Of a stretch of DNA of 64,000 nucleotides, positions 1 through 64,000 are shown one piece after another. How positions within the stretch are numbered: the stretch's first letter is position 1; each line of letters opens with the position of its first letter. The translations under genes were made by a program, and so were the position numbers. The notes under the pieces were generated by a model. It saw nothing but the letters and a program-made list of their open reading frames with translations, did no database searches and had not been told where the DNA came from. The DNA is taken from positions 248,001 through 312,000 of the IMG/VR virus record IMGVR_UViG_3300024999_000030; one strand, given 5' to 3'.

Positions 1-1
1 C

Positions 2-232
2 ACAAAGCTCGGTGGTGGTGGTGGCACGGACTTTCGGCCCGTGTTTGATTTCTATGAGAAGAAGAATGTGCGCCCGGCCTGTTTAGTTTACTTTACTGAC
101 GGCTATGGGACCTTCCCGAAGGAGCCTCCCGACTACGATGTTATCTGGTGCGTGGTTCCTGGTGGGGTTGGCCCCGACCAGGTTCCTTGGGGTGTTTACG
201 TCCGGACTGAATTCGACAAGGACGAAGAGTAA
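2..232 (+). CDS. C-terminal part of a vWA-like (DUF2201-type) protein, truncated by the window start
   Basis: Frame is open from base 2: TKLGGGGGTDFRPVF...LVYFTDGYG...VIW. GGGT-D-F and FTDG are the vWA motifs also seen at 12652 and 28032. Confidence 0.8.
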   Translation, partial: TKLGGGGGTDFRPVFDFYEKKNVRPACLVYFTDGYGTFPKEPPDYDVIWCVVPGGVGPDQVPWGVYVRTEFDKDEE

Positions 233-239
233 GGAGATG

Positions 240-267
240 AAAGAGGCCCCAGAAATGGGGCCTCTTT
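240..267 (+). terminator. Rho-independent terminator
   Basis: AAAGAGGCCCCA-GAAA-TGGGGCCTCTTT: 12-bp perfect stem with a GAAA tetraloop, just after the stop at 232. Confidence 0.85.
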
Positions 268-280
268 ACTGTTCCAAGAA

Positions 281-511
281 ATGAATATTAAAAATAATTG
301 GGCAACTAGATGTGGATATATACTTGAAATACCCTGGTATAAACATATATATTATTCTTTGAAAATACCCGCTACGATTGATTATGGATTTGTTTCTAAG
401 TCTACCTGGCCCGGAAACCATAATATTGGATTTTATACAGTATATTATGATGGCTGGCATTGGACTTTTCATATTTTGAATTTTTATATTTCAGCGAGTG
501 GATACGACTGA
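281..511 (+). CDS. hypothetical protein
   Basis: 76-aa ORF rich in aromatic residues; no recognised motif. Confidence 0.45.
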   Translation: MNIKNNWATRCGYILEIPWYKHIYYSLKIPATIDYGFVSKSTWPGNHNIGFYTVYYDGWHWTFHILNFYISASGYD

Positions 512-512
512 A

Positions 513-660
513 TTGTCTGTTAGCCGGTCCATTAACCAGAAGATGGCTATGGGGATCGCGTAGACAAAGAGGAGTCCGTTAAAGACAGGGGCGCCCCCGA
601 GGTCCTCGGACCAACCGAGCGGGTTCCGAAGCGCCAGGTCCACAAGAACGATATCCCCAG
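513..660. ncRNA. putative structured non-coding RNA of unknown class
   Basis: GC-rich intergenic island with several complementary segments: TTGTCT513/AGACAA562, TAGCC521/GGCTA545, TGGGGAT550/ATCCCCA653, GGCGC590/GCGCC631, CTCGG605/CCGAG615. Confidence 0.5.
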
Positions 661-693
661 TAATGTTTAAATTTTAGAAAGGAAAAATAAAAC

Positions 694-882
694 ATGTCTG
701 ACCGGTTTATTTATAGTTCCACAGGAGCGGTTCGATACCGCGTTTCGGACCAAGGGGGTAGTATCTTTATATACAACGCTCAAGGTCAATTGGCGTACAG
801 ATATGATAGAGCCACTGACACCACTTATGATGAGACAGGTAAGATAGCTATGCGTGGTTCTATTTTACCAGACCTAACATGA
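694..882 (+). CDS. small hypothetical beta-strand-rich protein
   Basis: SD AAAGGA upstream; internal repeat IYSSTG/IYNAQG/TYDETG. Confidence 0.65.
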   Translation: MSDRFIYSSTGAVRYRVSDQGGSIFIYNAQGQLAYRYDRATDTTYDETGKIAMRGSILPDLT

Positions 883-1076
883 GAGCGATGTGGTGGGGGT
901 ATCTTCATGAAAATGGAACCATCCAAGTGAAAAGATGGTTTGGTGATAATGCGGATTATACTAAAGATTGCCAAAACAATTCCTTTGTTAAGATAGTCAT
1001 ATCTCCATTTGTGGCAGAGAGCCGAGAGAAGGCTATACAGATTGTCATTGAAAAATTAGGATTGGAGAAAAAATAA
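879..1076 (+). CDS. hypothetical protein
   Basis: ATGA overlap with the previous gene; FVAESREKA motif typical of small phage proteins. Confidence 0.7.
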   Translation: MRAMWWGYLHENGTIQVKRWFGDNADYTKDCQNNSFVKIVISPFVAESREKAIQIVIEKLGLEKK

Positions 1077-2020
1077 TGCCTAAAACAGTAACCTGTTTTG
1101 CCTGCAAAGAATGTTTAGAAAACTATACAACTTTTAGAAAGGCAGCTAACTGTGAGAAAAAACACGCCACACAAAAAATAGCCGAACAATCTATAGAACA
1201 AGCATATAAAAATAAGCTGGCTATATCGGATGAGGTTAGACTTAATTCTTCTAGCCTTTGTGAAATAGAAATTAATTTAATTAAATGGATGGAAAAACAC
1301 CATAATCTTCGTTTATCTTTTAAACAAGGAATTGAATCCCTAACTATGGGATGGATAAGTAATTCTCATAATTTCCCCATCAATGGAAAAACTAATTGGT
1401 GCGGTGGGGAGGGGGGACCTAATGGCTACATTGGTTGGAACGGAGAAATCCGGGGTACTTTAAAATCTTTAAGTGGGAAACAATTCGAAAAATATGGTAT
1501 ATATGATATTCTTAGTGATCGTTTTGGTAACAACGAGGAAGCAACACTTAGGGGAATTAATTTAGGTTCCGGGGGCGGGTACAACGAATCTTTTACTTAT
1601 AATTGTAAAATATTTGTTGATGATTTTCCCATTTTAAAAGAAAAGGCTTCTTTAGTTATTACCCAATGGAAACTTAGAAAAAATTATAACAATGAGGTCA
1701 AAAGATTAGATGAAAGCTATCAATGTGGGGTGAAGGATTTATGTAAAATTAATCCTGATCATATGATAGCTGCAAATAGATTGGACAAAGTTGTTTATGA
1801 ACAAAAATTACTAGCCGACGAAAGAGAAAAATTGATAAATAAACTCGCTAATATTAAAGAAAATATTAAGAAACAAGTTCTTGCCGAAAATGAAAATATT
1901 TTACAACCTGACCCCAATAAATTTAAATTTCAATCAAAATTATTTGATGAACTAACTTATGACCTTAATTGTAATTATAATGTGGACTCGGCGTTGTCCG
2001 AAATTATAAGTAAACTTTAA
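1076..2020 (+). CDS. hypothetical protein with N-terminal CxxC and C-terminal coiled coil
   Basis: 314-aa ORF coupled to the previous gene by TAATG. Confidence 0.75.
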   Translation: MPKTVTCFACKECLENYTTFRKAANCEKKHATQKIAEQSIEQAYKNKLAISDEVRLNSSSLCEIEINLIKWMEKHHNLRLSFKQGIESLTMGWISNSHNFPINGKTNWCGGEGGPNGYIGWNGEIRGTLKSLSGKQFEKYGIYDILSDRFGNNEEATLRGINLGSGGGYNESFTYNCKIFVDDFPILKEKASLVITQWKLRKNYNNEVKRLDESYQCGVKDLCKINPDHMIAANRLDKVVYEQKLLADEREKLINKLANIKENIKKQVLAENENILQPDPNKFKFQSKLFDELTYDLNCNYNVDSALSEIISKL

Positions 2021-2061
2021 TTGAGCACTAGAACTAACAAATCAAAGCCAAGGAGAGATAG

Positions 2062-3198
2062 ATGAAGCTACAAACTCTATATTCACGTAGGGGTGATGAA
2101 GGTATTCAAGAGTGGACCATTGAGATTGAGAAAAATAAATATCGAACTATCTCTGGTACACAAGACGGAGAAAAGGTTGTAGCTAAGTGGACTGAATGTC
2201 AAGGTAAGAATATTGGCAGGTCTAATGAAACTACTCCTGAAAAACAAGCAGAATTAGAAGCTCAAGCTAAGTGGCAAAAGAAATGGGATAAAGGATACAG
2301 AGATTCCGTGGACAGCGTGGACTCTCATGGAATGTTCAAGCCAATGTTGGCCCATTCATATAATGATCACAAGAAAAAAGTTTTTAAGACAGGCCGAAAA
2401 GTATTTTCCGATCCCAAGCTTAATGGGATGCGGTGTATAGTTAAAGCTGATGGTATGTGGTCTCGCGGTGGTAAACCAATTGTTTCTTGTCCCCATATCT
2501 TTGAAGAGTTAAAGTCTAGGTTTGATGCTAATCCAGATTTAGTTATTGACGGAGAGCTTTACAATCATAGTCTTAGACATAAACTTAACGAACTAATGGA
2601 GCTGGTTAAGCGCACTAAATGCTCCACAGAAGATTTAGCAAACACCAAGGCTATGGTTAAGCTTTATGTGTATGATGGTGTGGGGGCTGATGGACTAGAT
2701 GAAACAAAGAATTTTTCTGTACGAAAGCCGGCAATTACTACGGCCTTACAGAACCTTAATTTCATCGTAATGGTGGAATCTAGGGAAGTAAAGAAGGTAG
2801 AGGAGTTAGACACAGCCTATAAGGATTTACTGGCAAAAGATTGGGAAGGGCAAATTATTCGTATCGATGCTGCCTATCAACATAAGCGCACTCAATTTCT
2901 ATTGAAACGCAAAGAATTTCAAGATGCAGAATATGTAGTTGCAGACATTCTTGAGGGCGAAGGTAACTGGGCTGGGGCAGCGAAGACTATTGTGTTAATT
3001 AATCCAGAGCCAGACAGACCCGAGGATGTTACTTTTAGAGCCGGTATTAAAGGAGACTTTGCTTATCTTGTTCAGGTTCTTAAAGATAAAGATAAGTACA
3101 TTCACAAAATGGCTACCATTAAATTCTTCGAACTTACTCCCTATAAAGTGCCACAATTTCCCGTGTGCATTGCTTTAGGTAGAGAGGATGGAGACTAA
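2062..3198 (+). CDS. ATP-dependent DNA ligase
   Basis: Motif I PKLNGMR, III DGELY, IIIa YVYD, IV EGQIIR, V LLKRK; C-terminal OB fold ending in PQFP; SD AGGAG. Confidence 0.93.
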   Translation: MKLQTLYSRRGDEGIQEWTIEIEKNKYRTISGTQDGEKVVAKWTECQGKNIGRSNETTPEKQAELEAQAKWQKKWDKGYRDSVDSVDSHGMFKPMLAHSYNDHKKKVFKTGRKVFSDPKLNGMRCIVKADGMWSRGGKPIVSCPHIFEELKSRFDANPDLVIDGELYNHSLRHKLNELMELVKRTKCSTEDLANTKAMVKLYVYDGVGADGLDETKNFSVRKPAITTALQNLNFIVMVESREVKKVEELDTAYKDLLAKDWEGQIIRIDAAYQHKRTQFLLKRKEFQDAEYVVADILEGEGNWAGAAKTIVLINPEPDRPEDVTFRAGIKGDFAYLVQVLKDKDKYIHKMATIKFFELTPYKVPQFPVCIALGREDGD

Positions 3199-3506
3199 TG
3201 AATATAATCGGATCGTTGTTTGTTATTGCTGGTTTAATATGGGGGGCTTGTTATGCCCTTGAATCATATGCTAAGGGCGTGAATAATAAAACAGCTATTT
3301 TTATTATTCTTAATATATTCTTTTGGTGGATTGCTATACCGATAAAAATGTGTGACGGTTCTTGGTTTGAAAAAGATATGAAAGATGAATATGATTTCTC
3401 AGATGGTATTCGCGGTAAGGCTCGTGGTAAAACTAACGACATTTATATTAACGACATTTATATACCGCTAGAGGACGAGAATAATGGGCAGAAAGAAAGA
3501 GATTAA
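3198..3506 (+). CDS. small membrane protein with a C-terminal segment resembling the N-terminus of BrnA/CopG-type antitoxins
   Basis: Two hydrophobic segments followed by MKDEYDFSDGIRGK. Confidence 0.55.
   Translation: MNIIGSLFVIAGLIWGACYALESYAKGVNNKTAIFIILNIFFWWIAIPIKMCDGSWFEKDMKDEYDFSDGIRGKARGKTNDIYINDIYIPLEDENNGQKERD
3434..3463 (+). repeat. perfect 15-bp tandem duplication
   Basis: TAACGACATTTATAT x2, encoding NDIYI-NDIYI in frame. Confidence 0.95.
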
Positions 3507-4113
3507 TAGATTCTTGGTTGTGAGGGCGGAGCCTGGTGATAAAATATATACCACCATTCATAGTGGGCCCTATGATACTATCTCCGAAGCTAAGATTGCA
3601 CAAACTAAATGGTTTTTAGAGTGGACGCAAAGTAGCCAAATAGTTCAAGTAAAAACTACTGTTTCTCATTATGATTCATCTGTTTATTTAACCGGACTTA
3701 CTAATAAACTTAATATATTTTTATCTGAACCAACTGTTTCTAATTGGAAAACTCTTCATAAGTTCGCTAAAATTTCATGTTGGGTAAGAGATAGTAGAAA
3801 ACTTTGTCAATGCCCCAATGAAACCACAGCAGGCGTGGGACTTAATTCATGGTCAAATACTGATTGCACTCGTTGTTCTTATAATATTAAAAAGAACAAC
3901 ACTATAAATGATTTTACTAATTTCTTTAATACATTTGAAGACAAAAGATTTAGACAGGTAGGAGTGGAAAATCCCATGGATTTTCCATGGTCACGGTGCA
4001 TGATTAATATTATTGCTCAGATTGATAGAGTTAATAAAAAGAATATGGGGGCCTTAGTTAAACTCGGCCTATCATTATCTAGTGTTTTACAAACGCCACC
4101 TAAGTATATCTAG
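3484..4113 (+). CDS. Cys-rich paralog family member 1
   Basis: FLSEPTVSNW, CTRCSY, C-terminal LSLSSVLQTPP. Confidence 0.75.
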   Translation: MGRKKEINRFLVVRAEPGDKIYTTIHSGPYDTISEAKIAQTKWFLEWTQSSQIVQVKTTVSHYDSSVYLTGLTNKLNIFLSEPTVSNWKTLHKFAKISCWVRDSRKLCQCPNETTAGVGLNSWSNTDCTRCSYNIKKNNTINDFTNFFNTFEDKRFRQVGVENPMDFPWSRCMINIIAQIDRVNKKNMGALVKLGLSLSSVLQTPPKYI

Positions 4114-4121
4114 GAGGATAA

Positions 4122-4751
4122 ATGACTAGGGGTAAGGACACACATTATGTTATATTAGAGTTTTCCAATCCTGAGGCCACTTGGGTTTCAAATAGCTATA
4201 TGGTACATGGGGATGAGGCTAGAGATAAAGCTATAGAAAAACTAAAACGTAAAATTATTTGTCATTTAGTTGTCCCCATTCTTAAAAAAGATTTAAATAA
4301 TTCTATAGCTGAAAGTAGAAAAAACTTTTTTACAATATTGCAAACAACTTTAGAAAACACTATTGTTAATCCTCAAGTAAAAAACATTACTTCATTTCTA
4401 TCTGATCTTAGATATTTTGTATCTTTATATGATAATGTAAAGCGCGAGTTTATTCATTGTGAGAAGATTAATTGTAAGAATTGCACATGGAAAAACAATT
4501 CCGTGACCTCTTCTATGTGCGTGGAAATGTTAGAAAAAACTGGAAAGATCCCTGTAAATTCTTGGAATAGAAATTATGTTATTAATAATATTCAAAATAC
4601 TGGTTGCACCTTAAGTGCGATTAATTCAATGATGTTACAGTTTAAAATTAGTCGTATCAGAAAAGAACACATTAGTTTATTCTTACCAATTTTAATGTCT
4701 CTTCGTGCAACCATACAGGATAAGCCTCAAAGCTTAAAGGAGTCTAAATGA
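4122..4751 (+). CDS. Cys-rich paralog family member 2
   Basis: IVNPQVKN, CKNCTW, C-terminal LMSLRATIQDKP; SD GGAGG. Confidence 0.75.
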   Translation: MTRGKDTHYVILEFSNPEATWVSNSYMVHGDEARDKAIEKLKRKIICHLVVPILKKDLNNSIAESRKNFFTILQTTLENTIVNPQVKNITSFLSDLRYFVSLYDNVKREFIHCEKINCKNCTWKNNSVTSSMCVEMLEKTGKIPVNSWNRNYVINNIQNTGCTLSAINSMMLQFKISRIRKEHISLFLPILMSLRATIQDKPQSLKESK

Positions 4752-5443
4752 ATTCTCCAATGTTCATAGTAATTGAATTTAAAGCTCCGCGCAGTAGCTG
4801 GGTTAAACAGGTACATGGACCGATAAGTGCTGAATCAGCAAAAGCATTATGTGCTCAATTGAAGGAAAAATATATTTGGCATACAATTATTAATGTTGAT
4901 GATGTTGCTAATTCCATTCCAGGGGCGGGTATTTTCAGAGAAGAACTTATTAATTTGGTACAAACTGCTATTGATAAACCCATTCTTAATAATATTAAGG
5001 CAGTTACAAGACACCTTAGGGGCTTTAAACGTAATGATTGGGGAGATACCGGTGAAGAAATAGATATGTTAAACTGTCCAACCAAAACAAAAAATAACCC
5101 TAAAGGTATTATAGAGTTACCAGACTGTGATCATTGCTCTTATCATGACATTATGATTAGTTTTGCTCCGTCTTTAAATAGTCTAATTGATACATTTGCA
5201 CCAGCATATAAAAATCAAGGCTTAAAAGCCGTTGCACTTGGAAATGCTTATTACTGTAAGTGTTCATTACATGCGGCAAAAGTAGTGCTTGGAGACATAG
5301 GAGTTTCAAAACTTAATGCTACAAATGTGGGCCCGTTTATGGCGATGTTATTAAGTTTAAAAGTAATTTTAGATAATCCCCCAATAAGGACTTCAGAAAG
5401 TGAGGAGTCAGGTGACAGTGACGACAAAAAAATCCAAAGTTAA
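4748..5443 (+). CDS. Cys-rich paralog family member 3
   Basis: IDKPILNN, CDHCSY, LLSLKVILDNPP. Confidence 0.75.
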   Translation: MNSPMFIVIEFKAPRSSWVKQVHGPISAESAKALCAQLKEKYIWHTIINVDDVANSIPGAGIFREELINLVQTAIDKPILNNIKAVTRHLRGFKRNDWGDTGEEIDMLNCPTKTKNNPKGIIELPDCDHCSYHDIMISFAPSLNSLIDTFAPAYKNQGLKAVALGNAYYCKCSLHAAKVVLGDIGVSKLNATNVGPFMAMLLSLKVILDNPPIRTSESEESGDSDDKKIQS

Positions 5444-6254
5444 AAAGAAAATCGCACCAAAATATCCCACCAAAGCCGAAGATAGACTTATAACCCTCTG
5501 GCTAGAAGACGATGAAGAAGTAGAATATCATGAACCATACACCAAAAGTATAAACGGTGGGGTATGTGGAGCCTTTAGAATTACTGAATTTAAAAACCAA
5601 AAAGAACAAACAGAATGGTTGTCTATTTTAGATGAGCGGGGCACTTTTCATTTTGACATTCCATCTTCGTCTAATAGTATTTTAAATGTGTTTAAACGAA
5701 GTATGGACGCCTTTATTAGTAATCCTACTCCAGAAACATTAATACTTATGTCAATGGTAAATCTCAATTGGACTGAAGATAATGATACGGTTGATGACAG
5801 CCTTGTGGGGGTAAAGTTTGGATGTTTTTGTACTGCTAGGGGTGATGTAGATAAAGTCTGTAAACATTGTGACTATCGTTCTTTTTATAAATCTACTATA
5901 GCTGTGTGTACTAAAATTGGAGAAGCTTGTTATAGTGTTAGTAAAGATCTAAAGGAAATGAATTACAATGATACATTTGATTTTGATAATTGGCTTGATA
6001 TGTGTTTAGATAATTCCCTTGACTTAGGTAGTAGTTGTTCAGCTGTAATGATAGCTTTAACCATTCAAGCGTGTGCCATGGAAGTACAATGTCAGGCTTG
6101 GACGCCATCTCGTCCAATTGGAAAAAAAATAAAGAAGGGGCATCGAGACTATTTAAATAATGTAATTCCATTAGTACTACCACATATTATGTGTTTAAGA
6201 ACTCTACTTGAGAATCCCCCCTCGATGTCTATCTTCAGGCCAAAAAATGAATAA
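5400..6254 (+). CDS. Cys-rich paralog family member 4 (start uncertain)
   Basis: FISNPTPET, CKHCDY, IMCLRTLLENPP. Confidence 0.75.
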   Translation: MRSQVTVTTKKSKVKKKIAPKYPTKAEDRLITLWLEDDEEVEYHEPYTKSINGGVCGAFRITEFKNQKEQTEWLSILDERGTFHFDIPSSSNSILNVFKRSMDAFISNPTPETLILMSMVNLNWTEDNDTVDDSLVGVKFGCFCTARGDVDKVCKHCDYRSFYKSTIAVCTKIGEACYSVSKDLKEMNYNDTFDFDNWLDMCLDNSLDLGSSCSAVMIALTIQACAMEVQCQAWTPSRPIGKKIKKGHRDYLNNVIPLVLPHIMCLRTLLENPPSMSIFRPKNE

Positions 6255-6918
6255 ACAATTTTATATTGCGGAAGTGGGCAGCGATGGGATTCTTTATAGA
6301 AGTGAAGGCCCCTTCATTGAAAACGAATTAAATGAAAGAATTAATAAACTTAATGCTGAATATAAAAAATATATAGTCTTTAATTCAGATTCAATTCAAT
6401 ATCCAAAAACTATATTTAGAGAAGATTTTAAAAAAGCAATTGAATTATTTGTAGAAACGCCAGACTATAATAATGCTAGAGAAGTATTTAAATTGCTTCG
6501 GCTAACCGGAAATTTTTTATGGGGTTGGGGTGAGGATAGAAGAGAAATACTTCGTTGTGCAGGTATAAATAATGAATGTACCTCCTGTTCTTATACGATA
6601 ACAACTCCAACAATTCTATCTACACTTAAAGTTGTTATAGATCAGGTTGGAAAAAACGGAAGCAATGTAGAGTGGGATAGTGCATGGTCAGAATATGAAT
6701 ATGAAACTGACGGTGATGCTTATCGTCCTCCCTTAAGATATTGTCCTATTGCTGTAATGGCAAGAGTCGCCACCATGATTAATCTTACTAAAATTAGTAC
6801 AGATAAGCTAGGCGTTCTAATTCCTACCATGTTAATGCTTTTACCAGTATTATCTGATGACCCGTATACAATAAAGAAGGTTAGGAATAAACGTAAAGTT
6901 AAAAAGGATGTAACTTAA
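6247..6918 (+). CDS. Cys-rich paralog family member 5
   Basis: FVETPDYNN, CTSCSY, MLMLLPVLSDDP; ATG 6247 overlaps the end of the previous gene. Confidence 0.75.
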   Translation: MNKQFYIAEVGSDGILYRSEGPFIENELNERINKLNAEYKKYIVFNSDSIQYPKTIFREDFKKAIELFVETPDYNNAREVFKLLRLTGNFLWGWGEDRREILRCAGINNECTSCSYTITTPTILSTLKVVIDQVGKNGSNVEWDSAWSEYEYETDGDAYRPPLRYCPIAVMARVATMINLTKISTDKLGVLIPTMLMLLPVLSDDPYTIKKVRNKRKVKKDVT

Positions 6919-6936
6919 AAGTTTAAAGGAGTATAA

Positions 6937-7188
6937 ATGAAACCTACAAAAAATCAAGAAGCTTTGGATATTGGTATTTCTTATGCTTTTAGAATGTGGC
7001 ATGATCTCGAAGAAGCTTTTAGTGAAAATACTCTATACGGAGATAAATGGACAGCAGAGAAAATTAGAGATTCCATAGCTCAAGACTTATCTTTTTCAAT
7101 GCCTTGTACTGATAGGCAGCGTAAGGTGGCAGGGTATGCTGCTTGGGTAACTTGGAAGCAATTACAAAACAAAAGGGGTGGAGCGTAA
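6937..7188 (+). CDS. hypothetical protein
   Basis: SD AAGGAG; 83 aa. Confidence 0.7.
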   Translation: MKPTKNQEALDIGISYAFRMWHDLEEAFSENTLYGDKWTAEKIRDSIAQDLSFSMPCTDRQRKVAGYAAWVTWKQLQNKRGGA

Positions 7189-8283
7189 ATGAACGGTATG
7201 GTGTTGCCAAATGAAATCGTCACCATTGACAAGAAAGACATCAAACACTGTAAGGTGCCAAAGAAAGCCACCCCGATGTTAAAAAATTATCCTAGTGATA
7301 AAGTATTTGCTAGGGTTAATTTCATTGATGAAGAGGGTATTGGTATTTTACTTATGGTTCCCATGTTAGAGGGAGAAAATGTAGTGGGAACTGTTGATAC
7401 TGGTATTCAACTCTTGGTTCCCCATAAGAAAGCGGAACGGGTGTTGGGTAAATTTTATGGTACTGATTTTGGTACTGTGGATTCTCTTCCTGATGCCATT
7501 CATATTCCCAGCCGAGATATCCCCGCCTCCGTTAAAGTACATCGCCCTGGAGATGTGAGCCTTAAATTTACTTCTTTACTCACTGAAAACATTGCCGCTG
7601 TGGCAAATCAAATTAAAAATGGCTCTAATCCTATGGCTCGTATTATGGTTTTCGGTGGAATAGGTTCTGGTAAAACAACTCTCGCAGAAACTCTTTTTAG
7701 TTCCATTGGGACTCCATATGTTATTATCAATCAACATTGGTGGGCCGCTCTTCCTTTTGAAGATTTAATCGGTGGGCTTAATTTCATGGCGGCCACCGGT
7801 GCAGAAAGAAAATTTGGAATTGTATTGGATAATCTAGATGAGCTAGTGGCTAGCACTAGTATTGGTTTAGGTCCTGATGGACACAATGTAAGTAGCGATA
7901 AAACTGCGGCCATCCTTTTACATCTATCTCGTATCTTTCGTTTATTTGAAGGTACAATTATTGTGACTACGTCTGGCATTGCTGACCTGGGACATCTTAA
8001 CACTCAGACTCAATACTTCTTCAATTTAAGTCTTAGTGAAGCAGAGCGAGCTAACTTTTGGGAAATGATATGTCCCACCGCAACTAAAATGAAAGCTGAA
8101 ATTGCAAGAGAAGATTTACCAATCAGCTTGATGTGCGCCTTACTTAAACAAGCTGAAGCTATTGGCGTTCTACATAAACGTAAGCACCCCTCTGAAGATG
8201 ACGTAAGAATTGCTCTGCAATGTTTTGGCAAAAAAGAAGAGGGGCAACAAACTGGATTCAATGCTAAGCAACATTCCGAATAG
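7189..8283 (+). CDS. divergent AAA+ ATPase
   Basis: Walker A GGIGSGKTT; Walker B-like IVLDNLD with Asn in place of the catalytic Glu; IIVTTS at the sensor-1 position. Confidence 0.7.
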   Translation: MNGMVLPNEIVTIDKKDIKHCKVPKKATPMLKNYPSDKVFARVNFIDEEGIGILLMVPMLEGENVVGTVDTGIQLLVPHKKAERVLGKFYGTDFGTVDSLPDAIHIPSRDIPASVKVHRPGDVSLKFTSLLTENIAAVANQIKNGSNPMARIMVFGGIGSGKTTLAETLFSSIGTPYVIINQHWWAALPFEDLIGGLNFMAATGAERKFGIVLDNLDELVASTSIGLGPDGHNVSSDKTAAILLHLSRIFRLFEGTIIVTTSGIADLGHLNTQTQYFFNLSLSEAERANFWEMICPTATKMKAEIAREDLPISLMCALLKQAEAIGVLHKRKHPSEDDVRIALQCFGKKEEGQQTGFNAKQHSE

Positions 8284-8365
8284 AGAATTAAATGTCAATA
8301 AAAAAGGTGTGGAAGATACTGGTTCTTCTTGTAGTGTTCGTAGAAATGGATGTTAGGAGATAAAA

Positions 8366-8647
8366 ATGAAAGCTAAAAGCAGATATTTTATTAATGATTT
8401 TACGCCTTGCGTCGGAAGAATTATTACATTTAATGTAGATGTGGCTCACTCTGGACAGGACGAGGAAACCCAGAGCCCCCTTCTTTTACTGCGAGAGGTA
8501 AAAGAAACTGGCGATGGACATTTTGTTTTGGTTGGTGTAAACTTAAAAAGGATTGAAGACCTAAAAACAATGGACCATAAAACCGCTCCATTCAGATCCT
8601 TTAGAGTAGATCGTATTGAGTTTGGGTCATTAAAAGTAGTAGTATAA
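8366..8647 (+). CDS. WYL-like / SH3-fold small protein
   Basis: C-terminal FRSFRVDRI matches the WYL-domain RxFRxDRI signature. Confidence 0.55.
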   Translation: MKAKSRYFINDFTPCVGRIITFNVDVAHSGQDEETQSPLLLLREVKETGDGHFVLVGVNLKRIEDLKTMDHKTAPFRSFRVDRIEFGSLKVVV

Positions 8648-9291
8648 TGAGCAAGAAAAAACAATTAACTGTGGATCAGTTAGAAATAAAAATTGAAGAG
8701 CTTAATACTAAAAGAAAGGAACTCTTTGAACAAAGGGACCCAATTGACAAACAACTTGTACTAACTTATAATCGAATTAAAAAACTTGAAAATGAAAGAG
8801 ATGAGTTAATACTTGCAACAAGCGCAACTCCATCCTGGCCCTTTCTTTTAGAGGAGACTGGAACTTCTTCTGGTATAAGACATGAGGCCGCCGAAAAAGA
8901 GTTTGCAAAAATTGGCTTACAAATAAGTGGTTATCATCCCACTATTAACCAACGTGGTCTGGAAATTAAAATTGGTTTTCTTAATACTAATGATGTTGAT
9001 AGTGTTTTAGTTGGATTGGAAACTATTACACCATTTCTAAAACCAATTAATAATGTATATCTGTTTGGAATTTTTGAACATACCCTCGCCGAAAACGGTG
9101 TATATAATTTAATTTTATCTACAGTTGGAGAAAAATGTAAAATTACTAAAACCACGCACGGTCATGAATCAGATGTTATGAAATTTAACACCTGGAGGAA
9201 AGCTTTAACATATGTTTCTAAAGTGTTGTGGTATGGTGGATATCCAAGTGGAAAAAACGATAACGATAACGAAGAAGATGAAGAAGATTAA
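8647..9291 (+). CDS. hypothetical protein with N-terminal coiled coil
   Basis: 214-aa ORF, TAATG-coupled, acidic tail. Confidence 0.75.
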   Translation: MSKKKQLTVDQLEIKIEELNTKRKELFEQRDPIDKQLVLTYNRIKKLENERDELILATSATPSWPFLLEETGTSSGIRHEAAEKEFAKIGLQISGYHPTINQRGLEIKIGFLNTNDVDSVLVGLETITPFLKPINNVYLFGIFEHTLAENGVYNLILSTVGEKCKITKTTHGHESDVMKFNTWRKALTYVSKVLWYGGYPSGKNDNDNEEDEED

Positions 9292-9334
9292 ATTAACGAT
9301 ATTGTAGGTTTGCTATTAACATTATCCTTTATTA

Positions 9335-10303
9335 TTGGAGGATAATATGAGAACATTACAATATGTGAAGGAAAAAATATTAGAAAAATATAATGAAACC
9401 ATTATCTGCTTATCCACAAAATACATTAACAATAAAAGTAAACTATCGTGTCGTTGCAATACATGCCAACATAAATGGTTAATTAGTTTTAACGATTTAA
9501 GTAGTGGACATGGGTGCCCAAAATGCTCTAAGAGAATACATAAGCAACCAGAAGAAATATTAAGTCTGGTGCATAGTCGTGGTGGCCAGGTGTTATCTAT
9601 GCCAGAAAAAATTAGGCTTAATATAAAATTCTTAGTTAAATGTAAAAATGGCCACGAATTCAAAACTTCTTGTCGCGCTCTGTTTCACGATAAAACCTGG
9701 TGTCCCATTTGTAAATCTAATATTGAAGAAAATTTTTGTAGAAAGATACTTGAAACATTGTTTAAAGAAAAATTTCCAAGCGTAAGGCCTCACTGGTTAA
9801 AAAATAAAAACGGAAACACAATGCAACTTGACGGCTATTGTTGTGCTCTTAATCTAGCCTTTGAATACAATGGGGAGCAACATTATAAAAATATTAAATT
9901 TTTTAAAGAAAAGGCAGTGATGATACAGAAAAGAGACCAAGAGAAGGCTAACCTATGTTCTACATTAAACATTAAGTTAATTGTAATTCCATATACTGTG
10001 TCCAGACAAAACGTGGAAAGTTTCATAAGAATCGAATGTGAAAGGCTTGGGATTACAGTTCCCAATGATGATAAAATAGATATTAAAAATTTAAAAGTAT
10101 ATTCCACTAAATTAAAAGAATTTCAGCAGCTATGCCTTGCACACAATGTAGAATGTAAATCTACTCAATATATTGGGGCCTTTAAACATATGAATCTAAA
10201 ATGTCTTAAGTGTGAGAATGAATGGGTTTCATCTCCCATTAATTTCAAGAAACATCCCAACTGCTCAAAATGTCAAAAGAGAAAGGAAACAAATGGAACT
10301 TAA
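9335..10303 (+). CDS. putative free-standing homing endonuclease (zinc-ribbon repeats + PD-(D/E)xK/Vsr-like nuclease)
   Basis: Repeated C-x2-C-x-H-x-W...CPKC zinc ribbons flank LDGY...LAFEYNGEQHY...RDQEK; start may be ATG 9347. Confidence 0.75.
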   Translation: MEDNMRTLQYVKEKILEKYNETIICLSTKYINNKSKLSCRCNTCQHKWLISFNDLSSGHGCPKCSKRIHKQPEEILSLVHSRGGQVLSMPEKIRLNIKFLVKCKNGHEFKTSCRALFHDKTWCPICKSNIEENFCRKILETLFKEKFPSVRPHWLKNKNGNTMQLDGYCCALNLAFEYNGEQHYKNIKFFKEKAVMIQKRDQEKANLCSTLNIKLIVIPYTVSRQNVESFIRIECERLGITVPNDDKIDIKNLKVYSTKLKEFQQLCLAHNVECKSTQYIGAFKHMNLKCLKCENEWVSSPINFKKHPNCSKCQKRKETNGT

Positions 10304-11816
10304 AAAGCTTGGTATTTACGGATGTGAGGCAATTGAGGATTTAGTGTCGGCTGCACTTTTAACTGGTGACTCCGCTCTTTTTGTTGGAGCAGCTGGAAGC
10401 GGCAAAACTTTTATGTTAGAGAGAGTTGCCCAAACGCTCAATTTAAAATTCATTGCATACAATTGTTCCTCGGCTAATTTTGACGACATATGTGGATTTC
10501 CTATTTTAAACACAGAAAAAACTGAAATGAACTTTATCTCTACTCCGACTTCTATTTGGGGAGTCAACCTTGTGTTGTTGGATGAAATTAACAGAGCAAG
10601 GCTTGATATTCAAAATAACTATTTTCAGCTCATTAGAAACCGTAGTGTGCAGGGTAAGCGTGTAGATACATTGAAGTGGGTTTTTGCCGCCATGAACCCA
10701 TTGAGTTATGCTGGAACTCAGCCTTTAGATCAGGCTCTTGCAGATAGATTTGCATGGGTGATTAGAACTCCAGCATTTCATATTATTAATGAAGAAGACA
10801 GACATAATATCATCGGGAACATTACTGGTGATGATGCCCCTGCGATGAATCACTGGGGATTTTCTAAATCTTATCACCGCGATGAACAACTTACCGTGGG
10901 GCTTAAATCTTTCTTTGGTGCGGCGGCGGCTATATATAATGACTACCTTAATAACTGTAATGATGTTGTTAGTTATGTGGATGATTTTGTAATCTCAGTT
11001 AATAATTCTAGTGGATACTCTGGAGCAATTGAAGGTCGAAGAGCTGGTATTCTTCTTCGTAATATTCTATCTCTTGCTGCGGTGCGTGATGCTAGTGGTC
11101 TTCCTGGTGGCCTAGAGGCTGCTGCAGGTAAAGCAATTTTTCATTCATTTGTAAATGAAGCCATCGACCAGCCAATCCCAAATAAAATTTTAGAAACGGC
11201 TCATGAAAAAGCTAAAGTTTATTTGAGGAAATCGGCATCTTCTATTATGGAAACTATTGAACGATTGCCATTTTCCATTCAGAAAATTTCTAAGGGTATG
11301 GAACATAATATTGACCCCGTCGTTCTTGGTGGTTATGTGAACACCCATCTCACGGAAATTAATAAAGATGCGCCATTAACAGCGGCCTTTGCACTTGCTG
11401 TGTGGCCATATCTTAAAAATTCCAACGTGACTAACGATGCCTTGGCATCTGTGGCTGAGATTTTATCTGTTGCTCTGTCTAATCATAATTCTGATTTCTA
11501 TCGTTGCCCCGTTCTGTATGATATGCTTAATCCTAACTTACATTCTTTTACTGGTTTAAATGAAGTTATTAAATCTATTACTCCTGTTCCTGGACAAAAA
11601 TTTAATAACGTAACAGAGTTGTTAAAATCTGGTGACGCATTAGATAGCGTAGCTAAAAAGCTTGATCTTAATTTCCGTTATTATTATAATGATGCCCGGC
11701 TATTATCAGACTCTGCAAGGGCCATTAAAGCTTTGAAGGCTTATATGCGTATTTTATCTAATAATAATAAATTTACTCCGGCTAAGTTTGCCACTTCTCA
11801 ACAGAAGGGAGAATAA
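10293..11816 (+). CDS. MoxR-type AAA+ ATPase
   Basis: GAAGSGKT, LLDEINR, FAAMNP, LDQALADRF; ATG 10293 has SD AAAGGA. Confidence 0.9.
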   Translation: MELKKLGIYGCEAIEDLVSAALLTGDSALFVGAAGSGKTFMLERVAQTLNLKFIAYNCSSANFDDICGFPILNTEKTEMNFISTPTSIWGVNLVLLDEINRARLDIQNNYFQLIRNRSVQGKRVDTLKWVFAAMNPLSYAGTQPLDQALADRFAWVIRTPAFHIINEEDRHNIIGNITGDDAPAMNHWGFSKSYHRDEQLTVGLKSFFGAAAAIYNDYLNNCNDVVSYVDDFVISVNNSSGYSGAIEGRRAGILLRNILSLAAVRDASGLPGGLEAAAGKAIFHSFVNEAIDQPIPNKILETAHEKAKVYLRKSASSIMETIERLPFSIQKISKGMEHNIDPVVLGGYVNTHLTEINKDAPLTAAFALAVWPYLKNSNVTNDALASVAEILSVALSNHNSDFYRCPVLYDMLNPNLHSFTGLNEVIKSITPVPGQKFNNVTELLKSGDALDSVAKKLDLNFRYYYNDARLLSDSARAIKALKAYMRILSNNNKFTPAKFATSQQKGE

Positions 11817-11819
11817 AAA

Positions 11820-12644
11820 ATGGTAAAAATTACTTGCTTTACTACTGATAAGCTTCGAGCAACTCTTGAACCAGTTTTAATGATTTTAAGTGATGGAGAC
11901 GAAGCCGTTAATAAACTAATAGTTCTTAGGGAATTTGAAGATTCTGGTGACCCAAAATGCAGTGGGTGGGTTGTTAGTGATCAGGTTGGTCTTGATAAGG
12001 TTAAAGCCATCGTGGAAAAAAAGAAACTTAAGGACTCTTTTATTGTAACTGGTAGTGATTCTAAAAATTTTAATGTTGTTGATAATATTATGCGTAAGAC
12101 TGTATTTCCAGGTAAATTTCAACAGATGGTTGGTATTTCTGTTTCTGCAGATTTCTGGAACGCTGCTCGACTTAATGCCAACCGTCCCCCCAGCCATGGC
12201 GAAAATTCTGATGTGTTTACTTTTGAGGCTCTCAAGGAAATGTGGCGAGCCATTGGCAAAGGAGGTTTTAGTAGCAAAAGTAAGACAGACCTATATGAAG
12301 GGTTTGCTGAATCAGCTAGTGAAATGGCTACTGGACCAGAGAGTACTATCTGTGATAAACTACCAGCAAAAATGATTAAACTTGAAAGTTCTTATAATAC
12401 AACTAAACTTAAGACTAACTTTATAGCAAAAAATGCAGCTCAAGTTCTTGCGCTTACCTCTAGAACGTCTGGAAAAGTTCTTTATAATAAAGAATCTTCA
12501 CCAGAAATTACCAATGATACTATTCGAGTGAGCCATGTTTTGGTTGATATTGTTGATTTTTATGGAGACCCATCAATTGAAGATGGATTTTCTACCGACC
12601 AGGAGGCTCTTGAGGTTTTAAAGCCCGTTGTGGATAAAGGATAA
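11820..12644 (+). CDS. hypothetical protein within the AAA/vWA operon
   Basis: 274-aa ORF with SD GGGAG. Confidence 0.75.
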   Translation: MVKITCFTTDKLRATLEPVLMILSDGDEAVNKLIVLREFEDSGDPKCSGWVVSDQVGLDKVKAIVEKKKLKDSFIVTGSDSKNFNVVDNIMRKTVFPGKFQQMVGISVSADFWNAARLNANRPPSHGENSDVFTFEALKEMWRAIGKGGFSSKSKTDLYEGFAESASEMATGPESTICDKLPAKMIKLESSYNTTKLKTNFIAKNAAQVLALTSRTSGKVLYNKESSPEITNDTIRVSHVLVDIVDFYGDPSIEDGFSTDQEALEVLKPVVDKG

Positions 12645-12651
12645 ATAATAA

Positions 12652-14067
12652 ATGCCTGACAAAAAAGCGTTCGAGCCAGATGAATTTCGTAAAGATGTTA
12701 TCAATGCTATGGGTGCAAACGCTATGGCTATGTCTAACTTTGTACGTGTGTCGGATATTCAATTCGATACTATGGTTTCTACAGCTTGTATTACTCTGGA
12801 TGGTTTACCCACCATCCACGTTAATCCTGATTTTGTTGAGAAATATGCCACCACTCCAGAACATAGATTTGTTTTAATCTATCACGAACTTTTACATATG
12901 ATTTTGGGACACGGAACTAAGATTAGGGACACTGAAGATAATATTATTGCTGATGCTCTTATTAACGCAATGATTTGTTGCCAATATCCTCAGGCTAGAT
13001 ATACTCGGTTCTTTACTAATTTTTATGATGCTAAGGAATTTCCACAAAATATTTTAAGACCATATTCTAAATTTCAAAAGTTTACTCATCGGCAAAAATA
13101 TAGAAAGCTTTATTCTTTTGCTGGTATGTCGTGGGTGGATTTGAAGAGATGGTATAATGAGAATGCTAAAGAGCAAGAAGAAGATATTCAATCTCCTATT
13201 CTGCTAGGCTCTCATGGTAATATTAAGTCTTCAGATAGTGGTAGTGAAACTCTTCTTCCTATTGCAGAGGGGATTCAGGGCTCTATTAAAAGATCCATTC
13301 AAGAGGACGTTAAGAGACAACAGGAAAAAATTAGAAAGAAATATTATAGTCGCAACTCTCACAACTGGGATAAAATGAATGAAGAGCTTAAAGAATGTGA
13401 AAGTCAAGGCTTTAATGATAACGTATTTCTTCGCGCTATTACTCGTATGACGGAGTCCATAAAAAAGAAAAGCGTTATTGAAAAGGCTTTGCTTGAACAG
13501 TCAAAACAGAGTCTCTCGTCTCAAATTGAAACTACTATTAGAGGAATGTTTCCTAAAATTCCTGTCATGACCCCCATTCCTAATTTTAGAGATAGGTATG
13601 CCATTGCGGCCCAGCAAGCTGGGGTATACCGCCCATTCTATAAAAACCCATTAATTCCCAAAGACTATGGTGTATGTAATATTTATGTTGACGTCTCTGG
13701 AAGTATGGGAAATTATGTGAAGTTAGTATATAAAGTAGCCGTTGATTGTAAGGACTACCTTGATGATAAAATTTTCTTATTTTCAAATGTCATTGAGCCA
13801 ATCACTAAGGATGAACTATTAAAGGGCGTAATGAAGACCACCGGAGGAACGGATTTTGATATTATTGTTGATCATATGAAAAAAAATAATATTAAGAAAG
13901 CCGTTTTATTTACCGATGGGTGCGCTAGTATTAATGCAACTAGCTTAAGAACTATTGAAAAAAATGGACTAAGTATAATTTGTGTATTAACTCCCGGTGG
14001 AGATAGTAGAGTGGTTAATAAAATGTCTAAAAAAATTATAAATATTGAAAGAGGAGATGTGAAATAA
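12652..14067 (+). CDS. HExxH metallopeptidase-like + vWA protein (DUF2201-like)
   Basis: HELLH...NIIADALIN; MIDAS DVSGS, GGTDF, LFTDG. Confidence 0.88.
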   Translation: MPDKKAFEPDEFRKDVINAMGANAMAMSNFVRVSDIQFDTMVSTACITLDGLPTIHVNPDFVEKYATTPEHRFVLIYHELLHMILGHGTKIRDTEDNIIADALINAMICCQYPQARYTRFFTNFYDAKEFPQNILRPYSKFQKFTHRQKYRKLYSFAGMSWVDLKRWYNENAKEQEEDIQSPILLGSHGNIKSSDSGSETLLPIAEGIQGSIKRSIQEDVKRQQEKIRKKYYSRNSHNWDKMNEELKECESQGFNDNVFLRAITRMTESIKKKSVIEKALLEQSKQSLSSQIETTIRGMFPKIPVMTPIPNFRDRYAIAAQQAGVYRPFYKNPLIPKDYGVCNIYVDVSGSMGNYVKLVYKVAVDCKDYLDDKIFLFSNVIEPITKDELLKGVMKTTGGTDFDIIVDHMKKNNIKKAVLFTDGCASINATSLRTIEKNGLSIICVLTPGGDSRVVNKMSKKIINIERGDVK

Positions 14068-14861
14068 TGAAAACTAAAGTTACTATTCCAATTTTAGGTG
14101 ACAATAAAGATACTGATTTTGATCCGGCCAATGACATGATGGTAATGGTTATTGCCACCACTTCAAAAGGGAATGACGAAAAATGGAAAGTAAGAGTTGG
14201 ACGCAAGATTCATAAGGGAATGGGAACCTTAGCTACATCTCGGGGGTGTTATGGGTCTGGGTACACTACTAATAGTAATGCTGGCATTGTAGAATCTTTT
14301 GATTATAGAAAAAATATTGGAACTGGTTGTGTTGTTATGATTAATGGTATTGCTCGTCATGTTCAACTTCCCCCAGAATATAATGCTCCTAAAGAATATG
14401 CTCTTGACTATGATGATAGTTGTGTAGATATCATTGCGGTGGAATCTGAAGATCAAATTACGGATTTTTCTAAGGGCAACCTCACATATATTGGTGGATG
14501 TATTATCAATATAAAAAATCAAAACTTTGCCAGTGGTTCAATAAACATTATTGAAGACGCTGGATTTATAAATGAAAATATATTCCAATTGGCTTTTTCT
14601 CCTTCTAATTCAGAAAAAGAATATAACGATCTTATTTGTTTAAATACTAATTTAACTTGCGTAGAGGGAGTTGAAGTTTGCTTAAAACCTTCTTTGTTAT
14701 TTATTTCTTATAAAGTTTCACATACAACTATTTCAAACGTTTTAACTTGTTATTTAGAAAAATATATTGACAAAAGTAAGAAGGAGTATTATATTGGGTG
14801 TAGTGGTATAAAAGAAAATAAACTAAACGCTAGTATTATGTTAAATGTAGGAGACAATTAA
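14067..14861 (+). CDS. hypothetical protein
   Basis: 264-aa ORF, TAATG-coupled. Confidence 0.75.
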   Translation: MKTKVTIPILGDNKDTDFDPANDMMVMVIATTSKGNDEKWKVRVGRKIHKGMGTLATSRGCYGSGYTTNSNAGIVESFDYRKNIGTGCVVMINGIARHVQLPPEYNAPKEYALDYDDSCVDIIAVESEDQITDFSKGNLTYIGGCIINIKNQNFASGSINIIEDAGFINENIFQLAFSPSNSEKEYNDLICLNTNLTCVEGVEVCLKPSLLFISYKVSHTTISNVLTCYLEKYIDKSKKEYYIGCSGIKENKLNASIMLNVGDN

Positions 14862-15649
14862 TGCGGGACTATAAGGCGTTTACAATAGAATTGTCTGGAA
14901 ACAGGAAGACAAAATATATTGTGGACGTTACTAAAGGTTGTGTTGGGGCAAAGGTTATTGATGGAGGGTGTTATAGTTCTTGTTTCTCATTAAAAATGGC
15001 AAGGATGGCGGGGGTTAATTTTACCCACACCATAGTAGGGACCCTCAATGAAGAGCTTTTAAAGAAACAATTAAATAAAACAGTGGATCAAAATTATATT
15101 CGGATTGGTGTTACTGGAGACCCATCTGAAGCGTGGCCTCTAACCGTTCGCGTTGCTCAATTAATAAGGGAGGCTAATATTGCGCCAATCGTAACCACTA
15201 AAGCGTGGAGAGTTCCAACTGTAAAACAAATAAAGGATATGGTTGATGCGGAAACATTTCTTCATGTATCTTGTTCTGGTTTAGATACTAGGGGACAAAC
15301 CGTACGCAGATTAAACGTATTGGATTCGTTTTGGAGGGCGAAGGGAAATGCTGTAATGCGTATTGTTTCTGCTCCTTTTGTATTTGGAACTAAAGAATAT
15401 ATTTCACAGGAATATCTTATTGGATTTGCTAATTCAAGAAATATTCCAATTTTAGAAACCCCTCTGCGTATGTTTAAAAACGTACCATTTTTTAAAACCA
15501 TAGATGAAACGAAGCTTTCACATCACGTTTCTATTTTTACTGGGAAGCCTGATTCTCAGTTGACCGCAGGGTTTATATTAACTACTAATCCCCAAAATAT
15601 GTGCCACAAATGTGAGGAGTGTGCAAATGAGTGTCAACCGAAAAGCTAA
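14861..15649 (+). CDS. radical-SAM-like Fe-S protein
   Basis: KGC-x9-C-x3-C, then RIGVTGDP, TTK and HVSCSG; C-terminal CxxCxxCxxxC. Confidence 0.6.
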   Translation: MRDYKAFTIELSGNRKTKYIVDVTKGCVGAKVIDGGCYSSCFSLKMARMAGVNFTHTIVGTLNEELLKKQLNKTVDQNYIRIGVTGDPSEAWPLTVRVAQLIREANIAPIVTTKAWRVPTVKQIKDMVDAETFLHVSCSGLDTRGQTVRRLNVLDSFWRAKGNAVMRIVSAPFVFGTKEYISQEYLIGFANSRNIPILETPLRMFKNVPFFKTIDETKLSHHVSIFTGKPDSQLTAGFILTTNPQNMCHKCEECANECQPKS

Positions 15650-15995
15650 AACTAAAAACCTTAAGAAGTATGAAGAGTATCGTACGGCTCTAAGTGGATT
15701 TATTGCTAATCCCTCTAAAGAGACCCTATCTAAATTACGCGGAATAGAGTATACACAGAATGCGTGTTGCCCTAAAAATGCTTATGATACTCCATCTGAC
15801 CCTACGGCAAACTGTGACAAGTGTCTTGTAAAACAACCTATTGATAACATGGAAGCGATGTGTTTGCTTTGTTATATTGACGATGCCGATATTGAGAATA
15901 AAGCAGATCCAATTGCCGCAGCTCTTGTTGCCGCTTTAATGCTTCAACCCCTGTTTGAATCGGAGGAGTCGGAACCTCGGGCTAAAGATGTATAA
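15612..15995 (+). CDS. short member of the Cys-rich paralog family
   Basis: FIANPSKET, CCP...CDKC...CLLC, AALMLQPL; start may be ATG 15627. Confidence 0.65.
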   Translation: MRSVQMSVNRKAKTKNLKKYEEYRTALSGFIANPSKETLSKLRGIEYTQNACCPKNAYDTPSDPTANCDKCLVKQPIDNMEAMCLLCYIDDADIENKADPIAAALVAALMLQPLFESEESEPRAKDV

Positions 15996-16045
15996 GTAAA
16001 TGAATTTTTAAGCCACGACTATAGAAATATATTTAGGAGAATATA

Positions 16046-17230
16046 ATGATACAGTGGACAAAAGAAAGTAAGATTCCGATTAAAAGCTGGTGCCTCAATA
16101 TCGAAGGGGAAGCCCTTAAGCAGGCAATTGATTTATCTCTATTGTCCGTGGCTAAGCACCATGTTGCATTGATGCCAGATTGTCATAGTGGATTTGGTAT
16201 GCCTATTGGTGGGGTGGTGGCGTTGGAAGACGCCATCGCCCCTAATTTAGTGGGGGTGGATATTGGTTGTGGTATGGGAGCTATTAGAACTAATATTAAA
16301 GCTGGTTTAGTTTCAAAGGCCGATATCGAAGAGGTAATTGAAAGACTAGGTAAGTTAATTCCTGTTGGATTTAATTCTCATGACCATCGTATTGAGTGGA
16401 CAAGTTTTGATAATACCCCATATAAGACTTCGGTGAAAAATACATTTGTTTCAGAAGAAGAAATTAATAAAGCTAAGTATCAATTAGGAACTCTTGGAGG
16501 TGGTAATCACTTTTTAGAATTAGATAAAGATACTGATGGAAAAGTGTGGTTGCTTTTACATTCTGGTTCCCGTAATTTCGGATATGGTATTGCTAAGCGC
16601 TATCATGAAAAAGCAATTAAATATTGTGAAGATAATAAATTAGATTTACCAAATAAGGGGCTTGCATATTTTCATTTATCGTCCGACGAGGGTCAAGATT
16701 ATTTTAACGCAATGACTCTGGCTTTAGATTTTGCAAAAGAAAATCGACGTATTATGATGGAAGCCTTTAAAAAGGTAGTTAATAAAGTTTTTAAACATGT
16801 TGAATTTTTAGATGAATTTAATATTCACCATAATTATGCTGCTATTGAAAATCATTTTGGTTCTAATTTAATAGTTCATCGTAAGGGCGCCGTCGATGCT
16901 TCTATCGGAAGTAAGGGCTTGGTTCCGGGTTCGATGGGAACCTCTTCTTATATCGTTGAGGGACTTGGTAACGATGAGTCTTTTAGATCTTGCTCTCATG
17001 GAGCTGGAAGAAAGATGGCAAGAGGAGCGGCAAATAGAACTATTGATAAAGCGGAGGCAGATCGTCTGATGCATGGCATTGTTCATCAATGGGGAAAAGA
17101 TAGAAAAGGAAGTTTAGATTTATCTGAAGCCCCTCAGGCTTATAAAGACATTGATGTTGTAATGGAGGCTCAATCTGATTTAGCTAAACCAATTCATTCT
17201 TTAACACCTATGGGCGTTTTGAAAGGCTAA
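16046..17230 (+). CDS. rtcB: RtcB RNA ligase
   Basis: MPDCH, VGVDIGCG, LGTLGGGNHF, HSGSR, HHNY, HRKGA, PGSMG, SHGAGR, EAPQAYKDI all present. Confidence 0.96.
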   Translation: MIQWTKESKIPIKSWCLNIEGEALKQAIDLSLLSVAKHHVALMPDCHSGFGMPIGGVVALEDAIAPNLVGVDIGCGMGAIRTNIKAGLVSKADIEEVIERLGKLIPVGFNSHDHRIEWTSFDNTPYKTSVKNTFVSEEEINKAKYQLGTLGGGNHFLELDKDTDGKVWLLLHSGSRNFGYGIAKRYHEKAIKYCEDNKLDLPNKGLAYFHLSSDEGQDYFNAMTLALDFAKENRRIMMEAFKKVVNKVFKHVEFLDEFNIHHNYAAIENHFGSNLIVHRKGAVDASIGSKGLVPGSMGTSSYIVEGLGNDESFRSCSHGAGRKMARGAANRTIDKAEADRLMHGIVHQWGKDRKGSLDLSEAPQAYKDIDVVMEAQSDLAKPIHSLTPMGVLKG

Positions 17231-17386
17231 AATGACTAATGATATTTTTAATACTTATTTATCGGTTGAAGATTTCCAAAAAACACATGAACTAAGCATT
17301 AAGAGTACCTGGAAAATATATGAATTAAACATATCGGAAGATCCAAATCTATATACTTTTGGTGCTATGATGAAACGGATTATTAA

Positions 17387-17860
17387 ATGTCCTTAAGTCT
17401 TAAGGGGGCCGAGTCAGAAGCTATGTTTGCATATGTGTCCCTAAAACAGAAATGGGAAATTTCAGAACCCGTTCATCATTCTCCATATGCATATGATTTT
17501 GTGATTCGAAGACATAGTAAAAAGTGGGAAACGGTACAAGTTAAAACAGCTTGGGCCGCAAAAACAAAGTCTAATAAAAAAGAAATTAGAATTACGCTCA
17601 GAAAAACAAATGGAAAGGGTAAGGTTTCCAAATATGAAATGGGCGATTTTGATTTATTATGTGTTATTTATTATGACGATATGTGGTTAATCCCATGGAA
17701 TCAAATACAATCTCAAACCACTGTGGTTGTTTCTTGTGAAAAGTATGATGGATATAAGGTAGACACTAATCGAGGAATAAAACCTAAGACCACTATCCTG
17801 AGGAATAAAAATGTCAAACTTAAAAATGTTAAAATTAAAGGGGTTAAACCCAGGAAATAG
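17387..17860 (+). CDS. PD-(D/E)xK endonuclease (free-standing, homing-type)
   Basis: KG-x-ESE, YDFVI, VQVKT, Y-x3-DFD...WLIP. Confidence 0.75.
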   Translation: MSLSLKGAESEAMFAYVSLKQKWEISEPVHHSPYAYDFVIRRHSKKWETVQVKTAWAAKTKSNKKEIRITLRKTNGKGKVSKYEMGDFDLLCVIYYDDMWLIPWNQIQSQTTVVVSCEKYDGYKVDTNRGIKPKTTILRNKNVKLKNVKIKGVKPRK

Positions 17861-18123
17861 TCATCCAATAGATTTTCTTGCAAATCTTAAACGCTTTGTA
17901 AATAATCCCACAAATGGAAATTGGAAACGGTTATGTGTTAAAAGGCCCCCATGCGGTTTAAACATGGGGGGGGTTTTGTCTTCATAGCTCTTGTTCATCT
18001 CGATGTCATTTAATGTATGACTATTCTACTTTATCTATGAAAATAATTAATGCAGTAGAGATGATTGCTAAGATAGAGATATGGAAAAATGAACACTACC
18101 TTGGAGAAGAATATGACAAATAA
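17811..18123 (+). pseudogene. frameshifted member of the Cys-rich paralog family (G8 run at 17966-17973)
   Basis: ATG 17811 gives ...RFVNNPTNGNWKRL...CGLNMGG and then stops. Deleting one G continues FCLHSSCSSRCHLMY...AVEMIAKIE to TAA 18123, a 103-aa product. Confidence 0.55.
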
Positions 18124-18346
18124 CAGTATGCAAGTCGGTGATCGTGTCTGTTTATCTAACTATGAATCTGTCAGAGGTTTTGTTGAATCTATAGATGGCA
18201 ATGTAGCAACGATTAGATTGGATTCCGGTTATAGTATTATTGTAACAATTAATTCTTTAGAAAAAGTTATTCTATATACTGCTCATAGTGTTGATTGGTT
18301 AAAATCGCTTGACCCCTGCGATTCCAGAAAACCAAGATTAGAATGA
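18113..18346 (+). CDS. small SH3/KOW-like protein
   Basis: MQVGDRV...GFVESIDGNVATIRLDSG; SD GGAG before ATG 18113. Confidence 0.6.
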   Translation: MTNNSMQVGDRVCLSNYESVRGFVESIDGNVATIRLDSGYSIIVTINSLEKVILYTAHSVDWLKSLDPCDSRKPRLE

Positions 18347-18852
18347 ATAATTTTGATATTATTAAATGGTTGATTGTTAAGGCAGAAAAAGATCAATCTA
18401 AAAACTCAACTTCAATTCATCTGACATTGAAAGTATTCTTCGAGAAATATCAAATGACCAAAGTCATTTTGAATATAATCCTAGTGCTATTCCAGTAGAG
18501 GGGTGTAAAGTTATACATTATCGTATTACTATAGAACCCATTAATATGTCTGATAGTACTTTTTCAGGATAAATAGCGATGTCCTCCTTGTTTATTTTGG
18601 AAAGGGCTCTTGATATAGGATTTAATTCCTATAAGGCTCCACATTCAAAATAAAAGATTAATTAATAAAAGATATCACTCAAGTCTTCTTCTCGGATTGT
18701 GGAGGCTATTAGAGAGTCTGGAGGGGTAATGAACCATAGAGGTATTAGTATTTCATTCACTTGGAGTAGGTGGAAGAGAAATAAAAAACTCATTTGGGTA
18801 CGTAAACTTATTGAATCTTTTAGAAATGAACAGCTGTTAGTTATAAATACAA

Positions 18853-19224
18853 ATGGAGATAAGTATGAATAATAAGGATAATCTATTATTTCTTCTCCAG
18901 ATTAATTCTATTGTGGCTTTATCTGGTCTTGCCTGTGTTGTTGGAGGGTTTGTAGAATTAATTTGGCCAGGATTAATATGGTTAATATCACTAATATGGG
19001 ACTGTTTGGTTTTTTGGTTTTCAATTGAAGCTAGCTCCTGGTGGGTTGCAATGAATACAATAATTATAGGTTGTATAATTATACCCACTTGTTTTTTTAT
19101 TGAATCTAAATTAAATCCAAAATACGAAGAGGCTTTAGCTAAATTTAAACCTACAAGTAAAATTTGGCAAGGAAGTTCTGCTCGACAAATATCAATAAGG
19201 AATAAAAGAAAGTGGGGTAGGTGA
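18853..19224 (+). CDS. hypothetical membrane protein
   Basis: Two to three hydrophobic segments. Confidence 0.6.
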   Translation: MEISMNNKDNLLFLLQINSIVALSGLACVVGGFVELIWPGLIWLISLIWDCLVFWFSIEASSWWVAMNTIIIGCIIIPTCFFIESKLNPKYEEALAKFKPTSKIWQGSSARQISIRNKRKWGR

Positions 19225-19226
19225 TT

Positions 19227-19412
19227 ATGAAATATAGAGTTTATTTAATGGTAAAGCAATTATGTCCTCAGCCGTATCCATTGAAGCTGACAGTGAGGAA
19301 GAGGCTAAAAAATAAAGCTTTGGAAATTGCTGATCATGGAAACGTTGTTTGGGATTATATGGGTTTGGTAGATGGATTTCCTATAGAAGTGGATAAAATC
19401 CGAGGAGAATAA
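19227..19412 (+). CDS. small hypothetical protein, apparently with two compensating homopolymer frameshifts
   Basis: The alternative frame in the middle reads NGKAIMSSAVSIEADSEEEAK, a typical EAxSEEEA small-phage-protein motif. Confidence 0.5.
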   Translation: MKYRVYLMVKQLCPQPYPLKLTVRKRLKNKALEIADHGNVVWDYMGLVDGFPIEVDKIRGE

Positions 19413-19413
19413 T

Positions 19414-19677
19414 ATGAATAATAAAAAAGTTAGTGGCATGACTCTTAATATCGCTAGAGATAAAATGTTTAAAGTGAGTAAAGATTTTGAAAAATTAACT
19501 AAGGAGCTTAGTTCTATTACCGCTTTTTTAGAGGAAAGGGGTAATCAAATTGAGAACCAACAGGATGTGGAAATTATGCGGGCTGCGGTTGAATCATTTA
19601 AAAGCTTATCTCAGGCAGTAGAGGCGGCTAGTTCGTGGATAAATTTCCTAGATCAATATGGCCCGACATCAGATTAA
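19414..19677 (+). CDS. hypothetical helical protein
   Basis: SD GAGGAG; 87 aa. Confidence 0.7.
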   Translation: MNNKKVSGMTLNIARDKMFKVSKDFEKLTKELSSITAFLEERGNQIENQQDVEIMRAAVESFKSLSQAVEAASSWINFLDQYGPTSD

Positions 19678-19784
19678 TTTTCAGGGGGAGAATAAAGACA
19701 TTAGCTCTGATTTGCTACCTAAAACTATTTTTGATACTTGGTTAGCCTATGAGATTGATAATCTTGAATTTAATGAATTGGTTC

Positions 19785-19818
19785 GTCAGATGCTAGGAGT
19801 TGAACCCTAGCATCTGAC
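19785..19818. terminator. terminator hairpin between convergent genes
   Basis: GTCAGATGCTAGG-N8-CCTAGCATCTGAC, 13-bp perfect stem. Confidence 0.75.
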
Positions 19819-19830
19819 ACTTTATTTACT

Positions 19831-20187
19831 TTACTCGGGAATATTAATTACGTAATCAATCTTAGATAGATCAGTCATAGTCATTTCATAATTTACAGGC
19901 AGATCAAATTTTTGAATATCAATTTCTACCTCTTCATCTAGGACCGCATTAATTTCAGAAAAATAAGAAGTCTCATTTTCTGTTTCAATTACTATTTCGC
20001 CCTTTTCTTTCTTCGTGCCATATTTATCAAATAGTTCTTTGCGTTTATCTTCAAAGAGTTTAATGGCCACCTCAAGTTCTGCATAGTTCTTACGAAGCTT
20101 AAATAAAGTTGAGAGAGGGAATTTTTGCAGACTGAGTGCCCTAAGAGCCTCAACTGACTCAAGAATCTTACTAACCTTTACCTTCAT
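19831..20187 (-). CDS. hypothetical phage protein (only clear minus-strand gene)
   Basis: 118 aa; SD GGAGGA and its own promoter on the minus strand. Confidence 0.8.
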   Translation of the reverse strand: MKVKVSKILESVEALRALSLQKFPLSTLFKLRKNYAELEVAIKLFEDKRKELFDKYGTKKEKGEIVIETENETSYFSEINAVLDEEVEIDIQKFDLPVNYEMTMTDLSKIDYVINIPE

Positions 20188-20218
20188 TTTAAAATCCTCC
20201 TAGCTTGTTTGCTAACCA

Positions 20219-20247
20219 AATATAATTTATTAATTAGAAAAAGTCAA
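20219..20247 (-). promoter_or_regulatory. sigma70-like promoter TTGACT-N17-TATATT
   Basis: Plus strand reads AATATA(20219)-N17-AGTCAA(20242), matching five plus-strand copies. Confidence 0.8.
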
Positions 20248-20311
20248 GTTAAACCGTAAAAGTTATTTTTTAATAACAATTAATGAAGTTAATAATCAAC
20301 ATGGAGACTTT

Positions 20312-20506
20312 ATGTGGAAAATAAAATGTACTAAATGTAATAGCATATTAAATGAAAAACAAGTTAATGAGAGAAACGGTAATTGTACTGAGTGCCATGA
20401 GTTTAAACTTTGTCTTAAAATGATTTGTCCAATATGTGGACATCGTTTAATGCGAAAAGAAATTAAAAACGTTTTTATGATGTGGAGGCTAAAACAATTA
20501 TGTTAG
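20312..20506 (+). CDS. small zinc-finger protein (possibly the N-terminus of the FtsK gene)
   Basis: CTKC, CTEC, CPIC; SD GGAG. Confidence 0.6.
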   Translation: MWKIKCTKCNSILNEKQVNERNGNCTECHEFKLCLKMICPICGHRLMRKEIKNVFMMWRLKQLC

Positions 20507-21576
20507 ATAAAGTAAAAGAATTTATTAAATCCACAGATAATGTTTTAGTAGAAGCTATAGAGGCTAGGGAAGGTACATTGAGTACTGAAATTATTTTAAA
20601 ATTACTTGATTATAAAAAAGTAAATCATGTAGAAAAAAGCTTAGATGGTTTGCCATTTTTTCTAAAGGCTCCAGCACATATTTTAATTCCAGATACCCTG
20701 TGTGGTGGATTTAGATTAGTTATTCCACGCGAGAATATAGAAACTGTTCCATTTCGAGTGGGTAAGATTATTAAACCTACTCAAATTTTCCTTGGCATTA
20801 ATGATAAGGGAGAAGATTTAATACTTAATCTTAATGAAATAACACATACTATTATTGCTGGGGCCACTGGAGCCGGCAAATCAATGTGCATTCATACCAT
20901 TCTCCATTCCCTTTTAGTTAAGAGTGGGGTTGATATTATATATTTGGACCCTAAAAAAGTAGAAAGCCAATTATATAGTGGTTTAATTAGTTCTAATGGA
21001 ATTAACTTAGCTTCTAATTCCAGAGACATTTTAAATGAATTGAATCATATTCACAATTGGATGGAAGATAGATATAAATATATGGCCCAGCAACGTGTGC
21101 GTGATGCTATGACATCGTGGCTTACTGTTGGGGACCCTAAACTTAAACCAATGGTGTTGGTTTGTGATGAAGTTGGTGATATGATTTCTGAATCACCAGA
21201 GGTAAGAAACATTTTACTTTCTTTGTCGTCTAAATCTAGAGCCGCAGGTTTAAGAATTTTTCTAGCTACTCAACGCCCTGACGTTAAAATTATTGACGGA
21301 GCAATCAAAGCTAATTTTACCACTAGAATTTGTTTTAAAACTAGTTCTCGTGTAGACTCTTCCATCATATTAGGTTTTGGTGGTGGCGAACATTTAAGAG
21401 GAAAGGGCCATGGGATTTTACTTAAATCAGATGGTACTGTTATTACTTTTAAAGGGGCGATGGTTGATCAAGTTAGACTTAATAAATATAGTATATCTTC
21501 GGTACCAGAAGCAAATATTCCAACTCTGTTGAATTCTTCCATGGAGAGATTAAACCAATTAAAGAAATTAAAATAG
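20482..21576 (+). CDS. FtsK/SpoIIIE-family ATPase
   Basis: HTIIAGATGAGKS, LDPK, VCDE, RAAG-x4-LATQRP, IKANFTTRI, LRGKGHG. Confidence 0.9.
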   Translation: MEAKTIMLDKVKEFIKSTDNVLVEAIEAREGTLSTEIILKLLDYKKVNHVEKSLDGLPFFLKAPAHILIPDTLCGGFRLVIPRENIETVPFRVGKIIKPTQIFLGINDKGEDLILNLNEITHTIIAGATGAGKSMCIHTILHSLLVKSGVDIIYLDPKKVESQLYSGLISSNGINLASNSRDILNELNHIHNWMEDRYKYMAQQRVRDAMTSWLTVGDPKLKPMVLVCDEVGDMISESPEVRNILLSLSSKSRAAGLRIFLATQRPDVKIIDGAIKANFTTRICFKTSSRVDSSIILGFGGGEHLRGKGHGILLKSDGTVITFKGAMVDQVRLNKYSISSVPEANIPTLLNSSMERLNQLKKLK

Positions 21577-21584
21577 GAGCAAAC

Positions 21585-22811
21585 ATGTGGTCAATATTTA
21601 AACAAGCAAAACCTGTTTCAAGAAATTTACCTGATTGGTGTTTTATAGAATATCCCAAACAACTATGTGAAACTTTACATCGCCTATACGTGAGAGCTTA
21701 TGATAGTCAAATTCTTTCTGGTATGAATCCCAATGCATTTGTTGATAACATTGGTAAGTTGGGAAGGCTTGAAATTTTACCAAGCCAAAATATAATTTCA
21801 TCTATCGAAAAATCAGCATATATATATGCGTCTCTTTTTGGAAATCGAGGTATAGATATACATCCTAATATTCTTAATTTTTTAAATTCTCCAGAACACA
21901 TTGACACATATGTTCTTAATACTCTTTTTAGAAAGTTATCTGGAACTCGTAATAATTCTGGAACCCATCTTTTTAGAAGCGGCATAGCTCAAAACTTACT
22001 AGCTGATAATATAGCTATGTGCGTATCTGGATTAAATACTAATGTGATTGACACTATTCCAAATGAAACATTTAATGGTCCATATTCGTCAATCAAAAAA
22101 GAACTTAGTGTGTGGTCTATGGCTGTATTACCTTTAGTATATGAATATTTTGATGCGATGAAAATTGCAGATGAATATATAAGAGTAAGAGCTTTAGAAT
22201 CAGAAGTTCCAGCATTATGTGTTCACCCTATGTGTTTAAAAACTTTTAAAATAGATAAACGTATTGTTGATTTATTTAAGTTCTATGTTGTAGATGGCAA
22301 TAAAATGATTGCTACTTTCTGTTGTGATGCTCACGCTACTGCCGCTAAAGATAATGGCATTAATTATTTAACTGAACACGTTAATTTTGTATCCGGTCTT
22401 AATAAAAATACTAATATTAAATTTGGGCGCATTAATAAAAACATGTTTTCTGTGGGCTGGGATAAATGGAAAGAACGAGATTGTATTGTTACATATATAG
22501 AATACCCATTATGTCGTCAACCATTTGTAGCGGAATTAAATAATATTATTGCTTCGGTGTGTGATGATAATAAATGTAGTCCATATTACCCTAGGCTTTA
22601 CACTCCATTGGAGATTTATAACACAATTTCTCAATGCACTGTAGCTGAATTATCTAGTTGGCGAGAGTTCTTCATGGCCCATGGTTTAAGCGTTGATGTT
22701 GTTGCGTCTAAAAATGAGCGTGAAATATTACAGAGAATGAGAGAAACATGGGCTCAAGATAAAGACTTTGGGTTCTTTTCTATGGATGAAAAATTTAAGA
22801 AAAACTATTAA
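21585..22811 (+). CDS. hypothetical protein
   Basis: 408-aa ORF with SD AGGAG. Confidence 0.8.
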   Translation: MWSIFKQAKPVSRNLPDWCFIEYPKQLCETLHRLYVRAYDSQILSGMNPNAFVDNIGKLGRLEILPSQNIISSIEKSAYIYASLFGNRGIDIHPNILNFLNSPEHIDTYVLNTLFRKLSGTRNNSGTHLFRSGIAQNLLADNIAMCVSGLNTNVIDTIPNETFNGPYSSIKKELSVWSMAVLPLVYEYFDAMKIADEYIRVRALESEVPALCVHPMCLKTFKIDKRIVDLFKFYVVDGNKMIATFCCDAHATAAKDNGINYLTEHVNFVSGLNKNTNIKFGRINKNMFSVGWDKWKERDCIVTYIEYPLCRQPFVAELNNIIASVCDDNKCSPYYPRLYTPLEIYNTISQCTVAELSSWREFFMAHGLSVDVVASKNEREILQRMRETWAQDKDFGFFSMDEKFKKNY

Positions 22812-22837
22812 TAAAACTGTATAATGTAGGAGGAAAG

Positions 22838-23656
22838 ATGGCTGGAGATTCCCTTTCTAAACTGGTTGAACAATATTCGCAAGTCTATGGCAGAAAACGC
22901 CTTACTAATCAGGAAATGTTCGACAAGATCAAAGAGTTTCAGGCTACTGAAGATGAAGCGGCTATGATTGAAATGATTGGTGCTAATATTGGTCTCATAA
23001 TTAAAGACACCTATAGTATTGTTAAGGATTACACTCAAGTTGAATCGTATATTGGTAGTGCCATCATTGGCTTTATCGAAGGTGTTAAACATTTTGATGT
23101 TGCTAAAAGTGCAGGTTTAACTAATCCAAATGGTTATATTTTTGAATGGGTTAGAGCGATGATTCATAAAGATTTTTATAAGGATAAGGCATTTTTATCT
23201 GGTCTCACTGGTAAAAATAAAATGATTGTTAATGCTCTTATCCAGGCAGAGAAGTCTGGGACTCTTTCTACGCCGGATCTTATCGAATCTGTGGCAACTC
23301 AATTAAACGAGGATAAGAAAACCGTAACCACCGTTCATGCCACCATTGGATCTAAAATTAGTTTGTCTCATATGGACGGTAATGACGTAGTTGATATTCA
23401 TTATGTTGAACATAATCCAATGGCTGCTGTTAACATGGCTCATATTAAAACTTCTTTGATGCCTGTTCTTAAAGAAATTTTAACTGAGAGGGAGTTTGAT
23501 ACTGTTCTGTCGCGTATTATGGACGATGAAACTTTAGAGACCATTGGTAAGCGTTATGGTGTGTCCAAAGAGGCTGTTCGAATTTATGAAAAGACTGCGT
23601 TTAAGAAGCTTCGTGGTGACCATCGGGTCAAGGCGTTTTTCAATGCCCTGGATTAA
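22838..23656 (+). CDS. phage RNA polymerase sigma factor (sigma-70 family)
   Basis: Region 2-like NIGLI...GFIEGVKHFD...YIFEWVR; region 4 LTERE...TLETIGKRYGVSKEAVRIYEKTAFKKLR. Confidence 0.88.
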   Translation: MAGDSLSKLVEQYSQVYGRKRLTNQEMFDKIKEFQATEDEAAMIEMIGANIGLIIKDTYSIVKDYTQVESYIGSAIIGFIEGVKHFDVAKSAGLTNPNGYIFEWVRAMIHKDFYKDKAFLSGLTGKNKMIVNALIQAEKSGTLSTPDLIESVATQLNEDKKTVTTVHATIGSKISLSHMDGNDVVDIHYVEHNPMAAVNMAHIKTSLMPVLKEILTEREFDTVLSRIMDDETLETIGKRYGVSKEAVRIYEKTAFKKLRGDHRVKAFFNALD

Positions 23657-23667
23657 ATAATGAAAAA

Positions 23668-23729
23668 GATATATAGTTCATGTGGGTTAAGTAAACCATT
23701 ATCATGCTTAACTCGCATGACTATATATC
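23668..23729. other. long imperfect inverted repeat (hairpin) after the sigma gene
   Basis: GATATATAGTTCATGTGGGTTAAGTA ... TGCTTAACTCGCATGACTATATATC; about 26-bp stem with G-U-compatible mismatches. Confidence 0.7.
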
Positions 23730-23828
23730 GAATCATAAATAAAATTAAAATAGGAGGTTATATCTTACGAAAAGAAACCTCAAAGAAAGATAAAATAATA
23801 AAATAAATTTACCTAGAGGGGTACTCTT

Positions 23829-25082
23829 ATGCCTACTTATGTTGTTGACACTTCCGTCCTACTTGAAGATCAATCTGTACTTAATGACATGCAAGATTCA
23901 GAGCTTATTATCCCATTAGCTGTACTTCAGGAGTTAGATAATCATAAATGTGATTTAGGATTAGTTGGATATAACGCTCGAACTTTCGTTAAACAACTTG
24001 AAAAACTAAGACAAAATGCTTGCTTGACGGATGGTGTATCATTCGGTTCTTCATGTTCTTTAAAAGTGGACGTTACAGAGTTTCCCAATGCCACAGCCGA
24101 TCAAAAAATTATAGCCCTATGTGAGTCCCTAAAAAAAGAAGCCAAAGATAAAATATTCTTATTGTCTGAAGATATATCTTTGAGGTTAATTGCTGAAGCA
24201 AAAGGAATATCTGCTAAATCTGGAATGTATATGCAAGATGAAAGTTTATATAAAGGTGTTAGAGAAATTAGTCTTGAAAAGAATGAAATAGATTCTTTCT
24301 TCAAAACAAAACGGGCGCCTATTGATTTTGCATACCCTAATGAATATTTTATTATGAGGGGAAATGGAAATGGTGGTGCTGTTGGAAAATATAAACAGAA
24401 GTCTGGATGCATAGTTCCACTGGGAGATGTTGATATTGTAAATGATTTTGTGCGTGCTAGAAATGCAAACCAAAGGTTTCTTGTTGATGCTATTCTCGAT
24501 CCGGATATTTCGATAGTAATGGCGGCATCTAAAGCTGGTTGTGGAAAAACTATTCTATCTCTTGGGGCAGCTTTATATCTCACTAGACACGCTAAAAGTT
24601 ATCAACAGGTTGTAATTACCAAGGCCGTGACTCCCGTTGGAGGAAAAGATTCCATTGGTTTTCTTCCAGGTTCTTTCGACGAGAAAATGCGTTTCTGGAC
24701 TTTAAATTTTACTGATAATTTATCGGTGGTTTCTGATGAAAAGGGTGGTTATGGTTCAGATATTTTTACCTCAGATGACATTGAAGTTTGTTCTTTAATG
24801 CATATGAGGGGAAGGTCACTTCATCATGCGATTATTATTGTAGATGAATTTCAAAACCTCACTCCAAAAGAAGCAAAGACAATTATCACGAGAGTGGGTG
24901 AGGGATCAAAAATTATTTGCTTAGGAGATATAACTCAAATTGACGTATCGTATTTAAATGAATATAATAATGGCTTAACTTATATTACTAATAAATTTAA
25001 AGAACATGATATTGCAGCTAGCGTATATCTAGATAAAAATGAAAGATCTCGTCTGTCTAATTTAGCCGCAGAGATTCTGTAA
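23829..25082 (+). CDS. phoH: PIN-PhoH (PhoH2/YlaK-like) protein
   Basis: N-terminal PIN VVDTSVLL...ELD; AGCGKT, IGFLPG, MRGRSL, IIVDEFQN, RVGEGSKIICLGD-x2-QID, ERS. Confidence 0.92.
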   Translation: MPTYVVDTSVLLEDQSVLNDMQDSELIIPLAVLQELDNHKCDLGLVGYNARTFVKQLEKLRQNACLTDGVSFGSSCSLKVDVTEFPNATADQKIIALCESLKKEAKDKIFLLSEDISLRLIAEAKGISAKSGMYMQDESLYKGVREISLEKNEIDSFFKTKRAPIDFAYPNEYFIMRGNGNGGAVGKYKQKSGCIVPLGDVDIVNDFVRARNANQRFLVDAILDPDISIVMAASKAGCGKTILSLGAALYLTRHAKSYQQVVITKAVTPVGGKDSIGFLPGSFDEKMRFWTLNFTDNLSVVSDEKGGYGSDIFTSDDIEVCSLMHMRGRSLHHAIIIVDEFQNLTPKEAKTIITRVGEGSKIICLGDITQIDVSYLNEYNNGLTYITNKFKEHDIAASVYLDKNERSRLSNLAAEIL

Positions 25083-25104
25083 AATAAATTACTTAGTTAA
25101 GTTG

Positions 25105-25134
25105 CTACTGCATGGTTATTTTATCATGCAGTAG
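25105..25134 (+). terminator. hairpin / putative terminator
   Basis: CTACTGCATG-N10-CATGCAGTAG downstream of phoH; weak U tail. Confidence 0.55.
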
Positions 25135-25143
25135 TGTCTTAAT

Positions 25144-25545
25144 TTGGAGGCACATATGATAAGTACTGAAGACAGTGTAAGAACATTTTTGGAATGTATT
25201 TCTATACAGCCCACTGGAGATGTGGAACAAGACGCTAAGATTAAAGAAATACTTAAGAAAAGCATTTATGATTTATGTTTTGTTATGGTTCCCGATGTAG
25301 ATTCTTTAGTTGATGATCGGGGTGTGTTTAAACCAAGCTCTCCAGAACATGCCGCTGTAATGAAAGCCTTTCTAGGAGAGCAACGTAAAGTTATTTTTTC
25401 TGTATTTAGTGGAATAGCTAAACTCAAAGAAGAAGATGAAAACACAAAATCTGAGCTAAAGGCTGAAATTAAAGAACTTAAATTAGATATGAATAAAATT
25501 ATGACTAGACTTAAAGGTATTATGAAAAATCAACTCACTTCTTAA
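25144..25545 (+). CDS. hypothetical protein
   Basis: C-terminal coiled coil; likely start ATG 25156 after GGAGG. Confidence 0.7.
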   Translation: MEAHMISTEDSVRTFLECISIQPTGDVEQDAKIKEILKKSIYDLCFVMVPDVDSLVDDRGVFKPSSPEHAAVMKAFLGEQRKVIFSVFSGIAKLKEEDENTKSELKAEIKELKLDMNKIMTRLKGIMKNQLTS

Positions 25546-25555
25546 TTTTTTTAAT

Positions 25556-25571
25556 TGGCATGGAAGTTGCT
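25556..25571 (+). promoter_or_regulatory. sigma54-type -24/-12 consensus
   Basis: TGGCAT-GGAAG-TTGCT matches TGGCAC-N5-TTGC(A/T) and lies in an intergenic region. Confidence 0.45.
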
Positions 25572-25770
25572 ACGCGCGTGCGCGCGTATTATTTAGTATT
25601 ATTATATTATTATAATAATAAAACAATACGCCTCAATTGAGGACCACTATTGAGGGGCTCATATGAGGACATCATATGAGGTAAACATATTGAGGCAAAC
25701 ATAATGCGGCGAATATATTGAGACAAATAATTAAATTATTAAATTATTCGTCTCATTTATGGTCTCATTA
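25571..25770. repeat. iteron-like repeat array; candidate replication origin
   Basis: TGAGG-core repeats at 25638, 25651, 25664, 25677, 25691, 25705 (TGCGG) and 25719 (TGAGA), period 13-14 bp; inverted copies on both sides; palindrome TACGCGCG-TG-CGCGCGTA; AT-rich flanks. Confidence 0.7.
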
Positions 25771-25916
25771 TTCTATTGTCTTTGCTAAATAAGGGAGTAT
25801 TATAGTTATATGTATTATATAATAATTTCTTTAAATAATTTCTTTATAAGAATGTTTTAAAGACATTACGGGAATCTTAAAAGTGTATTTGAAATACAGA
25901 GTAAGTTGGAGGAAAT

Positions 25917-26246
25917 ATGATAGTGCTAGCAATTCTTCTTGGGGCAATAGCAACTGAAGCTACTGTAAAAGTTCTTTTACGTGGATCTATATTTGAATCT
26001 CCTAGAAATTGGATTTATTCAAAAATATCTGATCAAAAATTTATTGGCAAATTAATTCGTTGTCCTTATTGCTTATCGTTTTGGGTATCAATGTTGATAC
26101 TTATATCAGCATTACATTTACCTAGTTGGTTCTTGGTTTATGTTTCATGGATGTCTATATGTAGACTTAGCAATATAATTCATGACATCTCTGATAAGAT
26201 TTATTATACGCAATATGGAACTGGAATCTCCCAGGATTCAAAATAA
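25917..26246 (+). CDS. DUF1360-like small membrane protein
   Basis: IFESPR...LIRCPYCLSFW with flanking transmembrane segments. Confidence 0.65.
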   Translation: MIVLAILLGAIATEATVKVLLRGSIFESPRNWIYSKISDQKFIGKLIRCPYCLSFWVSMLILISALHLPSWFLVYVSWMSICRLSNIIHDISDKIYYTQYGTGISQDSK

Positions 26247-26260
26247 GAAAGAAGGCTGAC

Positions 26261-26542
26261 ATGCAACAAACTGAAATCAATATAACATTTCCTGTAATTA
26301 TTGGAGCCCAAGACTATCATGAGTTTATGGATTATAGAGATGTTTTAAAAGATATTACTGGTGAACCTATTAAATACATTGAAATACAATCGGAACTTTA
26401 TGAAATAGAAAACTTTACAGGAAACAAAACAGATAAAGATAAACTTATATTTGAACTTACAAATAAATTATCTGGATTAGTAGATATCAAAAAACTTCTT
26501 AAAAGAAACCATACTCCATATTGTGCTGTGTTTTATATTTAA
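26261..26542 (+). CDS. hypothetical protein
   Basis: 93-aa ORF. Confidence 0.65.
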   Translation: MQQTEINITFPVIIGAQDYHEFMDYRDVLKDITGEPIKYIEIQSELYEIENFTGNKTDKDKLIFELTNKLSGLVDIKKLLKRNHTPYCAVFYI

Positions 26543-26554
26543 CACTATTCTTGA

Positions 26555-26583
26555 TTGACTTTTTAATTTATGTATATTATATT
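26555..26583 (+). promoter_or_regulatory. promoter TTGACT-N17-TATATT
   Basis: Exact hexamers and spacing, upstream of the AAA gene. Confidence 0.8.
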
Positions 26584-26611
26584 TTATAAGCAATAAAAAG
26601 AAAGGACTAAA

Positions 26612-28039
26612 ATGATAAGTGAAAGCAAATTAAAGTTTTGGATTGAAAACAATCAAAACGTTTTGTTCGTTGGTAAGCACGGAGTGGGTAAGACCGCTAG
26701 AGTTTTAAATGCCTTTGAGGAATCAAAACTTAAATGGTTATATTTTAGTGCTTCCACTCTAGATCCATGGGTGGATTTTATTGGCATTCCAAAAGAAGTA
26801 AAAGATGCAAATGGCAATAGTTACATAGACTTAGTCCGTCCAAAGGCTTTTGCTGAAGACGATGTAGAGGCTATTTTCTTGGACGAATATAACAGAAGTC
26901 CTAAAAAAGTTAGAAATGCAGTAATGGAACTCATACAATTCAAATCTATTAACGGTAAGAAATTTAAAAACCTTAGAATTATTTGGGCTGCTATTAACCC
27001 AGACGAAGAAGGAGATGGAGAAGAAGGTTATGATGTGGAAAAACTCGATCCTGCTCAAAGAGATAGGTTTCATGTAATCGTGGATGTTCCATATAAACCA
27101 GATCGTGGATATTTTGTGTCTAAATATGGAAAGGAAATTTCAGAAGATGCTATTGGGTGGTGGACTGATTTAGATAAAGTTTCTCAAAATAGTGTGTCTC
27201 CTAGACGATTAGACTATGCATTAGATTTGTATGTTAAAAAAGGAGATCTTAGAGACGTCTTACCAAGCAATGTTAACGTAACTAAACTCATACAAGAACT
27301 AGGAGGAAGAAGTACAAAGAAGGCTATAGCTGATTTATATTCCTCTCAAGACGTAGATAAGTCAAAAATCTTTTTATCGTCTAGAAATAATGTGGATGCT
27401 ATTACTAAACTATTGAATATAAATGAGGGTTATAGAAAATTCTTTTTGCCTTTAATTGGAGAAGAAGATCTTGCTAGACTTATGTCAACTAGCAATATCA
27501 TTTATGAAAACGTTATTCAAGATAGTAAGTATGAAAGTATTATACAGGAAATTAAGAAAACAAAATCTTCATTAGCTAAAAGACTAATGAAAGATGTGCC
27601 ACAAAAAATTAAAGGATATACTTTTTCTTCTGTGTCTTTAGATAATCCACCTAATGCAAAGCGTTCAAAAAAGTTTACTATAAAAACAGGGGTAGCTATA
27701 AGTTACGTTTTATCTAGCAAACGTAGTTCATTATATGGAACGTACGATAGAGTATGTGCTATTAATTATATAATTCATAATATAAAATCAACAGATGATA
27801 TTAAAACTTTTAAAGAATCAATTGAAATTATGAAAACATTATTCGAGAGATCTAATTTTACTACAATAAATAAAATAACTCACATAGATCATATTTTTGG
27901 TTTTGTTATTAAAAAATTAAGTTTACTGAATGGTAGAGATGCAGGTAAAGAACTTTCAATCTTTAATGCTAGCCTATCGGCTATTGGCAAAAATAAATTA
28001 AACTTATTCTTAGTAAGTAGGGGCATTATGTATGTTTAA
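26612..28039 (+). CDS. MoxR-like AAA+ ATPase
   Basis: GKHGVGKT, IFLDEYNR, WAAINP, LDPAQRDRF, SPRR. Confidence 0.9.
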   Translation: MISESKLKFWIENNQNVLFVGKHGVGKTARVLNAFEESKLKWLYFSASTLDPWVDFIGIPKEVKDANGNSYIDLVRPKAFAEDDVEAIFLDEYNRSPKKVRNAVMELIQFKSINGKKFKNLRIIWAAINPDEEGDGEEGYDVEKLDPAQRDRFHVIVDVPYKPDRGYFVSKYGKEISEDAIGWWTDLDKVSQNSVSPRRLDYALDLYVKKGDLRDVLPSNVNVTKLIQELGGRSTKKAIADLYSSQDVDKSKIFLSSRNNVDAITKLLNINEGYRKFFLPLIGEEDLARLMSTSNIIYENVIQDSKYESIIQEIKKTKSSLAKRLMKDVPQKIKGYTFSSVSLDNPPNAKRSKKFTIKTGVAISYVLSSKRSSLYGTYDRVCAINYIIHNIKSTDDIKTFKESIEIMKTLFERSNFTTINKITHIDHIFGFVIKKLSLLNGRDAGKELSIFNASLSAIGKNKLNLFLVSRGIMYV

Positions 28040-29348
28040 TACAAAAGATGAAATCAGTTTATCTAACGAAGAATTTTCTACTATAGCTAGAGGATTAGAT
28101 TCTCATCACGCTGTATTTTCTACTTTGTGGAATTTAGGGAAACCAACATTCACAAACTTAACAGATACAGCAATGGTGTCTTTTGAAGACAACAATGAAA
28201 ACCGTGTTAACTTTTATTTTAATCCTTCCTTTTGGAATGAGCTAACAGAATATGAAAGGAATTTTGTAATATGTCATGAATGTCTCCATGTTATTCTTGG
28301 GCATGGAGCAAGATTAAAATCTTTATTGAATGGTAAATCTAATGCTAGTATAGCTGCGAATGCTAATATAGCTGCGGATATAGTAGTTAATCATATGCTT
28401 ACTGGGTCTATGGGATTTGATAGAACTAAGTTAGTTAAACTAAATAAGAATGGATGTTGGGTCGATATAGTTTTTAAAGAAACAGATAAGATTGAAAAGG
28501 ATAGGTGTCTAGAATATTATTATAACCTTCTAAATAAATTAGATGAACAAAGTGAAAAAACAACCATAGACGATCATTCTAATCTTAGTGGAACCAATAT
28601 AGACGGATCAAATAATAATCTTATTGAAGATTTAGTAGACGATGTCATCAGGGATTTAAGCCAGGATGATATGAAGTCATTCTCTGATATGGTAGGCCAA
28701 AATAAAGAAGAGTCTAATTCTCAACAGCGCGGAACTATTGCTGGTAATATTACTCAAGTTATAAAACTTACAAAAGTAATTACCAAAAAGAAATGGGAAA
28801 CAGTTATTAATAAATGGGCACAAAAACAAATTAAAGATTCTAATAAAGACCACGAACAATGGGCTAGAACCAACAGAAGATTTAATGAGATATCTTTACT
28901 TTCAAATCTATTTCTTCCATCCGAAATGGAAGTGGATGAGAGGGAACAAGAAGAAACTAAGATAAAAGTTGTATTCTTTCAGGACACCTCTGGATCTTGC
29001 CGGGGGTTTGCTAAGAGATTTTTTACTGCAGCCGCCAGTCTTCCTAAAGATAAATTTGATATAGATCTTTATTGTTTCGATACTCAAGTATATAAAACAT
29101 CTTTGGAAAGCGGTAAACTTTATGGTTTTGGCGGAACGTCTTTTTCGATATTAGAAAGTTATGTTTGGAATAATATAGCTCAGCGCGATGAAAAGAAATA
29201 TCCCAAAGCTATTTTTGTAATTACAGATGGATATGGAGATAATATTAATCCGAGAATACCTAAGAAATGGTATTGGTTTTTGTCTTCGTCTTATAGAAGT
29301 TGTATATCAAATAAGTGTAATATTTTCAAATTATCTGATTTTGAATGA
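28032..29348 (+). CDS. HExxH metallopeptidase-like + vWA protein (DUF2201-like)
   Basis: HECLH...NIAADIVVN; DTSGS, CFDT, GGTSF, VITDG. Confidence 0.9.
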   Translation: MFNTKDEISLSNEEFSTIARGLDSHHAVFSTLWNLGKPTFTNLTDTAMVSFEDNNENRVNFYFNPSFWNELTEYERNFVICHECLHVILGHGARLKSLLNGKSNASIAANANIAADIVVNHMLTGSMGFDRTKLVKLNKNGCWVDIVFKETDKIEKDRCLEYYYNLLNKLDEQSEKTTIDDHSNLSGTNIDGSNNNLIEDLVDDVIRDLSQDDMKSFSDMVGQNKEESNSQQRGTIAGNITQVIKLTKVITKKKWETVINKWAQKQIKDSNKDHEQWARTNRRFNEISLLSNLFLPSEMEVDEREQEETKIKVVFFQDTSGSCRGFAKRFFTAAASLPKDKFDIDLYCFDTQVYKTSLESGKLYGFGGTSFSILESYVWNNIAQRDEKKYPKAIFVITDGYGDNINPRIPKKWYWFLSSSYRSCISNKCNIFKLSDFE

Positions 29349-29349
29349 T

Positions 29350-29378
29350 TTGACTTTTTAACATAATAATCTTATATT
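29350..29378 (+). promoter_or_regulatory. promoter TTGACT-N17-TATATT
   Basis: Exact hexamers, upstream of rpsU. Confidence 0.8.
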
Positions 29379-29399
29379 ATATAGGAGGAGTAAAAAGAT

Positions 29400-29621
29400 A
29401 TGGCTAAAGTGTATGTAAGAGATGGTGAGCCGATTGATAGAGCGTTAAAGCGTTTTACTAATGCAGTATCTAAAGATGGGATTCTTCGTGAGCTTAAGAT
29501 GAGGGAATATTTTCTCACTGCAACTCAAAAGAAGAGAATTAAAAAAGAAGAAGCTAGAAAACGTTTCATGAAAAATCTTAAAAAGAAGTTTTCTAAGGAA
29601 GACTCACTAAGTAAACGCTAA
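29400..29621 (+). CDS. rpsU: ribosomal protein bS21
   Basis: VYVRDGEPIDRALKRF...GILRELKMREYF...KKRIKKEEARKR. Confidence 0.9.
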   Translation: MAKVYVRDGEPIDRALKRFTNAVSKDGILRELKMREYFLTATQKKRIKKEEARKRFMKNLKKKFSKEDSLSKR

Positions 29622-29759
29622 TGGTTGATAATCATATTGACGAAGTCAAACTTAAATTTGCTAATATAAGACAGGCTATCAAAAACTTACCAATCGATGA
29701 AGAAGTTAAGGAACAGCTAAATAAAATTTTATTTTCTCAGCTAAGGACAATCATAGCAT

Positions 29760-30425
29760 ATGTCGGATCAACCGAAGAAAAGCAAACTAGATAAAAAATT
29801 AGTAGACGAAATAAAAAAAGAAACAGATATCCTCAAGCTTGTAGAAGACTTGGGGCTTAGTGTTATTAAGTCTGCGGGTGATCGATGGATTACCCATTGT
29901 TTATTTCATGACGAACGGACTCCCAGTATGACCCTATACAGGGAGTCAAATAGTTTTTATTGTTATGGGTGCACAGAAAGTGGTGATGTAATATCTTTAC
30001 TGCAAAAAGCAAAGAACCTCTCATTTATGAATGCTGTTAAATTTTTAGCCGAGAGAGGCGGCATAGATTTAGAATTCTCTAAAAAAGCCACGTTCAATTG
30101 GGACGGATACGGCGAATACTCTGAAGAGCCCGGTACCGCGCTCGACTACGAAGACATGTTTACTTTTGTTGCCATAGAAACTCGCAAGCTCATACAGCAA
30201 ATCAAACAGACTTTCACAGAAGAATCTGTGGAGTTTAGCGAGGCTATGTCTTCGATGGAGAGTATTTACCAGAAGTTTGACAACGCCGATATGATTGGTG
30301 TAAAGACGATGGCACTCTCTCAGCTTGAAGACTTAGCAAACGAGCTAAGGGAGATATTAAATGAAAGTGGGAGTAATCGGGGACATTCACCTCGGGGCAT
30401 CGTATCACTTCGGACACACTCTTAA
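29760..30425 (+). CDS. stand-alone DnaG-type CHC2 zinc-binding domain protein
   Basis: CLFHDERTPS...FYCYGC...GDVI...SFMNAVKFLA; no TOPRIM domain. Confidence 0.88.
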   Translation: MSDQPKKSKLDKKLVDEIKKETDILKLVEDLGLSVIKSAGDRWITHCLFHDERTPSMTLYRESNSFYCYGCTESGDVISLLQKAKNLSFMNAVKFLAERGGIDLEFSKKATFNWDGYGEYSEEPGTALDYEDMFTFVAIETRKLIQQIKQTFTEESVEFSEAMSSMESIYQKFDNADMIGVKTMALSQLEDLANELREILNESGSNRGHSPRGIVSLRTHS

Positions 30426-31542
30426 AGATGGACTTAATTCCAGATTAACGGATTTCCGAAAAACTTTGGCGTTTTGTATCGATAAGGCTGGTGAGTTTGA
30501 AGCGAAGATAGTGGTTCTTGCAGGTGACTTATTTAGAAATTCTAAACCAGGAACATTTGAACAAGATGCTTTGTGGGAAGAATTAAAACGTGGATACAAA
30601 GTGTATGGAATACAATATGTTATCGTGGCGGGTAATCATGATATGCCATCATATTGTCGTAAAACAATTAGCACCGTAGCTCACAACATCAATGATAATA
30701 GTTATATTACAGCTGTTGATACAATCCAATCAATTGATTTTATAGATGACTTTAGTATTGTTGCTATTCCATTTTATAACAAAGTAACTGAAAAAATGAG
30801 TAGTACAGAAGATGTATTAGCAAAAATAAAATCAGAGTTATCTATTTTAAAAACAAACAAGAAAACATTAGCAATATGGCATTGTATCTCAGAGGGAACT
30901 ATGTTGGGTGATTTTGTTGGTATGGAAGTTGATGCCCTCAATGAACCAGTAATTCCACTAACCCTTAGTAAACAATACGATATTTCTGTCTTTGGACATG
31001 TGCATAGACATAGTGTTATAGCGAAGGGAAAGAAGTTTGTAATTAATATTGGATCCATGGAAGTTAATGATTTTACTGATTCAGATCAAAATAAGTGGAT
31101 GATATTATTAGATACGACAGACATGAAACCACAGTTTGTTCAGCTTCCAGTAATTAAAGCAACCACTTTACATCTTACATCTTTTGCTTCTATTCTTCCA
31201 GATATGGAAGAAACAATTAAAAAAGAGGACGTAGAAAATAAAATAGTTAGAATTATAATAGAAACTAATGAAGACGCCCTTAGAACATATAGTGAACAGT
31301 TAGCTAAAGAACACATAGAGACACAATTAGGTGCATATAAATATATGGGGGCTACATTTAAAATAAAATCAGAAGATGAAAAAAATATCAATGTAGATGT
31401 TTCTTCGACCCTATCTGCTAGTGGCTCTATATTGTCTCACATAAGAACGTTCTTGGAGGGCCATGATAAAGAACTTATTGATGAGACTATTTCTTATGTT
31501 AAAGGCATCCTATCTCAAATTGAAACTCTAAACGAGGACTAA
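30361..31542 (+). CDS. SbcD/Mre11-like nuclease
   Basis: GDIHLG, AGDLF, GNHD, GHVH, GS phosphoesterase motifs; adjacent to SbcC. Confidence 0.92.
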   Translation: MKVGVIGDIHLGASYHFGHTLKDGLNSRLTDFRKTLAFCIDKAGEFEAKIVVLAGDLFRNSKPGTFEQDALWEELKRGYKVYGIQYVIVAGNHDMPSYCRKTISTVAHNINDNSYITAVDTIQSIDFIDDFSIVAIPFYNKVTEKMSSTEDVLAKIKSELSILKTNKKTLAIWHCISEGTMLGDFVGMEVDALNEPVIPLTLSKQYDISVFGHVHRHSVIAKGKKFVINIGSMEVNDFTDSDQNKWMILLDTTDMKPQFVQLPVIKATTLHLTSFASILPDMEETIKKEDVENKIVRIIIETNEDALRTYSEQLAKEHIETQLGAYKYMGATFKIKSEDEKNINVDVSSTLSASGSILSHIRTFLEGHDKELIDETISYVKGILSQIETLNED

Positions 31543-31543
31543 C

Positions 31544-33694
31544 ATGAGACTAATATATCTTGAAATGACAGACTTTATGGCCTATCACCAGCAAAAAATA
31601 ACATTCAATGAAAACGGATGCTATGTTATTTTAGGCAGGAATGTAGACCGATATGGAAAATCAAACGGCGTGGGTAAGAGTGCCATCTTTGTGGCTATCT
31701 ATGCCGCATTATATAATCAGATTCGTGGTAAAACTTTAGCTCAGGCTATTCACGCAGGTGCAAAGGGATATAAACTTGAGTTGGTATTACAATCTACAGA
31801 TGGAACATATTATCAGATTCTTAGAAGTCGTAGAAAGGATGGAACTTCTACAACATTTTTATTTTCGGATAAAACTGGGGAGTTCAAAGAAGACATAAGA
31901 ATAGACTTAACGTGCCACGATCAAGATGATACACAAGAAAGAATAAATTCTTTATTAAAAATGAATGCAAAGTCTTTTAGTCATTCAGTATATTTTAAAG
32001 AGGATATGGCCTCAGCTTTTGCAAGGGCTAAAAAGGGAGAAAGATTTGAACTAATAAAAAATTCATTACAGATCGATCAATATGATAAGATAGTTAAAAT
32101 AGCTAAGGTTGAATTAGATAAAATCAATATCAGCGTGTCAGAAATATCAAGTTATGTTGTTGCTGCTGAATCTGGTTTAGCTGATATAGATAATAAACTC
32201 ATTCAACAAAACATCCACAAAAACGATTTAGATACATATTATGCTAGCCTTTCAGAAATAGATTCTAAGTTAGCTGAAATTGCTGCTATAAAAATTGGAG
32301 TATCTGATTTAGAACAAATGAGGGTGACATGTACTAATAAAGTAAAAGCAGCTCAAACAAATTTAGAATCCTCAAATAATAGATTCAATGATTTAAATAG
32401 AAAAATTAATGAAGCCAATATTAAATTAGAAGAATATAGAGGGGACCTTGCTAAACTTAGAATACATTATAAGACATTGTTTGATAATAAGAAAACTATT
32501 TCAATTCTTCCAGATGAAGAAGTTTCTAAATTAAATGAAGCAATTGCAGTATGTAAGGCTGATATCAAACAGAATCAGGGGACAATAGAATCTTCCAATG
32601 AAATGATTATAGCTTTAGGAAAAACCAAAGGAACCTGTTGCCCTACATGTACAAGTACATTAGATAATAAAAAAAGAAATATACTGATTGATATTGCTAA
32701 TAAAAATATAGAATCAGCTCATATGTCAAATGCAGTTTCAAATAAGAAAATGAATGACTATAACATATTAATTCACGGCAACAATATAAATCTTGGTAAA
32801 CTTAATGATACTATTAAACAACTTGATCAACTCACTGCAAAAGGTAATTCCATTAAAGAAGCCGGAGAGGGATTAAAGAGTATTATATCTTCCCTTCAAC
32901 CAGAATTAAATGTGGCAGCAAAGCATGTTCAAGATTATACAGAACAACTTACAAATGCTACAATTGAGTCGACGGGTGTTGAACAACAAATATCTTTAAA
33001 ATATGACGATAAGATAGAATCACTTTTAAGTACACAGAAGCAGGAACTACTATCTCACATAGCCACTAGCAATCAAAAGATGGGTATTCTTGTGGAGTCT
33101 ATTAGGGGTATTAGGGAATCCACTAAAGACATTGGTGCCAAGCAAGAAGCTTTATCAGCATTAAACACAAAGAAAATTGTTGTGGAAAATGTAATCGATA
33201 GTTGTTCTAAGAAAGGAGGTATACCATCCATACTAATTGGTCAAGCATTAAAAGAAATTGAAAAATATGCGAATCAAGCTTTATCAAGTTTTGATGATTA
33301 TGATACTTTATCTATTAAGTTTATAACATCTAAACCAGATGAAATAGACATTATGGTTAGAAAGGACCCAGAGTCTGACTTCAGAGAGTTTGATACATTT
33401 TCTGGAGCCGAAAGGTTTATTGTTTCATTTGCGATAAGAATGGCTATGTCTGAAATTCTATCACATAAATATGGCTCAGACCTTAAATTTATTTTATTAG
33501 ATGAGGCAGGAACAGCTTTAGATGAATACAACATGGGTTTGTTTGCTAATATGCTTAAGAGAATGTCTACAGATAAGTTAGTGTTATGTATCACACACCA
33601 AAGAGAGCTTAAAGATCATATTCCACAAACGATTTTAGTTAAAAGAAGTGGGGGTAAATCAGAGATAGTGGTCAACAATAAGGAGGAAGTTTAA
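31544..33694 (+). CDS. SbcC/Rad50-like ATPase
   Basis: SNGVGKS, coiled coil with CPTC zinc hook, FSGAE signature, ILLDE, ITH. Confidence 0.93.
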   Translation: MRLIYLEMTDFMAYHQQKITFNENGCYVILGRNVDRYGKSNGVGKSAIFVAIYAALYNQIRGKTLAQAIHAGAKGYKLELVLQSTDGTYYQILRSRRKDGTSTTFLFSDKTGEFKEDIRIDLTCHDQDDTQERINSLLKMNAKSFSHSVYFKEDMASAFARAKKGERFELIKNSLQIDQYDKIVKIAKVELDKINISVSEISSYVVAAESGLADIDNKLIQQNIHKNDLDTYYASLSEIDSKLAEIAAIKIGVSDLEQMRVTCTNKVKAAQTNLESSNNRFNDLNRKINEANIKLEEYRGDLAKLRIHYKTLFDNKKTISILPDEEVSKLNEAIAVCKADIKQNQGTIESSNEMIIALGKTKGTCCPTCTSTLDNKKRNILIDIANKNIESAHMSNAVSNKKMNDYNILIHGNNINLGKLNDTIKQLDQLTAKGNSIKEAGEGLKSIISSLQPELNVAAKHVQDYTEQLTNATIESTGVEQQISLKYDDKIESLLSTQKQELLSHIATSNQKMGILVESIRGIRESTKDIGAKQEALSALNTKKIVVENVIDSCSKKGGIPSILIGQALKEIEKYANQALSSFDDYDTLSIKFITSKPDEIDIMVRKDPESDFREFDTFSGAERFIVSFAIRMAMSEILSHKYGSDLKFILLDEAGTALDEYNMGLFANMLKRMSTDKLVLCITHQRELKDHIPQTILVKRSGGKSEIVVNNKEEV

Positions 33695-33698
33695 TTGA

Positions 33699-33727
33699 CT
33701 ATTAATAAAGTTTCCTCCATATGGCGT
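33699..33727 (+). promoter_or_regulatory. candidate late/phage-sigma promoter motif CTATTAATAA-N13-TGGCGT
   Basis: Same boxes and spacing recur at 53623. Confidence 0.5.
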
Positions 33728-33750
33728 ATCACTATGCCTGAGGAGATACT

Positions 33751-34359
33751 ATGACAATCTATATTTCTAGAATCCCTCTTACTGATGAAGAGATAGAAGA
33801 GAGAAGGACAGAAGAGGCCGCGTTAGCGGGGGTAAGAAGCCAGCACTGTGCTTGTGCTTCTCCTAAACCAGATGCCTGTGATGTAGCTTATGACGCCTGT
33901 GGAACCCCATTGTATACGATTACCGCTACCGAAAGAGATCCATATTACATAGATGATTTAGCTAAAGCAGTTCAAAATGGAAATGGCAGAAATACAATCA
34001 GAGTTACTGTAGATGGAAACATTCCCATTATTAGAAATGTGGGGCACAAAGGATTTGTTTATCCAGGATATGACGGCATTCCAGATAGTGTTAGGAGTGA
34101 TCACGCATTTAGATATTTAGCAGACGAGCCTGTAAACGTAGTGTCCACAATACCACAATACGACGGACTTAAGAGAGTGGTTGGGGTGATAGAAAGATCA
34201 CAAGAATTTGCTAGGTGGTTTATTATTGAATCAGAAATTCAAAGCACACCACCTCCAGCTAGATTAACACCCGCGTATTTCCCAAGAGGGAGAGGAGCAG
34301 CACCGTGGTGGAAGACCCAGTATCCTAACGGGTCACCGTCATCGGGCACAACAACATGA
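33751..34359 (+). CDS. hypothetical protein
   Basis: SD GAGGAG; Cys cluster; 202 aa. Confidence 0.75.
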   Translation: MTIYISRIPLTDEEIEERRTEEAALAGVRSQHCACASPKPDACDVAYDACGTPLYTITATERDPYYIDDLAKAVQNGNGRNTIRVTVDGNIPIIRNVGHKGFVYPGYDGIPDSVRSDHAFRYLADEPVNVVSTIPQYDGLKRVVGVIERSQEFARWFIIESEIQSTPPPARLTPAYFPRGRGAAPWWKTQYPNGSPSSGTTT

Positions 34360-35171
34360 TTGATAAAATTAAGAAAGAAAGATTATCATACTCAAAGATA
34401 GATTGTTATAAACAATGTCCTTTTAAATATAAAAAGATACACATTGATAAGGATGTACCATTTAAAGAATCTATTGCCGTTAGATATGGACAATTTTTAC
34501 ATGGTATTCTTGAGGACTTAGGTAAGGCAATCAAGGACAATGATAATGAGTTTCCAGATAATGTAAATGATATAGTATCTAAGTCTTGGAAAAAATATAA
34601 GTCGGCACAGAAGATTTTTGATGGTGCATTAATTAAAGAGGCTGTAGATATCATACATAACGTTGGTAAAAAATTTAGAGCTACGCCTGATGAAAAAATA
34701 GTTGAAGTCGAAAAATCATTCAAAATGGATTTGGATGATAAATATTATATCCAGGGTAAAATTGATCAGGTTCTTAAAGTGGGAGATAGGTATTTAATTA
34801 GGGATTATAAAACAAATGCAGATACTAAATACTTATTAGCTGATCAATTACAACTTAAAATATATGCTATGGCATATAGTAGATTAAATAATATCCCGGC
34901 AGATAAGATTGATTGCAGTTATCTTATGTTAAGAATTGATTGCCAGGAACCTAAATCTAGTTTTGAACAAAAAGATATCGATGAAACAGAAATTTATTTA
35001 AAAACAATTATTAGGGAAATGGAAGTATCTAGATCCACAGGGACATATAAATGTGTAACTGGGGGTTTATGTCCATGGTGTCCTGTATTTGAAAACTGTC
35101 CTACAGCTAGTAAAAATCCTAGGTTCTTAACTAAGCGAGCTGAATTAAGGAGCCTTGGTAAGGTAGATTAA
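34356..35171 (+). CDS. RecB/Cas4-like PD-(D/E)xK exonuclease with Fe-S cysteines
   Basis: LSYS...CP, G-x2-LH, VE, GKID, IRDYKT, QL-x2-Y, CPWC-x5-C. Confidence 0.88.
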   Translation: MIDKIKKERLSYSKIDCYKQCPFKYKKIHIDKDVPFKESIAVRYGQFLHGILEDLGKAIKDNDNEFPDNVNDIVSKSWKKYKSAQKIFDGALIKEAVDIIHNVGKKFRATPDEKIVEVEKSFKMDLDDKYYIQGKIDQVLKVGDRYLIRDYKTNADTKYLLADQLQLKIYAMAYSRLNNIPADKIDCSYLMLRIDCQEPKSSFEQKDIDETEIYLKTIIREMEVSRSTGTYKCVTGGLCPWCPVFENCPTASKNPRFLTKRAELRSLGKVD

Positions 35172-38101
35172 TGAGACTCTACAAGTATTCCGATGATAAC
35201 AAAAATGTTAATGAAGAAACTAAAGATGGTCTAGAAGAATCAAAACCTCAATCTTCATCAACAATCCCAGAGATAGAGCCTGGGGAAAATGATGAAATGA
35301 TTGGGATACTTGTAGAGAGTTTTGCCGATACTCTTATATCTTCTTTATGGTCAGATGATTTTCCAATTCCACTATCGGAATTGACGCATCACATAGGACA
35401 ATTAGGAGAAAATAATTTTATAAGGTCCATGGAAAATATTAGGACCTTTTTAAGTAAAATTGGGGCTTTTAAATATGAGGTGCCAATCAACAACAAGGAA
35501 GATGCCCTCCAATATATACAATCGTTTTCCCCTCAGATTAAAGATTTAGGTAAGTCACATGCGATGGCACTGTTACAATTACTTGGTATTAGCGGAAGTA
35601 GACCAGAGGAAATCTCATTAGAAACCCCTATTGGTAGCCCATCAGCTAAAGGCGAAGAAGGTCGTCCAACTCTAGGTGGGACACTTACAGATAAAAATAC
35701 ACCTCTTAGTGAGTTATTAGATAAAGAAACCTATGTAGATAATTTATCTAGGATAAAAGATGTTTATGAAGAAATAGAAAATTTAGATCAGTTGTCACCA
35801 GAGGAAGCAGATACAAAACGCGGTCAATTACTTACACAATTAAAATCAATTGAAAAATCTTTTTCAGCTTTTGATGTGCCAGAACAAGTAGAAAAAAAAG
35901 TAGAACAGCTGTCTATTAAATTACAATCGTCAAACGCTTTTCAAAGTAGAGTAGAAGAACTTAAGGATAAATATGGTTTAGTGGATATGAAAGATCCTAA
36001 AATTTTAGCGTATGCTGCTCAGTTAGATAGGATGCCACCGATTAAACCAGGTGAGTTTAAAGAGGGGTTTCCAGTTGTTGACTTGTCTACTATTCCAGAT
36101 ATAGCTAAGACTGGCGCCAGCGACATAGCAAAGTTTTTATTGATAGCTAGATTATCAGAGTCTAAAGTCTTCTTAACGAGAAATCAAAATTCTGGTAGTC
36201 CGGTTGGTGGAGGAATGGCCACAAAGTGGCCCACTACTATATCTGGAACAGATACATTTATGGACCATAGATTTTCATCTAAGAAAGCATTCGTGAATTA
36301 TTCTGGAAATATTAGCTCATTAAGTTCAGAAGAGTTTAGTAAAATATTAGATAAATATTTAGGGGGGGCAGAGAAAGCCGGTTCGGGTAGACAAACTTCT
36401 TATACATGGCCCATGGTGTTTAGTCAGGCCTTAGGGTCCTTTATAGGTATGCCCGAAGAAGCTATGTTAAACCTTGGTGCAGAATTAGCAGACGCAATAG
36501 AGACTGAAGATAAATCTCAAATTAAAGCTGTGTTATCAAAATATAAATATAATTCATATGGAGTATTAACAGATACTTCTCATGACTCTTTATCTAAAAA
36601 TAATTATACTTTTAGTTCTATTTGTACTCCAACTCAAATGGTAAAGTCTTTAGCGGAAGCTAAGGGAACTAATGCTGAAACAATCCATGAAGAAATGAAA
36701 GGTCTTTTACCGAATAGTAAAACGCTTCAGGGGGCTATAGGACAACCAGTATTTGATAATAGAATGCCAATCATTCCAATGCCCCCAGAGGCACTAGTGG
36801 CCATTGCTTTCTATGTTGTGAGGTTATTTATAGCCACATGTAGAGCTAATGTAATATCAACAATAGAAGAATATAATTCTAATGAAAAAGTTCAATCAGA
36901 TATAGAATCTGTTATTAATAATTTAATGGATAATTTAAATTCATCTTTAGATTCATCTGGCGATTTTCGTTTATCTGGTGTGACTAAAGCATTTACGAGA
37001 CCTATTATACAAACCACTAAGCTTCAAAATTTTGGGGTATCGGTGGATAAACTTAAATCATTAGCAATGGAAGGTATTAAATTATCATTGCAAAGTGGAG
37101 CATTATTATCTTCATCGGAAGCCTCATTCGATTTTAAAAAACAGTCGTCATTTAATAGAGAGGCAATTTATAATATTGCCACTACTTTATCTAAAGCCAC
37201 ATTAGATAGTATCCAAGTTGGGGATAAAACCATCCCGACCAATATGACTAGTGTAACTTCTGGAACTCGTCTTACGGATTTTAGTTCCAGAAGATTATTA
37301 GATGTAGAAAAAGCCGAACAGCATGGTAGATATTCATTATCTCAGCCCGAGCAAATTAAAGCAAGCACATCTGAAACTGTTCGTAGATCTATGGGTAGAA
37401 TGTCAAGTCTTGTTGATAATTGTAATCTAGTATCTATCATTGGAGTGGAACAAAGCGAAGATGCCACTGTATTTGCCATTCGGTCTAACTCTAGTCCCGT
37501 AATACAAAATGGCGGTAAGGGAGCAAAGATTACTATCTATACAAATACGGATGGAAAAAGAGAAGAGGTATTATCTTCCACAACTGATAGAATTTCAGTT
37601 AAACCATCAATTGGGGACGATAGTGGTAGGCTGGCATACAAGTTGTTTATATCACCAGCAGTTGATTTTTCTATGGAAGACTTTGATTATGAGCTTAGTA
37701 TAGGTCAAGAAATTATGTATCAAGCTAGATTAGCCACTGAGAAAAACACTCTTGATGTTTGGATTAGAGAAGTTAACAAAGAATTATTTAAGTTTAATGA
37801 AATGAAGTCTGAAATGATTCAAGCTATTTCTTCTAATAATTTATCAAGGGCTATGGAAGTTATGAGAATTAATGAGCTATCTTTAAGGGTGGACCTAAAT
37901 AGATTTAAAACACTTAATTCAGATTACAAATCTATTGTAGATTCTGTAATGAATAAAATTAAAGATAAAGAAGACGTAGATGCATATTCTATTTTTATAA
38001 AAGATTATGTATTTAAATGTATAGTGGCTATTAATCAAATCAGAACTCAAATTGTTGATTTTAAAAAACAAGCAGCTATTATTCTTGGGGTGGGTAAATG
38101 A
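35171..38101 (+). CDS. large hypothetical protein (976 aa) with a sigma-finger-like segment
   Basis: Long ORF; contains ISLETPIG...TLGGTLTD. Confidence 0.8.
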   Translation: MRLYKYSDDNKNVNEETKDGLEESKPQSSSTIPEIEPGENDEMIGILVESFADTLISSLWSDDFPIPLSELTHHIGQLGENNFIRSMENIRTFLSKIGAFKYEVPINNKEDALQYIQSFSPQIKDLGKSHAMALLQLLGISGSRPEEISLETPIGSPSAKGEEGRPTLGGTLTDKNTPLSELLDKETYVDNLSRIKDVYEEIENLDQLSPEEADTKRGQLLTQLKSIEKSFSAFDVPEQVEKKVEQLSIKLQSSNAFQSRVEELKDKYGLVDMKDPKILAYAAQLDRMPPIKPGEFKEGFPVVDLSTIPDIAKTGASDIAKFLLIARLSESKVFLTRNQNSGSPVGGGMATKWPTTISGTDTFMDHRFSSKKAFVNYSGNISSLSSEEFSKILDKYLGGAEKAGSGRQTSYTWPMVFSQALGSFIGMPEEAMLNLGAELADAIETEDKSQIKAVLSKYKYNSYGVLTDTSHDSLSKNNYTFSSICTPTQMVKSLAEAKGTNAETIHEEMKGLLPNSKTLQGAIGQPVFDNRMPIIPMPPEALVAIAFYVVRLFIATCRANVISTIEEYNSNEKVQSDIESVINNLMDNLNSSLDSSGDFRLSGVTKAFTRPIIQTTKLQNFGVSVDKLKSLAMEGIKLSLQSGALLSSSEASFDFKKQSSFNREAIYNIATTLSKATLDSIQVGDKTIPTNMTSVTSGTRLTDFSSRRLLDVEKAEQHGRYSLSQPEQIKASTSETVRRSMGRMSSLVDNCNLVSIIGVEQSEDATVFAIRSNSSPVIQNGGKGAKITIYTNTDGKREEVLSSTTDRISVKPSIGDDSGRLAYKLFISPAVDFSMEDFDYELSIGQEIMYQARLATEKNTLDVWIREVNKELFKFNEMKSEMIQAISSNNLSRAMEVMRINELSLRVDLNRFKTLNSDYKSIVDSVMNKIKDKEDVDAYSIFIKDYVFKCIVAINQIRTQIVDFKKQAAIILGVGK

Positions 38102-38790
38102 AAGAGTTTGCATATGTAGTTTCCAGACTCAAAACAGCCGCTCAACAAACCGGTGAAACTTGCTATATAGTTGGTGGAGCCGTGAGAGATATAATATCTC
38201 TTAAGAAGATTAAGGATGTTGATACGGTGGTGGCAATAAATCCTGAAAAATTTGCCTCAGCATTAGCCTCTACAACGGAGGGAGCAACCGCAGAAGAGGT
38301 TCATGCTCCATTTCCATTGTGGTCAGTGGATATTAGCGACGTGTCTGTAGATGTAGTTGGGTTAAGAGGAAAGAGTCTTCAAGAAGATATTCAACATAGA
38401 AATTTTACTATCAATACAATATACTATGACGTAGTAAGAGATAGGTTTGAAGATCCAACTGGAAAAGGGTTTACTGATCTTTATAATGGAGTAATTAATA
38501 CTGTTACTCCAGATTCTTTTGTTTTTTTTAGTTCTAGTCCACATGAAATTAATAGCATATTTATAGCAATAAGATTAGTAGCGGATTCCGGATTTAAATT
38601 AAGTGAACAATTAAAAAGCGGAATTAGGAAAGCCTTAGAGCATGGCCTCATTCCCGCTGAGTTATCTAAGAGATCTAAAAAGGAAATACTAAGAACTAGG
38701 CTTTCACATAATTTTAAGACCAAAGCTCTCCCCATAATTGAAGAGCTTGGTTTGGAGCATTTTTATGAAGCTGCCGCTGTTTCTCCATAA
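38098..38790 (+). CDS. divergent tRNA nucleotidyltransferase/poly(A) polymerase-family protein
   Basis: YIVGGAVRD, KDVD, EDIQHRNFTIN, DPTGKG-x2-DL. The flexible loop is deleted and the EDxxR motif is absent. Confidence 0.85.
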   Translation: MKEFAYVVSRLKTAAQQTGETCYIVGGAVRDIISLKKIKDVDTVVAINPEKFASALASTTEGATAEEVHAPFPLWSVDISDVSVDVVGLRGKSLQEDIQHRNFTINTIYYDVVRDRFEDPTGKGFTDLYNGVINTVTPDSFVFFSSSPHEINSIFIAIRLVADSGFKLSEQLKSGIRKALEHGLIPAELSKRSKKEILRTRLSHNFKTKALPIIEELGLEHFYEAAAVSP

Positions 38791-41700
38791 AACCGCCCAG
38801 GCGGGATTAAATCAAGCTGTATTTAATATGGTAGCAGCCGCCACTGATGCAGGATTTAATGCACCAATCTATTTAGCTGGTGGTGCCGCTAGAGATATCA
38901 TTCTTGGAAAGTCTCCTAATGACCTAGATGTTATGATAGAAAAAGAAAATGGAGCTGAAGAATTTGGAAAAATTTATTTAAACTATTGTGAAAAAAATAA
39001 CATTAAAGTTTCTACTCCAGGTAAAGCTGTGGGTGCTAATTTTGGTGTATATAAATTTAGGCACGATGGTTTAGAATTAGATTTTGCTACTTCGCGTACC
39101 GATACTTATACTGAAGATTCTAGGAAGCCTACAGTTGAATCTGCAAGCCTTAATGAAGATGCGGAGAGAAGAGACTTCAGTATTAATGCTATGTATGTTT
39201 GTATATACGGCACTCCCTCTGTTCAACCAGATGACAAGGTTGATATTGGAGGAAGAGAGTTTGGAGTTTATGACCCAACTCATAAAGGAATTAAAGATTT
39301 AAAAAATGGAGTTATTAGTTTTGTAAATGATGATCATGATTTTACTTTAAGCGAGGACCCCATTAGGGCTCTTAGGGCAGTAAAATTTTCTGGTAGAAAG
39401 TTTGGAGAAAAAACTTTTACAATTGAACCAGAGACATCTAAAAGTATTAAAGATTTTTTAAATTCAGAAAAAGGTAAAGAGCTATATCTTAAAAAGGTTA
39501 AACCGGAGAGGCCCTGGAAAGAATTAAAAGATATTCTAACTGCTCAGAATTTAAAAGAAGCTATGAAACAGTTTAAGGAAACTGGAGTCAGGGACTTTAT
39601 TTTTGATTTACCAAAAGAAGAATTTAATAGTTGGGACATGGATCAACTTAACAAACATCATAATCTTAATTTATATGATCACACAATCTTTGCTATGGAA
39701 AATCTTGGAGAAGGACTTCATACTATGGGGGAAAATGGCCTTCCCATTTCCAAAGACACTGAAGCCACTATACAACTAGCAATGTTATTACATGATGTGG
39801 GAAAAAGACATAAAGAATTTAAACCTAGAGAAGATGGAACAGTTAAATATTTAAAGCATGAAAATAAATCTACAGATGTTTTAAAAAAATATGTTTGGCC
39901 GAAGCTGGCACAGTTACCACCAAAAACTCAAGAGATTGTTAATTACTTTGTGAAGAGTCATATGGATTTTCATAAGTATCCCAAGAAGGATGAGGGAGAT
40001 ATTAGATTTTTAAAGCAGATGATTTATAATCTATTGCCTAAAACTTTTGGTGGTTCTCTTGGAGCAGATAAAGAAAAACAGATGGAGATAATGTCTTATG
40101 TTGTGAGTTTCTTTGGTAGCGCAGATTCTTCTGCAAAACAATTAGAGGATGAAGAAAAAAATAAACTAACAAAAGACTACGAAGACTTTGGTAATAGACT
40201 TAGATTGTCTAAACCAAGGAACCTTTTGTTTAATGTTGCTGCTCCAATCATCAAAGAAATATTGACTAATCATGGAGTTCAAATTTATAATAGTGCAATC
40301 GGATCTATATATGAATACTTAAATGTTTATATTATTAACGTTTCAGAAGAACCAAAAGATATAATTCAATTTGTATCTAAGCAGACAGAACAAATTCTAA
40401 CCAATGTAAAAAATTTTGTTAAAGAATTTATAAATGAGCATGAAGGAACAAATGAACAAGAGGCGCTTGATAAATATCTTGCCAATGCTCATAAGTTTTC
40501 TGGATCAATTAAACATAGGTTTAAAAAAGATGCAATCTTTGAAGTGTTGTCGGATTTATATAAAGATAAAAAAATAAATGGAGATGTAAAAATGCCTAAG
40601 CTCGTTATTGCTAAATATAAATCTAAAAAGAAACTCGATACCGGTACAGTTGTATATGAGTATGGAGAAGCCGATAAAAAGAAACGAGCTAAAAAAAAGG
40701 CACGTCAAGTGAGAAAGGTGTTTCAAAATATTAATAAAATTAAAAAATCTTTTGAAAAAGATCTAAAGTCCGATGATAAAAAAATACAAATGACGGCTTT
40801 AGCTGTGGGAATTATTTATCATATTTATGAGCGGGTAGGCGATAGAGCTAATGTAGGAACAGGCGTTACTTCATTTAGAAAGAAACATATTACAGTAAAA
40901 GGAAATAAAGTACAGTTTAAATATGTGGGAAAATCACATATGAAACAAGATAAAACATTAACAGATTCAACTATAGCCAAAATCATTAAGGAGAATTTAG
41001 AAGGTAAAAGTAGTAATGCATATCTGTTTGACTATACAGATGAAAATGGTAAAAAATTTGATGTATATTCCAGTGACATTAATGAATATCTTAAATCTTT
41101 TAACATTACCGCTAAAGATTTAAGGGCCCACGCAGCTAATGATATTTTAATTGCTAAACTTAAATCAGCTGGAAAAGCTAAAGGTGAATCTCCAGAAGAA
41201 AAAGAAAAATGGCGTAAAGAAAAACTCAAAGAATTAATTGAAGAAACAGCTGATGAAATTGGTCATACTCCCGGCATTTGCAAATCATCATATATAGACC
41301 CATCTCTTATGGATGAATATATAGCCAGTGGTAAAATTATTAAATTAGCTGCTGATTTTGATTTGACAGTAATAATTAAACTTGCGGATATTTCTGTTAA
41401 TCCAAAGATTAAAGAGTTAATGGATAGAGAATTCACACCAGAAGAACAATCAATCATTTCAAATCCACATGATGTAAGATCTACAATTAATGATGAAGTG
41501 TTCTTACAGGCCTTAAGTAAAGCTAAACAACAAGGAACTTTATCTGGTTTATTAGAAATAGTAGAAGATAATGACCCTTCTGCTTTTGGAGTTACCCCGG
41601 TTATAGTTGGTGGTAAAGCTATTCCCATTATTGGGCTCAATGTTAATAAAATTAAAGAAGAGGCAGCCCAGAAAGGTAAATCGATTGAAGAGGTGTTGTC

Positions 41701-42295
41701 AGAACAGGTTAAACAATTTTTAGGAGTCATGGCCCATGAGAAAGAACATGTCGAAGGCAAAGGTGAACCTGAAGCTGAAAGAGTACAAAAAGATGAAGTG
41801 TCTAAACAAACTTCTCAAGAAGGGTCATCATCTAAGCTAACAATGGGCTCTCTTAAGTTGGCATCTACAGATAAATCTCTTTTTCAAAAACTTGGTATTA
41901 GAGATATTAGTAATGATACCTTATTAAAAGTATCCAATAATGTTTTAAAAATTCTTGGAATCCCAAATACCAATCTTAATATAGGACTATTGTCTCTTGG
42001 GTATCTTGTTATGCTTGGTAATCACCCCTATAGGTCAGAATGGAATATTAGACAAGCTACGGGTTTATCTGAACCAATTAATATTAAGGAAGCACAGACC
42101 CTATATAATATTTTAGATAACGCAATAGATGAGAAACCTATTGAAGAAGATAAGGCAAAAGAATATTATTCTTTTTCCGATGAAGATAAAATGAATCTAG
42201 GTGAACTACAATCACTTAAGTGGGAATCTGAACCATCCTATGCGGCTGGAACAGGTATGGGATTTTATCCTCAAACACATCCTTTTAATTACTAA
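38765..42295 (+). CDS. multidomain protein: CCA-adding enzyme (NTase + HD) / topoisomerase IB / HExxH domain / unknown C-terminus
   Basis: GGAARD, DLD, RTDTY-x3-SRKP, RRDFSINA, EDPIRALR, LLHDVGK; then ERVG, FKYVGKS, AKDLR, GHTPGICKSSYID; then HEKEH. Confidence 0.9.
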   Translation: MKLPLFLHKTAQAGLNQAVFNMVAAATDAGFNAPIYLAGGAARDIILGKSPNDLDVMIEKENGAEEFGKIYLNYCEKNNIKVSTPGKAVGANFGVYKFRHDGLELDFATSRTDTYTEDSRKPTVESASLNEDAERRDFSINAMYVCIYGTPSVQPDDKVDIGGREFGVYDPTHKGIKDLKNGVISFVNDDHDFTLSEDPIRALRAVKFSGRKFGEKTFTIEPETSKSIKDFLNSEKGKELYLKKVKPERPWKELKDILTAQNLKEAMKQFKETGVRDFIFDLPKEEFNSWDMDQLNKHHNLNLYDHTIFAMENLGEGLHTMGENGLPISKDTEATIQLAMLLHDVGKRHKEFKPREDGTVKYLKHENKSTDVLKKYVWPKLAQLPPKTQEIVNYFVKSHMDFHKYPKKDEGDIRFLKQMIYNLLPKTFGGSLGADKEKQMEIMSYVVSFFGSADSSAKQLEDEEKNKLTKDYEDFGNRLRLSKPRNLLFNVAAPIIKEILTNHGVQIYNSAIGSIYEYLNVYIINVSEEPKDIIQFVSKQTEQILTNVKNFVKEFINEHEGTNEQEALDKYLANAHKFSGSIKHRFKKDAIFEVLSDLYKDKKINGDVKMPKLVIAKYKSKKKLDTGTVVYEYGEADKKKRAKKKARQVRKVFQNINKIKKSFEKDLKSDDKKIQMTALAVGIIYHIYERVGDRANVGTGVTSFRKKHITVKGNKVQFKYVGKSHMKQDKTLTDSTIAKIIKENLEGKSSNAYLFDYTDENGKKFDVYSSDINEYLKSFNITAKDLRAHAANDILIAKLKSAGKAKGESPEEKEKWRKEKLKELIEETADEIGHTPGICKSSYIDPSLMDEYIASGKIIKLAADFDLTVIIKLADISVNPKIKELMDREFTPEEQSIISNPHDVRSTINDEVFLQALSKAKQQGTLSGLLEIVEDNDPSAFGVTPVIVGGKAIPIIGLNVNKIKEEAAQKGKSIEEVLSEQVKQFLGVMAHEKEHVEGKGEPEAERVQKDEVSKQTSQEGSSSKLTMGSLKLASTDKSLFQKLGIRDISNDTLLKVSNNVLKILGIPNTNLNIGLLSLGYLVMLGNHPYRSEWNIRQATGLSEPINIKEAQTLYNILDNAIDEKPIEEDKAKEYYSFSDEDKMNLGELQSLKWESEPSYAAGTGMGFYPQTHPFNY

Positions 42296-42331
42296 TTATA
42301 TAAGTCAACACCATGTATGCTATTTATGGTG

Positions 42332-42360
42332 TTGACTTTTTCTATTATAATAATTATATT
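42332..42360 (+). promoter_or_regulatory. promoter TTGACT-N17-TATATT with its -35 box inside an inverted repeat
   Basis: Exact hexamers; AAGTCAACACCAT(42302)/ATGGTGTTGACTT hairpin overlaps the -35. Confidence 0.8.
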
Positions 42361-42381
42361 TATCTTAGACGGGAGGAAAGA

Positions 42382-42732
42382 ATGAATAAACTTATTTGTA
42401 GGGGTGGTAAAACCTCTAATGTGGCTTTAGTAGCTGATGATATTCCTTATGGAAACTTAATTGATTTTAAGTGGACTATTTCCGTAGCTGATCAATATTC
42501 TAATTTTTTTGCTCAAGCAGAAAATAATCAAGATAGTGCTCCATACGTATGGATTGAAGGTCCCAATTGTGAATTAGAATATGAAAGTACCCATGGCCTA
42601 TGGAAGGTTGTTAGTAATGGAACACCAGCGGGTACAGCAGTATATTTCAATGGGTCTAAATTAGATAACATGTTAATTCAAGTTTTAATTGTAGCGTACG
42701 GATTGTCAGCTGAGGTATCTCCTGGGTCTTAA
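42382..42732 (+). CDS. hypothetical protein
   Basis: ATG 42382 follows GGGAGG and lies downstream of the promoter. Confidence 0.7.
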   Translation: MNKLICRGGKTSNVALVADDIPYGNLIDFKWTISVADQYSNFFAQAENNQDSAPYVWIEGPNCELEYESTHGLWKVVSNGTPAGTAVYFNGSKLDNMLIQVLIVAYGLSAEVSPGS

Positions 42733-42761
42733 TGAATTCATTTTAATAATAGAGGATAGTC

Positions 42762-43046
42762 ATGCCAATTTATGAGTTTGAATGTCAACACTGTCACGAA
42801 GTAACAGAAAAAATTTGTTCTTACACGGAGGCTTCATCTATGGAAGGGGCCCCCTGTGAAAAATGTTTGGAAGGACAAATAAAAAAGAAAGCTAGTGTGC
42901 CAGCATTAAAATTTGTTGGTGGTGGCTTTTATGAAACGGAATACGCAAGAAAAGATAGAGAGAATGCTAGAATAAGAAAAGACTTAGATACCGCCAGAGT
43001 CAATATTGACGAACAGGAAAGAGAAAAGAAAAAGAAATTAGGGTGA
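42762..43046 (+). CDS. FmdB-family zinc-ribbon protein
   Basis: MPIYEFECQHC...CEKC...FVGGGFYETEY. Confidence 0.9.
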   Translation: MPIYEFECQHCHEVTEKICSYTEASSMEGAPCEKCLEGQIKKKASVPALKFVGGGFYETEYARKDRENARIRKDLDTARVNIDEQEREKKKKLG

Positions 43047-43094
43047 TAATCTAGGAAGATTAATAAAACAAAATATTGATACAGGAGAGTAATT

Positions 43095-44378
43095 ATGAAT
43101 GTAATGCACCACGCTATGGCTCAGCCCCATAAGGTAATTGTAGTAATGGACGACAAGGAAGTTAAGACAGCCATCCATGATTTTTGGGCAGTTAATGGGG
43201 CCACTCTAATGAAAGACACCCCTGGCTCATGGACCAAAGCTACTGCCTTGAGGGAATATTTGGAAAAACAAAAGGGCAGTAAATTATATTGGGACATGAT
43301 GTGGGAGTGGATTAGTGATGGTATTAAGAAAGTACCATTGAAGGTTTATAGAATTTCATCTGTTAGTGTGGACAAATGGGACGAAAAGACTGGAGCAATT
43401 CTTTCTGTTGTTGTCGACATAATTCCCAAAGTAAAACTTGGAGACTATAAAAATATTAAGTTACAGATGCCATCATTTAAAGCCCAACCCAAAGAGGTTG
43501 AAGGACAAATCCTGTTAGCGCTTAATCATTCACCGTTAGCTACTACCGAACAACTTCATAAGGTAATTGAAGCTGGAGACACAGTAGAGATGTCTTACTC
43601 TTTAACTAGAGTGGACAACAATGAAGTGCTTCAAACTAATGTTCGTGATATGGTCCATCTTAGTTCAGGCGCATATGCACCACAATTTGTTTCCGCTATT
43701 ATTGGGGAGTCTGCTCCAGATAAATTCAATAAAACTATTATTTTTCCTGAAGACTATATTCACGAATCTTTACGTGGAGTAGAGGTTAATCTTCAAGTAG
43801 AGACCACTGGAGTAATAAAACGTACACTACCCACTGAGGAAGCTGAAGCAGTTAGAGAGGGGATGTCGCTGGAAGATTGGCGAGCTAGGTTTGTTATGGA
43901 GATTGAAAAAAATAAAAAAGAGACATTTGAAATTAAAAAAAGAGATTTTATTAGAGCAGAAGCAGAAAAAATTCTGTTAGCTACTTCTGAAATAGATCCA
44001 ATTCCAGATAGTATGGTAGAGTCAGAAGCGGAGGCCCTTATGCAAAATCTAGCTAAATCTAAAAATATGACAGTAGATGAATATGCAGCAGAGATGAAGG
44101 TGAGTAAAGAATCTTTGTTTGCGGAGCTAGCATATCTAGCTGTAAGGCGACTTATGGTTAGGTTTGTTGTGGATGCTATCTGTGAAATGGAAGATTTTAA
44201 AGCAGATGAAAATAAGACTGAAGAATTTTTAATTAAATATGCAGCCGAAGCTGGCGAATCAGTAGAAAAAATAAAGACAGATGTTGGAGAAAAAGATATT
44301 TCTTTCTTAGTTAAATCTTATATGGTAGATGAATTTATTAATCAACATGTGGTTCTAGTGGAACCATCAGTTAGTTGA
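43095..44378 (+). CDS. tig: trigger factor-like chaperone
   Basis: 427 aa; PKVKLGDYKNIK, GDTV, FPEDY-x4-LRG, IPDSMVESE and a helical C-domain, colinear with trigger factor. Confidence 0.8.
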   Translation: MNVMHHAMAQPHKVIVVMDDKEVKTAIHDFWAVNGATLMKDTPGSWTKATALREYLEKQKGSKLYWDMMWEWISDGIKKVPLKVYRISSVSVDKWDEKTGAILSVVVDIIPKVKLGDYKNIKLQMPSFKAQPKEVEGQILLALNHSPLATTEQLHKVIEAGDTVEMSYSLTRVDNNEVLQTNVRDMVHLSSGAYAPQFVSAIIGESAPDKFNKTIIFPEDYIHESLRGVEVNLQVETTGVIKRTLPTEEAEAVREGMSLEDWRARFVMEIEKNKKETFEIKKRDFIRAEAEKILLATSEIDPIPDSMVESEAEALMQNLAKSKNMTVDEYAAEMKVSKESLFAELAYLAVRRLMVRFVVDAICEMEDFKADENKTEEFLIKYAAEAGESVEKIKTDVGEKDISFLVKSYMVDEFINQHVVLVEPSVS

Positions 44379-44385
44379 TTCTTTA

Positions 44386-44414
44386 TTGACTTCTGACATA
44401 AAACTATTTATATT
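44386..44414 (+). promoter_or_regulatory. promoter TTGACT-N17-TATATT
   Basis: Exact hexamers, upstream of the dnaE PHP gene. Confidence 0.8.
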
Positions 44415-44440
44415 GTAACTGAATGGAGGCGTAGATGTAG

Positions 44441-45340
44441 ATGTTTGCAAACTTACATACTCATACCGATTATTCTGTATTAGATGGAATGATGACGGTA
44501 GATAAGGCTTTTGAAAAAGCCAAGCAGAATGGATACTCCGCTCTAGCAATTACAGAACACGCAAATATGGCGTCTTTATTTGTTGCTTTAAAGGCGGCTG
44601 AAAAATATGATGTAAAATTTATTCCTGGTATAGAATTTAATTTTGCAGATGACACGGGCGACGAGAAGGAATATCATCTCGTCGCTTTAGCTTCAACCCA
44701 CAATGGACTTAAGTCTATTATGAAAGTTTCCTATGGGGCTTATTTTAAAGACTATAAGAATCCATATATCACATGGCAAGATCTAGATGAACTAGATAAA
44801 GATGGGGTATATCTTTTATCTGGATGTGAGGCAGGACTATTAGCAAGAAAAGCTTTATTTTTTGGCTCTTCTCGCGGAGGCCAAGTGTTAGATAGATTTT
44901 CATCTATGTTTGGTGATAGGTTCTTTGTTGAATTAAATGCCCCTTACAATGATAGGCAAAAAGATATCAATAGTATTTTATTAGATTTATCTAAACAAAA
45001 AAGTGTTCCAGCAATTATGACATTAGATAGTCATTATGCTAATGAAGCTGATGCGGAATTATTTCCAGTTTTTCAAGCAGTTCAATCTAAACGCACTATC
45101 TTTGATAAAGATAAATTTTACGATAGAAGTTCTTTAATCTCTGAGTCAGCGTTAAGAAATATGTGCGAGTCAGAATTTTCTTCCTCTATAGATAACGCCG
45201 CCGTATTAGCTTCTAGATGTCAGGACCCTAGGGAATATTTAAAAATTAGTGGCTCCTTTCTTATGCCAAAATTTGATGTGAGTTCAACGGACGACTATGA
45301 AGGATTTAAGAAGTGGAGGAAGGAAAACTATGGAGTATAA
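44441..45340 (+). CDS. dnaE: DNA polymerase III alpha, N-terminal PHP domain (split gene)
   Basis: LHTHTDYSVLDG, AITEH, PGIE, HLVALA, LSGC, DSHY. Confidence 0.92.
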   Translation: MFANLHTHTDYSVLDGMMTVDKAFEKAKQNGYSALAITEHANMASLFVALKAAEKYDVKFIPGIEFNFADDTGDEKEYHLVALASTHNGLKSIMKVSYGAYFKDYKNPYITWQDLDELDKDGVYLLSGCEAGLLARKALFFGSSRGGQVLDRFSSMFGDRFFVELNAPYNDRQKDINSILLDLSKQKSVPAIMTLDSHYANEADAELFPVFQAVQSKRTIFDKDKFYDRSSLISESALRNMCESEFSSSIDNAAVLASRCQDPREYLKISGSFLMPKFDVSSTDDYEGFKKWRKENYGV

Positions 45341-47852
45341 TGAAAGTCATGAATATTTGACTTATCTATGTGTGAAGGGTTGGGATAAAAAACTAGTTCC
45401 CTTAAACTTATCTGAAAATAAAAACATAGAATATGCACAAAGACTTAAGCATGAATTACAAATGATTAATATGGCTAACTTAGATGATTATTTTTTAATT
45501 GTTTATGATATCATGAGATATTGTGATGAACAAGGAATTCAAAGGGGACCCGGGAGAGGGAGTTCAGGAGGATGTTTAGTCGCATATCTAACCAATATTA
45601 CTCATGTAGATAGTATAAAATATGAATGTTTGTTTTCTAGGTTCTTTAATATTGGTAGACTTCAAACGGGAAATCTTGCAGATATCGATGTGGATATTGA
45701 TCCTAGATATATTAATGATGTAATTGGATATATTAAAAATAAATATGGAGCAGATAAAGTCGCTGCCATTTCCACTGTTGTAAAGCTATTTGGTAAGTCT
45801 GCAATTAAAGATGTGTCCAGAGCGCTGGCAATTGGAGAAAACGGAACAGGTAAAGCCGAAAACAAGAAAGAGATATTCTCTTTAAGTAATCGTATTACTT
45901 CTTTCTTTCCTGATGATCCTAAAGCTACGGTGGCATCATCCGTATCAACATCCAGTGAGCTTAAGAAATATCAAGAACAGTTTCCAGAACTTTTCGATAA
46001 AGCTATTAAATTGGAGGGATTGGTTCGCTCCAACTCTATTCATGCATGTGGGATGACTATTTCTAGTGTACCCTTAATTGAACATCTACCTATGAAACTT
46101 TGTAAAATTAAAGGCGATGAAGATTCAGAGGAAGAAGATAATAGTTATGGTCAACAGGTACAACTCCGAGAAGTTGTAGACGTGGACATGAAGGTATTAG
46201 AGTCTAGGAAATTTTTGAAGTTTGACTTTCTTAAATTAAAAACTTTGTCCGTGGTTAGAGACACCTTAGATATGATTAAACAAAATCATGACGTTGATAT
46301 AAAGCTTCAAGATATTAACCTTGAAGATGAAAAAGTATATGAATATATGTGGAAGGCTCCTAATTTATTAGGTATTTTCCAGTTTGAAAGCTCTGGAATG
46401 AGAGATTTAGTCAGAGCAGTAAAACCTAGAAGTATTGAAGAGTTGGCGCACTGTAATGCTTTATATCGCCCAGGCCCAATCGATTCTGGTATATTAGCTC
46501 AGTATATTAAAAGACGACAGGGCAGAGAGATGATAGCATATGATCACGTAGCTCTTAAACCTATATTAGAAAATACATATGGGCTACCGGTGTTTCAAGA
46601 GCAAAATATGAAGATTGCTCAAACTATCGCGGGCTTTTCAGAACAAGAAGCTGACATTTTAAGAGCAGCTATGGGTAAAAAAGATAAAGATAAAATGGCC
46701 TCTCTTCAATCTAAATTTTTAGATGGGGCTGCATCCAAGGGATATAATAGGGACTTAGCGGAATATCTATTTGATGCTATTGAAAAATCCAGTAGATATG
46801 CATTTAATAAACCACACTCTGTGGCATATTCTATTATGGCTTATTATACCCTATGGCTTAAATTTTATTATCCTACTGAATTTATTACTGCCAGTATTAA
46901 TAATGAAAAAGATTGGGAAAAGATTTCTTTATTTGTTTTTGACGCACAAGAACATAATATTAAAGTTCTTCCAGTGGATGTATCTAAATCTCAAATTGAA
47001 TACACCGTTGCAGGTGATAAACAAATTCTTACAGGCTTTAAATCTATTAAGGGAGTGGGGGCAATAGCTCCTCAGATTATCGTCGCCCGTGCCCCATACG
47101 TAGATTTTGTTGATTTTTTAATTAGAACCCATGAGAAGGGTTCTAAGGTAAGCAGTGCAGTTGTTGATGCAGCTAATGCGGTAGGTGGATTTGAGTCTTT
47201 AGGTTTAAACAGGGCTACAGTAGAAGCTCATTATGATAAAGTAGCAAGCCTACTTAGGGTTGAATATTTAACTAAGGAAAATAAAATTACGGAGATGGTG
47301 ACAAAATACACTAAAGGCAATGAAACTATTGATATAGTGAAAGTTGTACAAGAATTAATTTCTAATTCCCCCACAGTTAGTTATGAGTTCGATAAGAGGC
47401 AAATGAGATATATTACTAAGGCTCTTTCCGCTGTATATCCAGAGAAGAAAGATACTGTGTCTGGAGTCCCTATCGAAGACCTACCAGATTGGCCTATGCT
47501 CAAAAAATGTAAACTTGAAAAAGCATACCTTGGATATTTTGTAAGTGGCCACCCCACTAAAGACGTTGCTATAAAACCCAAGAATCACCTTGGCTATGTG
47601 AGTAGTATGAATAACGGCGATAAAGTTGAAATCGTTGTTTTTATAGAAAGATTAGTAGTAGATAAAATTGTGTCTGGTGGCAAAAGAATGTGTAAGTTTG
47701 AAATTTCAGACGCCAGTGGCTCTACAGACTTAGCGGTGTTTATGAAATCTCATGAGATGTGTCCGATTATAGTTGGGTCAGTATGTCATCTTTTATGTGC
47801 GGTCAACGTATTTAACGGCAGAACCTCACTACAGTTTGTAAAGGTTTTATAG
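45330..47852 (+). CDS. dnaE: DNA polymerase III alpha, catalytic part (split gene)
   Basis: DYFLIV, GPGRGS, DIDVD, HACG, KFDFL, IFQFES, LYRPGP, FQEQ, YAFNKPHS; ATG 45330 has GGAGG/AGGA upstream. Confidence 0.95.
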   Translation: MEYNESHEYLTYLCVKGWDKKLVPLNLSENKNIEYAQRLKHELQMINMANLDDYFLIVYDIMRYCDEQGIQRGPGRGSSGGCLVAYLTNITHVDSIKYECLFSRFFNIGRLQTGNLADIDVDIDPRYINDVIGYIKNKYGADKVAAISTVVKLFGKSAIKDVSRALAIGENGTGKAENKKEIFSLSNRITSFFPDDPKATVASSVSTSSELKKYQEQFPELFDKAIKLEGLVRSNSIHACGMTISSVPLIEHLPMKLCKIKGDEDSEEEDNSYGQQVQLREVVDVDMKVLESRKFLKFDFLKLKTLSVVRDTLDMIKQNHDVDIKLQDINLEDEKVYEYMWKAPNLLGIFQFESSGMRDLVRAVKPRSIEELAHCNALYRPGPIDSGILAQYIKRRQGREMIAYDHVALKPILENTYGLPVFQEQNMKIAQTIAGFSEQEADILRAAMGKKDKDKMASLQSKFLDGAASKGYNRDLAEYLFDAIEKSSRYAFNKPHSVAYSIMAYYTLWLKFYYPTEFITASINNEKDWEKISLFVFDAQEHNIKVLPVDVSKSQIEYTVAGDKQILTGFKSIKGVGAIAPQIIVARAPYVDFVDFLIRTHEKGSKVSSAVVDAANAVGGFESLGLNRATVEAHYDKVASLLRVEYLTKENKITEMVTKYTKGNETIDIVKVVQELISNSPTVSYEFDKRQMRYITKALSAVYPEKKDTVSGVPIEDLPDWPMLKKCKLEKAYLGYFVSGHPTKDVAIKPKNHLGYVSSMNNGDKVEIVVFIERLVVDKIVSGGKRMCKFEISDASGSTDLAVFMKSHEMCPIIVGSVCHLLCAVNVFNGRTSLQFVKVL

Positions 47853-47853
47853 G

Positions 47854-47882
47854 TTGACTTTTAGAATACTTTGAGCTATATT
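47854..47882 (+). promoter_or_regulatory. promoter TTGACT-N17-TATATT
   Basis: Exact hexamers, upstream of the HU-SSB-RuvC-RecA operon. Confidence 0.8.
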
Positions 47883-47903
47883 GTTATAGGATGAGAGGTA
47901 TAA

Positions 47904-48260
47904 ATGAGGACAACTAAGAAATATTTTATTGATAAGATTCTTCATGATCCGAGACAGCGCTTTTATATGAAGAGATCTGAATGTGCAATTATCTTAGAAA
48001 TTATAATGGAAGCAATTAAGGAATCAATTTTAAATCAACAGGTGGTAGAATTAAGAGGAATAGGTTCTATTGGTATTAAAGACGTTGGCCCAAAGAGTGT
48101 TTATGATTTTAAAGATAATAATACGTACACTAAGGAACATATATTGAAGTTAAAATTTTCAGCTTCGCCAGTAATTAAAGAGGAAATTAGAAAATTAAAT
48201 TCAGAATTAGATTCTGAGGATAAGATTAAAAGCGACTCAGGAGATGACAATGCAGTGTAA
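47904..48260 (+). CDS. HU/IHF-family DNA-binding protein
   Basis: IKESI...VELRGIGS...KFSAS-x2-IKE. Confidence 0.8.
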   Translation: MRTTKKYFIDKILHDPRQRFYMKRSECAIILEIIMEAIKESILNQQVVELRGIGSIGIKDVGPKSVYDFKDNNTYTKEHILKLKFSASPVIKEEIRKLNSELDSEDKIKSDSGDDNAV

Positions 48261-48849
48261 TAATTGTAAACATGATATTCCACTAAATATGGCCTTTGCT
48301 TATTCAAAGGGAGCCTGTCCATTTTGCGGTTCAGAATTTTTATCTGATTCAAAAGGATTAGCAATTCAACAGTTTTATAATAAACTATTTGAATGTTTTG
48401 GAACTAATCTGGAAATTGATAAAACTTTTACTATTCTTGGTTTTCTTTATAGTCCCGGCTCAGAAATAATTATAGAATCTTTAAAGAATTATGGTGACGC
48501 TTTTAATGAAATTAGCAAAGAAATATCTATTTCGTCAGCTTCCACAGTTGTTGATGTCCCGATAGCTGCCGATGAAGCCAAGGCTTCACCTCCAAATTCA
48601 TTTAAGCCCCCTAAGCCCCCAGTAAAGAAAGTCATTAGGCGCTCTGATTCTTCTGAAGATGATTCAAATATCCCATCGGCACCAATGTCTAATACTGGAA
48701 AAGATTATTCTATTCCAGAATCAGAAATTATAGATTTACCAGAACAATTACAGTCCTTAGCTCGTAATGTAAAAACTAAAGCTGATTATGATTTACTGAT
48801 GAAGATGGTGGCTGAAACAATGGTGCTGGGAGATCGTAGTGGCAATTGA
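48244..48849 (+). CDS. hypothetical zinc-finger protein
   Basis: CNNC...CPFCG, Pro/Ser-rich C-terminal half. Confidence 0.7.
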   Translation: MTMQCNNCKHDIPLNMAFAYSKGACPFCGSEFLSDSKGLAIQQFYNKLFECFGTNLEIDKTFTILGFLYSPGSEIIIESLKNYGDAFNEISKEISISSASTVVDVPIAADEAKASPPNSFKPPKPPVKKVIRRSDSSEDDSNIPSAPMSNTGKDYSIPESEIIDLPEQLQSLARNVKTKADYDLLMKMVAETMVLGDRSGN

Positions 48850-49339
48850 ATTTATTAAAGAAGTTTTATCAGCTATAGGTGGAATAAATGAAACTTCATT
48901 CCTAGATAAATACACATATATAGATGAGGTTATTAATCGTATTCCAATGTATAGTTGCATAGATCATAATGTGGCTAAGGAACTGGCGGCTATGTCATTA
49001 GCTGGGGCTAATATTTGTTCTGATTTAATTGGAGAGTTAACCCAAAGATATCAAATGTTAAATATTCTAATGAAAGAAGAGGAGGGAAAAGCTGGATTAT
49101 TGAGAAGTGGTAAGGGCACAGCTGCAGCACAAAAAATGTTTGCCCAAACAGATAAGGGTTTCATTGATGCGGTTACTAAAAAAGCAAACGCAGAAACAAT
49201 GTTAGAGGCATTAAAAAGAAAATATGATGTACTAATGGCTTTACATTATTTGAGTCGAGATATAGTAAAAAGTTTAGCCAAAGCTCCGTCATCGGAATCT
49301 TATGATGCGGCAAGCGAAGGTTCTTACGCAAGGCTATGA
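48839..49339 (+). CDS. hypothetical helical protein (possible recombination mediator)
   Basis: Helical 166-aa ORF beside SSB and RecA; function inferred from position only. Confidence 0.5.
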   Translation: MAIEFIKEVLSAIGGINETSFLDKYTYIDEVINRIPMYSCIDHNVAKELAAMSLAGANICSDLIGELTQRYQMLNILMKEEEGKAGLLRSGKGTAAAQKMFAQTDKGFIDAVTKKANAETMLEALKRKYDVLMALHYLSRDIVKSLAKAPSSESYDAASEGSYARL

Positions 49340-49364
49340 GCCTAAAATAAAAGGAGAAAACAAA

Positions 49365-50204
49365 ATGAGTAATATTTGGGATGAGTTTGAAAAATCTAGC
49401 ACTGGAGCCGCTAATGGTTCTCAGGGATCTGCCTCCGTAAAAGACAAGCGTATTGAGTTCAATAAGCCGTCTACTCAGGTTAGATTACTATCCAACAAAG
49501 AAGGTTTGAAACGTATGTTTCATTTCATTCGTGCCGCTGGAACAAAAGGGCGCTCTGTAGTTTGTTGTGGGGAGGGTTGTCCAGTGTGTGCAGTTGGCGA
49601 TATTCCACAACCTAAGTGGCTTATGGTTGCCCTAGAGAGGGAAACTCTACGAGTTGGAGTTGTTCAACTTACTAGGGGAATGATGAAGGGAATCTCGGCT
49701 CTCCGTAAATTGCAACCTTTTGGCCCAGACATGACGTCGTACGATCTTCTCGTTATTAAGAGCACTGAAAGAAATAAAGATGGAAAGGATCAGACGTCTT
49801 ATATGGTACATGGTCTACCACAGGGAACCGTTCCTCAGGTAGACGAAGCGACTCGTAACCGCGTAATTGCGGAAGCTAAAGAGCTAATGGACCACCTTGA
49901 TGATTTTGCTAAAATTTATTCTCCAGATCAAACGCTACGGTATCTTGGTTGGGCCACTCCAGGACAAACGGGACCCTCGACTAGTGTTCCCCAGCCATCT
50001 AAAGTCACCGTTGCCACTTCCACCTCGGCTCAGGTAACCCCTCCAACTTTTACACCAGCTACATCAGAAGCGTTCAGTGTTTCCAGCTTCCTATCTAAAC
50101 CAGAGCCGGAAGCAGATAATACCTTTAAAGTTGATCCTAAAATTGCCGAGGCTGCGCCATCTGTTGAGCCGGAAGATGAGGATACTCCGCAGTTTAAGCT
50201 ATGA
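49365..50204 (+). CDS. gp32-like single-stranded DNA-binding protein
   Basis: VRLL...HF...C-x4-CPVC, YDL-x-V-x-K, TSY; acidic tail EPEDEDTPQF; SD AAGGAG. Confidence 0.7.
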   Translation: MSNIWDEFEKSSTGAANGSQGSASVKDKRIEFNKPSTQVRLLSNKEGLKRMFHFIRAAGTKGRSVVCCGEGCPVCAVGDIPQPKWLMVALERETLRVGVVQLTRGMMKGISALRKLQPFGPDMTSYDLLVIKSTERNKDGKDQTSYMVHGLPQGTVPQVDEATRNRVIAEAKELMDHLDDFAKIYSPDQTLRYLGWATPGQTGPSTSVPQPSKVTVATSTSAQVTPPTFTPATSEAFSVSSFLSKPEPEADNTFKVDPKIAEAAPSVEPEDEDTPQFKL

Positions 50205-50731
50205 TTGTTTTAGCTTTAGATGTTTCATCTATTAGTACGGGTTGGGCCAACTTAGCCATATTAAAGGCAAAGAAAGCCAAAGCTCCATTGGCCAAGGTTA
50301 AAGGCTTCGGTTGTATTATGCCGAAGTCTTCCTTGTCCACTGAAAGACTTATTATGTTTGAAAGTCAATTGAAGAGTTTAATTTATGAAGTCAAACCAGA
50401 TATATGTGTTATCGAAGATCTAAATCATTTGAGAAATATGGATGTTGTTAAAGTCTTAGCTTCTTTTTTAGGTACAGCTAAAAAAGTGTGTTACGAATAT
50501 CATAAACAAGAACCCATTTTGATTAGAAGATCTCACGTTCTTAAGCAAACTGTTGGCAATGGGGATGCTTCCAAAGAAGAAGTAGTTAAATATATTGAAA
50601 AATTATTTAATCTTACCTTACCTGAAATTGGGAAGGAAGATATTGCCGATGCCATTGTTACTGGTTATTGTTATGTTATTGAAGCTGGAAAAATCCCAAC
50701 AACAGAAGGAGATGGTAATGGCAAAAATTAA
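50201..50731 (+). CDS. ruvC: RuvC-like Holliday junction resolvase
   Basis: LALDVS-x3-TGW, VIED, GNGDASKEEV, DIADA. Confidence 0.88.
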   Translation: MIVLALDVSSISTGWANLAILKAKKAKAPLAKVKGFGCIMPKSSLSTERLIMFESQLKSLIYEVKPDICVIEDLNHLRNMDVVKVLASFLGTAKKVCYEYHKQEPILIRRSHVLKQTVGNGDASKEEVVKYIEKLFNLTLPEIGKEDIADAIVTGYCYVIEAGKIPTTEGDGNGKN

Positions 50732-51857
50732 AGAGAAAGAGGACAATCCCTTTTCTGATACTAAACGCACTGGTATTCTTAAAAAGTTTTTCGAAGAAGC
50801 AGCATGGAATGAAGATAGAGATGCCAAAATTACGGTTGTTCCAACATCTTCATTTGCATTGAATTATATTTTAGGAGTGGGTGGCCTTCCTCTTGGCCGT
50901 ATTGTCCAACTTGCTGGAGCTGAATCTTCTGGGAAGACTACTCTCTGCATGGACCTCATGCGACATGCAGAGGATATGGGATACAGTTTTTTGTTTTTTG
51001 ACGTAGAACAAACATATAGTGCTGATCTTGCAAACAAAATTGGTATTAAGACTCCTCCCTCTGAGTATATGGTTAAGGAGTCTAGGGCCGCTGTTATTTG
51101 GTCTAAGCTGATTGGGCCACATAAGGGACTTAAAAAACAAGAAGGAATTTTATGTCCAGATAGTGAAATTGGAAATTATTTCTTAAAGGAAAAAAATCTT
51201 AAACTTATTTTTATAGACAGTTTAAATTCTTTAATCGTTCCTAGGGTCGAAAATTCAGATTTAGGCACTCAACAAGTTGGAGCATTATCTTCTTTCTTAT
51301 CTCAAAATCTTCCTTTGCTAGTGCCTAAGTTAGCCTTTGCTGGCGTTACCCTTGTTGGAATTCAACAGTTGCGCAGTAAGATTGGTGTAATGTATGGGGA
51401 CCCCACAACAACTTCTGGAGGTCGTGCCTGGAAACACGATGTATCTGTTTCAATTAACTTGACACCAAGTGAAGCTAAAGACAATAAAATCTTTGATGGC
51501 GAGGGTGCGGTTATAGGTACATCAGTTACCGCTTATATTTCTAAATCTAAAGTTTCTAGACCATATATGAAGGGCCATTATAAAGTAATTTTTGGCCAAG
51601 GGGTTGTTGAGCAAGAGCGTGAGGTTTTTGATATTGCACTTCGTCGTAGGGTAATAACTAAACCAAACACTCAAAGTTATGAATTTGAAGGAGCAACGTG
51701 GCGAGGAGAAAAAGCAATTCTGGAATCAATTGCAACAGATGAATCTTTGCGTAATAAAATTATTGCTAGTATTTATGCTCGCCGTTATGAAACTCTAGAT
51801 GGTGAATTTGATGTAGCTCCACCAGAGGGTATGATTTCAGATGATCAAGATGTTTAA
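50718..51857 (+). CDS. recA: RecA recombinase
   Basis: LGVGGLPLGRIV, GAESSGKTT, DVE, IDS, QLRSKIGVMYGDPTTTSGGRA, KSKV. Confidence 0.95.
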   Translation: MAKIKEKEDNPFSDTKRTGILKKFFEEAAWNEDRDAKITVVPTSSFALNYILGVGGLPLGRIVQLAGAESSGKTTLCMDLMRHAEDMGYSFLFFDVEQTYSADLANKIGIKTPPSEYMVKESRAAVIWSKLIGPHKGLKKQEGILCPDSEIGNYFLKEKNLKLIFIDSLNSLIVPRVENSDLGTQQVGALSSFLSQNLPLLVPKLAFAGVTLVGIQQLRSKIGVMYGDPTTTSGGRAWKHDVSVSINLTPSEAKDNKIFDGEGAVIGTSVTAYISKSKVSRPYMKGHYKVIFGQGVVEQEREVFDIALRRRVITKPNTQSYEFEGATWRGEKAILESIATDESLRNKIIASIYARRYETLDGEFDVAPPEGMISDDQDV

Positions 51858-51872
51858 ATCCAGGAGGATAAA

Positions 51873-52298
51873 ATGTTAACTACTTGTAATAAGTGCGGCT
51901 CACAAAAAGAAGTAAGGCTTAGAAAAAGTGACAATAAACCAGTGTGTATTGAATGTGGAGCAGAAGTGCCCCTCTCCAATATTATGATTGAAAATATGAA
52001 GAGGACTAACGATTATATTACCGCTTCAGATAATAAAGTACCATTTGGATGTAAGTGTGATAAGTGCGGAGCTATTGCTGAACTTATTTTTAACTCAACA
52101 ACTAATAAAGCTGAGTGTACCATTTGCCATAAGACCATGGACATTACACCGTTTATGATTAAAGCACTTCAGATTTCTGGTCATTATAATCCATCTAAAG
52201 ATTCAGTGGTTTCTCTCGAAGAGAAAGAAGAGGTTAAAAAGAATGTGCCTGGACCCAATAAGCAAACTCGTGGAGCTGTGTCACGCAAATCTAAGTAA
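51873..52298 (+). CDS. double zinc-ribbon protein
   Basis: Four CxxC pairs in two similar halves; overlaps the start of the primase gene. Confidence 0.75.
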   Translation: MLTTCNKCGSQKEVRLRKSDNKPVCIECGAEVPLSNIMIENMKRTNDYITASDNKVPFGCKCDKCGAIAELIFNSTTNKAECTICHKTMDITPFMIKALQISGHYNPSKDSVVSLEEKEEVKKNVPGPNKQTRGAVSRKSK

Positions 52299-53040
52299 CC
52301 TTCATAGAGATTATTTTATGAGACGTGGGTATAGTTCTGACGCTATGGATTCTTTTAGTGTCGGAACTTTTCCCTTAGATTTAATTGTTGCCTCATTAAA
52401 CTGTAATCAGTTAATTAATCTTAAGATTTTATACGCACCTAAGCCAGGTTCCACATTATATTATTCGGAGTTCAGGGATAGAATTATTATTCCAGTACAT
52501 GATGCATATGGTAAGGTAGTGGGTATTACTGGGAGATTGTTAACAGAGGATCCAAATAGAGGTAAATATTACAACAGCGATTACCCAAAGGTATCTACAT
52601 TATTTAATTTACATAGAGCTAAAAATGAAATTATAAAATCTGGATATGCCGTAGTAGTAGAGGGTAATTTAGATGTGGTGGCTATGTGGGATGCCGGAAT
52701 TAAAAATGTTGTGGCCTGTACTGGGGCATTTATTACTCCAAAGCAAGTTCGTAAGTTACTTAGGTATACCGATAAAGTTTTAGTGGCAACTGATAACGAT
52801 AATGCAGGTCACGCTTCTTATACTAAGTTTCTTAAAAATTCAGCGTATTATATTGAAAACAAATCGCTTAGCTCTATTAGAATTATTCCTCCATTCGGCT
52901 TAAAAGATCCAGATGATTTTATTAAAAAATATGGAGCTAACACATGTCGGGAGTGGGTTGCCGCAGGCGCCCGGCATCTCACATGCAACGATGGCAACGA
53001 TACTACTAGCTTCAAAGGAGTGTGGAATGTCTGTAAATAA
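52243..53040 (+). CDS. dnaG: DnaG primase catalytic/TOPRIM core lacking the zinc-binding domain
   Basis: FRDRIIIP, GR, KYYNS, VVEGNLDV, DNDNAG, KDPDD. Confidence 0.92.
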   Translation: MCLDPISKLVELCHANLSNLHRDYFMRRGYSSDAMDSFSVGTFPLDLIVASLNCNQLINLKILYAPKPGSTLYYSEFRDRIIIPVHDAYGKVVGITGRLLTEDPNRGKYYNSDYPKVSTLFNLHRAKNEIIKSGYAVVVEGNLDVVAMWDAGIKNVVACTGAFITPKQVRKLLRYTDKVLVATDNDNAGHASYTKFLKNSAYYIENKSLSSIRIIPPFGLKDPDDFIKKYGANTCREWVAAGARHLTCNDGNDTTSFKGVWNVCK

Positions 53041-53617
53041 AGGACGCAGTAAGCGTTATCAATATAAGTTTAGAGAAATACCAGTGGAATCTATGGATGT
53101 TTTTTCCGATAACATGGCCCTTCACAATGCAGAAAATATATCTAGTGCACAAAAACAAAAGCAAAAAGAAGGAATTCTAGGTGCTATTTTTGAAATAGCA
53201 GACGAACAATTAACACAAAGACAAAAAGATATTTTGTATTGTAGATATGTTTTGGGCTTAACTCAGGTTGAAATAGGTAAGCGACTCGGAATTACTCAGA
53301 GTTGTGTTTCCCTTCAAATTAATGGTATTCCTAATTATACTTATTCTAAGAAACATGGTGGAATTTTACCTAAGCTTAAGAAAATGTGTGTTGGAGAAGC
53401 GGCTGTTGCCTCTGGGTCGGCTACAACTGAAGAGACAGACGCCCTTCTTAAAACAATCAAGAGTAGAATTAAAAAAGCTCATCCCGAATATACAGAAATA
53501 GATTTAACTAGAAAGGCAGTAGAGAGCTTATCAAACATGGGGAAAATATCAGATTTATTTGAAATGTTAGTTAAAGATGACATTGAGTATGACGAAGAGG
53601 ATCTTTCTCACACATAA
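53027..53617 (+). CDS. sigma-70 region 4-type HTH protein
   Basis: LTQRQKDILYCRY-x2-GLTQVEIGKRLGITQSCVS; SD AAGGAG before ATG 53027. Confidence 0.8.
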   Translation: MSVNKGRSKRYQYKFREIPVESMDVFSDNMALHNAENISSAQKQKQKEGILGAIFEIADEQLTQRQKDILYCRYVLGLTQVEIGKRLGITQSCVSLQINGIPNYTYSKKHGGILPKLKKMCVGEAAVASGSATTEETDALLKTIKSRIKKAHPEYTEIDLTRKAVESLSNMGKISDLFEMLVKDDIEYDEEDLSHT

Positions 53618-53622
53618 TCTTC

Positions 53623-53651
53623 CTATTAATAATTAAGTATACCATTGGCGT
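53623..53651 (+). promoter_or_regulatory. candidate late/phage-sigma promoter motif CTATTAATAA-N13-TGGCGT
   Basis: Same as 33699; precedes the 53.7-64 kb gene block. Confidence 0.5.
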
Positions 53652-53678
53652 GAGCCATATTCTTTTGTGGAGGACACA

Positions 53679-54167
53679 ATGGGCTACTGGGAAGAGTTAG
53701 ATAAAATTGTAAAAAGAAGTACTGACAGGCAGGTAGAAGGGGGCCCTATTAATTTAAAGATTGGGTCTGAACTACCTGTCGATCAGTTTAATCTATATTT
53801 TGTTAAGACTGCTTTTGATCTTTGGCAGCTTGATCCAAACGTACAAATGGACGATGCATACTGGCGACTAGATAAGGATCGTGGTTGCTTTGTAAAGCTT
53901 TATGAGGGCCAAGCAGAATCACACGATCACCGCTGGAGTGTATATGCGGACAATGATAATGATAAGATTTCTGTAGCATACAAGGGTGATGCCATTGCCA
54001 CCATGGAGCTTAAGAGTTTTGGTTTCGGCGCGGGCATCGATTTAATTACTATTAAACGCAGTCTACTTAAATTATTAAGCACTAAAGAGGGACAGGATTC
54101 TGTTCTTAGTCTTGTAGCAGAAACTGAGCGTAAATTAATTACTCGCAAATATCCTGAGTTGTCATAA
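53679..54167 (+). CDS. hypothetical protein (putative virion/late)
   Basis: SD GGAGG; FVKTA motif. Confidence 0.75.
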   Translation: MGYWEELDKIVKRSTDRQVEGGPINLKIGSELPVDQFNLYFVKTAFDLWQLDPNVQMDDAYWRLDKDRGCFVKLYEGQAESHDHRWSVYADNDNDKISVAYKGDAIATMELKSFGFGAGIDLITIKRSLLKLLSTKEGQDSVLSLVAETERKLITRKYPELS

Positions 54168-54175
54168 GAGATGAT

Positions 54176-55006
54176 ATGAGATTAACCACAGCTGAAACTA
54201 AAGCAGATATTTTTTTATTCCCCAGACTACAGCTTATTGCTGCTAATTTAGAATTACAGGGATTATTACAAGATTTATTACAAGTGGCTTTAGATAATGA
54301 AGTGGAAGCTGAGGTAGAGGTTCCAGAAGAGGAAGCGGTTATGTCGGAAGAAAATACAATTCCCAATGAAAAAGCTCCCACTGAAACTAAATCTGAGACC
54401 TCTTCTGATTTATTAAACGTTCCCTCTTCTGAACCTTCGATTATGGAAAACAAGAGTGCCACCATTCAGGGTAAAATTAAAACAGCTGTTCAAATGGAAT
54501 CAGCTTCTAAAGCTGAAGCAACAGATGCTTTAGCCAATGTGATAGTAAAATTAGCTAATTTATCAAAACAAATTGTTAGAGTTGTAGACGGGGCATCTGA
54601 AATAACATCTACCTTGGGACTAGAAGACGATGAAGAGTTTTCAAATAAAATGTTAAAAATTCTTATATCTGGTCTTTCTTCAAAGGGAAATAATACAGCT
54701 GTAAAGAATTTTCTTAATCTTAAGGATGCTCCTAACTCTGTTCCATCAGATTTATATATTGTTATCGATGATGTAATTAAACAATATTTTGAAAAATCTG
54801 ATCATAAAAAAGAAATTACGGGCCCCATTAGACAAATATTACAAAATGGATCAGCCCGAGCCCCCTCTGCTAGAGCCCTACATCAGCATTGGTTTTTGGT
54901 GAAACTTCAATCTGAACTTAGGAAAGTTATTAAATGGACACCATCCACTACACCAACTGAGGTAGCTCCAGAGAAGAAACCAGAAGTACTTGAGGGCAAT
55001 ATATGA
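54176..55006 (+). CDS. hypothetical protein (putative virion/late)
   Basis: Acidic linker; ENKSA, IKTA, VKLA motifs. Confidence 0.75.
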   Translation: MRLTTAETKADIFLFPRLQLIAANLELQGLLQDLLQVALDNEVEAEVEVPEEEAVMSEENTIPNEKAPTETKSETSSDLLNVPSSEPSIMENKSATIQGKIKTAVQMESASKAEATDALANVIVKLANLSKQIVRVVDGASEITSTLGLEDDEEFSNKMLKILISGLSSKGNNTAVKNFLNLKDAPNSVPSDLYIVIDDVIKQYFEKSDHKKEITGPIRQILQNGSARAPSARALHQHWFLVKLQSELRKVIKWTPSTTPTEVAPEKKPEVLEGNI

Positions 55007-55944
55007 AATACGATAAATTAATTAAGTTGTCTTTTTTATCTAGAAAGCTAGAGTTATTAAAATTAGCGGAACCAATGCCCGCAGTGTCGGCTACCCCTCC
55101 ACCTAAAAAAAATCCACAACTAACAGTCAAATTAATGCAAGCATTTAGTATGTTAAGTAGTTTGGCCGCCGGTGAGGATTTGAAAATTATTGAGCAGGGT
55201 ATAGCTAAAAACCCCACTTTAAAAGAGTCGTGGGATAGAGTTAAAGGCATGCAATCTAAAATGTCGGGCAGACCAGAAATAATGAAAGATATAGAAGAGG
55301 CTAATCGCTTAGCTGTAATTTTTTGGCAAGCATTAAATAATCTTGAAACTTTATCTGAAAAAGATGTAACTGCTAGAACAAATAAAATTAAAGACTCCGT
55401 AGAGGCTTTAAAGAAAAGTGTTAATGAAATTTTAAAAAAATCTGATACTAATTCTGCTGACAACAATGCTACCCTATCAATTATGTCAATACCAGCAACC
55501 CGTAAAACGTTGCAAGATATGGCGAAGATTTTAAATGCTAGTGGGGCGTTGGAAGATACTAGAACTAATGTTCTTAATGTCGTAGCTAAACCAGAATCTA
55601 AAACGGCGTTGGCTAACATTGCCACTGGAATAACGGCCACTGATATATTATCAAAAATTGAATCAGTGGATAAGCCATTGGAAAGAAAACCGATAAGCAC
55701 TAGAGTTCCAAGCTCTCGTACAAGAACAGAGGCAGAACCAAGAGCAAAATATAAATTTAAAGGAAAGGCGGCAGCAGCCCTTAATAATATATCTAAATGG
55801 TTTGATAATTATGCAAATTTAATTGCATCTAGTATTAGATCTAGTCAAACAGATAAACTTGTAAGAAGTGGGCTTGCCTCTAAGATAGGAGAGAATCAAG
55901 TCGACGCAGTTAAAAAAGAAATCAAAAAATTAACTGGCAAATAA
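55003..55944 (+). CDS. hypothetical protein (putative virion/late)
   Basis: Leader ending LLKLA followed by a Pro-rich linker. Confidence 0.75.
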   Translation: MKYDKLIKLSFLSRKLELLKLAEPMPAVSATPPPKKNPQLTVKLMQAFSMLSSLAAGEDLKIIEQGIAKNPTLKESWDRVKGMQSKMSGRPEIMKDIEEANRLAVIFWQALNNLETLSEKDVTARTNKIKDSVEALKKSVNEILKKSDTNSADNNATLSIMSIPATRKTLQDMAKILNASGALEDTRTNVLNVVAKPESKTALANIATGITATDILSKIESVDKPLERKPISTRVPSSRTRTEAEPRAKYKFKGKAAAALNNISKWFDNYANLIASSIRSSQTDKLVRSGLASKIGENQVDAVKKEIKKLTGK

Positions 55945-55957
55945 AATGGAGGATTAC

Positions 55958-57088
55958 ATGAGTAACAATATTTTTAGATTAGCTAGTAAACTGGCGGCGG
56001 CGTATAAGGAAATTCCTTATTCTGTCTTGAATCGCTTTCTATTAGAAAAGACAGCACAGTTCCCGCAAGATAGAGTTCTACAACACGCTGGCGCAATTAT
56101 TGAACGTCGCACAGCCAGTCAGCCTTTTGGGGTTATTACTGTTAAAGATTTAGATACTTTAATTGGTGAGTTGGCATCGTTTGGAGATACAAATCATACA
56201 CGTAATCTTTTTAGTGTATATTTAACCGAAGGGCCAGCTAACGCCCCTGCTCGTGCTGGTGAGGTTTTTACTGATGACACAAGAGAGATGAAAAATTCCA
56301 ATAAAGAAGTAGAAGATATTGCTCCTGTTGCTGGAGTAGATCCAAAAGAAATTTTTTCTGAATATACAATATCTCGCAAATATGATGCCCAGACCATAGC
56401 TAAGGGAGCGGATGTTGTTATGAGATCTGTTCAGGCTTCCTTTGGAGCAGTTCCAACTTCTATTAAATTTGCCAAGGATACAGAAAAGGGTGTTTCTTAT
56501 TTTGTTAAAGTTACGGCCAAAGTGGGTAAAATGGAAATTGAGGTCCCTATCGAGAAAACAACTATGGGATTTCATAAACCTATTTCTTTTTTATGTAAGT
56601 CCGCAGCAGAAGAGGTTATAGAATATACTCTTAATGCCGATGGCGCCGAGAAGGCCACTAATATTATCGAGCAACAAGCCTCTTTTACTTTTGATGCTTC
56701 TTGGTTGAAAATGAATTTTGCTGAATTACGTAGTGAAATGTTGAAGTCTGCCATAAAGAAAGATTATAAACAAGCAGAAGAAGCTATTCGTCTTATTGGT
56801 TCTAAATTTCCTACTATGATGAAAGCTATTCTTGATGATTTTCAACATGTCTTAGTGGCTTTTCAAAAAGCCGAGAATACTCATTTTTGCAATAAGTGTT
56901 CCTTTTATCAGCCAGCTGGGGTTAAGTCAGCCAGTGTTGATAATTACTGTGCAAGGCTAAGAGCTTCCACTAAGCAAATTGTGAAGTCCGCTAATCCAGA
57001 AGAATGTGAAATGCTAGGAGCTTCTATGAAGCGCACTATCCCTGGGTTTGAGGGAACAATAAGCACAAGCAATATCAAGCTTACTTAA
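55958..57088 (+). CDS. hypothetical protein (putative virion/late) with a C-terminal Cys cluster
   Basis: SKLA, EKTA, CKSA, LKSA, VKSA x2; SD GGAGG before 55958. Confidence 0.8.
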   Translation: MSNNIFRLASKLAAAYKEIPYSVLNRFLLEKTAQFPQDRVLQHAGAIIERRTASQPFGVITVKDLDTLIGELASFGDTNHTRNLFSVYLTEGPANAPARAGEVFTDDTREMKNSNKEVEDIAPVAGVDPKEIFSEYTISRKYDAQTIAKGADVVMRSVQASFGAVPTSIKFAKDTEKGVSYFVKVTAKVGKMEIEVPIEKTTMGFHKPISFLCKSAAEEVIEYTLNADGAEKATNIIEQQASFTFDASWLKMNFAELRSEMLKSAIKKDYKQAEEAIRLIGSKFPTMMKAILDDFQHVLVAFQKAENTHFCNKCSFYQPAGVKSASVDNYCARLRASTKQIVKSANPEECEMLGASMKRTIPGFEGTISTSNIKLT

Positions 57089-57100
57089 GTGGGAGCCGTT

Positions 57101-57421
57101 ATGAATAGTAAATTAGTGGTTGCCACTTTTATAATGGCTAATGAAGTTCCAGCTCCAGGAGAACTGGAGCATGATATGATTTATGGTCCCACTTCGGTTC
57201 AAACCAGAAACTGTCCAGATATGCATGGGGTTCCTATGCAATATATAGGAGAGGGAACATATGTAAATCCTATAACTGGCCAGGTATATGATTTTAAAAA
57301 TGGTTTTAGATTAGGAGATGAAATAATATCGCCAGCCAGTATAGAGGAACAACATATAGTGGATAATCCTTTTACTAATGGTGTCCCACATGACGTATAT
57401 ACATTTAGGAGACAGATGTAA
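57101..57421 (+). CDS. hypothetical protein
   Basis: TRNCPDMHGV...NPITGQVYDF. Confidence 0.7.
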   Translation: MNSKLVVATFIMANEVPAPGELEHDMIYGPTSVQTRNCPDMHGVPMQYIGEGTYVNPITGQVYDFKNGFRLGDEIISPASIEEQHIVDNPFTNGVPHDVYTFRRQM

Positions 57422-58182
57422 TGCGAGGCGCAAGTGTTGCTAGACATCCCGACATAGATCATATAATAAGGTTAGTTAAAGCCGGTCAAGGTGCACGCAA
57501 CATTACGAGTATTATTAATCGTAAATATGTAGCGGCTCCTAGATATCAAGTCAATTGGATTACCGTAAATGATTTTATTAAAAATTACTTACATTTAGAT
57601 AAAAAACAAAGAGAAGTTCTCCGGGCCGAAGCTAAGGCAAATGGAATGGTGGTCTCTAGTGGTCAAATGAAAGAATTAGCCATTCAATCAACCCTGAATC
57701 AAAAGACTGATATATTAGATATACAAGAGATATTAGCTGAGCGTGAGTTAGATGTTAAAGAAGAACTAGAAAAACTTTACGGTACAGCTCTTTCTGAAAT
57801 AGATTCGATTAATGCTAAAGTTACTTCAATGGGAGATAGGGATTTTGTTGCTGGTAAGGCCACTTTAATAGCAGCTATTGATCAGGTGCGAAAAATTATT
57901 GCGGATGTTAGAACTGATCAGTTGGAAGCTAAGCTATCTAAACATAATGACAATAATCAGGTTGTCTTAAATTTTAATCAAGTTAATGCTCACGTAGATG
58001 CTATTAAGCAAGCAGTGGTAGAAACATTTAGGGAGCAAGGTATGTTACAACAATTGCCAGATTTTCTTAATAAATTATCTGGTAAACTATCTAAGTTGAG
58101 CGAAGTTAAGGTTACAACGGCAACGGGAGAAACGGTTACAATTCAACGACAGAGTTTATCCAATGGAGGGCACGATGAATAA
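57421..58182 (+). CDS. HTH + coiled-coil protein, possibly terminase small subunit-like
   Basis: N-terminal HP-x4-I-x2-L-x3-G helix-turn-helix-like region followed by helical hairpins; function tentative. Confidence 0.4.
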   Translation: MRGASVARHPDIDHIIRLVKAGQGARNITSIINRKYVAAPRYQVNWITVNDFIKNYLHLDKKQREVLRAEAKANGMVVSSGQMKELAIQSTLNQKTDILDIQEILAERELDVKEELEKLYGTALSEIDSINAKVTSMGDRDFVAGKATLIAAIDQVRKIIADVRTDQLEAKLSKHNDNNQVVLNFNQVNAHVDAIKQAVVETFREQGMLQQLPDFLNKLSGKLSKLSEVKVTTATGETVTIQRQSLSNGGHDE

Positions 58183-59032
58183 AGCTGGGTATCCTCAGCC
58201 GACTACATATAATATGAATGAGTTTACAACTCAACCCACAGATTTAGAAAGATGGTCTGTGGCATATAAAAACATATGGAGGTTGGTTGAAATTACAGGC
58301 ACTCCGTTAGGACAAGCTAAGTCTATTATTTTGCGTGGATGGAAAGATACTGAGATTTCTAGATTTTCATCTTGGATGTCTTATTATGAAAATAAAGATG
58401 ACATTAAATATAAAAATGTAGATAAATTGAGTTATTTAGATTGTGATTTCAATATGATAAAACAGGCCGCGCTCAAGGTTGCTGATAACCAAAAATTGTC
58501 TACAGAAATGATTAGTCGTATTAAAGAAGCTAAAACAGTCCAAACTGTTGTTGATTTAATTTATGTGATGAAAAAAGATAAAGTAAAAACTGCAGCCGAA
58601 GAAGGCCCGCATAATAAAGAAAGAATGATGAAAATTTTTAATGTAGTTAGAGATGTTAATAATGAAGTGGCAAGAAAAAAGATAGTGCGTAACTTAGCTC
58701 GTGTCTTGTCAATGGATACAGAGGGTTTGTTTCCAGAAATTCCACAAGCGCTTTCTAAGCTTATTGATGCTTATTCATATTCCGCATCTCGAATTCAAGA
58801 TGTAATGAATAGACTTGGATTACAAATTAGTATGATTCCATCTGAAGACGATGGCGAAGAGGGAGAAAAAATTTCACCCGAGGAAGCTAAAGAGAGTTTT
58901 TTAGCTCCTAAAGAAAACAAAGAAAAGGCGAAACCATCTTCCGCTCCAACTCCCGCCATCGCCCCTTTAAATAAACCTTCAACGAAACCAGAAACGCCAA
59001 TTATTCCCAGACCAGAGAATAGAGGGGTATAA
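58175..59032 (+). CDS. hypothetical protein (putative virion/late)
   Basis: IKQA, LKVA, IKEA, VKTA; Pro-rich tail. Confidence 0.78.
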   Translation: MNKAGYPQPTTYNMNEFTTQPTDLERWSVAYKNIWRLVEITGTPLGQAKSIILRGWKDTEISRFSSWMSYYENKDDIKYKNVDKLSYLDCDFNMIKQAALKVADNQKLSTEMISRIKEAKTVQTVVDLIYVMKKDKVKTAAEEGPHNKERMMKIFNVVRDVNNEVARKKIVRNLARVLSMDTEGLFPEIPQALSKLIDAYSYSASRIQDVMNRLGLQISMIPSEDDGEEGEKISPEEAKESFLAPKENKEKAKPSSAPTPAIAPLNKPSTKPETPIIPRPENRGV

Positions 59033-60684
59033 TGAAAGACGATATTAAAGGGCCCATGGATATAGACATTAATGACGCATCAAATTCTCCCCCAATTGCG
59101 GACACCACAATGATTGGGGGTGGCGATGATAATGTTCTTCCGTTGGACACTGACGTGAGAAAGTTAAAAATAAAACTACGAAAGATGGCAGAAGCGGATG
59201 AACCATCAAAGAAAACATCTGTATTAGGTGACGATTTATTATATGCTAAAATATATGCTCCCTTTGATGATATGGTATCTAAAACTGTTATTTTTTTCTC
59301 TTCAGACAGATTCAAAAATATTATAGATAATGATATATCATTATCTAATCACATAAGAGAAACATATGAAACTATAGAAAAAATTAGAAAACCTCAAGCC
59401 CAAAACGCAGACGTGTCTAAGTATTGGTTTATGGGGACAATAAGTAAGGTATTTAAAGCCTATGTTGATTCGGTAGATGTTAAATCTAAATCTATGTTTT
59501 CAAATGCTAATATAGCAAGTGGTATGTTGTCAACTCTTATTGAAAAACATCATGACCCCGAAGCAGGAAGTTTATATGCGGGGGGAATGGAGGAGAATGC
59601 AATCGGGTCAGCTAAGCATGTTCTTGAATTGATTAAAGATCTTAATCCACAAGAACTTGTTCAAAATGCTTTATTACATCACGCCTTTGCTAGATTATTA
59701 TATATTTATGTAACGTATCAGTGGTTCAGTTCACTTAAACGTTTGGAAGGTGGGCTATCATCTATCTATCCTACGGCTACTTTAATGTCAGTTAAATCAA
59801 AAAGAAAAATTATTTCCACTATTCAAATGGCGCTTGACTCTGCCGGATTTCTACGCCCACCTAAACCCTGGCCCTCTTCAGTGTCAGACGTTAGAATTAT
59901 ATCCTCTAAAGCTTATGAAGTTTTGGGAGATTTTCCATTTTTAGGTGTTGCTATTGATAATGATGTAGCGGTGGCCCTTGAGCGTGCTTCTAAAATTAAA
60001 GCCATAGAATTTCTTCAAAGTAATTATGATAACATTATACTAGAAAGAAAAGACAGAAAAGGAAAAGTAATATATGATAAATCTTTTTTTGACGATGTTA
60101 GTCAAATAGAAGAGATTAAAAAACAAGATAAACTTTTAATATATATGAAAATAGTAAATCAAATTTTAGCAATAAAATTACCAGAACTGTTAGATATCAA
60201 TAGATATAATTTTAAAGAAAGTCGCCTCGCTCCTAGGGCACATACCCTGAGCACTATGAAGGCTATTTCCACATTACTTTCAGCGGTTAAAACTCGTCCC
60301 CTCGCGGAAAATAAAATTGACGAGTATTCCACGTTTATTATGCAATTGATATGGGCAAAAATCCAATATGATTGGCGTACCTCTATGCAAGATTCTGATA
60401 TAATTGATTCTCCTGTGTTTGTTTCTTTAGATAAAGCTGTTTATCACGAATCTAAAGCCAGTCGAGCTAGATTTAATTTCTTTTTTAATCAACAAACAGC
60501 CCCTAAGCAAGACAAAACCATAGACACGGAGTGGTCAAAAACAGTTGTATACTCAGATAGAACAGATAAATCTTTTAATACAGCGGCAACCTGGAAGGAG
60601 ACACATCCCCTAAAACCAGAAATAAAAATACAAGATGTGGACTTAGTCGGATTGTTTAATTCAATGCTGAAAGAATTGAGGTGA
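59032..60684 (+). CDS. hypothetical protein (putative virion/late)
   Basis: Acidic leader ending LRKMA; 550 aa. Confidence 0.8.
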   Translation: MKDDIKGPMDIDINDASNSPPIADTTMIGGGDDNVLPLDTDVRKLKIKLRKMAEADEPSKKTSVLGDDLLYAKIYAPFDDMVSKTVIFFSSDRFKNIIDNDISLSNHIRETYETIEKIRKPQAQNADVSKYWFMGTISKVFKAYVDSVDVKSKSMFSNANIASGMLSTLIEKHHDPEAGSLYAGGMEENAIGSAKHVLELIKDLNPQELVQNALLHHAFARLLYIYVTYQWFSSLKRLEGGLSSIYPTATLMSVKSKRKIISTIQMALDSAGFLRPPKPWPSSVSDVRIISSKAYEVLGDFPFLGVAIDNDVAVALERASKIKAIEFLQSNYDNIILERKDRKGKVIYDKSFFDDVSQIEEIKKQDKLLIYMKIVNQILAIKLPELLDINRYNFKESRLAPRAHTLSTMKAISTLLSAVKTRPLAENKIDEYSTFIMQLIWAKIQYDWRTSMQDSDIIDSPVFVSLDKAVYHESKASRARFNFFFNQQTAPKQDKTIDTEWSKTVVYSDRTDKSFNTAATWKETHPLKPEIKIQDVDLVGLFNSMLKELR

Positions 60685-60687
60685 TAA

Positions 60688-63195
60688 ATGTCTAATATTT
60701 TAATTGCTGAGGATAAAACCGCTCCCTCGTATGTAGAACAATTTAATTCTAAGATTGCTATAGATGTAGATCAAGCAGGACAATATAGTGGACTTAAGGT
60801 TTTATCTTCTGGTAAAGATTATTTTATTATGACTCGCTCATCTAGATCGGAAGATATAACCGTTAATCTTATTTTAACAATAATGTCTGGAAATTTTAGC
60901 GGCTCCTCAATTAAAAGAATGGAAAGAGTTTCTCCAATGGTCCCCGGGACCCAACGTCTATCAGACCAAAAAATAGACACAACTTCAACCAATGTGTTTA
61001 AATCTACAGTAGGTGTGGCCCTGAATGATATTTATATGAGGGCAATTGGAATGCATAAGGTTTTATCTGGAGAAGATGTAAACCTTTCTCCTCTTGGTGG
61101 TAAATCTATAAAAGATGAAATTGAGGAATCAAGAAGAGAGGTATCACAATTATTACAAAGTTATCTTCAAATATATAATAAACCATTAGGTTCAGTTTCA
61201 ATTGATGTTAATGAAATTTTATCTTTTGCAATGGCTAAGTATGCAATTGAATTGGAAAATTTAGCTATGCAAAATCTCAATAGTTTAATGATGCCAATTA
61301 TGAGTAATGTTATAATTCCAGAAGCAAAAAAACTCACTAAAGATTTAGTTAACAAAACAATTCAAGAGTGGAAAGATGGTATTAAATCTGGAGATCCAAG
61401 AGAGATTTTGGGATCATCAGACTATCAAGCTTTAAGTTCCAATCTCTTTAAGCCCCTAGAGAACATGTATAGAGATATGGTAGTATCAGCTAACAAATCT
61501 GCGGATGTTATGATTAGTGTTGTTGAAAGAGTAACGGATGGATATAGCAAAGCTTTAGATAGCGTAATTAAAGAAGGTATTGATAATTATTTTATTTCTT
61601 CGACTCTTAAATTAGCCACAGATTCTGCATTACAACCAAGTGTTATACATATGGTTTCTCAATATTCATCGATAAATGCAGTAGCACAGGCAATTCCCCG
61701 AGCAGCTAAGGTTTTTTTCCATGCCATAGATGACAAAGTAAAAAACACTTCTGGCGAAAATAAATCGTGGAATGTTGTTAATATAGCTCCACATTTGATT
61801 CAAACAAAACCAATGGATACTTTTCAGGATAGGGCTATGGCTGCTTCTCCATCGGTAAACTTATTATCATTAACTAAAACAGCTGCCCTTGAACTTATGG
61901 CTAATGGAAAAATTAATGATGCTTTGGTGGTTACTAAAATAGCAGCGAATTTATCCCGAGCTGATAATTTCAGTACAGATAATCTTAATTTACTTTATTT
62001 TGCTTTACAGGCAGTGGATAGTATAAGTACGGGAGAGGGAGGAAGAGCTATTAAATTGACGGGTATTGTTTCTGGTCGTGCTAAAATAGGAGACTCTATT
62101 CGCAAAATAGCTTTTCCATTAACTAAAAACATTCCTATTCTACAAGACAATCTGAGAGTTATGACGAGTATAGATAAAGTAGTTTTAATGTTGGAAGTAA
62201 AAGATGAAATGCTTAAAGAATACAGTGAGGCTATAATGGCCACCCTTGACTTAGACTCAGTTAGAAAGAAAGAATTAAGTCAATTTGGGGAGTGGGGACA
62301 ATTTGGTAAAGATGGAATAATGCTTAGAACTTGTCAGTCTGTAGCGGATATTATAGAGGTTTTACAAGAGTTATTTATTATATCTACGGCCATTGCTGTG
62401 GGACCATATGGTAAAGATTTATTGATTTCTTTATCTGCTGCTAAACAGATGGAAGATTTAGATGAAAGAAGACAAAGTTTAGCTACTGAAGTTAAAAAAT
62501 CTATAGATTGGTATAGTGCAACAGTTCAAAAACATAAGGGTCAACTTCCTCAATCAGCTTATACAAAAGACTGGATGAGTCAATTAAGGGCCCACACGAT
62601 TACTTCTATGCGGGATATAGATGATTACTATAATAGTGTATATATACCTTCCCTTGAGGCTGTGAGAGAGGCTGGCGCCTACATGGGACAGCTTATGAGG
62701 TCTGGTAATTTACCAAATAGTTTTGCTCAATTGGTGTATGCAAAAGTTAGGTCTCAAACATTCGACTCTTGCCCATTCGGTTTAATAATTCCAAAGGGGT
62801 GTCAGTCGGCTGGGAGATTTATTGATAAATTAGATCCTGTTTTGCAAAATGATAAAGAGGAAGAGGCTGCTAAAAAAGAAGCAAGTAATAGATATAAATT
62901 ACATGAAGCAATAGAGGACAGTAAAATTGAACCTTGTAAATGTAAATATTTACGTTCCCTTATGGAAGAACATAATGTACCCTCAGTGGTGTGTAATTGG
63001 GGAGAGGGGGACGGATTAGGACACGATTCAATCGATTTTACTGAAGGTTTAGGAGCATACTATCCGAACACCTTCATGAGTGGCTTGTTCAGTTTGCCGT
63101 CTGCTTTGGGCCCAGAGGGTCGTGAATCTTGGTTTGCTAGGTCACCCGGCACCACCCCATTTGGGCAGACCTCATGGACGACTCCCGGCCTATAG
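60688..63195 (+). CDS. large hypothetical protein (putative virion/late)
   Basis: 835 aa; LTKTA, VTKIA, IRKIA; C-terminal CPFG...GC...CKC...C cluster. Confidence 0.8.
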   Translation: MSNILIAEDKTAPSYVEQFNSKIAIDVDQAGQYSGLKVLSSGKDYFIMTRSSRSEDITVNLILTIMSGNFSGSSIKRMERVSPMVPGTQRLSDQKIDTTSTNVFKSTVGVALNDIYMRAIGMHKVLSGEDVNLSPLGGKSIKDEIEESRREVSQLLQSYLQIYNKPLGSVSIDVNEILSFAMAKYAIELENLAMQNLNSLMMPIMSNVIIPEAKKLTKDLVNKTIQEWKDGIKSGDPREILGSSDYQALSSNLFKPLENMYRDMVVSANKSADVMISVVERVTDGYSKALDSVIKEGIDNYFISSTLKLATDSALQPSVIHMVSQYSSINAVAQAIPRAAKVFFHAIDDKVKNTSGENKSWNVVNIAPHLIQTKPMDTFQDRAMAASPSVNLLSLTKTAALELMANGKINDALVVTKIAANLSRADNFSTDNLNLLYFALQAVDSISTGEGGRAIKLTGIVSGRAKIGDSIRKIAFPLTKNIPILQDNLRVMTSIDKVVLMLEVKDEMLKEYSEAIMATLDLDSVRKKELSQFGEWGQFGKDGIMLRTCQSVADIIEVLQELFIISTAIAVGPYGKDLLISLSAAKQMEDLDERRQSLATEVKKSIDWYSATVQKHKGQLPQSAYTKDWMSQLRAHTITSMRDIDDYYNSVYIPSLEAVREAGAYMGQLMRSGNLPNSFAQLVYAKVRSQTFDSCPFGLIIPKGCQSAGRFIDKLDPVLQNDKEEEAAKKEASNRYKLHEAIEDSKIEPCKCKYLRSLMEEHNVPSVVCNWGEGDGLGHDSIDFTEGLGAYYPNTFMSGLFSLPSALGPEGRESWFARSPGTTPFGQTSWTTPGL

Positions 63196-63240
63196 TATAT
63201 TAATAAGTTTATATCTAAATTGCAATGTTGGAGGAGTAAA

Positions 63241-63981
63241 ATGAAATATGAGATTGCCACTGATCTTCAGGTAAAGAGCGAAGCTAAAGAGCCTGTTGTC
63301 GCAGCAGAACTTTCTATTAACGATAAAATAAAGAAAGAAGCTTCTGGCCGCCACGTTTATGATGTAGACTCTGCTAGTGGGAAAGAGGCATACGGTAGAA
63401 GTCTTGATTCCGCTATTGAATTTCTGTGGGAAAAGGTAAATCGTAGTGTTGACGTGAGGGCAGATAATAAACTCTCTATTCAACGTGCAGCTAGCTATTA
63501 TGGTGAAATTGATAAGGCTATTTCTACCATCGTTCGTTCTGATGTAGCTGGTATAATGTCTAATGAAGATCTATCTAAGTTTGAAGAAATCCGCATTGCT
63601 ATTAATAAAAAACATGAGGATGTTCTTAAAACCGCATTAGCAGTACACAACAAACCATCTAACGATGAGTGTTTGGAATGTGGTACGTTACTATATGGCG
63701 GTAAATGCATTGCCTGTGAGGGTGATGGCGATATGGTTAAAGAGGCAGGTTCCCCCGCATTACAATTCTTTGAGAGTGGTTTTATTGTTGGAGTTGCCAC
63801 CGACATTATGAATTATGTTGTTACTTCAGGTATGAACTTAACTGATGCGGTTAACACTGCCAAAGAATCATTCGGACTTACAAAACGTGAGGAATATCGT
63901 TTGCGTAAATATCTTAACTATATGGGAATGGTTGCGCCGCAAATGATTTGGCTTCCTCCTTCGGAAACTAGATTTTCTTAA
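63241..63981 (+). CDS. hypothetical protein (putative virion/late)
   Basis: SD GGAGGAG; IKKEA, VLKTA, MVKEA; the last two bracket a CLEC...CIAC zinc ribbon. Confidence 0.8.
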   Translation: MKYEIATDLQVKSEAKEPVVAAELSINDKIKKEASGRHVYDVDSASGKEAYGRSLDSAIEFLWEKVNRSVDVRADNKLSIQRAASYYGEIDKAISTIVRSDVAGIMSNEDLSKFEEIRIAINKKHEDVLKTALAVHNKPSNDECLECGTLLYGGKCIACEGDGDMVKEAGSPALQFFESGFIVGVATDIMNYVVTSGMNLTDAVNTAKESFGLTKREEYRLRKYLNYMGMVAPQMIWLPPSETRFS

Positions 63982-64000
63982 AAATGGGGGCTCTCACATA

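What the first reader, a model, noticed from the sequence alone, without database searches (positions are those of the whole stretch)
38098..38790. Second, remodelled nucleotidyltransferase: loop-deleted like CC-adding enzymes but lacking the nucleotide-template motif
Seen: catalytic GGAVRD/DxD are retained, but the flexible loop is missing (VDVVGLR-GKSLQED versus RTDTYTEDSRKPTVESASLNED in the neighbour), RRD has become HRN, and the EDxxR template motif is replaced by SSSPHEINS. Established: loop deletion characterises CC-adding enzymes that partner A-adding enzymes (e.g. Aquifex, Deinococcus), RRD contributes to ribose discrimination and EDxxR specifies C/A. Inference: one half of a split CC/A pair, an NTase with new specificity (non-templated tailing, dNTP use), or an inactive decoy.
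Basis: partly seen in the sequence, partly recalled or inferred. Interest (0 to 1): 0.68.

Follow-up and report, generated by a model that had tools for sequence, protein, structure and literature searches.

The report
Topoisomerase-partnered stripped-down nucleotidyltransferase in huge phage
A groundwater huge phage carries a small, strongly conserved enzyme that is only the catalytic half of a tRNA CCA-adding enzyme with a rebuilt nucleotide pocket, and its true partner appears to be a type IB topoisomerase, not the CCA-adding enzyme next door.

Summary
ORF 38098-38790 (+) encodes 230 aa with a class II nucleotidyltransferase head (Pfam E 1e-17). It keeps GGAVRD/DxD and the third carboxylate. 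It lacks the flexible loop, has HRN for RRD, and lacks the EDxxR template. It also has no body or tail: a pLDDT 95.6 model matches only the head and neck of tRNA nucleotidyltransferases.

The gene is not decaying. dN is 0.06-0.14 against saturated synonymous sites, and 16 of 18 near-invariant core positions are kept.

The "split CC/A pair" reading is not supported. Relatives at 81% identity keep this gene where the neighbouring CCA module is missing. All 29 phage tRNAs encode CCA. CC-adding enzymes keep motif D and the tRNA-binding domains.

Its nearest non-trivial relatives (36-42% identity) are N-terminal domains of a phage type IB topoisomerase at the same syntenic position. Together with the short forms they make one clade (support 99) that shares xRN and the lost template.

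At least three other nucleotidyltransferase–TopIB fusions or adjacencies exist, representing two further class II lineages. They come with cyclic-phosphodiesterase, phosphatase and pyrophosphatase modules.

Best reading: a split-off, probably active 3'-end nucleotidyltransferase subunit of a TopIB-centred end-processing enzyme. Its substrate and nucleotide are unknown. It is a new variant of a known kind.

The parts
38098..38790 (+). Short class II nucleotidyltransferase gene (230 aa): head and neck domains only
   Evidence: ORF. Pfam PF01743 at E 1e-17. AF2 pLDDT 95.6. Foldseek TMq about 0.8 and TMt about 0.5 to class II tRNA NTases. dN 0.06-0.14 with pS above 0.75.
38173..38223 (+). Motif A, GGAVRD...DVD (residues 26-42): metal-binding carboxylates D40 and D42, kept
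   Evidence: Invariant in clade alignments A1 and A3 and near-invariant in the 105-sequence alignment A2.
38347..38376 (+). Third carboxylate D85 (VDVV), followed by the loop-deletion junction LRGKS. The flexible loop and the acidic residue of BxA are absent.
   Evidence: D85 aligns to Glu74 of the Aquifex A-adding enzyme. 14 residues are missing relative to 1vfg and 26 relative to E. coli PAP. Loop length is 14 against 28 in the neighbour.
38395..38403 (+). Motif B is HRN instead of RRD. The D-to-N change is shared by the whole clade and by no other sequence of the 237 compared.
   Evidence: Position 102 is D in at least 90% of 105 class II sequences.
38452..38481 (+). Motif C, DPTGKGFTDL, kept
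   Evidence: D119, G124, D127 and L128 are invariant or near-invariant.
38530..38577 (+). Remodelled motif D helix, SSSPHEINSIFIAIRL. The templating Asp and Arg and the next Arg (R156 to I) are replaced. The clade signature is [DN][NS]IFIAxRL.
38668..38691 (+). Motif E region, KRSKKEIL (R192, E196), kept
   Evidence: Near-invariant positions in A2.
38765..42295 (+). Neighbour gene: canonical CCA-type NTase (head, loop, RRD, EDPIR, RNA-binding domain) + HD motif region + type IB topoisomerase core (about aa 621-870 of the 1185-aa frame) + C-terminal extension with conserved HExxH. The start is ambiguous: 38765 (GGAG 7 nt upstream; the frame is conserved with L006) or 38828 (the call in the source record).
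   Evidence: Pfam PF01743, PF12627 and PF01028. HD is weak at E 0.005. TopIB R, K, R, H and Y are invariant in 34 homologs. Nearest solved structures are Deinococcus and poxvirus TopIB. Start codons.
40592..41347 (+). TopIB core within the neighbour gene. This is the module to which the short NTase is fused in its relatives.
35171..38101 (+). Upstream 976-aa protein of unknown function. Its stop overlaps the NTase start (ATGA). It holds the same position in every related locus.
   Evidence: No Pfam, PHROG or Atlas lead. Only 53% identical between the window and L003, against 81% for the NTase.

Best explanation
The ORF is a functional gene for a minimal class II (CCA-enzyme-type) nucleotidyltransferase. 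It is the catalytic head plus neck only, and it is the split-off N-terminal module of a phage NTase-topoisomerase IB enzyme.

Shown:
- It keeps the three metal-binding carboxylates and 16 of the 18 near-invariant core positions.
- The two changed near-invariant positions (D102 to N in motif B, R156 to I in the motif D helix), together with the two replaced base-templating residues (Asp and Arg of EDxxR), lie in motifs the literature ties to ribose and base recognition.
- The flexible loop and the tRNA-anchoring body and tail are absent.
- The same remodelled module is fused to a catalytically intact TopIB in the orthologous position of related phages.

Inferred:
- The protein still transfers nucleotides to a 3'-OH.
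- It no longer reads C/A with the protein template.
- It no longer holds tRNA by itself.
- It works on nucleic-acid ends presented by, or generated alongside, the TopIB protein encoded immediately downstream. It would be part of an end-processing and repair module.
- In this phage lineage the fused gene underwent fission. A conventional CCA-HD tRNA-repair module now sits on the TopIB gene's N-terminus.

The substrate (DNA nick or end, or RNA/tRNA end) and the nucleotide used are not known.
For: The gene is real and constrained.
- Pfam E 1e-17.
- dN 0.06-0.14 with synonymous sites saturated.
- 81% identity between the window and L003, higher than the TopIB part (72%) and the upstream ORF (53%).

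Fold.
- The pLDDT 95.6 model matches class II tRNA NTases at TMq 0.77-0.82.
- It covers only about half of each target.

The remodelling is focused.
- The near-invariant positions of 105 class II sequences are all kept except D102 and R156.
- The clade-wide signatures are xRN and [DN][NS]IFIAxRL.

The partner is TopIB.
- The best non-trivial hits among 1.84 billion representatives are NTase::TopIB fusions: P0005 at E 4e-39 and P0006 at E 6e-33.
- Four more fusions were found, P0154-P0157.
- The 10 short and fused sequences form one clade with support 99.
- Every contig long enough to show it carries the same synteny: SbcD-SbcC-x-PDDEXK-large ORF-NTase/TopIB-x-UDG-trigger-like-PHP-DnaE-HU.
- In L003 the NTase, two TAG codons, and the TopIB ATG lie in one frame. 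The linker length is similar to that of the fusions.

TopIB is intact.
- The catalytic R, K, R, H and Y are invariant.

The link recurs in other lineages.
- At least three further class II NTase-TopIB fusions or adjacencies were found, representing two further lineages: the window's own CCA-HD::TopIB; and P0184 (fusion) with L090 (adjacency), whose NTases are related to each other. L032 is a further NTase-TopIB adjacency whose NTase was not placed.
- These come with 2H, HAD_SAK_1, PAP2, HD and pyrophosphatase modules.
Against: - No biochemical or expression data exist. No RNA run holds the region.
- The complex prediction between the short NTase and the TopIB part gave no verdict, score 0.00. 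This is not evidence either way.
- Fusion could reflect the 'polyvalent protein' habit of phages, which string unrelated enzymes on one chain with an HExxH peptidase (PMC5512222). In that case adjacency would not imply a shared substrate.
- The motif D replacement is not conserved between the short (HEINS) and fused (KRGDN-type) subclades. This could mean relaxed constraint on the pocket rather than a new specificity.
- TopIB cleavage leaves 3'-phosphotyrosyl and 5'-OH ends, not the 3'-OH that an NTase needs. The coupling chemistry is therefore unexplained.
- Only 2 of 80 generic viral class II NTase loci have a TopIB within 6 kb. The link is lineage-specific.
Confidence: 0.55

Rival explanations
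1. Stand-alone minimal RNA/tRNA 3'-end tailing or repair enzyme. It is active but functionally independent of the TopIB. The fusions and adjacency would only reflect phage 'polyvalent' gene packing of several counter-defence or repair enzymes.
For: - The catalytic core is intact.
- The phage invests in tRNA repair: RtcB in the window at 16046-17230, a CCA-HD module next door, and 29 tRNAs.
- TopIB relatives carry RNA-repair-type domains: 2H, HAD_SAK_1.
- The TopIB C-terminal extension has a conserved HExxH like the peptidase of polyvalent proteins (PMC5512222).
- There is a weak Atlas lead to an LPD domain, score 0.77.
Against: - No body or tail to hold tRNA.
- The class II NTase-TopIB association recurs in at least three NTase lineages.
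- The locus sits in a DNA replication and recombination block, not among virion or early-injection genes.
Confidence: 0.2
2. Non-catalytic module: a nucleotide-binding regulatory domain, or a structural or nucleic-acid-binding domain of the TopIB enzyme, that has lost polymerase function.
For: - The base template is lost and the ribose-recognition motif is altered.
- The motif D replacement differs between subclades.
- The TopIB core has only a short N-terminal hairpin in place of the usual N-terminal clamp domain. Alignments start at residue 66-88 of solved TopIBs. An added domain could substitute for it.
Against: - All three carboxylates, GGxVRD, and motifs C and E are invariant across 36-40% identity.
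- There is strong purifying selection.
- Some TopIB homologs start directly with the core and have no N-terminal module.
Confidence: 0.12
3. One reading: the CC-adding half of a split CC/A pair that works with the neighbouring full-length enzyme on tRNA.
For: - The loop deletion and loss of BxA resemble bacterial CC-adding enzymes (PMC7014341).
- The gene is adjacent to, and overlaps, a full-length CCA-type gene.
- Many loop-deleted full-length relatives also have xRD instead of RRD.
Against: - CC-adding enzymes keep all five motifs and the body and tail (PMC7014341, PMC3925840). Here motif D and body/tail are missing.
- L003-L005 keep the short gene where the CCA module is absent from the locus.
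- The fused relatives have TopIB, not a CCA enzyme, as partner.
- All 29 tRNA genes encode CCA.
- The neighbour has the loop, RRD and EDPIR of a complete CCA enzyme.
Confidence: 0.05
4. A decaying duplicate (pseudogene) of a CCA-adding enzyme.
For: Truncated length and loss of two canonical motifs.
Against: - Intact ORFs of 228-230 aa in four independent assemblies.
- dN 0.06-0.14 with synonymous sites saturated.
- The 'lost' motifs are replaced by conserved clade-specific residues.
- The model is confident and well packed.
Confidence: 0.01

Closest known systems
Bacterial CC-adding enzymes (class II tRNA nucleotidyltransferases of Aquifex aeolicus, Bacillus halodurans, Deinococcus; solved as 3wfo-3wfs)
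   Same: Class II head and neck fold. The flexible loop is deleted and the BxA element is missing. Many loop-deleted relatives likewise have xRD for RRD.
   Different: CC-adding enzymes keep motif D (the xDxxR template), the Asp of RRD, and the body and tail domains that bind tRNA. They are 400-500 aa long and pair with an A-adding enzyme. This protein has none of these, and its partner is a TopIB.
[quoted passage not shown]
   Same: These are the best structural matches: TMq 0.77-0.82, 21-28% identity. Motifs A, C and E and the catalytic carboxylates are shared.
   Different: The query covers only about half of each target (TMt about 0.5). It has no loop, no EDxxR, no RRD, and no body or tail. 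It falls far below every NCBIfam equivalog cut-off, for example 48.7 bits against 290. The divergent neighbour also falls below those cut-offs.
Bacterial poly(A) polymerase I (PcnB, 3aqk-3aqn)
   Same: Highest-scoring sequence match in the PDB for the clade profile, E 3e-20. Same head and neck.
   Different: PAP has a long insert where the query has the deletion (26 residues more). PAP keeps EDPVR and RRD and carries C-terminal RNA-binding domains. In the tree, PAP-type sequences form a distant long-loop group.
Poxvirus/bacterial type IB topoisomerases (Deinococcus radiodurans 2f4q, variola 2h7f, vaccinia 1a41) and the 'phage-specific topoisomerase I' noted in some jumbo phages (PMC7824862)
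   Same: The partner protein has the TopIB catalytic core with invariant R, K, R, H and Y.
   Different: I found no description of a TopIB joined to a class II nucleotidyltransferase. The phage core lacks most of the usual N-terminal domain and carries a roughly 315-aa extension with HExxH.
Multidomain phage 'polyvalent proteins' and 'Swiss Army Knife' RNA-repair proteins (PMC5512222; Pfam HAD_SAK_1)
   Same: Relatives of the partner TopIB combine 2H phosphoesterase, HAD_SAK_1, PAP2, Ham1, pyrophosphatase and NTase modules on long chains. An HExxH motif is conserved in this clade.
   Different: No zincin peptidase or LPD domain was confirmed here. There is only a motif and a 0.77 Atlas lead. 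The locus lies in a replication and recombination block. I could not read Burroughs & Aravind 2016 (not held), so I could not check whether it lists TopIB in such systems.

Membership tests
Class II (PolyA_pol head, Pol-beta superfamily) nucleotidyltransferases | Head domain with GGxxRD and DxD (motif A) plus a third carboxylate | tested here: met
   Pfam PF01743 at 65 bits against a cut-off of 23. G26, G27, R30, D31, D40, D42 and D85 are kept. D85 aligns to Glu74 of 1vfg.
Class II (PolyA_pol head, Pol-beta superfamily) nucleotidyltransferases | Head and neck three-dimensional fold | tested here: met
   AF2 pLDDT 95.6. Foldseek E 2e-14 and TMq about 0.8 to 4wbz, 3h37 and 1miv.
tRNA CCA-adding enzyme (class II) | Motif D, EDxxR, the amino-acid template for CTP and ATP | tested here: not met
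   Replaced by HEINS in a gap-free alignment (SSPHE in HMMER's). The following Arg (R156) is Ile.
tRNA CCA-adding enzyme (class II) | Motif B, RRD (ribose recognition) | tested here: not met
   HRN. The Asp is present in at least 90% of 105 relatives and is Asn in all 10 clade members.
tRNA CCA-adding enzyme (class II) | Flexible loop and BxA element needed for A addition | tested here: not met
   14 residues fewer than 1vfg and 26 fewer than PAP. R-G-K stands in place of basic-x-acidic.
tRNA CCA-adding enzyme (class II) | [quoted passage not shown] | tested here: not met
   The protein ends after the neck at 230 aa. Structural matches cover only the N-terminal half of the targets. No PF12627 or PF13735 hit.
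tRNA CCA-adding enzyme (class II) | Score above curated equivalog thresholds | tested here: not met
   NCBIfam best scores are 56.3 against 305.65 (PcnB) and 48.7 against 290 (CCA). The neighbour's canonical module also falls below these cut-offs, so this test has low discriminating power for phage proteins.
Bacterial CC-adding enzyme (half of a split CC/A pair) | Deletion of the flexible loop | tested here: met
Bacterial CC-adding enzyme (half of a split CC/A pair) | All five core motifs A-E retained, plus tRNA-binding C-terminal domains | tested here: not met
   Motif D is lost, motif B is altered, and there is no body or tail. The requirement comes from PMC7014341.
Bacterial CC-adding enzyme (half of a split CC/A pair) | Co-occurrence with an A-adding partner wherever it occurs | tested here: inconclusive
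   The CCA-type module is absent from the locus in L003-L005 and from the fused relatives' loci. Those contigs are partial genomes. The window's genome has only the two PF01743 genes.
Bacterial CC-adding enzyme (half of a split CC/A pair) | CC addition to tRNA lacking CCA | not testable with these tools
   Needs an enzyme assay.
Bacterial poly(A) polymerase I | PAP-specific C-terminal domain (PF12626) and the long insert between motif A and motif B | tested here: not met
   No PF12626 hit. The query has a deletion where PAP has 26 extra residues. PAP-type sequences form a separate group in the tree.
TopIB-linked 'xRN' nucleotidyltransferase clade (defined here) | Monophyly; xRN in motif B; [DN][NS]IFIAxRL in place of EDxxRxLRAxRF; loop of 13-14 residues | tested here: met
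   The 10 sequences form one clade with SH-aLRT 99. The signatures are shared by all 10 and by none of the other 227 sequences compared.
TopIB-linked 'xRN' nucleotidyltransferase clade (defined here) | Fused to, or immediately upstream of, a TopIB gene | tested here: met
   Fused in P0005, P0006 and P0154-P0157. Adjacent in L003-L005. Adjacent with a CCA-HD module intervening in the window, L006 and L007.
TopIB-linked 'xRN' nucleotidyltransferase clade (defined here) | Physical interaction of the split NTase with the TopIB protein | tested here: inconclusive
   Complex prediction gave no verdict, score 0.00.

The most novel reading that the evidence does not exclude
The phage type IB topoisomerase is the hub of an undescribed nucleic-acid end-repair machine. 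Interchangeable modules are attached to or encoded beside it: class II nucleotidyltransferases, 2',3'-cyclic phosphodiesterase (2H, HD), HAD and PAP2 phosphatases, and pyrophosphatase. Within this machine the remodelled, template-less NTase would extend 3' ends at breaks held by the topoisomerase, using nucleotides other than the C/A pair, possibly deoxynucleotides or any base. One example would be the repair of 2',3'-cyclic-phosphate nicks that TopIB makes at ribonucleotides in DNA. Another would be broken tRNA or RNA ends, with the TopIB acting on RNA.
Probability: 0.2. Interest if true: 0.85.

Novelty: new variant of a known kind. Interest (0 to 1): 0.62.

Why it matters
Class II nucleotidyltransferases are a textbook case of template-free but sequence-specific polymerisation. 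Specificity is ascribed to the EDxxR template, the flexible loop, and the tRNA-measuring body and tail. This conserved natural clade keeps the chemistry but has discarded all three. In their place it has a type IB topoisomerase as covalent or encoded partner.

This gives a direct experimental handle on two questions. The first is what a bare head-neck core can do, and what decides its nucleotide choice once the template is gone. The second is why huge phages repeatedly join TopIB to 3'-end-healing and 3'-end-extending enzymes. No characterised TopIB is known to work with such partners, so the result could reveal a new repair pathway or a TopIB activity on RNA.

For annotation, these genes should not be called 'CCA-adding enzyme' or 'poly(A) polymerase'.

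Tried and rejected
- Single-sequence AF2 model: pLDDT 46, unusable. It was replaced by an alignment-based model.
- Complex prediction of the short NTase (alignment A2) with the TopIB-plus-extension part (alignment A4): score 0.00, no verdict. Not evidence either way.
- Megablast of the region against deposited phages: no match.
- tblastn of the NTase against deposited phages: only distant (under 30%) full-length CCA enzymes of Lak and Aeromonas phages.
- tblastn of the TopIB core against deposited phages: one uncultured 485-kb phage and weak Xanthomonas/Erwinia phage hits.
- IMG/VR scan with the clade alignment: only the same phage again (L007) plus generic CCA enzymes.
- Upstream 976-aa protein: no Pfam, PHROG or Atlas lead.
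- C-terminal extension of the TopIB protein: no Pfam hit. The Atlas scores (0.80 or lower, including an LPD23 cluster at 0.77) are only leads.
- Idea that TAG is recoded, prompted by a tRNA with anticodon CTA and the two in-frame TAGs in L003. TAG ends about 10% of long ORFs in the genome. The DnaE split in L004 is a TAA. L003 has its own ribosome-binding site and ATG for the TopIB. So there is no evidence of general recoding, and occasional read-through remains untested.
- Idea that the TopIB must be the RNA-sealing enzyme because a ligase is lacking: rejected for this phage, since an RtcB gene is present.
- Literature searches for a TopIB-nucleotidyltransferase link: nothing relevant.
- Burroughs & Aravind 2016 could not be read.
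- Read laying was not used. No RNA run holds the region, and independent assemblies already agree on the gene structure.
- No alternative genetic code was applied.

Full report
**Setting.** The window is bases 248001-312000 of a 332,730-bp virus record that CheckV rates complete. The same sequence occurs in groundwater metagenomes from three studies, and no RNA run holds it. The genome is AT-rich (about 35% G+C), and almost all genes lie on the + strand. It carries 29 tRNA genes, all with an encoded CCA end.

The finding lies in a replication and recombination block. Its order is: S21-like, DnaG zinc ribbon, SbcD, SbcC, a 202-aa ORF, a PD-(D/E)XK nuclease, a 976-aa ORF of unknown function, the short nucleotidyltransferase, a 1185-aa multidomain protein, small ORFs, a trigger-factor-like protein, PHP, DnaE-type polymerase and HU.

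**Observation check.** ORF 38098-38790 (+) encodes 230 aa. Its ATG overlaps the stop of the upstream gene (ATGA). Pfam places a PolyA_pol head domain at residues 22-133 (E 9.7e-18), and PHROGs calls it tRNA nucleotidyltransferase.

- GGAVRD...DVD (residues 26-42) is kept.
- A third carboxylate, D85, aligns to Glu74 of the Aquifex A-adding enzyme.
- The segment between that residue and motif B is 14 residues, against 28 in the neighbour. That is 14 fewer than in 1vfg and 26 fewer than in E. coli poly(A) polymerase.
- Motif B reads HRN.
- The motif D helix reads SSSPHEINSIFIAIRL where canonical enzymes have EDxxRxLRAxRF.

Loop deletion is the hallmark of bacterial CC-adding enzymes, EDxxR is the amino-acid template, and RRD is linked to ribose recognition (PMC7014341, PMC2910056). 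[quoted passage not shown]

First, the protein is only head plus neck. A model built on a 105-sequence alignment has mean pLDDT 95.6. It superposes on class II tRNA nucleotidyltransferases at TMq 0.77-0.82 but covers only about half of each target. No RNA-binding or C-terminal domain is detected.

Second, the remodelling is focused. In the 105-sequence alignment, 18 positions are invariant or at least 90% conserved. The query keeps 16 of them, including motifs A, C and E. It differs only at D102 (now N) and R156 (now I), and it has also lost the templating Asp and Arg.

Third, the neighbour is not a simple CCA enzyme. It is a canonical CCA-type module (loop, RRD, EDPIR, RNA-binding domain, H...HD motifs) fused to a type IB topoisomerase core. 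The core has invariant R, K, R, H and Y, and its nearest solved relatives are Deinococcus and poxvirus TopIB. A roughly 315-aa extension with a conserved HExxH follows.

**Real gene, not decay.** The word-based search found only four close relatives of 228-230 aa at 81-100% identity. Between the window, L006 and L003, non-synonymous divergence is 0.06-0.14, while synonymous differences are saturated (pS 0.76-0.94). At 81% identity between the window and L003, the protein is more conserved than the TopIB part (72%) or the upstream ORF (53%). HRN and the remodelled helix are conserved in all of them.

**Why it is not the CC half of a split pair.**
- CC-adding enzymes share all five core motifs with CCA-adding enzymes and keep the tRNA-binding C-terminal half (PMC7014341, PMC3925840). 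This protein lacks motif D, the Asp of motif B, and body and tail.
- In L003-L005 (81% identity) the short gene is followed directly by a 564-aa TopIB gene. The CCA-HD module (residues 1-614 of the window's long protein) is absent from that locus.
- The short and long nucleotidyltransferases are only about 26% identical and fall in different parts of the tree.
- The phage's tRNA genes all encode CCA, so only repair, not synthesis, is needed.
- The genome has just these two PF01743 genes.

**The relatives point to a topoisomerase partner.** The word search left only near-identical relatives, and the question rested on what more distant kin look like. I therefore ran the exhaustive search. After the protein itself, the best hits are P0005 (533 aa, E 4e-39) and P0006 (816 aa, E 6e-33). 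In both, the whole 230-aa module is the N-terminal domain of a protein whose next domain is the TopIB core. A further search found four more such fusions, P0154-P0157, of 807-823 aa.

The fused and free forms share the following:
- the 13-14-residue loop region;
- xRN in motif B, found in none of the other 227 class II sequences compared;
- [DN][NS]IFIAxRL in place of the template helix.

Together they form one clade with SH-aLRT 99, on a long stem whose position among other class II enzymes is unresolved.

Every contig long enough to show it carries the same gene order, from SbcCD and the PD-(D/E)XK nuclease through to UDG, the trigger-factor-like gene and DnaE. The fused and split genes are therefore orthologous slots.

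In L003 the elements run in this order, all in one reading frame: the NTase stop (TAG), 12 codons, a second TAG, 4 codons, then the TopIB ATG. The linker length is close to that of the fusions, and a GGGAGA ribosome-binding site precedes the ATG. This looks like fission of a fused ancestor, although on the tree a single fusion event is equally parsimonious.

In the window and L006, a conventional CCA-HD module occupies the junction and is fused to the TopIB instead.

**A wider pattern.** Homologs of this TopIB core sit in long multidomain proteins. Their other domains include PAP2 phosphatase, 2H/LigT phosphoesterase, HAD_SAK_1 (the HAD family of 'Swiss Army Knife' RNA-repair proteins), Ham1 and DUF5661. 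One (P0184) carries a different class II nucleotidyltransferase.

Two further loci repeat the pairing.
- L090 encodes, in a row, a 662-aa class II NTase related to P0184's NTase domain, a DUF5661-2H protein, and a Ham1-HAD_SAK_1-TopIB protein.
- L032 encodes an NTase-HAD_SAK_1-2H protein directly upstream of a TopIB-pyrophosphatase protein.

So at least three class II NTase lineages are linked to this TopIB family: the xRN clade, the window's CCA-HD module, and the P0184/L090 lineage. L032 adds one more NTase-TopIB adjacency, though I did not place its NTase in the tree. The accompanying modules are enzymes that heal 2',3'-cyclic-phosphate or 3'-phosphate ends, or that remove pyrophosphate.

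The association is specific rather than general. Of 80 viral loci with a class II NTase, only two have a TopIB within 6 kb: L032 and the same phage again.

**Most likely mechanism.**

Shown:
- a catalytic head-neck core with intact metal ligands;
- a rebuilt nucleotide-selection pocket;
- no tRNA anchor;
- an evolutionary, and in relatives covalent, tie to an intact TopIB.

Inferred:
- The protein is an active 3'-end nucleotidyltransferase that no longer selects C/A through the protein template.
- It depends on the TopIB protein to bring the nucleic acid.
- It functions in end processing or repair.

I put this at 0.55. I cannot say whether the substrate is DNA or RNA. DNA is favoured by the replication and recombination context and by all known TopIB biology. 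RNA or tRNA is favoured by the CCA-HD, 2H and HAD_SAK_1 company. How a 3'-OH-requiring enzyme couples to TopIB chemistry (3'-phosphotyrosyl plus 5'-OH) is unexplained. This phage has an RtcB ligase (window 16046-17230), so the TopIB is not needed as an RNA sealer here.

**Rivals.**
- An independent minimal RNA-tailing enzyme whose fusion to TopIB is mere 'polyvalent' packing (0.20). The conserved HExxH and PMC5512222 make this serious.
- A non-catalytic nucleotide-binding or structural module (0.12).
- The split CC/A pair (0.05).
- A pseudogene (0.01).

The motif D replacement differs between the short (HEINS) and fused (KRGDN-type) subclades. This cuts both ways: it could mean diverging specificity or relaxed constraint.

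**Comparison with known families and novelty.** By fold and motif A it belongs to the class II nucleotidyltransferase superfamily. It fails the defining features of CCA-, CC- and A-adding enzymes and of PcnB: template motif, RRD, body and tail, and the curated NCBIfam thresholds. The threshold test is weak, because the neighbour's canonical module also scores below the cut-offs.

I found no description of a TopIB joined to a class II nucleotidyltransferase. A survey of jumbo phages mentions a phage-specific topoisomerase I and, separately, CCA-adding enzymes, without linking them (PMC7824862). One key review of RNA-repair systems could not be read, so prior mention cannot be fully excluded. 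I class the finding as a new variant of a known kind.

**Limits.**
- All relatives come from metagenomic contigs, most of them partial.
- There are no expression or biochemical data.
- The complex prediction gave no verdict.
- The tree used a quick search without a mixture model, on 98 of 237 sequences sampled by loop length. Only the monophyly of the 10-member clade is claimed.
- No alternative genetic code, read mapping or sequence repair was used.

Noticed in passing
window 38765 (or 38828)-42295 (+): The neighbour is a four-part fusion: a canonical CCA-type nucleotidyltransferase, an HD-motif region, a type IB topoisomerase core with an intact catalytic pentad, and a roughly 315-aa extension with conserved HExxH. 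The same fusion is present in L006 at 81% identity. The start codon is ambiguous. 38765 has GGAG 7 nt upstream and overlaps the short gene by 26 nt. The source record calls 38828.
   Followed up: partly
L003:10685-10741 (also L004, L005): In the 81%-identical relative, the NTase stop (TAG), 12 codons, a second TAG, 4 codons and the TopIB ATG all lie in one reading frame. This looks like a recently split fusion gene. The window's genome encodes a tRNA with anticodon CTA, so amber read-through producing some fused protein is conceivable but untested.
   Followed up: partly
genome outside the window: G000:C1 11061-33549 and 179810-180473: There are 29 tRNA genes, all with an encoded CCA end. One has anticodon CTA (14708-14783; ARAGORN calls it Pyl/suppressor). 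Several are unusually long (94 nt for a Met and an Ile-TAT), which could mean introns. TAG still ends about 10% of long ORFs.
   Followed up: partly
window 16046-17230 (+): A full-length RtcB RNA ligase gene (Pfam RtcB, E 4e-107). The phage therefore carries a conventional tRNA/RNA sealing enzyme as well as the CCA-HD module. No Rnl-type ligase, 2H or HAD_SAK_1 hit was found in the genome.
   Followed up: partly
L032:5659-12716 and L090:5067-14284: Two unrelated huge-phage contigs repeat the pairing. L032 has an NTase-HAD_SAK_1-2H protein directly upstream of a TopIB-inorganic pyrophosphatase protein. L090 has a 662-aa class II NTase, a DUF5661-2H protein and a Ham1-HAD_SAK_1-TopIB protein in a row. 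Other TopIB homologs carry PAP2 and 2H domains (P0168, P0176).
   Followed up: partly
window 35171-38101 (+): A 976-aa ORF with no detectable family, translationally coupled to the short NTase (ATGA). It is present at the same position in every related locus (796-1208 aa) but evolves quickly: 53% identity where the NTase has 81%.
   Followed up: partly
window 29400-29621 (+) and 43095-44378 (+): Translation-related genes in a phage: a 73-aa ribosomal protein S21-like ORF (its counterpart in L003 has a Pfam Ribosomal_S21 hit on record), and a 427-aa protein with trigger factor N- and C-terminal domains.
   Followed up: partly
P0007 (7,704-aa predicted protein from the representative library): The third-best relative of the short NTase is a 7,704-aa predicted protein with a Cpn10 domain and four separate PolyA_pol head domains. 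It is probably several genes read through under the wrong genetic code, and it comes from a phage with multiple class II nucleotidyltransferases.
   Followed up: no
L004, about 17327-17338: The DnaE-type polymerase gene is split by a TAA codon in L004. In the otherwise near-identical L003 the same position is a Glu codon. This is either a strain-level nonsense variant or an assembly or sequencing error.
   Followed up: no
L006 around 8586-8625 and 11335-11396: Runs of N (scaffold gaps) in this JGI contig split the upstream large ORF and the CCA-HD::TopIB gene into two called genes each. The splits are artefacts, not real gene boundaries.
   Followed up: yes

What the first reader, a model, noticed from the sequence alone, without database searches (positions are those of the whole stretch)
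53679..63981. Recurring hydrophobic-x-K-x-A motif across a block of unannotated proteins: putative prohead-protease or packaging signal
Seen: FVKTA (53679); NKSA, IKTA, VKLA (54176); LLKLA ending the leader (55003); SKLA, EKTA, CKSA, LKSA, VKSA x2 (55958); IKQA, LKVA, IKEA, VKTA (58175); LRKMA ending an acidic leader (59032); LTKTA, VTKIA, IRKIA (60688); IKKEA, VLKTA, MVKEA (63241). They often precede low-complexity linkers or bracket small domains. The same motif marks the 38-42 kb enzymes. Inference: a cleavage code analogous to (L/I)-x-E in T4 and (S/A/G)-x-E in phiKZ but ending in Ala, marking this block as head/inner-body proteins. I could not compute enrichment.
Basis: partly seen in the sequence, partly recalled or inferred. 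Interest (0 to 1): 0.72.

Follow-up and report, generated by a model that had tools for sequence, protein, structure and literature searches.

The report
Candidate head-protease cleavage motif K-T-A
A short motif ending in alanine (leucine/methionine-x-lysine-threonine/valine-alanine, often then serine) is over-represented in the head-assembly genes of this uncultured 333-kb phage, of phage G and of about 50 relatives. It also sits at conserved junctions of their herpesvirus-like head protease, so it is probably that protease's cutting site, though no cleavage has been measured.

Summary
The strings are present and the enrichment is real but modest. In the ten ORFs, K-x-A is 36 observed against 25 expected. 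With a hydrophobic residue one or two places before K it is 26 against 12. The sharp core is K-[ST]-A, 14 against 3.5. That is the best of about 4,000 patterns scanned, and only 1.6% of shuffles match it.

The signal replicates independently.
- In Bacillus phage G, KTA is the top tripeptide of the syntenic head region (11 against 1.6).
- Across 53 non-redundant related head loci, K-x-A is the top a-x-b pair and KTA the top tripeptide. Scrambled controls sit near 1.0.

The clade's prohead protease (phage G gp19 family) has an assemblin/T4 gp21-like fold. Its N-terminal junction carries invariant K-T/S-A. Eleven of 23 protease–scaffold fusions, this phage's included, carry [KR]-[TV]-A-S about 45 residues from the C-terminus, much like the herpesvirus M-site.

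It remains unproven:
- many block sites lie inside predicted helices or strands;
- most sites are poorly conserved;
- major capsid protein, portal and the giant ORF are not enriched;
- no proteomic data exist.

The claims about linkers and the 38–42 kb enzymes are not supported.

The parts
52913..53617 (+). Sigma-70 region-4-like gene directly upstream of the block. It marks the start of the syntenic module (phage G: sigma gp3, then gp4-gp13).
   Evidence: Pfam Sigma70_r4 E 1e-9. The same gene order is seen in L014, L016, L018, L019 and phage G.
53667..54167 (+). ORF of 166 aa with no known family. One K-T-A site (FVKTA, nt 53805-53813), kept in the two relatives that have the gene.
54176..55006 (+). 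ORF of 276 aa with an acidic N-terminal region. Four K-x-A sites, including NKSA (nt 54452-54460) and IKTA (nt 54479-54487); poorly conserved.
55003..55944 (+). ORF of 313 aa. Three K-x-A sites (expected 4.2): LLKLA at residue 20 and SKTA (nt 55600-55608).
55946..57088 (+). ORF of 380 aa (likely start at residue 5). It is the main carrier of the motif: nine K-x-A (expected 3.6) and five K-[ST]-A (expected 0.5), at nt 56048, 56597, 56744, 56924 and 56984. It has a CxxC...C...C module, 113 remote homologs, and a weak fold match to phage G gp7.
57089..57421 (+). ORF of 110 aa; no K-x-A site.
57421..58182 (+). ORF of 253 aa. Its one site, IKQA (residue 196), has K and A invariant even in homologs about 20% identical.
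58163..59032 (+). ORF of 289 aa with a Pro-rich C-terminal tail. Four K-x-A sites clustered at residues 100-145, including VKTA (nt 58586-58594).
59032..60684 (+). ORF of 550 aa. One K-x-A site (LRKMA, residue 51; expected 3.8). The leader that carries it is missing in the most distant relative.
60688..63195 (+). ORF of 835 aa. Nine K-x-A sites (expected 4.4), including DKTA at residue 10 (nt 60715-60723), NKSA (nt 61495-61503) and LTKTA (nt 61876-61884); mostly not conserved.
63220..63981 (+). ORF of 253 aa (likely start at residue 8) with a Cys-rich zinc-ribbon-like stretch. Four K-x-A sites (expected 1.9), including VLKTA (nt 63628-63636). KKEAS and MVKEA are conserved in all three relatives.

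Best explanation
The recurring motif is the recognition site of the phage's own prohead (capsid-maturation) serine protease.

The enzyme is a homolog of phage G gp19 with a herpesvirus-assemblin/T4 gp21-type fold. Here it is encoded as a 947-aa protease-scaffold fusion that runs across the junction of the circular contig (genome 330871..332730 + 133..1116).

The inferred consensus is [L/M]-x-[K/R]-[T/V/S]-A, often followed by S. By analogy with assemblins, the cut would fall after the Ala.

The ten window ORFs occupy the position of phage G gp4-gp13, between the late sigma-like gene and the packaging and head genes. They are inferred to be head-assembly or internal proteins that the protease trims or degrades during maturation. 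The same enzyme would process itself at its N-terminal junction (FKSA) and release its scaffold tail at RVKVA|S, 45 residues from the C-terminus.

Shown: the enrichment, its replication across the clade, the homology and fold of the protease, and the conserved junction and tail motifs.
Inferred: that any site is cleaved, the position of the scissile bond, and the virion location of the block proteins.
For: 1. Block enrichment that survives composition, local-window and hydrophobic-class shuffles. K-[ST]-A is 14 against 3.5, the best of about 4,000 patterns, family-wise 0.016. The block is the genome-wide maximum.
2. Pre-specified test in phage G, whose proteins in this region show no detectable similarity to the block. 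The 0-20 kb head bin has K-[ST]-A 15 against 4.2 (p 3e-5), K-x-A 58 against 31.9 and K-x-A-[SN] 18 against 4.7, the top of 25 bins each time. The rest of the genome sits at expectation. KTA is the rank-1 tripeptide there, 11 against 1.6, reached by 0.5% of shuffles.
3. Fifty-three non-redundant IMG/VR loci around protease homologs. K-x-A is first of 400 pairs (z 11.8) and KTA the first tripeptide.
   - With proteases excluded: KTA 90 against 46.8, K-x-A 1083 against 870 (42 loci up, 10 down), K-x-A-S 123 against 54. Scrambled controls give 0.74-1.18.
   - Counting each protein family once: ratios 1.79, 1.22 and 1.94. Singleton proteins: KTA 25 against 13.2.
4. Protease. Own-genome hit to the gp19 profile at E 8e-40. 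The model's top PDB matches are herpesvirus assemblins (probability 0.92-0.99) and T4 gp21 (0.98). A His and a Ser are invariant. K and A of h-K-T-A are invariant in 43 sequences, with KSA in this phage. The site lies in a low-confidence stretch before the first core strand. All 17 sequences that align at this junction (the roughly 300-aa proteases plus this phage's own) carry [KR]-[TS]-A.
5. Eleven of 23 fusion proteases of 600 aa or more, this phage's included, have [KR]-[TV]-A-S in the last 60 residues. The expectation is 0.1-0.2 and no shuffle of 500 reaches it. The site is often exactly 45 residues from the end.
6. Assemblins are protease-scaffold fusions that cut after Ala, for example YLQA-T and VQA-S in pseudorabies virus, the latter removing 37 C-terminal residues (PMC4498786).
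Against: - No proteomic or biochemical evidence for any cleavage.
- In the AlphaFold model of the 380-aa ORF (pLDDT 61), the sites in the confidently modelled parts lie in helices or strands of folded domains, and two more fall in a low-confidence Cys-rich module.
- Site conservation is only slightly above background (50 against 37.3 kept, similar to K-x-L). It is absent in 110 remote homologs. Thirteen of 23 K-[ST]-A columns are unique to one genome.
- Two remote syntenic blocks, L018 and L019, show no K-[ST]-A excess, 4 against 3.1 and 4 against 2.3. Their protease type is unknown.
- This phage's major capsid protein, portal, large terminase and the 3,988-aa ORF are not enriched (19 against 28.5 for the last).
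- This block lacks the Ser preference after Ala: my own tally of the sites listed gives 3 K-x-A-S of 36 K-x-A sites, about 2 expected, and the genome shows no K-x-A-[SN] excess.
- Sites are not concentrated at N-termini (8 of 90 in the first 30 aa).
- The effect size is modest (1.2-2x), so most individual sites could be chance. Phage G gyrase A has three.
- L-x-K-x-A also fits d-to-a spacing in coiled coils.
Confidence: 0.55

Rival explanations
1. The clade-wide motif is a real protease or scaffold signal, but the excess in this window's ten ORFs is mostly inherited or chance sites that are never cut. On this reading the block proteins are not protease substrates.
For: Half of the block's excess comes from one protein, with 5 K-[ST]-A. 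Sites lie in predicted helices or strands. KTA alone has a family-wise p of 0.16 in the block. Three ORFs are at or below expectation. There is no independent evidence that the block proteins are in the virion.
Against: K-[ST]-A is family-wise significant in the block, which is the genome-wide maximum. The syntenic but sequence-unrelated phage G genes gp4, gp7, gp11 and gp13 carry the same excess. Each relative has gained sites of its own.
Confidence: 0.15
2. The pattern is a structural by-product. Lys/Ala-rich amphipathic helices or coiled coils in assembly proteins give h-x-K-x-A (heptad d-to-a spacing) without any signal function.
For: Genome-wide, h-K-x-A is 1.26x over shuffles. The other top patterns in the block are also hydrophobic-polar-x-hydrophobic. 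A shuffle that keeps the hydrophobic pattern removes about 40% of the excess. Sites map to helices in the model. K-x-L sites are as conserved as K-x-A sites.
Against: The excess of K-[ST]-A is unchanged by class-preserving and 12-40-residue window shuffles, z about 5. Thr or Ser in the middle and Ser after Ala are not helix-favouring. Scrambled or neighbouring controls (ATK, KAT, TKA, KTV, ETA, A-x-K) are near 1.0. The conserved protease-junction and C-terminal [KR]-[TV]-A-S sites lie in non-core, low-confidence regions.
Confidence: 0.15
3. The motif is functional but is not a cleavage site. It could be a capsid-targeting or scaffold-docking peptide, a recognition element for the phage-encoded ClpP or trigger-factor chaperone system, or a lysine-modification site.
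For: The genome encodes a trigger-factor-like protein and a cellular-type ClpP. The invariant residue is a Lys.
Against: The positions match assemblin release and maturation sites, at the protease junction and about 45 residues from the scaffold C-terminus (PMC4498786). Sites are not N-terminally biased, as T4-type targeting sequences are. I know of no K-T-A degron or docking motif.
Confidence: 0.1

Closest known systems
Herpesvirus assemblin (pUL26 / UL80a family) with its release (R) and maturational (M) sites
   Same: It is the best structural match to this phage's protease model. The enzyme is fused to a scaffold. P1 is Ala, often with Ser at P1'. One site lies at the protease boundary and one a few tens of residues from the scaffold C-terminus: 37 aa in pseudorabies virus (PMC4498786), 45 aa here.
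   Different: The inferred motif here has Lys/Arg at P3 and Thr/Val/Ser at P2. The candidate junction site is N-terminal of the core, not only C-terminal. The motif is also enriched in many other head-module proteins. The virus is bacterial, nothing has been shown experimentally, and sequence similarity to assemblins is undetectable.
T4 gp21, phiKZ gp175 and SPN3US gp245 prohead proteases with their L/I-x-E, S/A/G-x-E and A-x-E motifs
   Same: Same fold class (5JBL probability 0.98). A three-residue code marks many head and internal proteins, with redundant multiple sites per substrate (PMC9026906, PMC10052503).
   Different: Those enzymes cut after Glu; here the motif ends in Ala. The Pfam Peptidase_S77 model finds nothing in this genome. 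In those phages the processed propeptides are mostly N-terminal, whereas sites here are spread along the proteins.
Bacillus phage G gp19, annotated as a head maturation protease
   Same: Direct homolog: profile E 8e-40, about 30% identity. It shares the invariant K-T/S-A junction and the His and Ser. It was detected in phage G particles (PMC12484599). The same motif excess occurs in the neighbouring head genes.
   Different: gp19 is a stand-alone 300-aa protein, whereas this phage's enzyme is a 947-aa fusion with a scaffold-like tail. I could find no published cleavage specificity; the phage G structure paper, PMC7316594, was not readable here.
HK97 gp4 (Peptidase_S78)
   Same: A capsid-maturation serine protease encoded between portal and capsid genes.
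   Different: The Pfam S78 model does not match this genome even at E 1.

Membership tests
Phage G gp19-type prohead protease (assemblin-fold serine protease) | Sequence homology to the gp19 family | tested here: met
   A profile of 13 gp19 homologs hits genome 331027-331767 at E 8e-40 with no stops. Alignments A7 and A8 show 41 invariant columns.
Phage G gp19-type prohead protease (assemblin-fold serine protease) | Assemblin / T4 gp21 fold | tested here: met
   AlphaFold model with core pLDDT 85-91. The Foldseek PDB top hits are HCMV, PrV, HSV-1, EBV, VZV and KSHV proteases (probability 0.92-0.99) and T4 gp21 5JBL (0.98). E-values are only 4e-3 to 3e-2 and TM-scores 0.2-0.4.
Phage G gp19-type prohead protease (assemblin-fold serine protease) | Catalytic His and Ser conserved | tested here: inconclusive
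   His142 and Ser193 (own numbering) are invariant, and His219 nearly so, in 42 sequences. Their catalytic role and geometry were not examined.
Phage G gp19-type prohead protease (assemblin-fold serine protease) | Encoded in the head module between the portal and major capsid genes | tested here: met
   Portal at 326562-329378, protease ORF from 330871 across the junction to 1116, capsid gene at 6205-7221.
Pfam Peptidase_S78 (HK97) / Peptidase_S77 (T4) | Match to the curated family model | tested here: not met
   No match at E up to 1 in the whole genome.
Prohead-protease cleavage code (as T4 L/I-x-E, phiKZ S/A/G-x-E) | Motif over-represented in head-module proteins relative to the rest of the genome | tested here: met
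   This genome: the 300-310 kb bin is the maximum. Phage G: the 0-20 kb bin is the maximum and the rest is at expectation. In 53 loci it ranks first, with scrambled controls near 1. This phage's capsid, portal and giant ORF are not enriched.
Prohead-protease cleavage code (as T4 L/I-x-E, phiKZ S/A/G-x-E) | Motif present at the protease's own processing or scaffold-release positions | tested here: met
   K-T/S-A is invariant at the N-terminal junction. [KR]-[TV]-A-S occurs in the last 60 aa of 11 of 23 fusions, against 0.1-0.2 expected. Only the presence of the sequence is shown, not cleavage.
Prohead-protease cleavage code (as T4 L/I-x-E, phiKZ S/A/G-x-E) | Mature virion proteins begin or end at the motif | not testable with these tools
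   The phage is uncultured. The phage G proteomics supplements are not held and the structure and proteomics paper is not held.
Prohead-protease cleavage code (as T4 L/I-x-E, phiKZ S/A/G-x-E) | Sites lie in accessible segments | tested here: inconclusive
   The protease junction site lies in a low-confidence stretch. The sites of the 380-aa ORF that fall in confidently modelled parts lie in helices or strands of a model with pLDDT 61.
Prohead-protease cleavage code (as T4 L/I-x-E, phiKZ S/A/G-x-E) | Site at a major-capsid-protein propeptide boundary | tested here: inconclusive
   This phage's capsid ORF has LLKEA at residue 65, just before the conserved core. Phage G gp27 has ISKAL there and starts only about 10 residues upstream.

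The most novel reading that the evidence does not exclude
Phage-G-like megaphages and many uncultured relatives use a maturation code with Ala at P1 ([L/M]-x-[K/R]-[T/V]-A|S). It would be read by an assemblin-fold protease that is often fused to its scaffold. If so, both the Ala|Ser specificity and the protease-scaffold architecture with a C-terminal release site, so far known from herpesviruses, are shared with tailed phages and may be ancestral in Duplodnaviria. The unannotated genes between the sigma-like gene and the portal would then be a hidden set of processed head-internal proteins.
Probability: 0.4. Interest if true: 0.8.

Novelty: new variant of a known kind. Interest (0 to 1): 0.68.

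Why it matters
Prohead-protease codes are known experimentally for only a few phage lineages, and the well-studied giant-phage ones all cut after Glu. A lineage-wide code ending in Ala has four consequences.

1. It would give a sequence rule for predicting processed head proteins and propeptides in phage G-like megaphages, where most head-region genes have no annotation.
2. It would tie the substrate specificity of phage and herpesvirus maturation proteases together, not only their fold.
3. It would flag protease–scaffold fusions with an M-site-like C-terminal release site in phages.
4. It is directly testable in a cultivable member, phage G, partly by re-searching existing mass-spectrometry data.

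Tried and rejected
- **DNA-level word** (methylation or restriction site): rejected, because codons at the 36 sites differ.
- **Local composition or low-complexity heterogeneity**: rejected, because 12-40-residue window shuffles leave the excess unchanged.
- **Hydrophobic periodicity alone**: explains only part of the excess.
- **Annotation of the ten ORFs.** Pfam and PHROGs gave no credible family. tblastn against 50,697 phage records found nothing for three block ORFs and one remote homolog. The megablast of the region found nothing. The ESM Atlas gave no usable hit. A profile search of PDB sequences with the 253-aa family found nothing.
- **Fold of the 380-aa ORF.** Only generic helical-hairpin and cystatin/NTF2-like matches. 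There is one weak viral match to phage G gp7.
- **Weak BLAST hit of the 550-aa ORF to the phage G portal** (E 0.006): rejected by profile-profile comparison, probability 0.1%.
- **Block profiles against the phage G 0-30 kb proteins and against this phage's proteome**: no homologs or paralogs.
- **First look for the protease.** PHROGs and Pfam on the ORFs between portal and capsid gene found nothing. My ORF caller missed the gene because it runs off the contig end. It was found only with a gp19 family profile.
- **Cellular-type ClpP** at genome 238933-239472: considered as the head protease and set aside, because it is far from the head genes and the gp19 homolog is present.
- **N-terminal leader idea** (K-[ST]-A within the first 25 residues): no genome-wide excess, 7 against 7.9 in phage G and 11 against 7.5 here.
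- **Handle search of the metagenome relatives** for the protease: those records are not held.
- **Structure prediction with the phage G gp19 row**: It was run with this phage's protein first instead.
- **Complex prediction** of the protease core (two copies) with this phage's last 70 residues: no verdict, score 0.10. This is not evidence either way.
Full report
**Setting**

The window is bases 248001-312000 of a 332,730-bp IMG/VR virus record (CheckV 100% complete, GC 38%). Nearly all genes are on the + strand. The contig ends overlap by exactly 126 bp, so the genome is circular or circularly permuted, about 332.6 kb.

- The major capsid protein (genome 6205-7221) is 54% identical to gp27 of Bacillus phage G.
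- The portal is at 326562-329378 and the large terminase at 324565-326547.
- A 3,988-aa ORF starts just after the window.

Upstream, the window holds replication genes: DNA polymerase III alpha, SbcC-like protein, RecA, primase. It also holds a trigger-factor-like gene, a topoisomerase IB/CCA-polymerase fusion and a sigma-70 region-4-like gene at 52913-53617.

The finding covers the ten + strand ORFs that follow, at 53667-63981. None has a credible Pfam or PHROG family or a relative among 50,697 phage records.

The order sigma-like gene, ORFans, packaging and head genes recurs in three close metagenomic relatives (L016, L014/L015, L017), in two remote ones (L018, L019), and in phage G as sigma gp3, gp4-gp13, portal gp14.

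Counts against per-protein shuffles are:

| Pattern | Observed | Expected | Note |
|---|---|---|---|
| K-x-A | 36 | 24.8 | z 2.4; 9th of 255 pairs |
| [ILVMF]-K-x-A | 17 | 7.0 | top of 133 pairs |
| [ILVMF]-x-K-x-A | 17 | 7.1 | top of 133 pairs |
| K-x-A with hydrophobic at -1 or -2 | 26 | 12.1 | z about 4 |
| same, hydrophobic-class or window shuffles | 26 | about 15.5 | z about 3 |
| K-[ST]-A | 14 | 3.5 | p 2e-5 |
| KTA | 8 | 1.4 | top tripeptide; family-wise p 0.16 |

K-[ST]-A is the best of all a-[class]-b patterns by two orders of magnitude, and only 1.6% of shuffled blocks give any pattern as extreme. By 10-kb bins the block is the genome-wide maximum.

The replication ORFs proposed as controls are not enriched. 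Nor are the 38-42 kb enzymes, at 13 against 10.3. The codons differ from site to site, so the signal is in the protein, not the DNA.

**First impression: weak and probably structural**

Several results argued against a signal.
- Site retention in orthologs is only 1.34x background, similar to K-x-L.
- In 110 remote homologs of the 380-aa ORF, none of its nine sites is a family hallmark.
- Thirteen of 23 K-[ST]-A alignment columns are unique to one genome.
- The remote syntenic blocks L018 and L019 are not enriched.
- This phage's capsid, portal, terminase and giant ORF are at or below expectation.
- In an AlphaFold model of the 380-aa ORF (pLDDT 61), the sites in the confidently modelled parts fall inside helices or strands. 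The low-confidence stretch at residues 93-140 has none at its edges.

**What changed the picture**

No S78 or S77 protease was found. I therefore built a profile of phage G gp19, which is annotated as a head maturation protease and was detected in particles (PMC12484599).

The gp19 family has an invariant h-K-T-A(-S) just before its conserved core.

The profile hits this genome at 331027-331767 with E 8e-40. My ORF caller had missed that gene because it runs over the contig junction. The ORF is 947 aa: an N-terminal protease domain plus a long, repetitive, scaffold-like tail.

In 43 aligned sequences the K and A of the junction motif are invariant, and this phage has FKSA.

The model has a core pLDDT of 85-91. 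It matches herpesvirus assemblins (probability 0.92-0.99) and T4 gp21 (0.98). The K-S-A lies in a low-confidence stretch before the first core strand.

Assemblins are protease-scaffold fusions that cut after Ala. In pseudorabies virus the sites are YLQA-T and VQA-S, and the second removes the 37 C-terminal residues that hold the capsid protein (PMC4498786). By contrast T4, phiKZ and SPN3US cut after Glu (PMC9026906, PMC10052503).

**Independent replication**

With the motif fixed in advance, I scanned the whole phage G genome in 20-kb bins. The 0-20 kb bin holds TerL, sigma, gp4-gp13, portal, gp15-gp18, protease gp19 and gp20-gp21.

| Pattern, phage G 0-20 kb | Observed | Expected | p |
|---|---|---|---|
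| K-[ST]-A | 15 | 4.2 | 3e-5 |
| KTA | 11 | 1.8 | |
| K-x-A | 58 | 31.9 | 2e-5 |
| K-x-A-[SN] | 18 | 4.7 | 2e-6 |

This bin is the top of 25 each time, and the rest of the genome sits at expectation. An unbiased scan of all tripeptides in that region puts KTA first, at 11 against 1.6 (p 1e-6), reached by 0.5% of shuffles. These phage G proteins have no detectable similarity to the window's block.

Three further gp19-lineage loci all lean the same way. K-x-A is 32 against 19.6, 32 against 24.8 and 47 against 23.3, the last with many K-x-A-S.

A scan of IMG/VR returned 65 loci around protease homologs, 53 of them non-redundant (737 ORFs, 231 kaa). K-x-A is the first of 400 a-x-b pairs (1466 against 1078) and KTA the first tripeptide (153 against 56.7).

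| 53 loci | KTA | K-x-A | K-x-A-S |
|---|---|---|---|
| proteases excluded | 90 / 46.8 | 1083 / 870 | 123 / 54 |
| each protein family counted once | 36 / 20.1 | 463 / 378 | 44.7 / 23.1 |
| singleton proteins | 25 / 13.2 | 303 / 256 | 25 / 15.2 |

With proteases excluded, K-x-A is above expectation in 42 loci and below in 10. The controls ATK, KAT, TKA, KTS, KTV, ETA and A-x-K give 0.74-1.18.

**The protease's own sites**

About half of the family's ORFs are fusions of 600 aa or more. Eleven of 23, including this phage's RVKVAS, carry [KR]-[TV]-A-S within the last 60 residues. The expectation is 0.1-0.2, and none of 500 shuffles reaches it. The site is often exactly 45 residues from the end, in several lineages that are otherwise only 10-15% identical. 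All 17 sequences that align at the N-terminal junction (the roughly 300-aa proteases and this phage's own enzyme) carry [KR]-[TS]-A there. This is the layout of assemblin release and maturational sites.

**Conclusion and limits**

The most likely reading (about 0.55) is that [L/M]-x-[K/R]-[T/V/S]-A(|S) is the recognition motif of this clade's assemblin-fold prohead protease. The window's ten ORFs would then be head-assembly or internal proteins that carry it.

Several points are inferred, not shown:
- cleavage itself;
- the scissile bond;
- the virion location of the block proteins, which rests on synteny and one weak fold match of the 380-aa ORF to phage G gp7.

The effect is modest (1.2-2x), so many individual sites are probably chance. 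The block lacks the Ser preference after Ala. Folded-domain sites may not be accessible.

Rival readings remain open:
- the motif is real but the block's sites are not substrates;
- the pattern is a helical-pattern by-product;
- the motif is a docking or targeting signal rather than a cleavage site.

A complex prediction of the protease with its own tail gave no verdict.

Noticed in passing
genome 330871-332730 + 133-1116 (outside the window; L020:1345-3204 and L001:133-1116): The contig ends overlap by exactly 126 bp. A 947-aa ORF runs across the junction: a gp19-type protease domain fused to a repetitive, acidic and Lys-rich scaffold-like tail. ORF callers that need a stop codon on a linear record miss it.
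   Followed up: yes
genome 326562-329378 (L009:14562-17378): The portal protein carries an insertion of about 340 aa (residues about 385-723) relative to phage G gp14. The insert matches PHROGs that contain intein or homing-endonuclease-bearing proteins, so it is probably an intein.
   Followed up: no
genome 312597-324563 (starts 597 nt after the window end; L009:597-12563): A giant 3,988-aa ORF lies between the block and the large terminase, with no PHROG match. It is conserved in relatives (3,881 aa in L014). K-x-A is depleted in it, 19 against 28.5.
   Followed up: partly
window 38098-42295: A 1,185-aa ORF fuses a poly(A)/CCA-polymerase head domain to a eukaryotic-type topoisomerase IB catalytic core. 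A separate 230-aa ORF with a second polymerase head domain precedes it.
   Followed up: no
window 43095-44378; genome 238933-239472: The phage encodes a trigger-factor-like protein and a cellular-type ClpP (E 1e-80), as phage G encodes ClpP and ClpX. This points to a phage-borne protein-quality-control set.
   Followed up: no
window 55946-57088 and L018:7180-9981, L019:4779-7736: The 380-aa ORF belongs to a family with 113 remote homologs, mostly about 520 aa, that share its C-terminal 230 residues. Its G-x-K-S-A-S-V...C element recurs in the 933-aa and 985-aa neighbours of remote relatives, and the fold search points to phage G gp7 (930 aa).
   Followed up: partly
L016:8962-9621 and L016:12880-15255: In the closest relative an HNH/NUMOD3 endonuclease gene splits the ortholog of the 253-aa ORF (window 57421-58182). 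The ortholog of the 835-aa ORF is also in three pieces. A GIY-YIG/HNH homing endonuclease likewise sits next to this phage's capsid gene (genome 7283-8281).
   Followed up: no
genome about 16400-17600 (L001): Short minus-strand ORFs translate to strings typical of spurious frames across tRNA genes, so a tRNA cluster is likely here. The window itself has no tRNA.
   Followed up: no
genome 37213-37725: A 170-aa ORF just before the tail genes has three K-[ST]-A sites (expected 0.36). This is the second-highest local density in the genome.
   Followed up: no
phage G 478-497 kb (L044, L045): The region just upstream of TerL in the phage G record has K-[ST]-A 6 against 2.0, with two small proteins carrying R-K-T-A at residues 6-7. 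gp13 and gp20 also have it within the first 10 residues. Four of the seven N-terminal occurrences in phage G lie in or next to the head region.
   Followed up: partly
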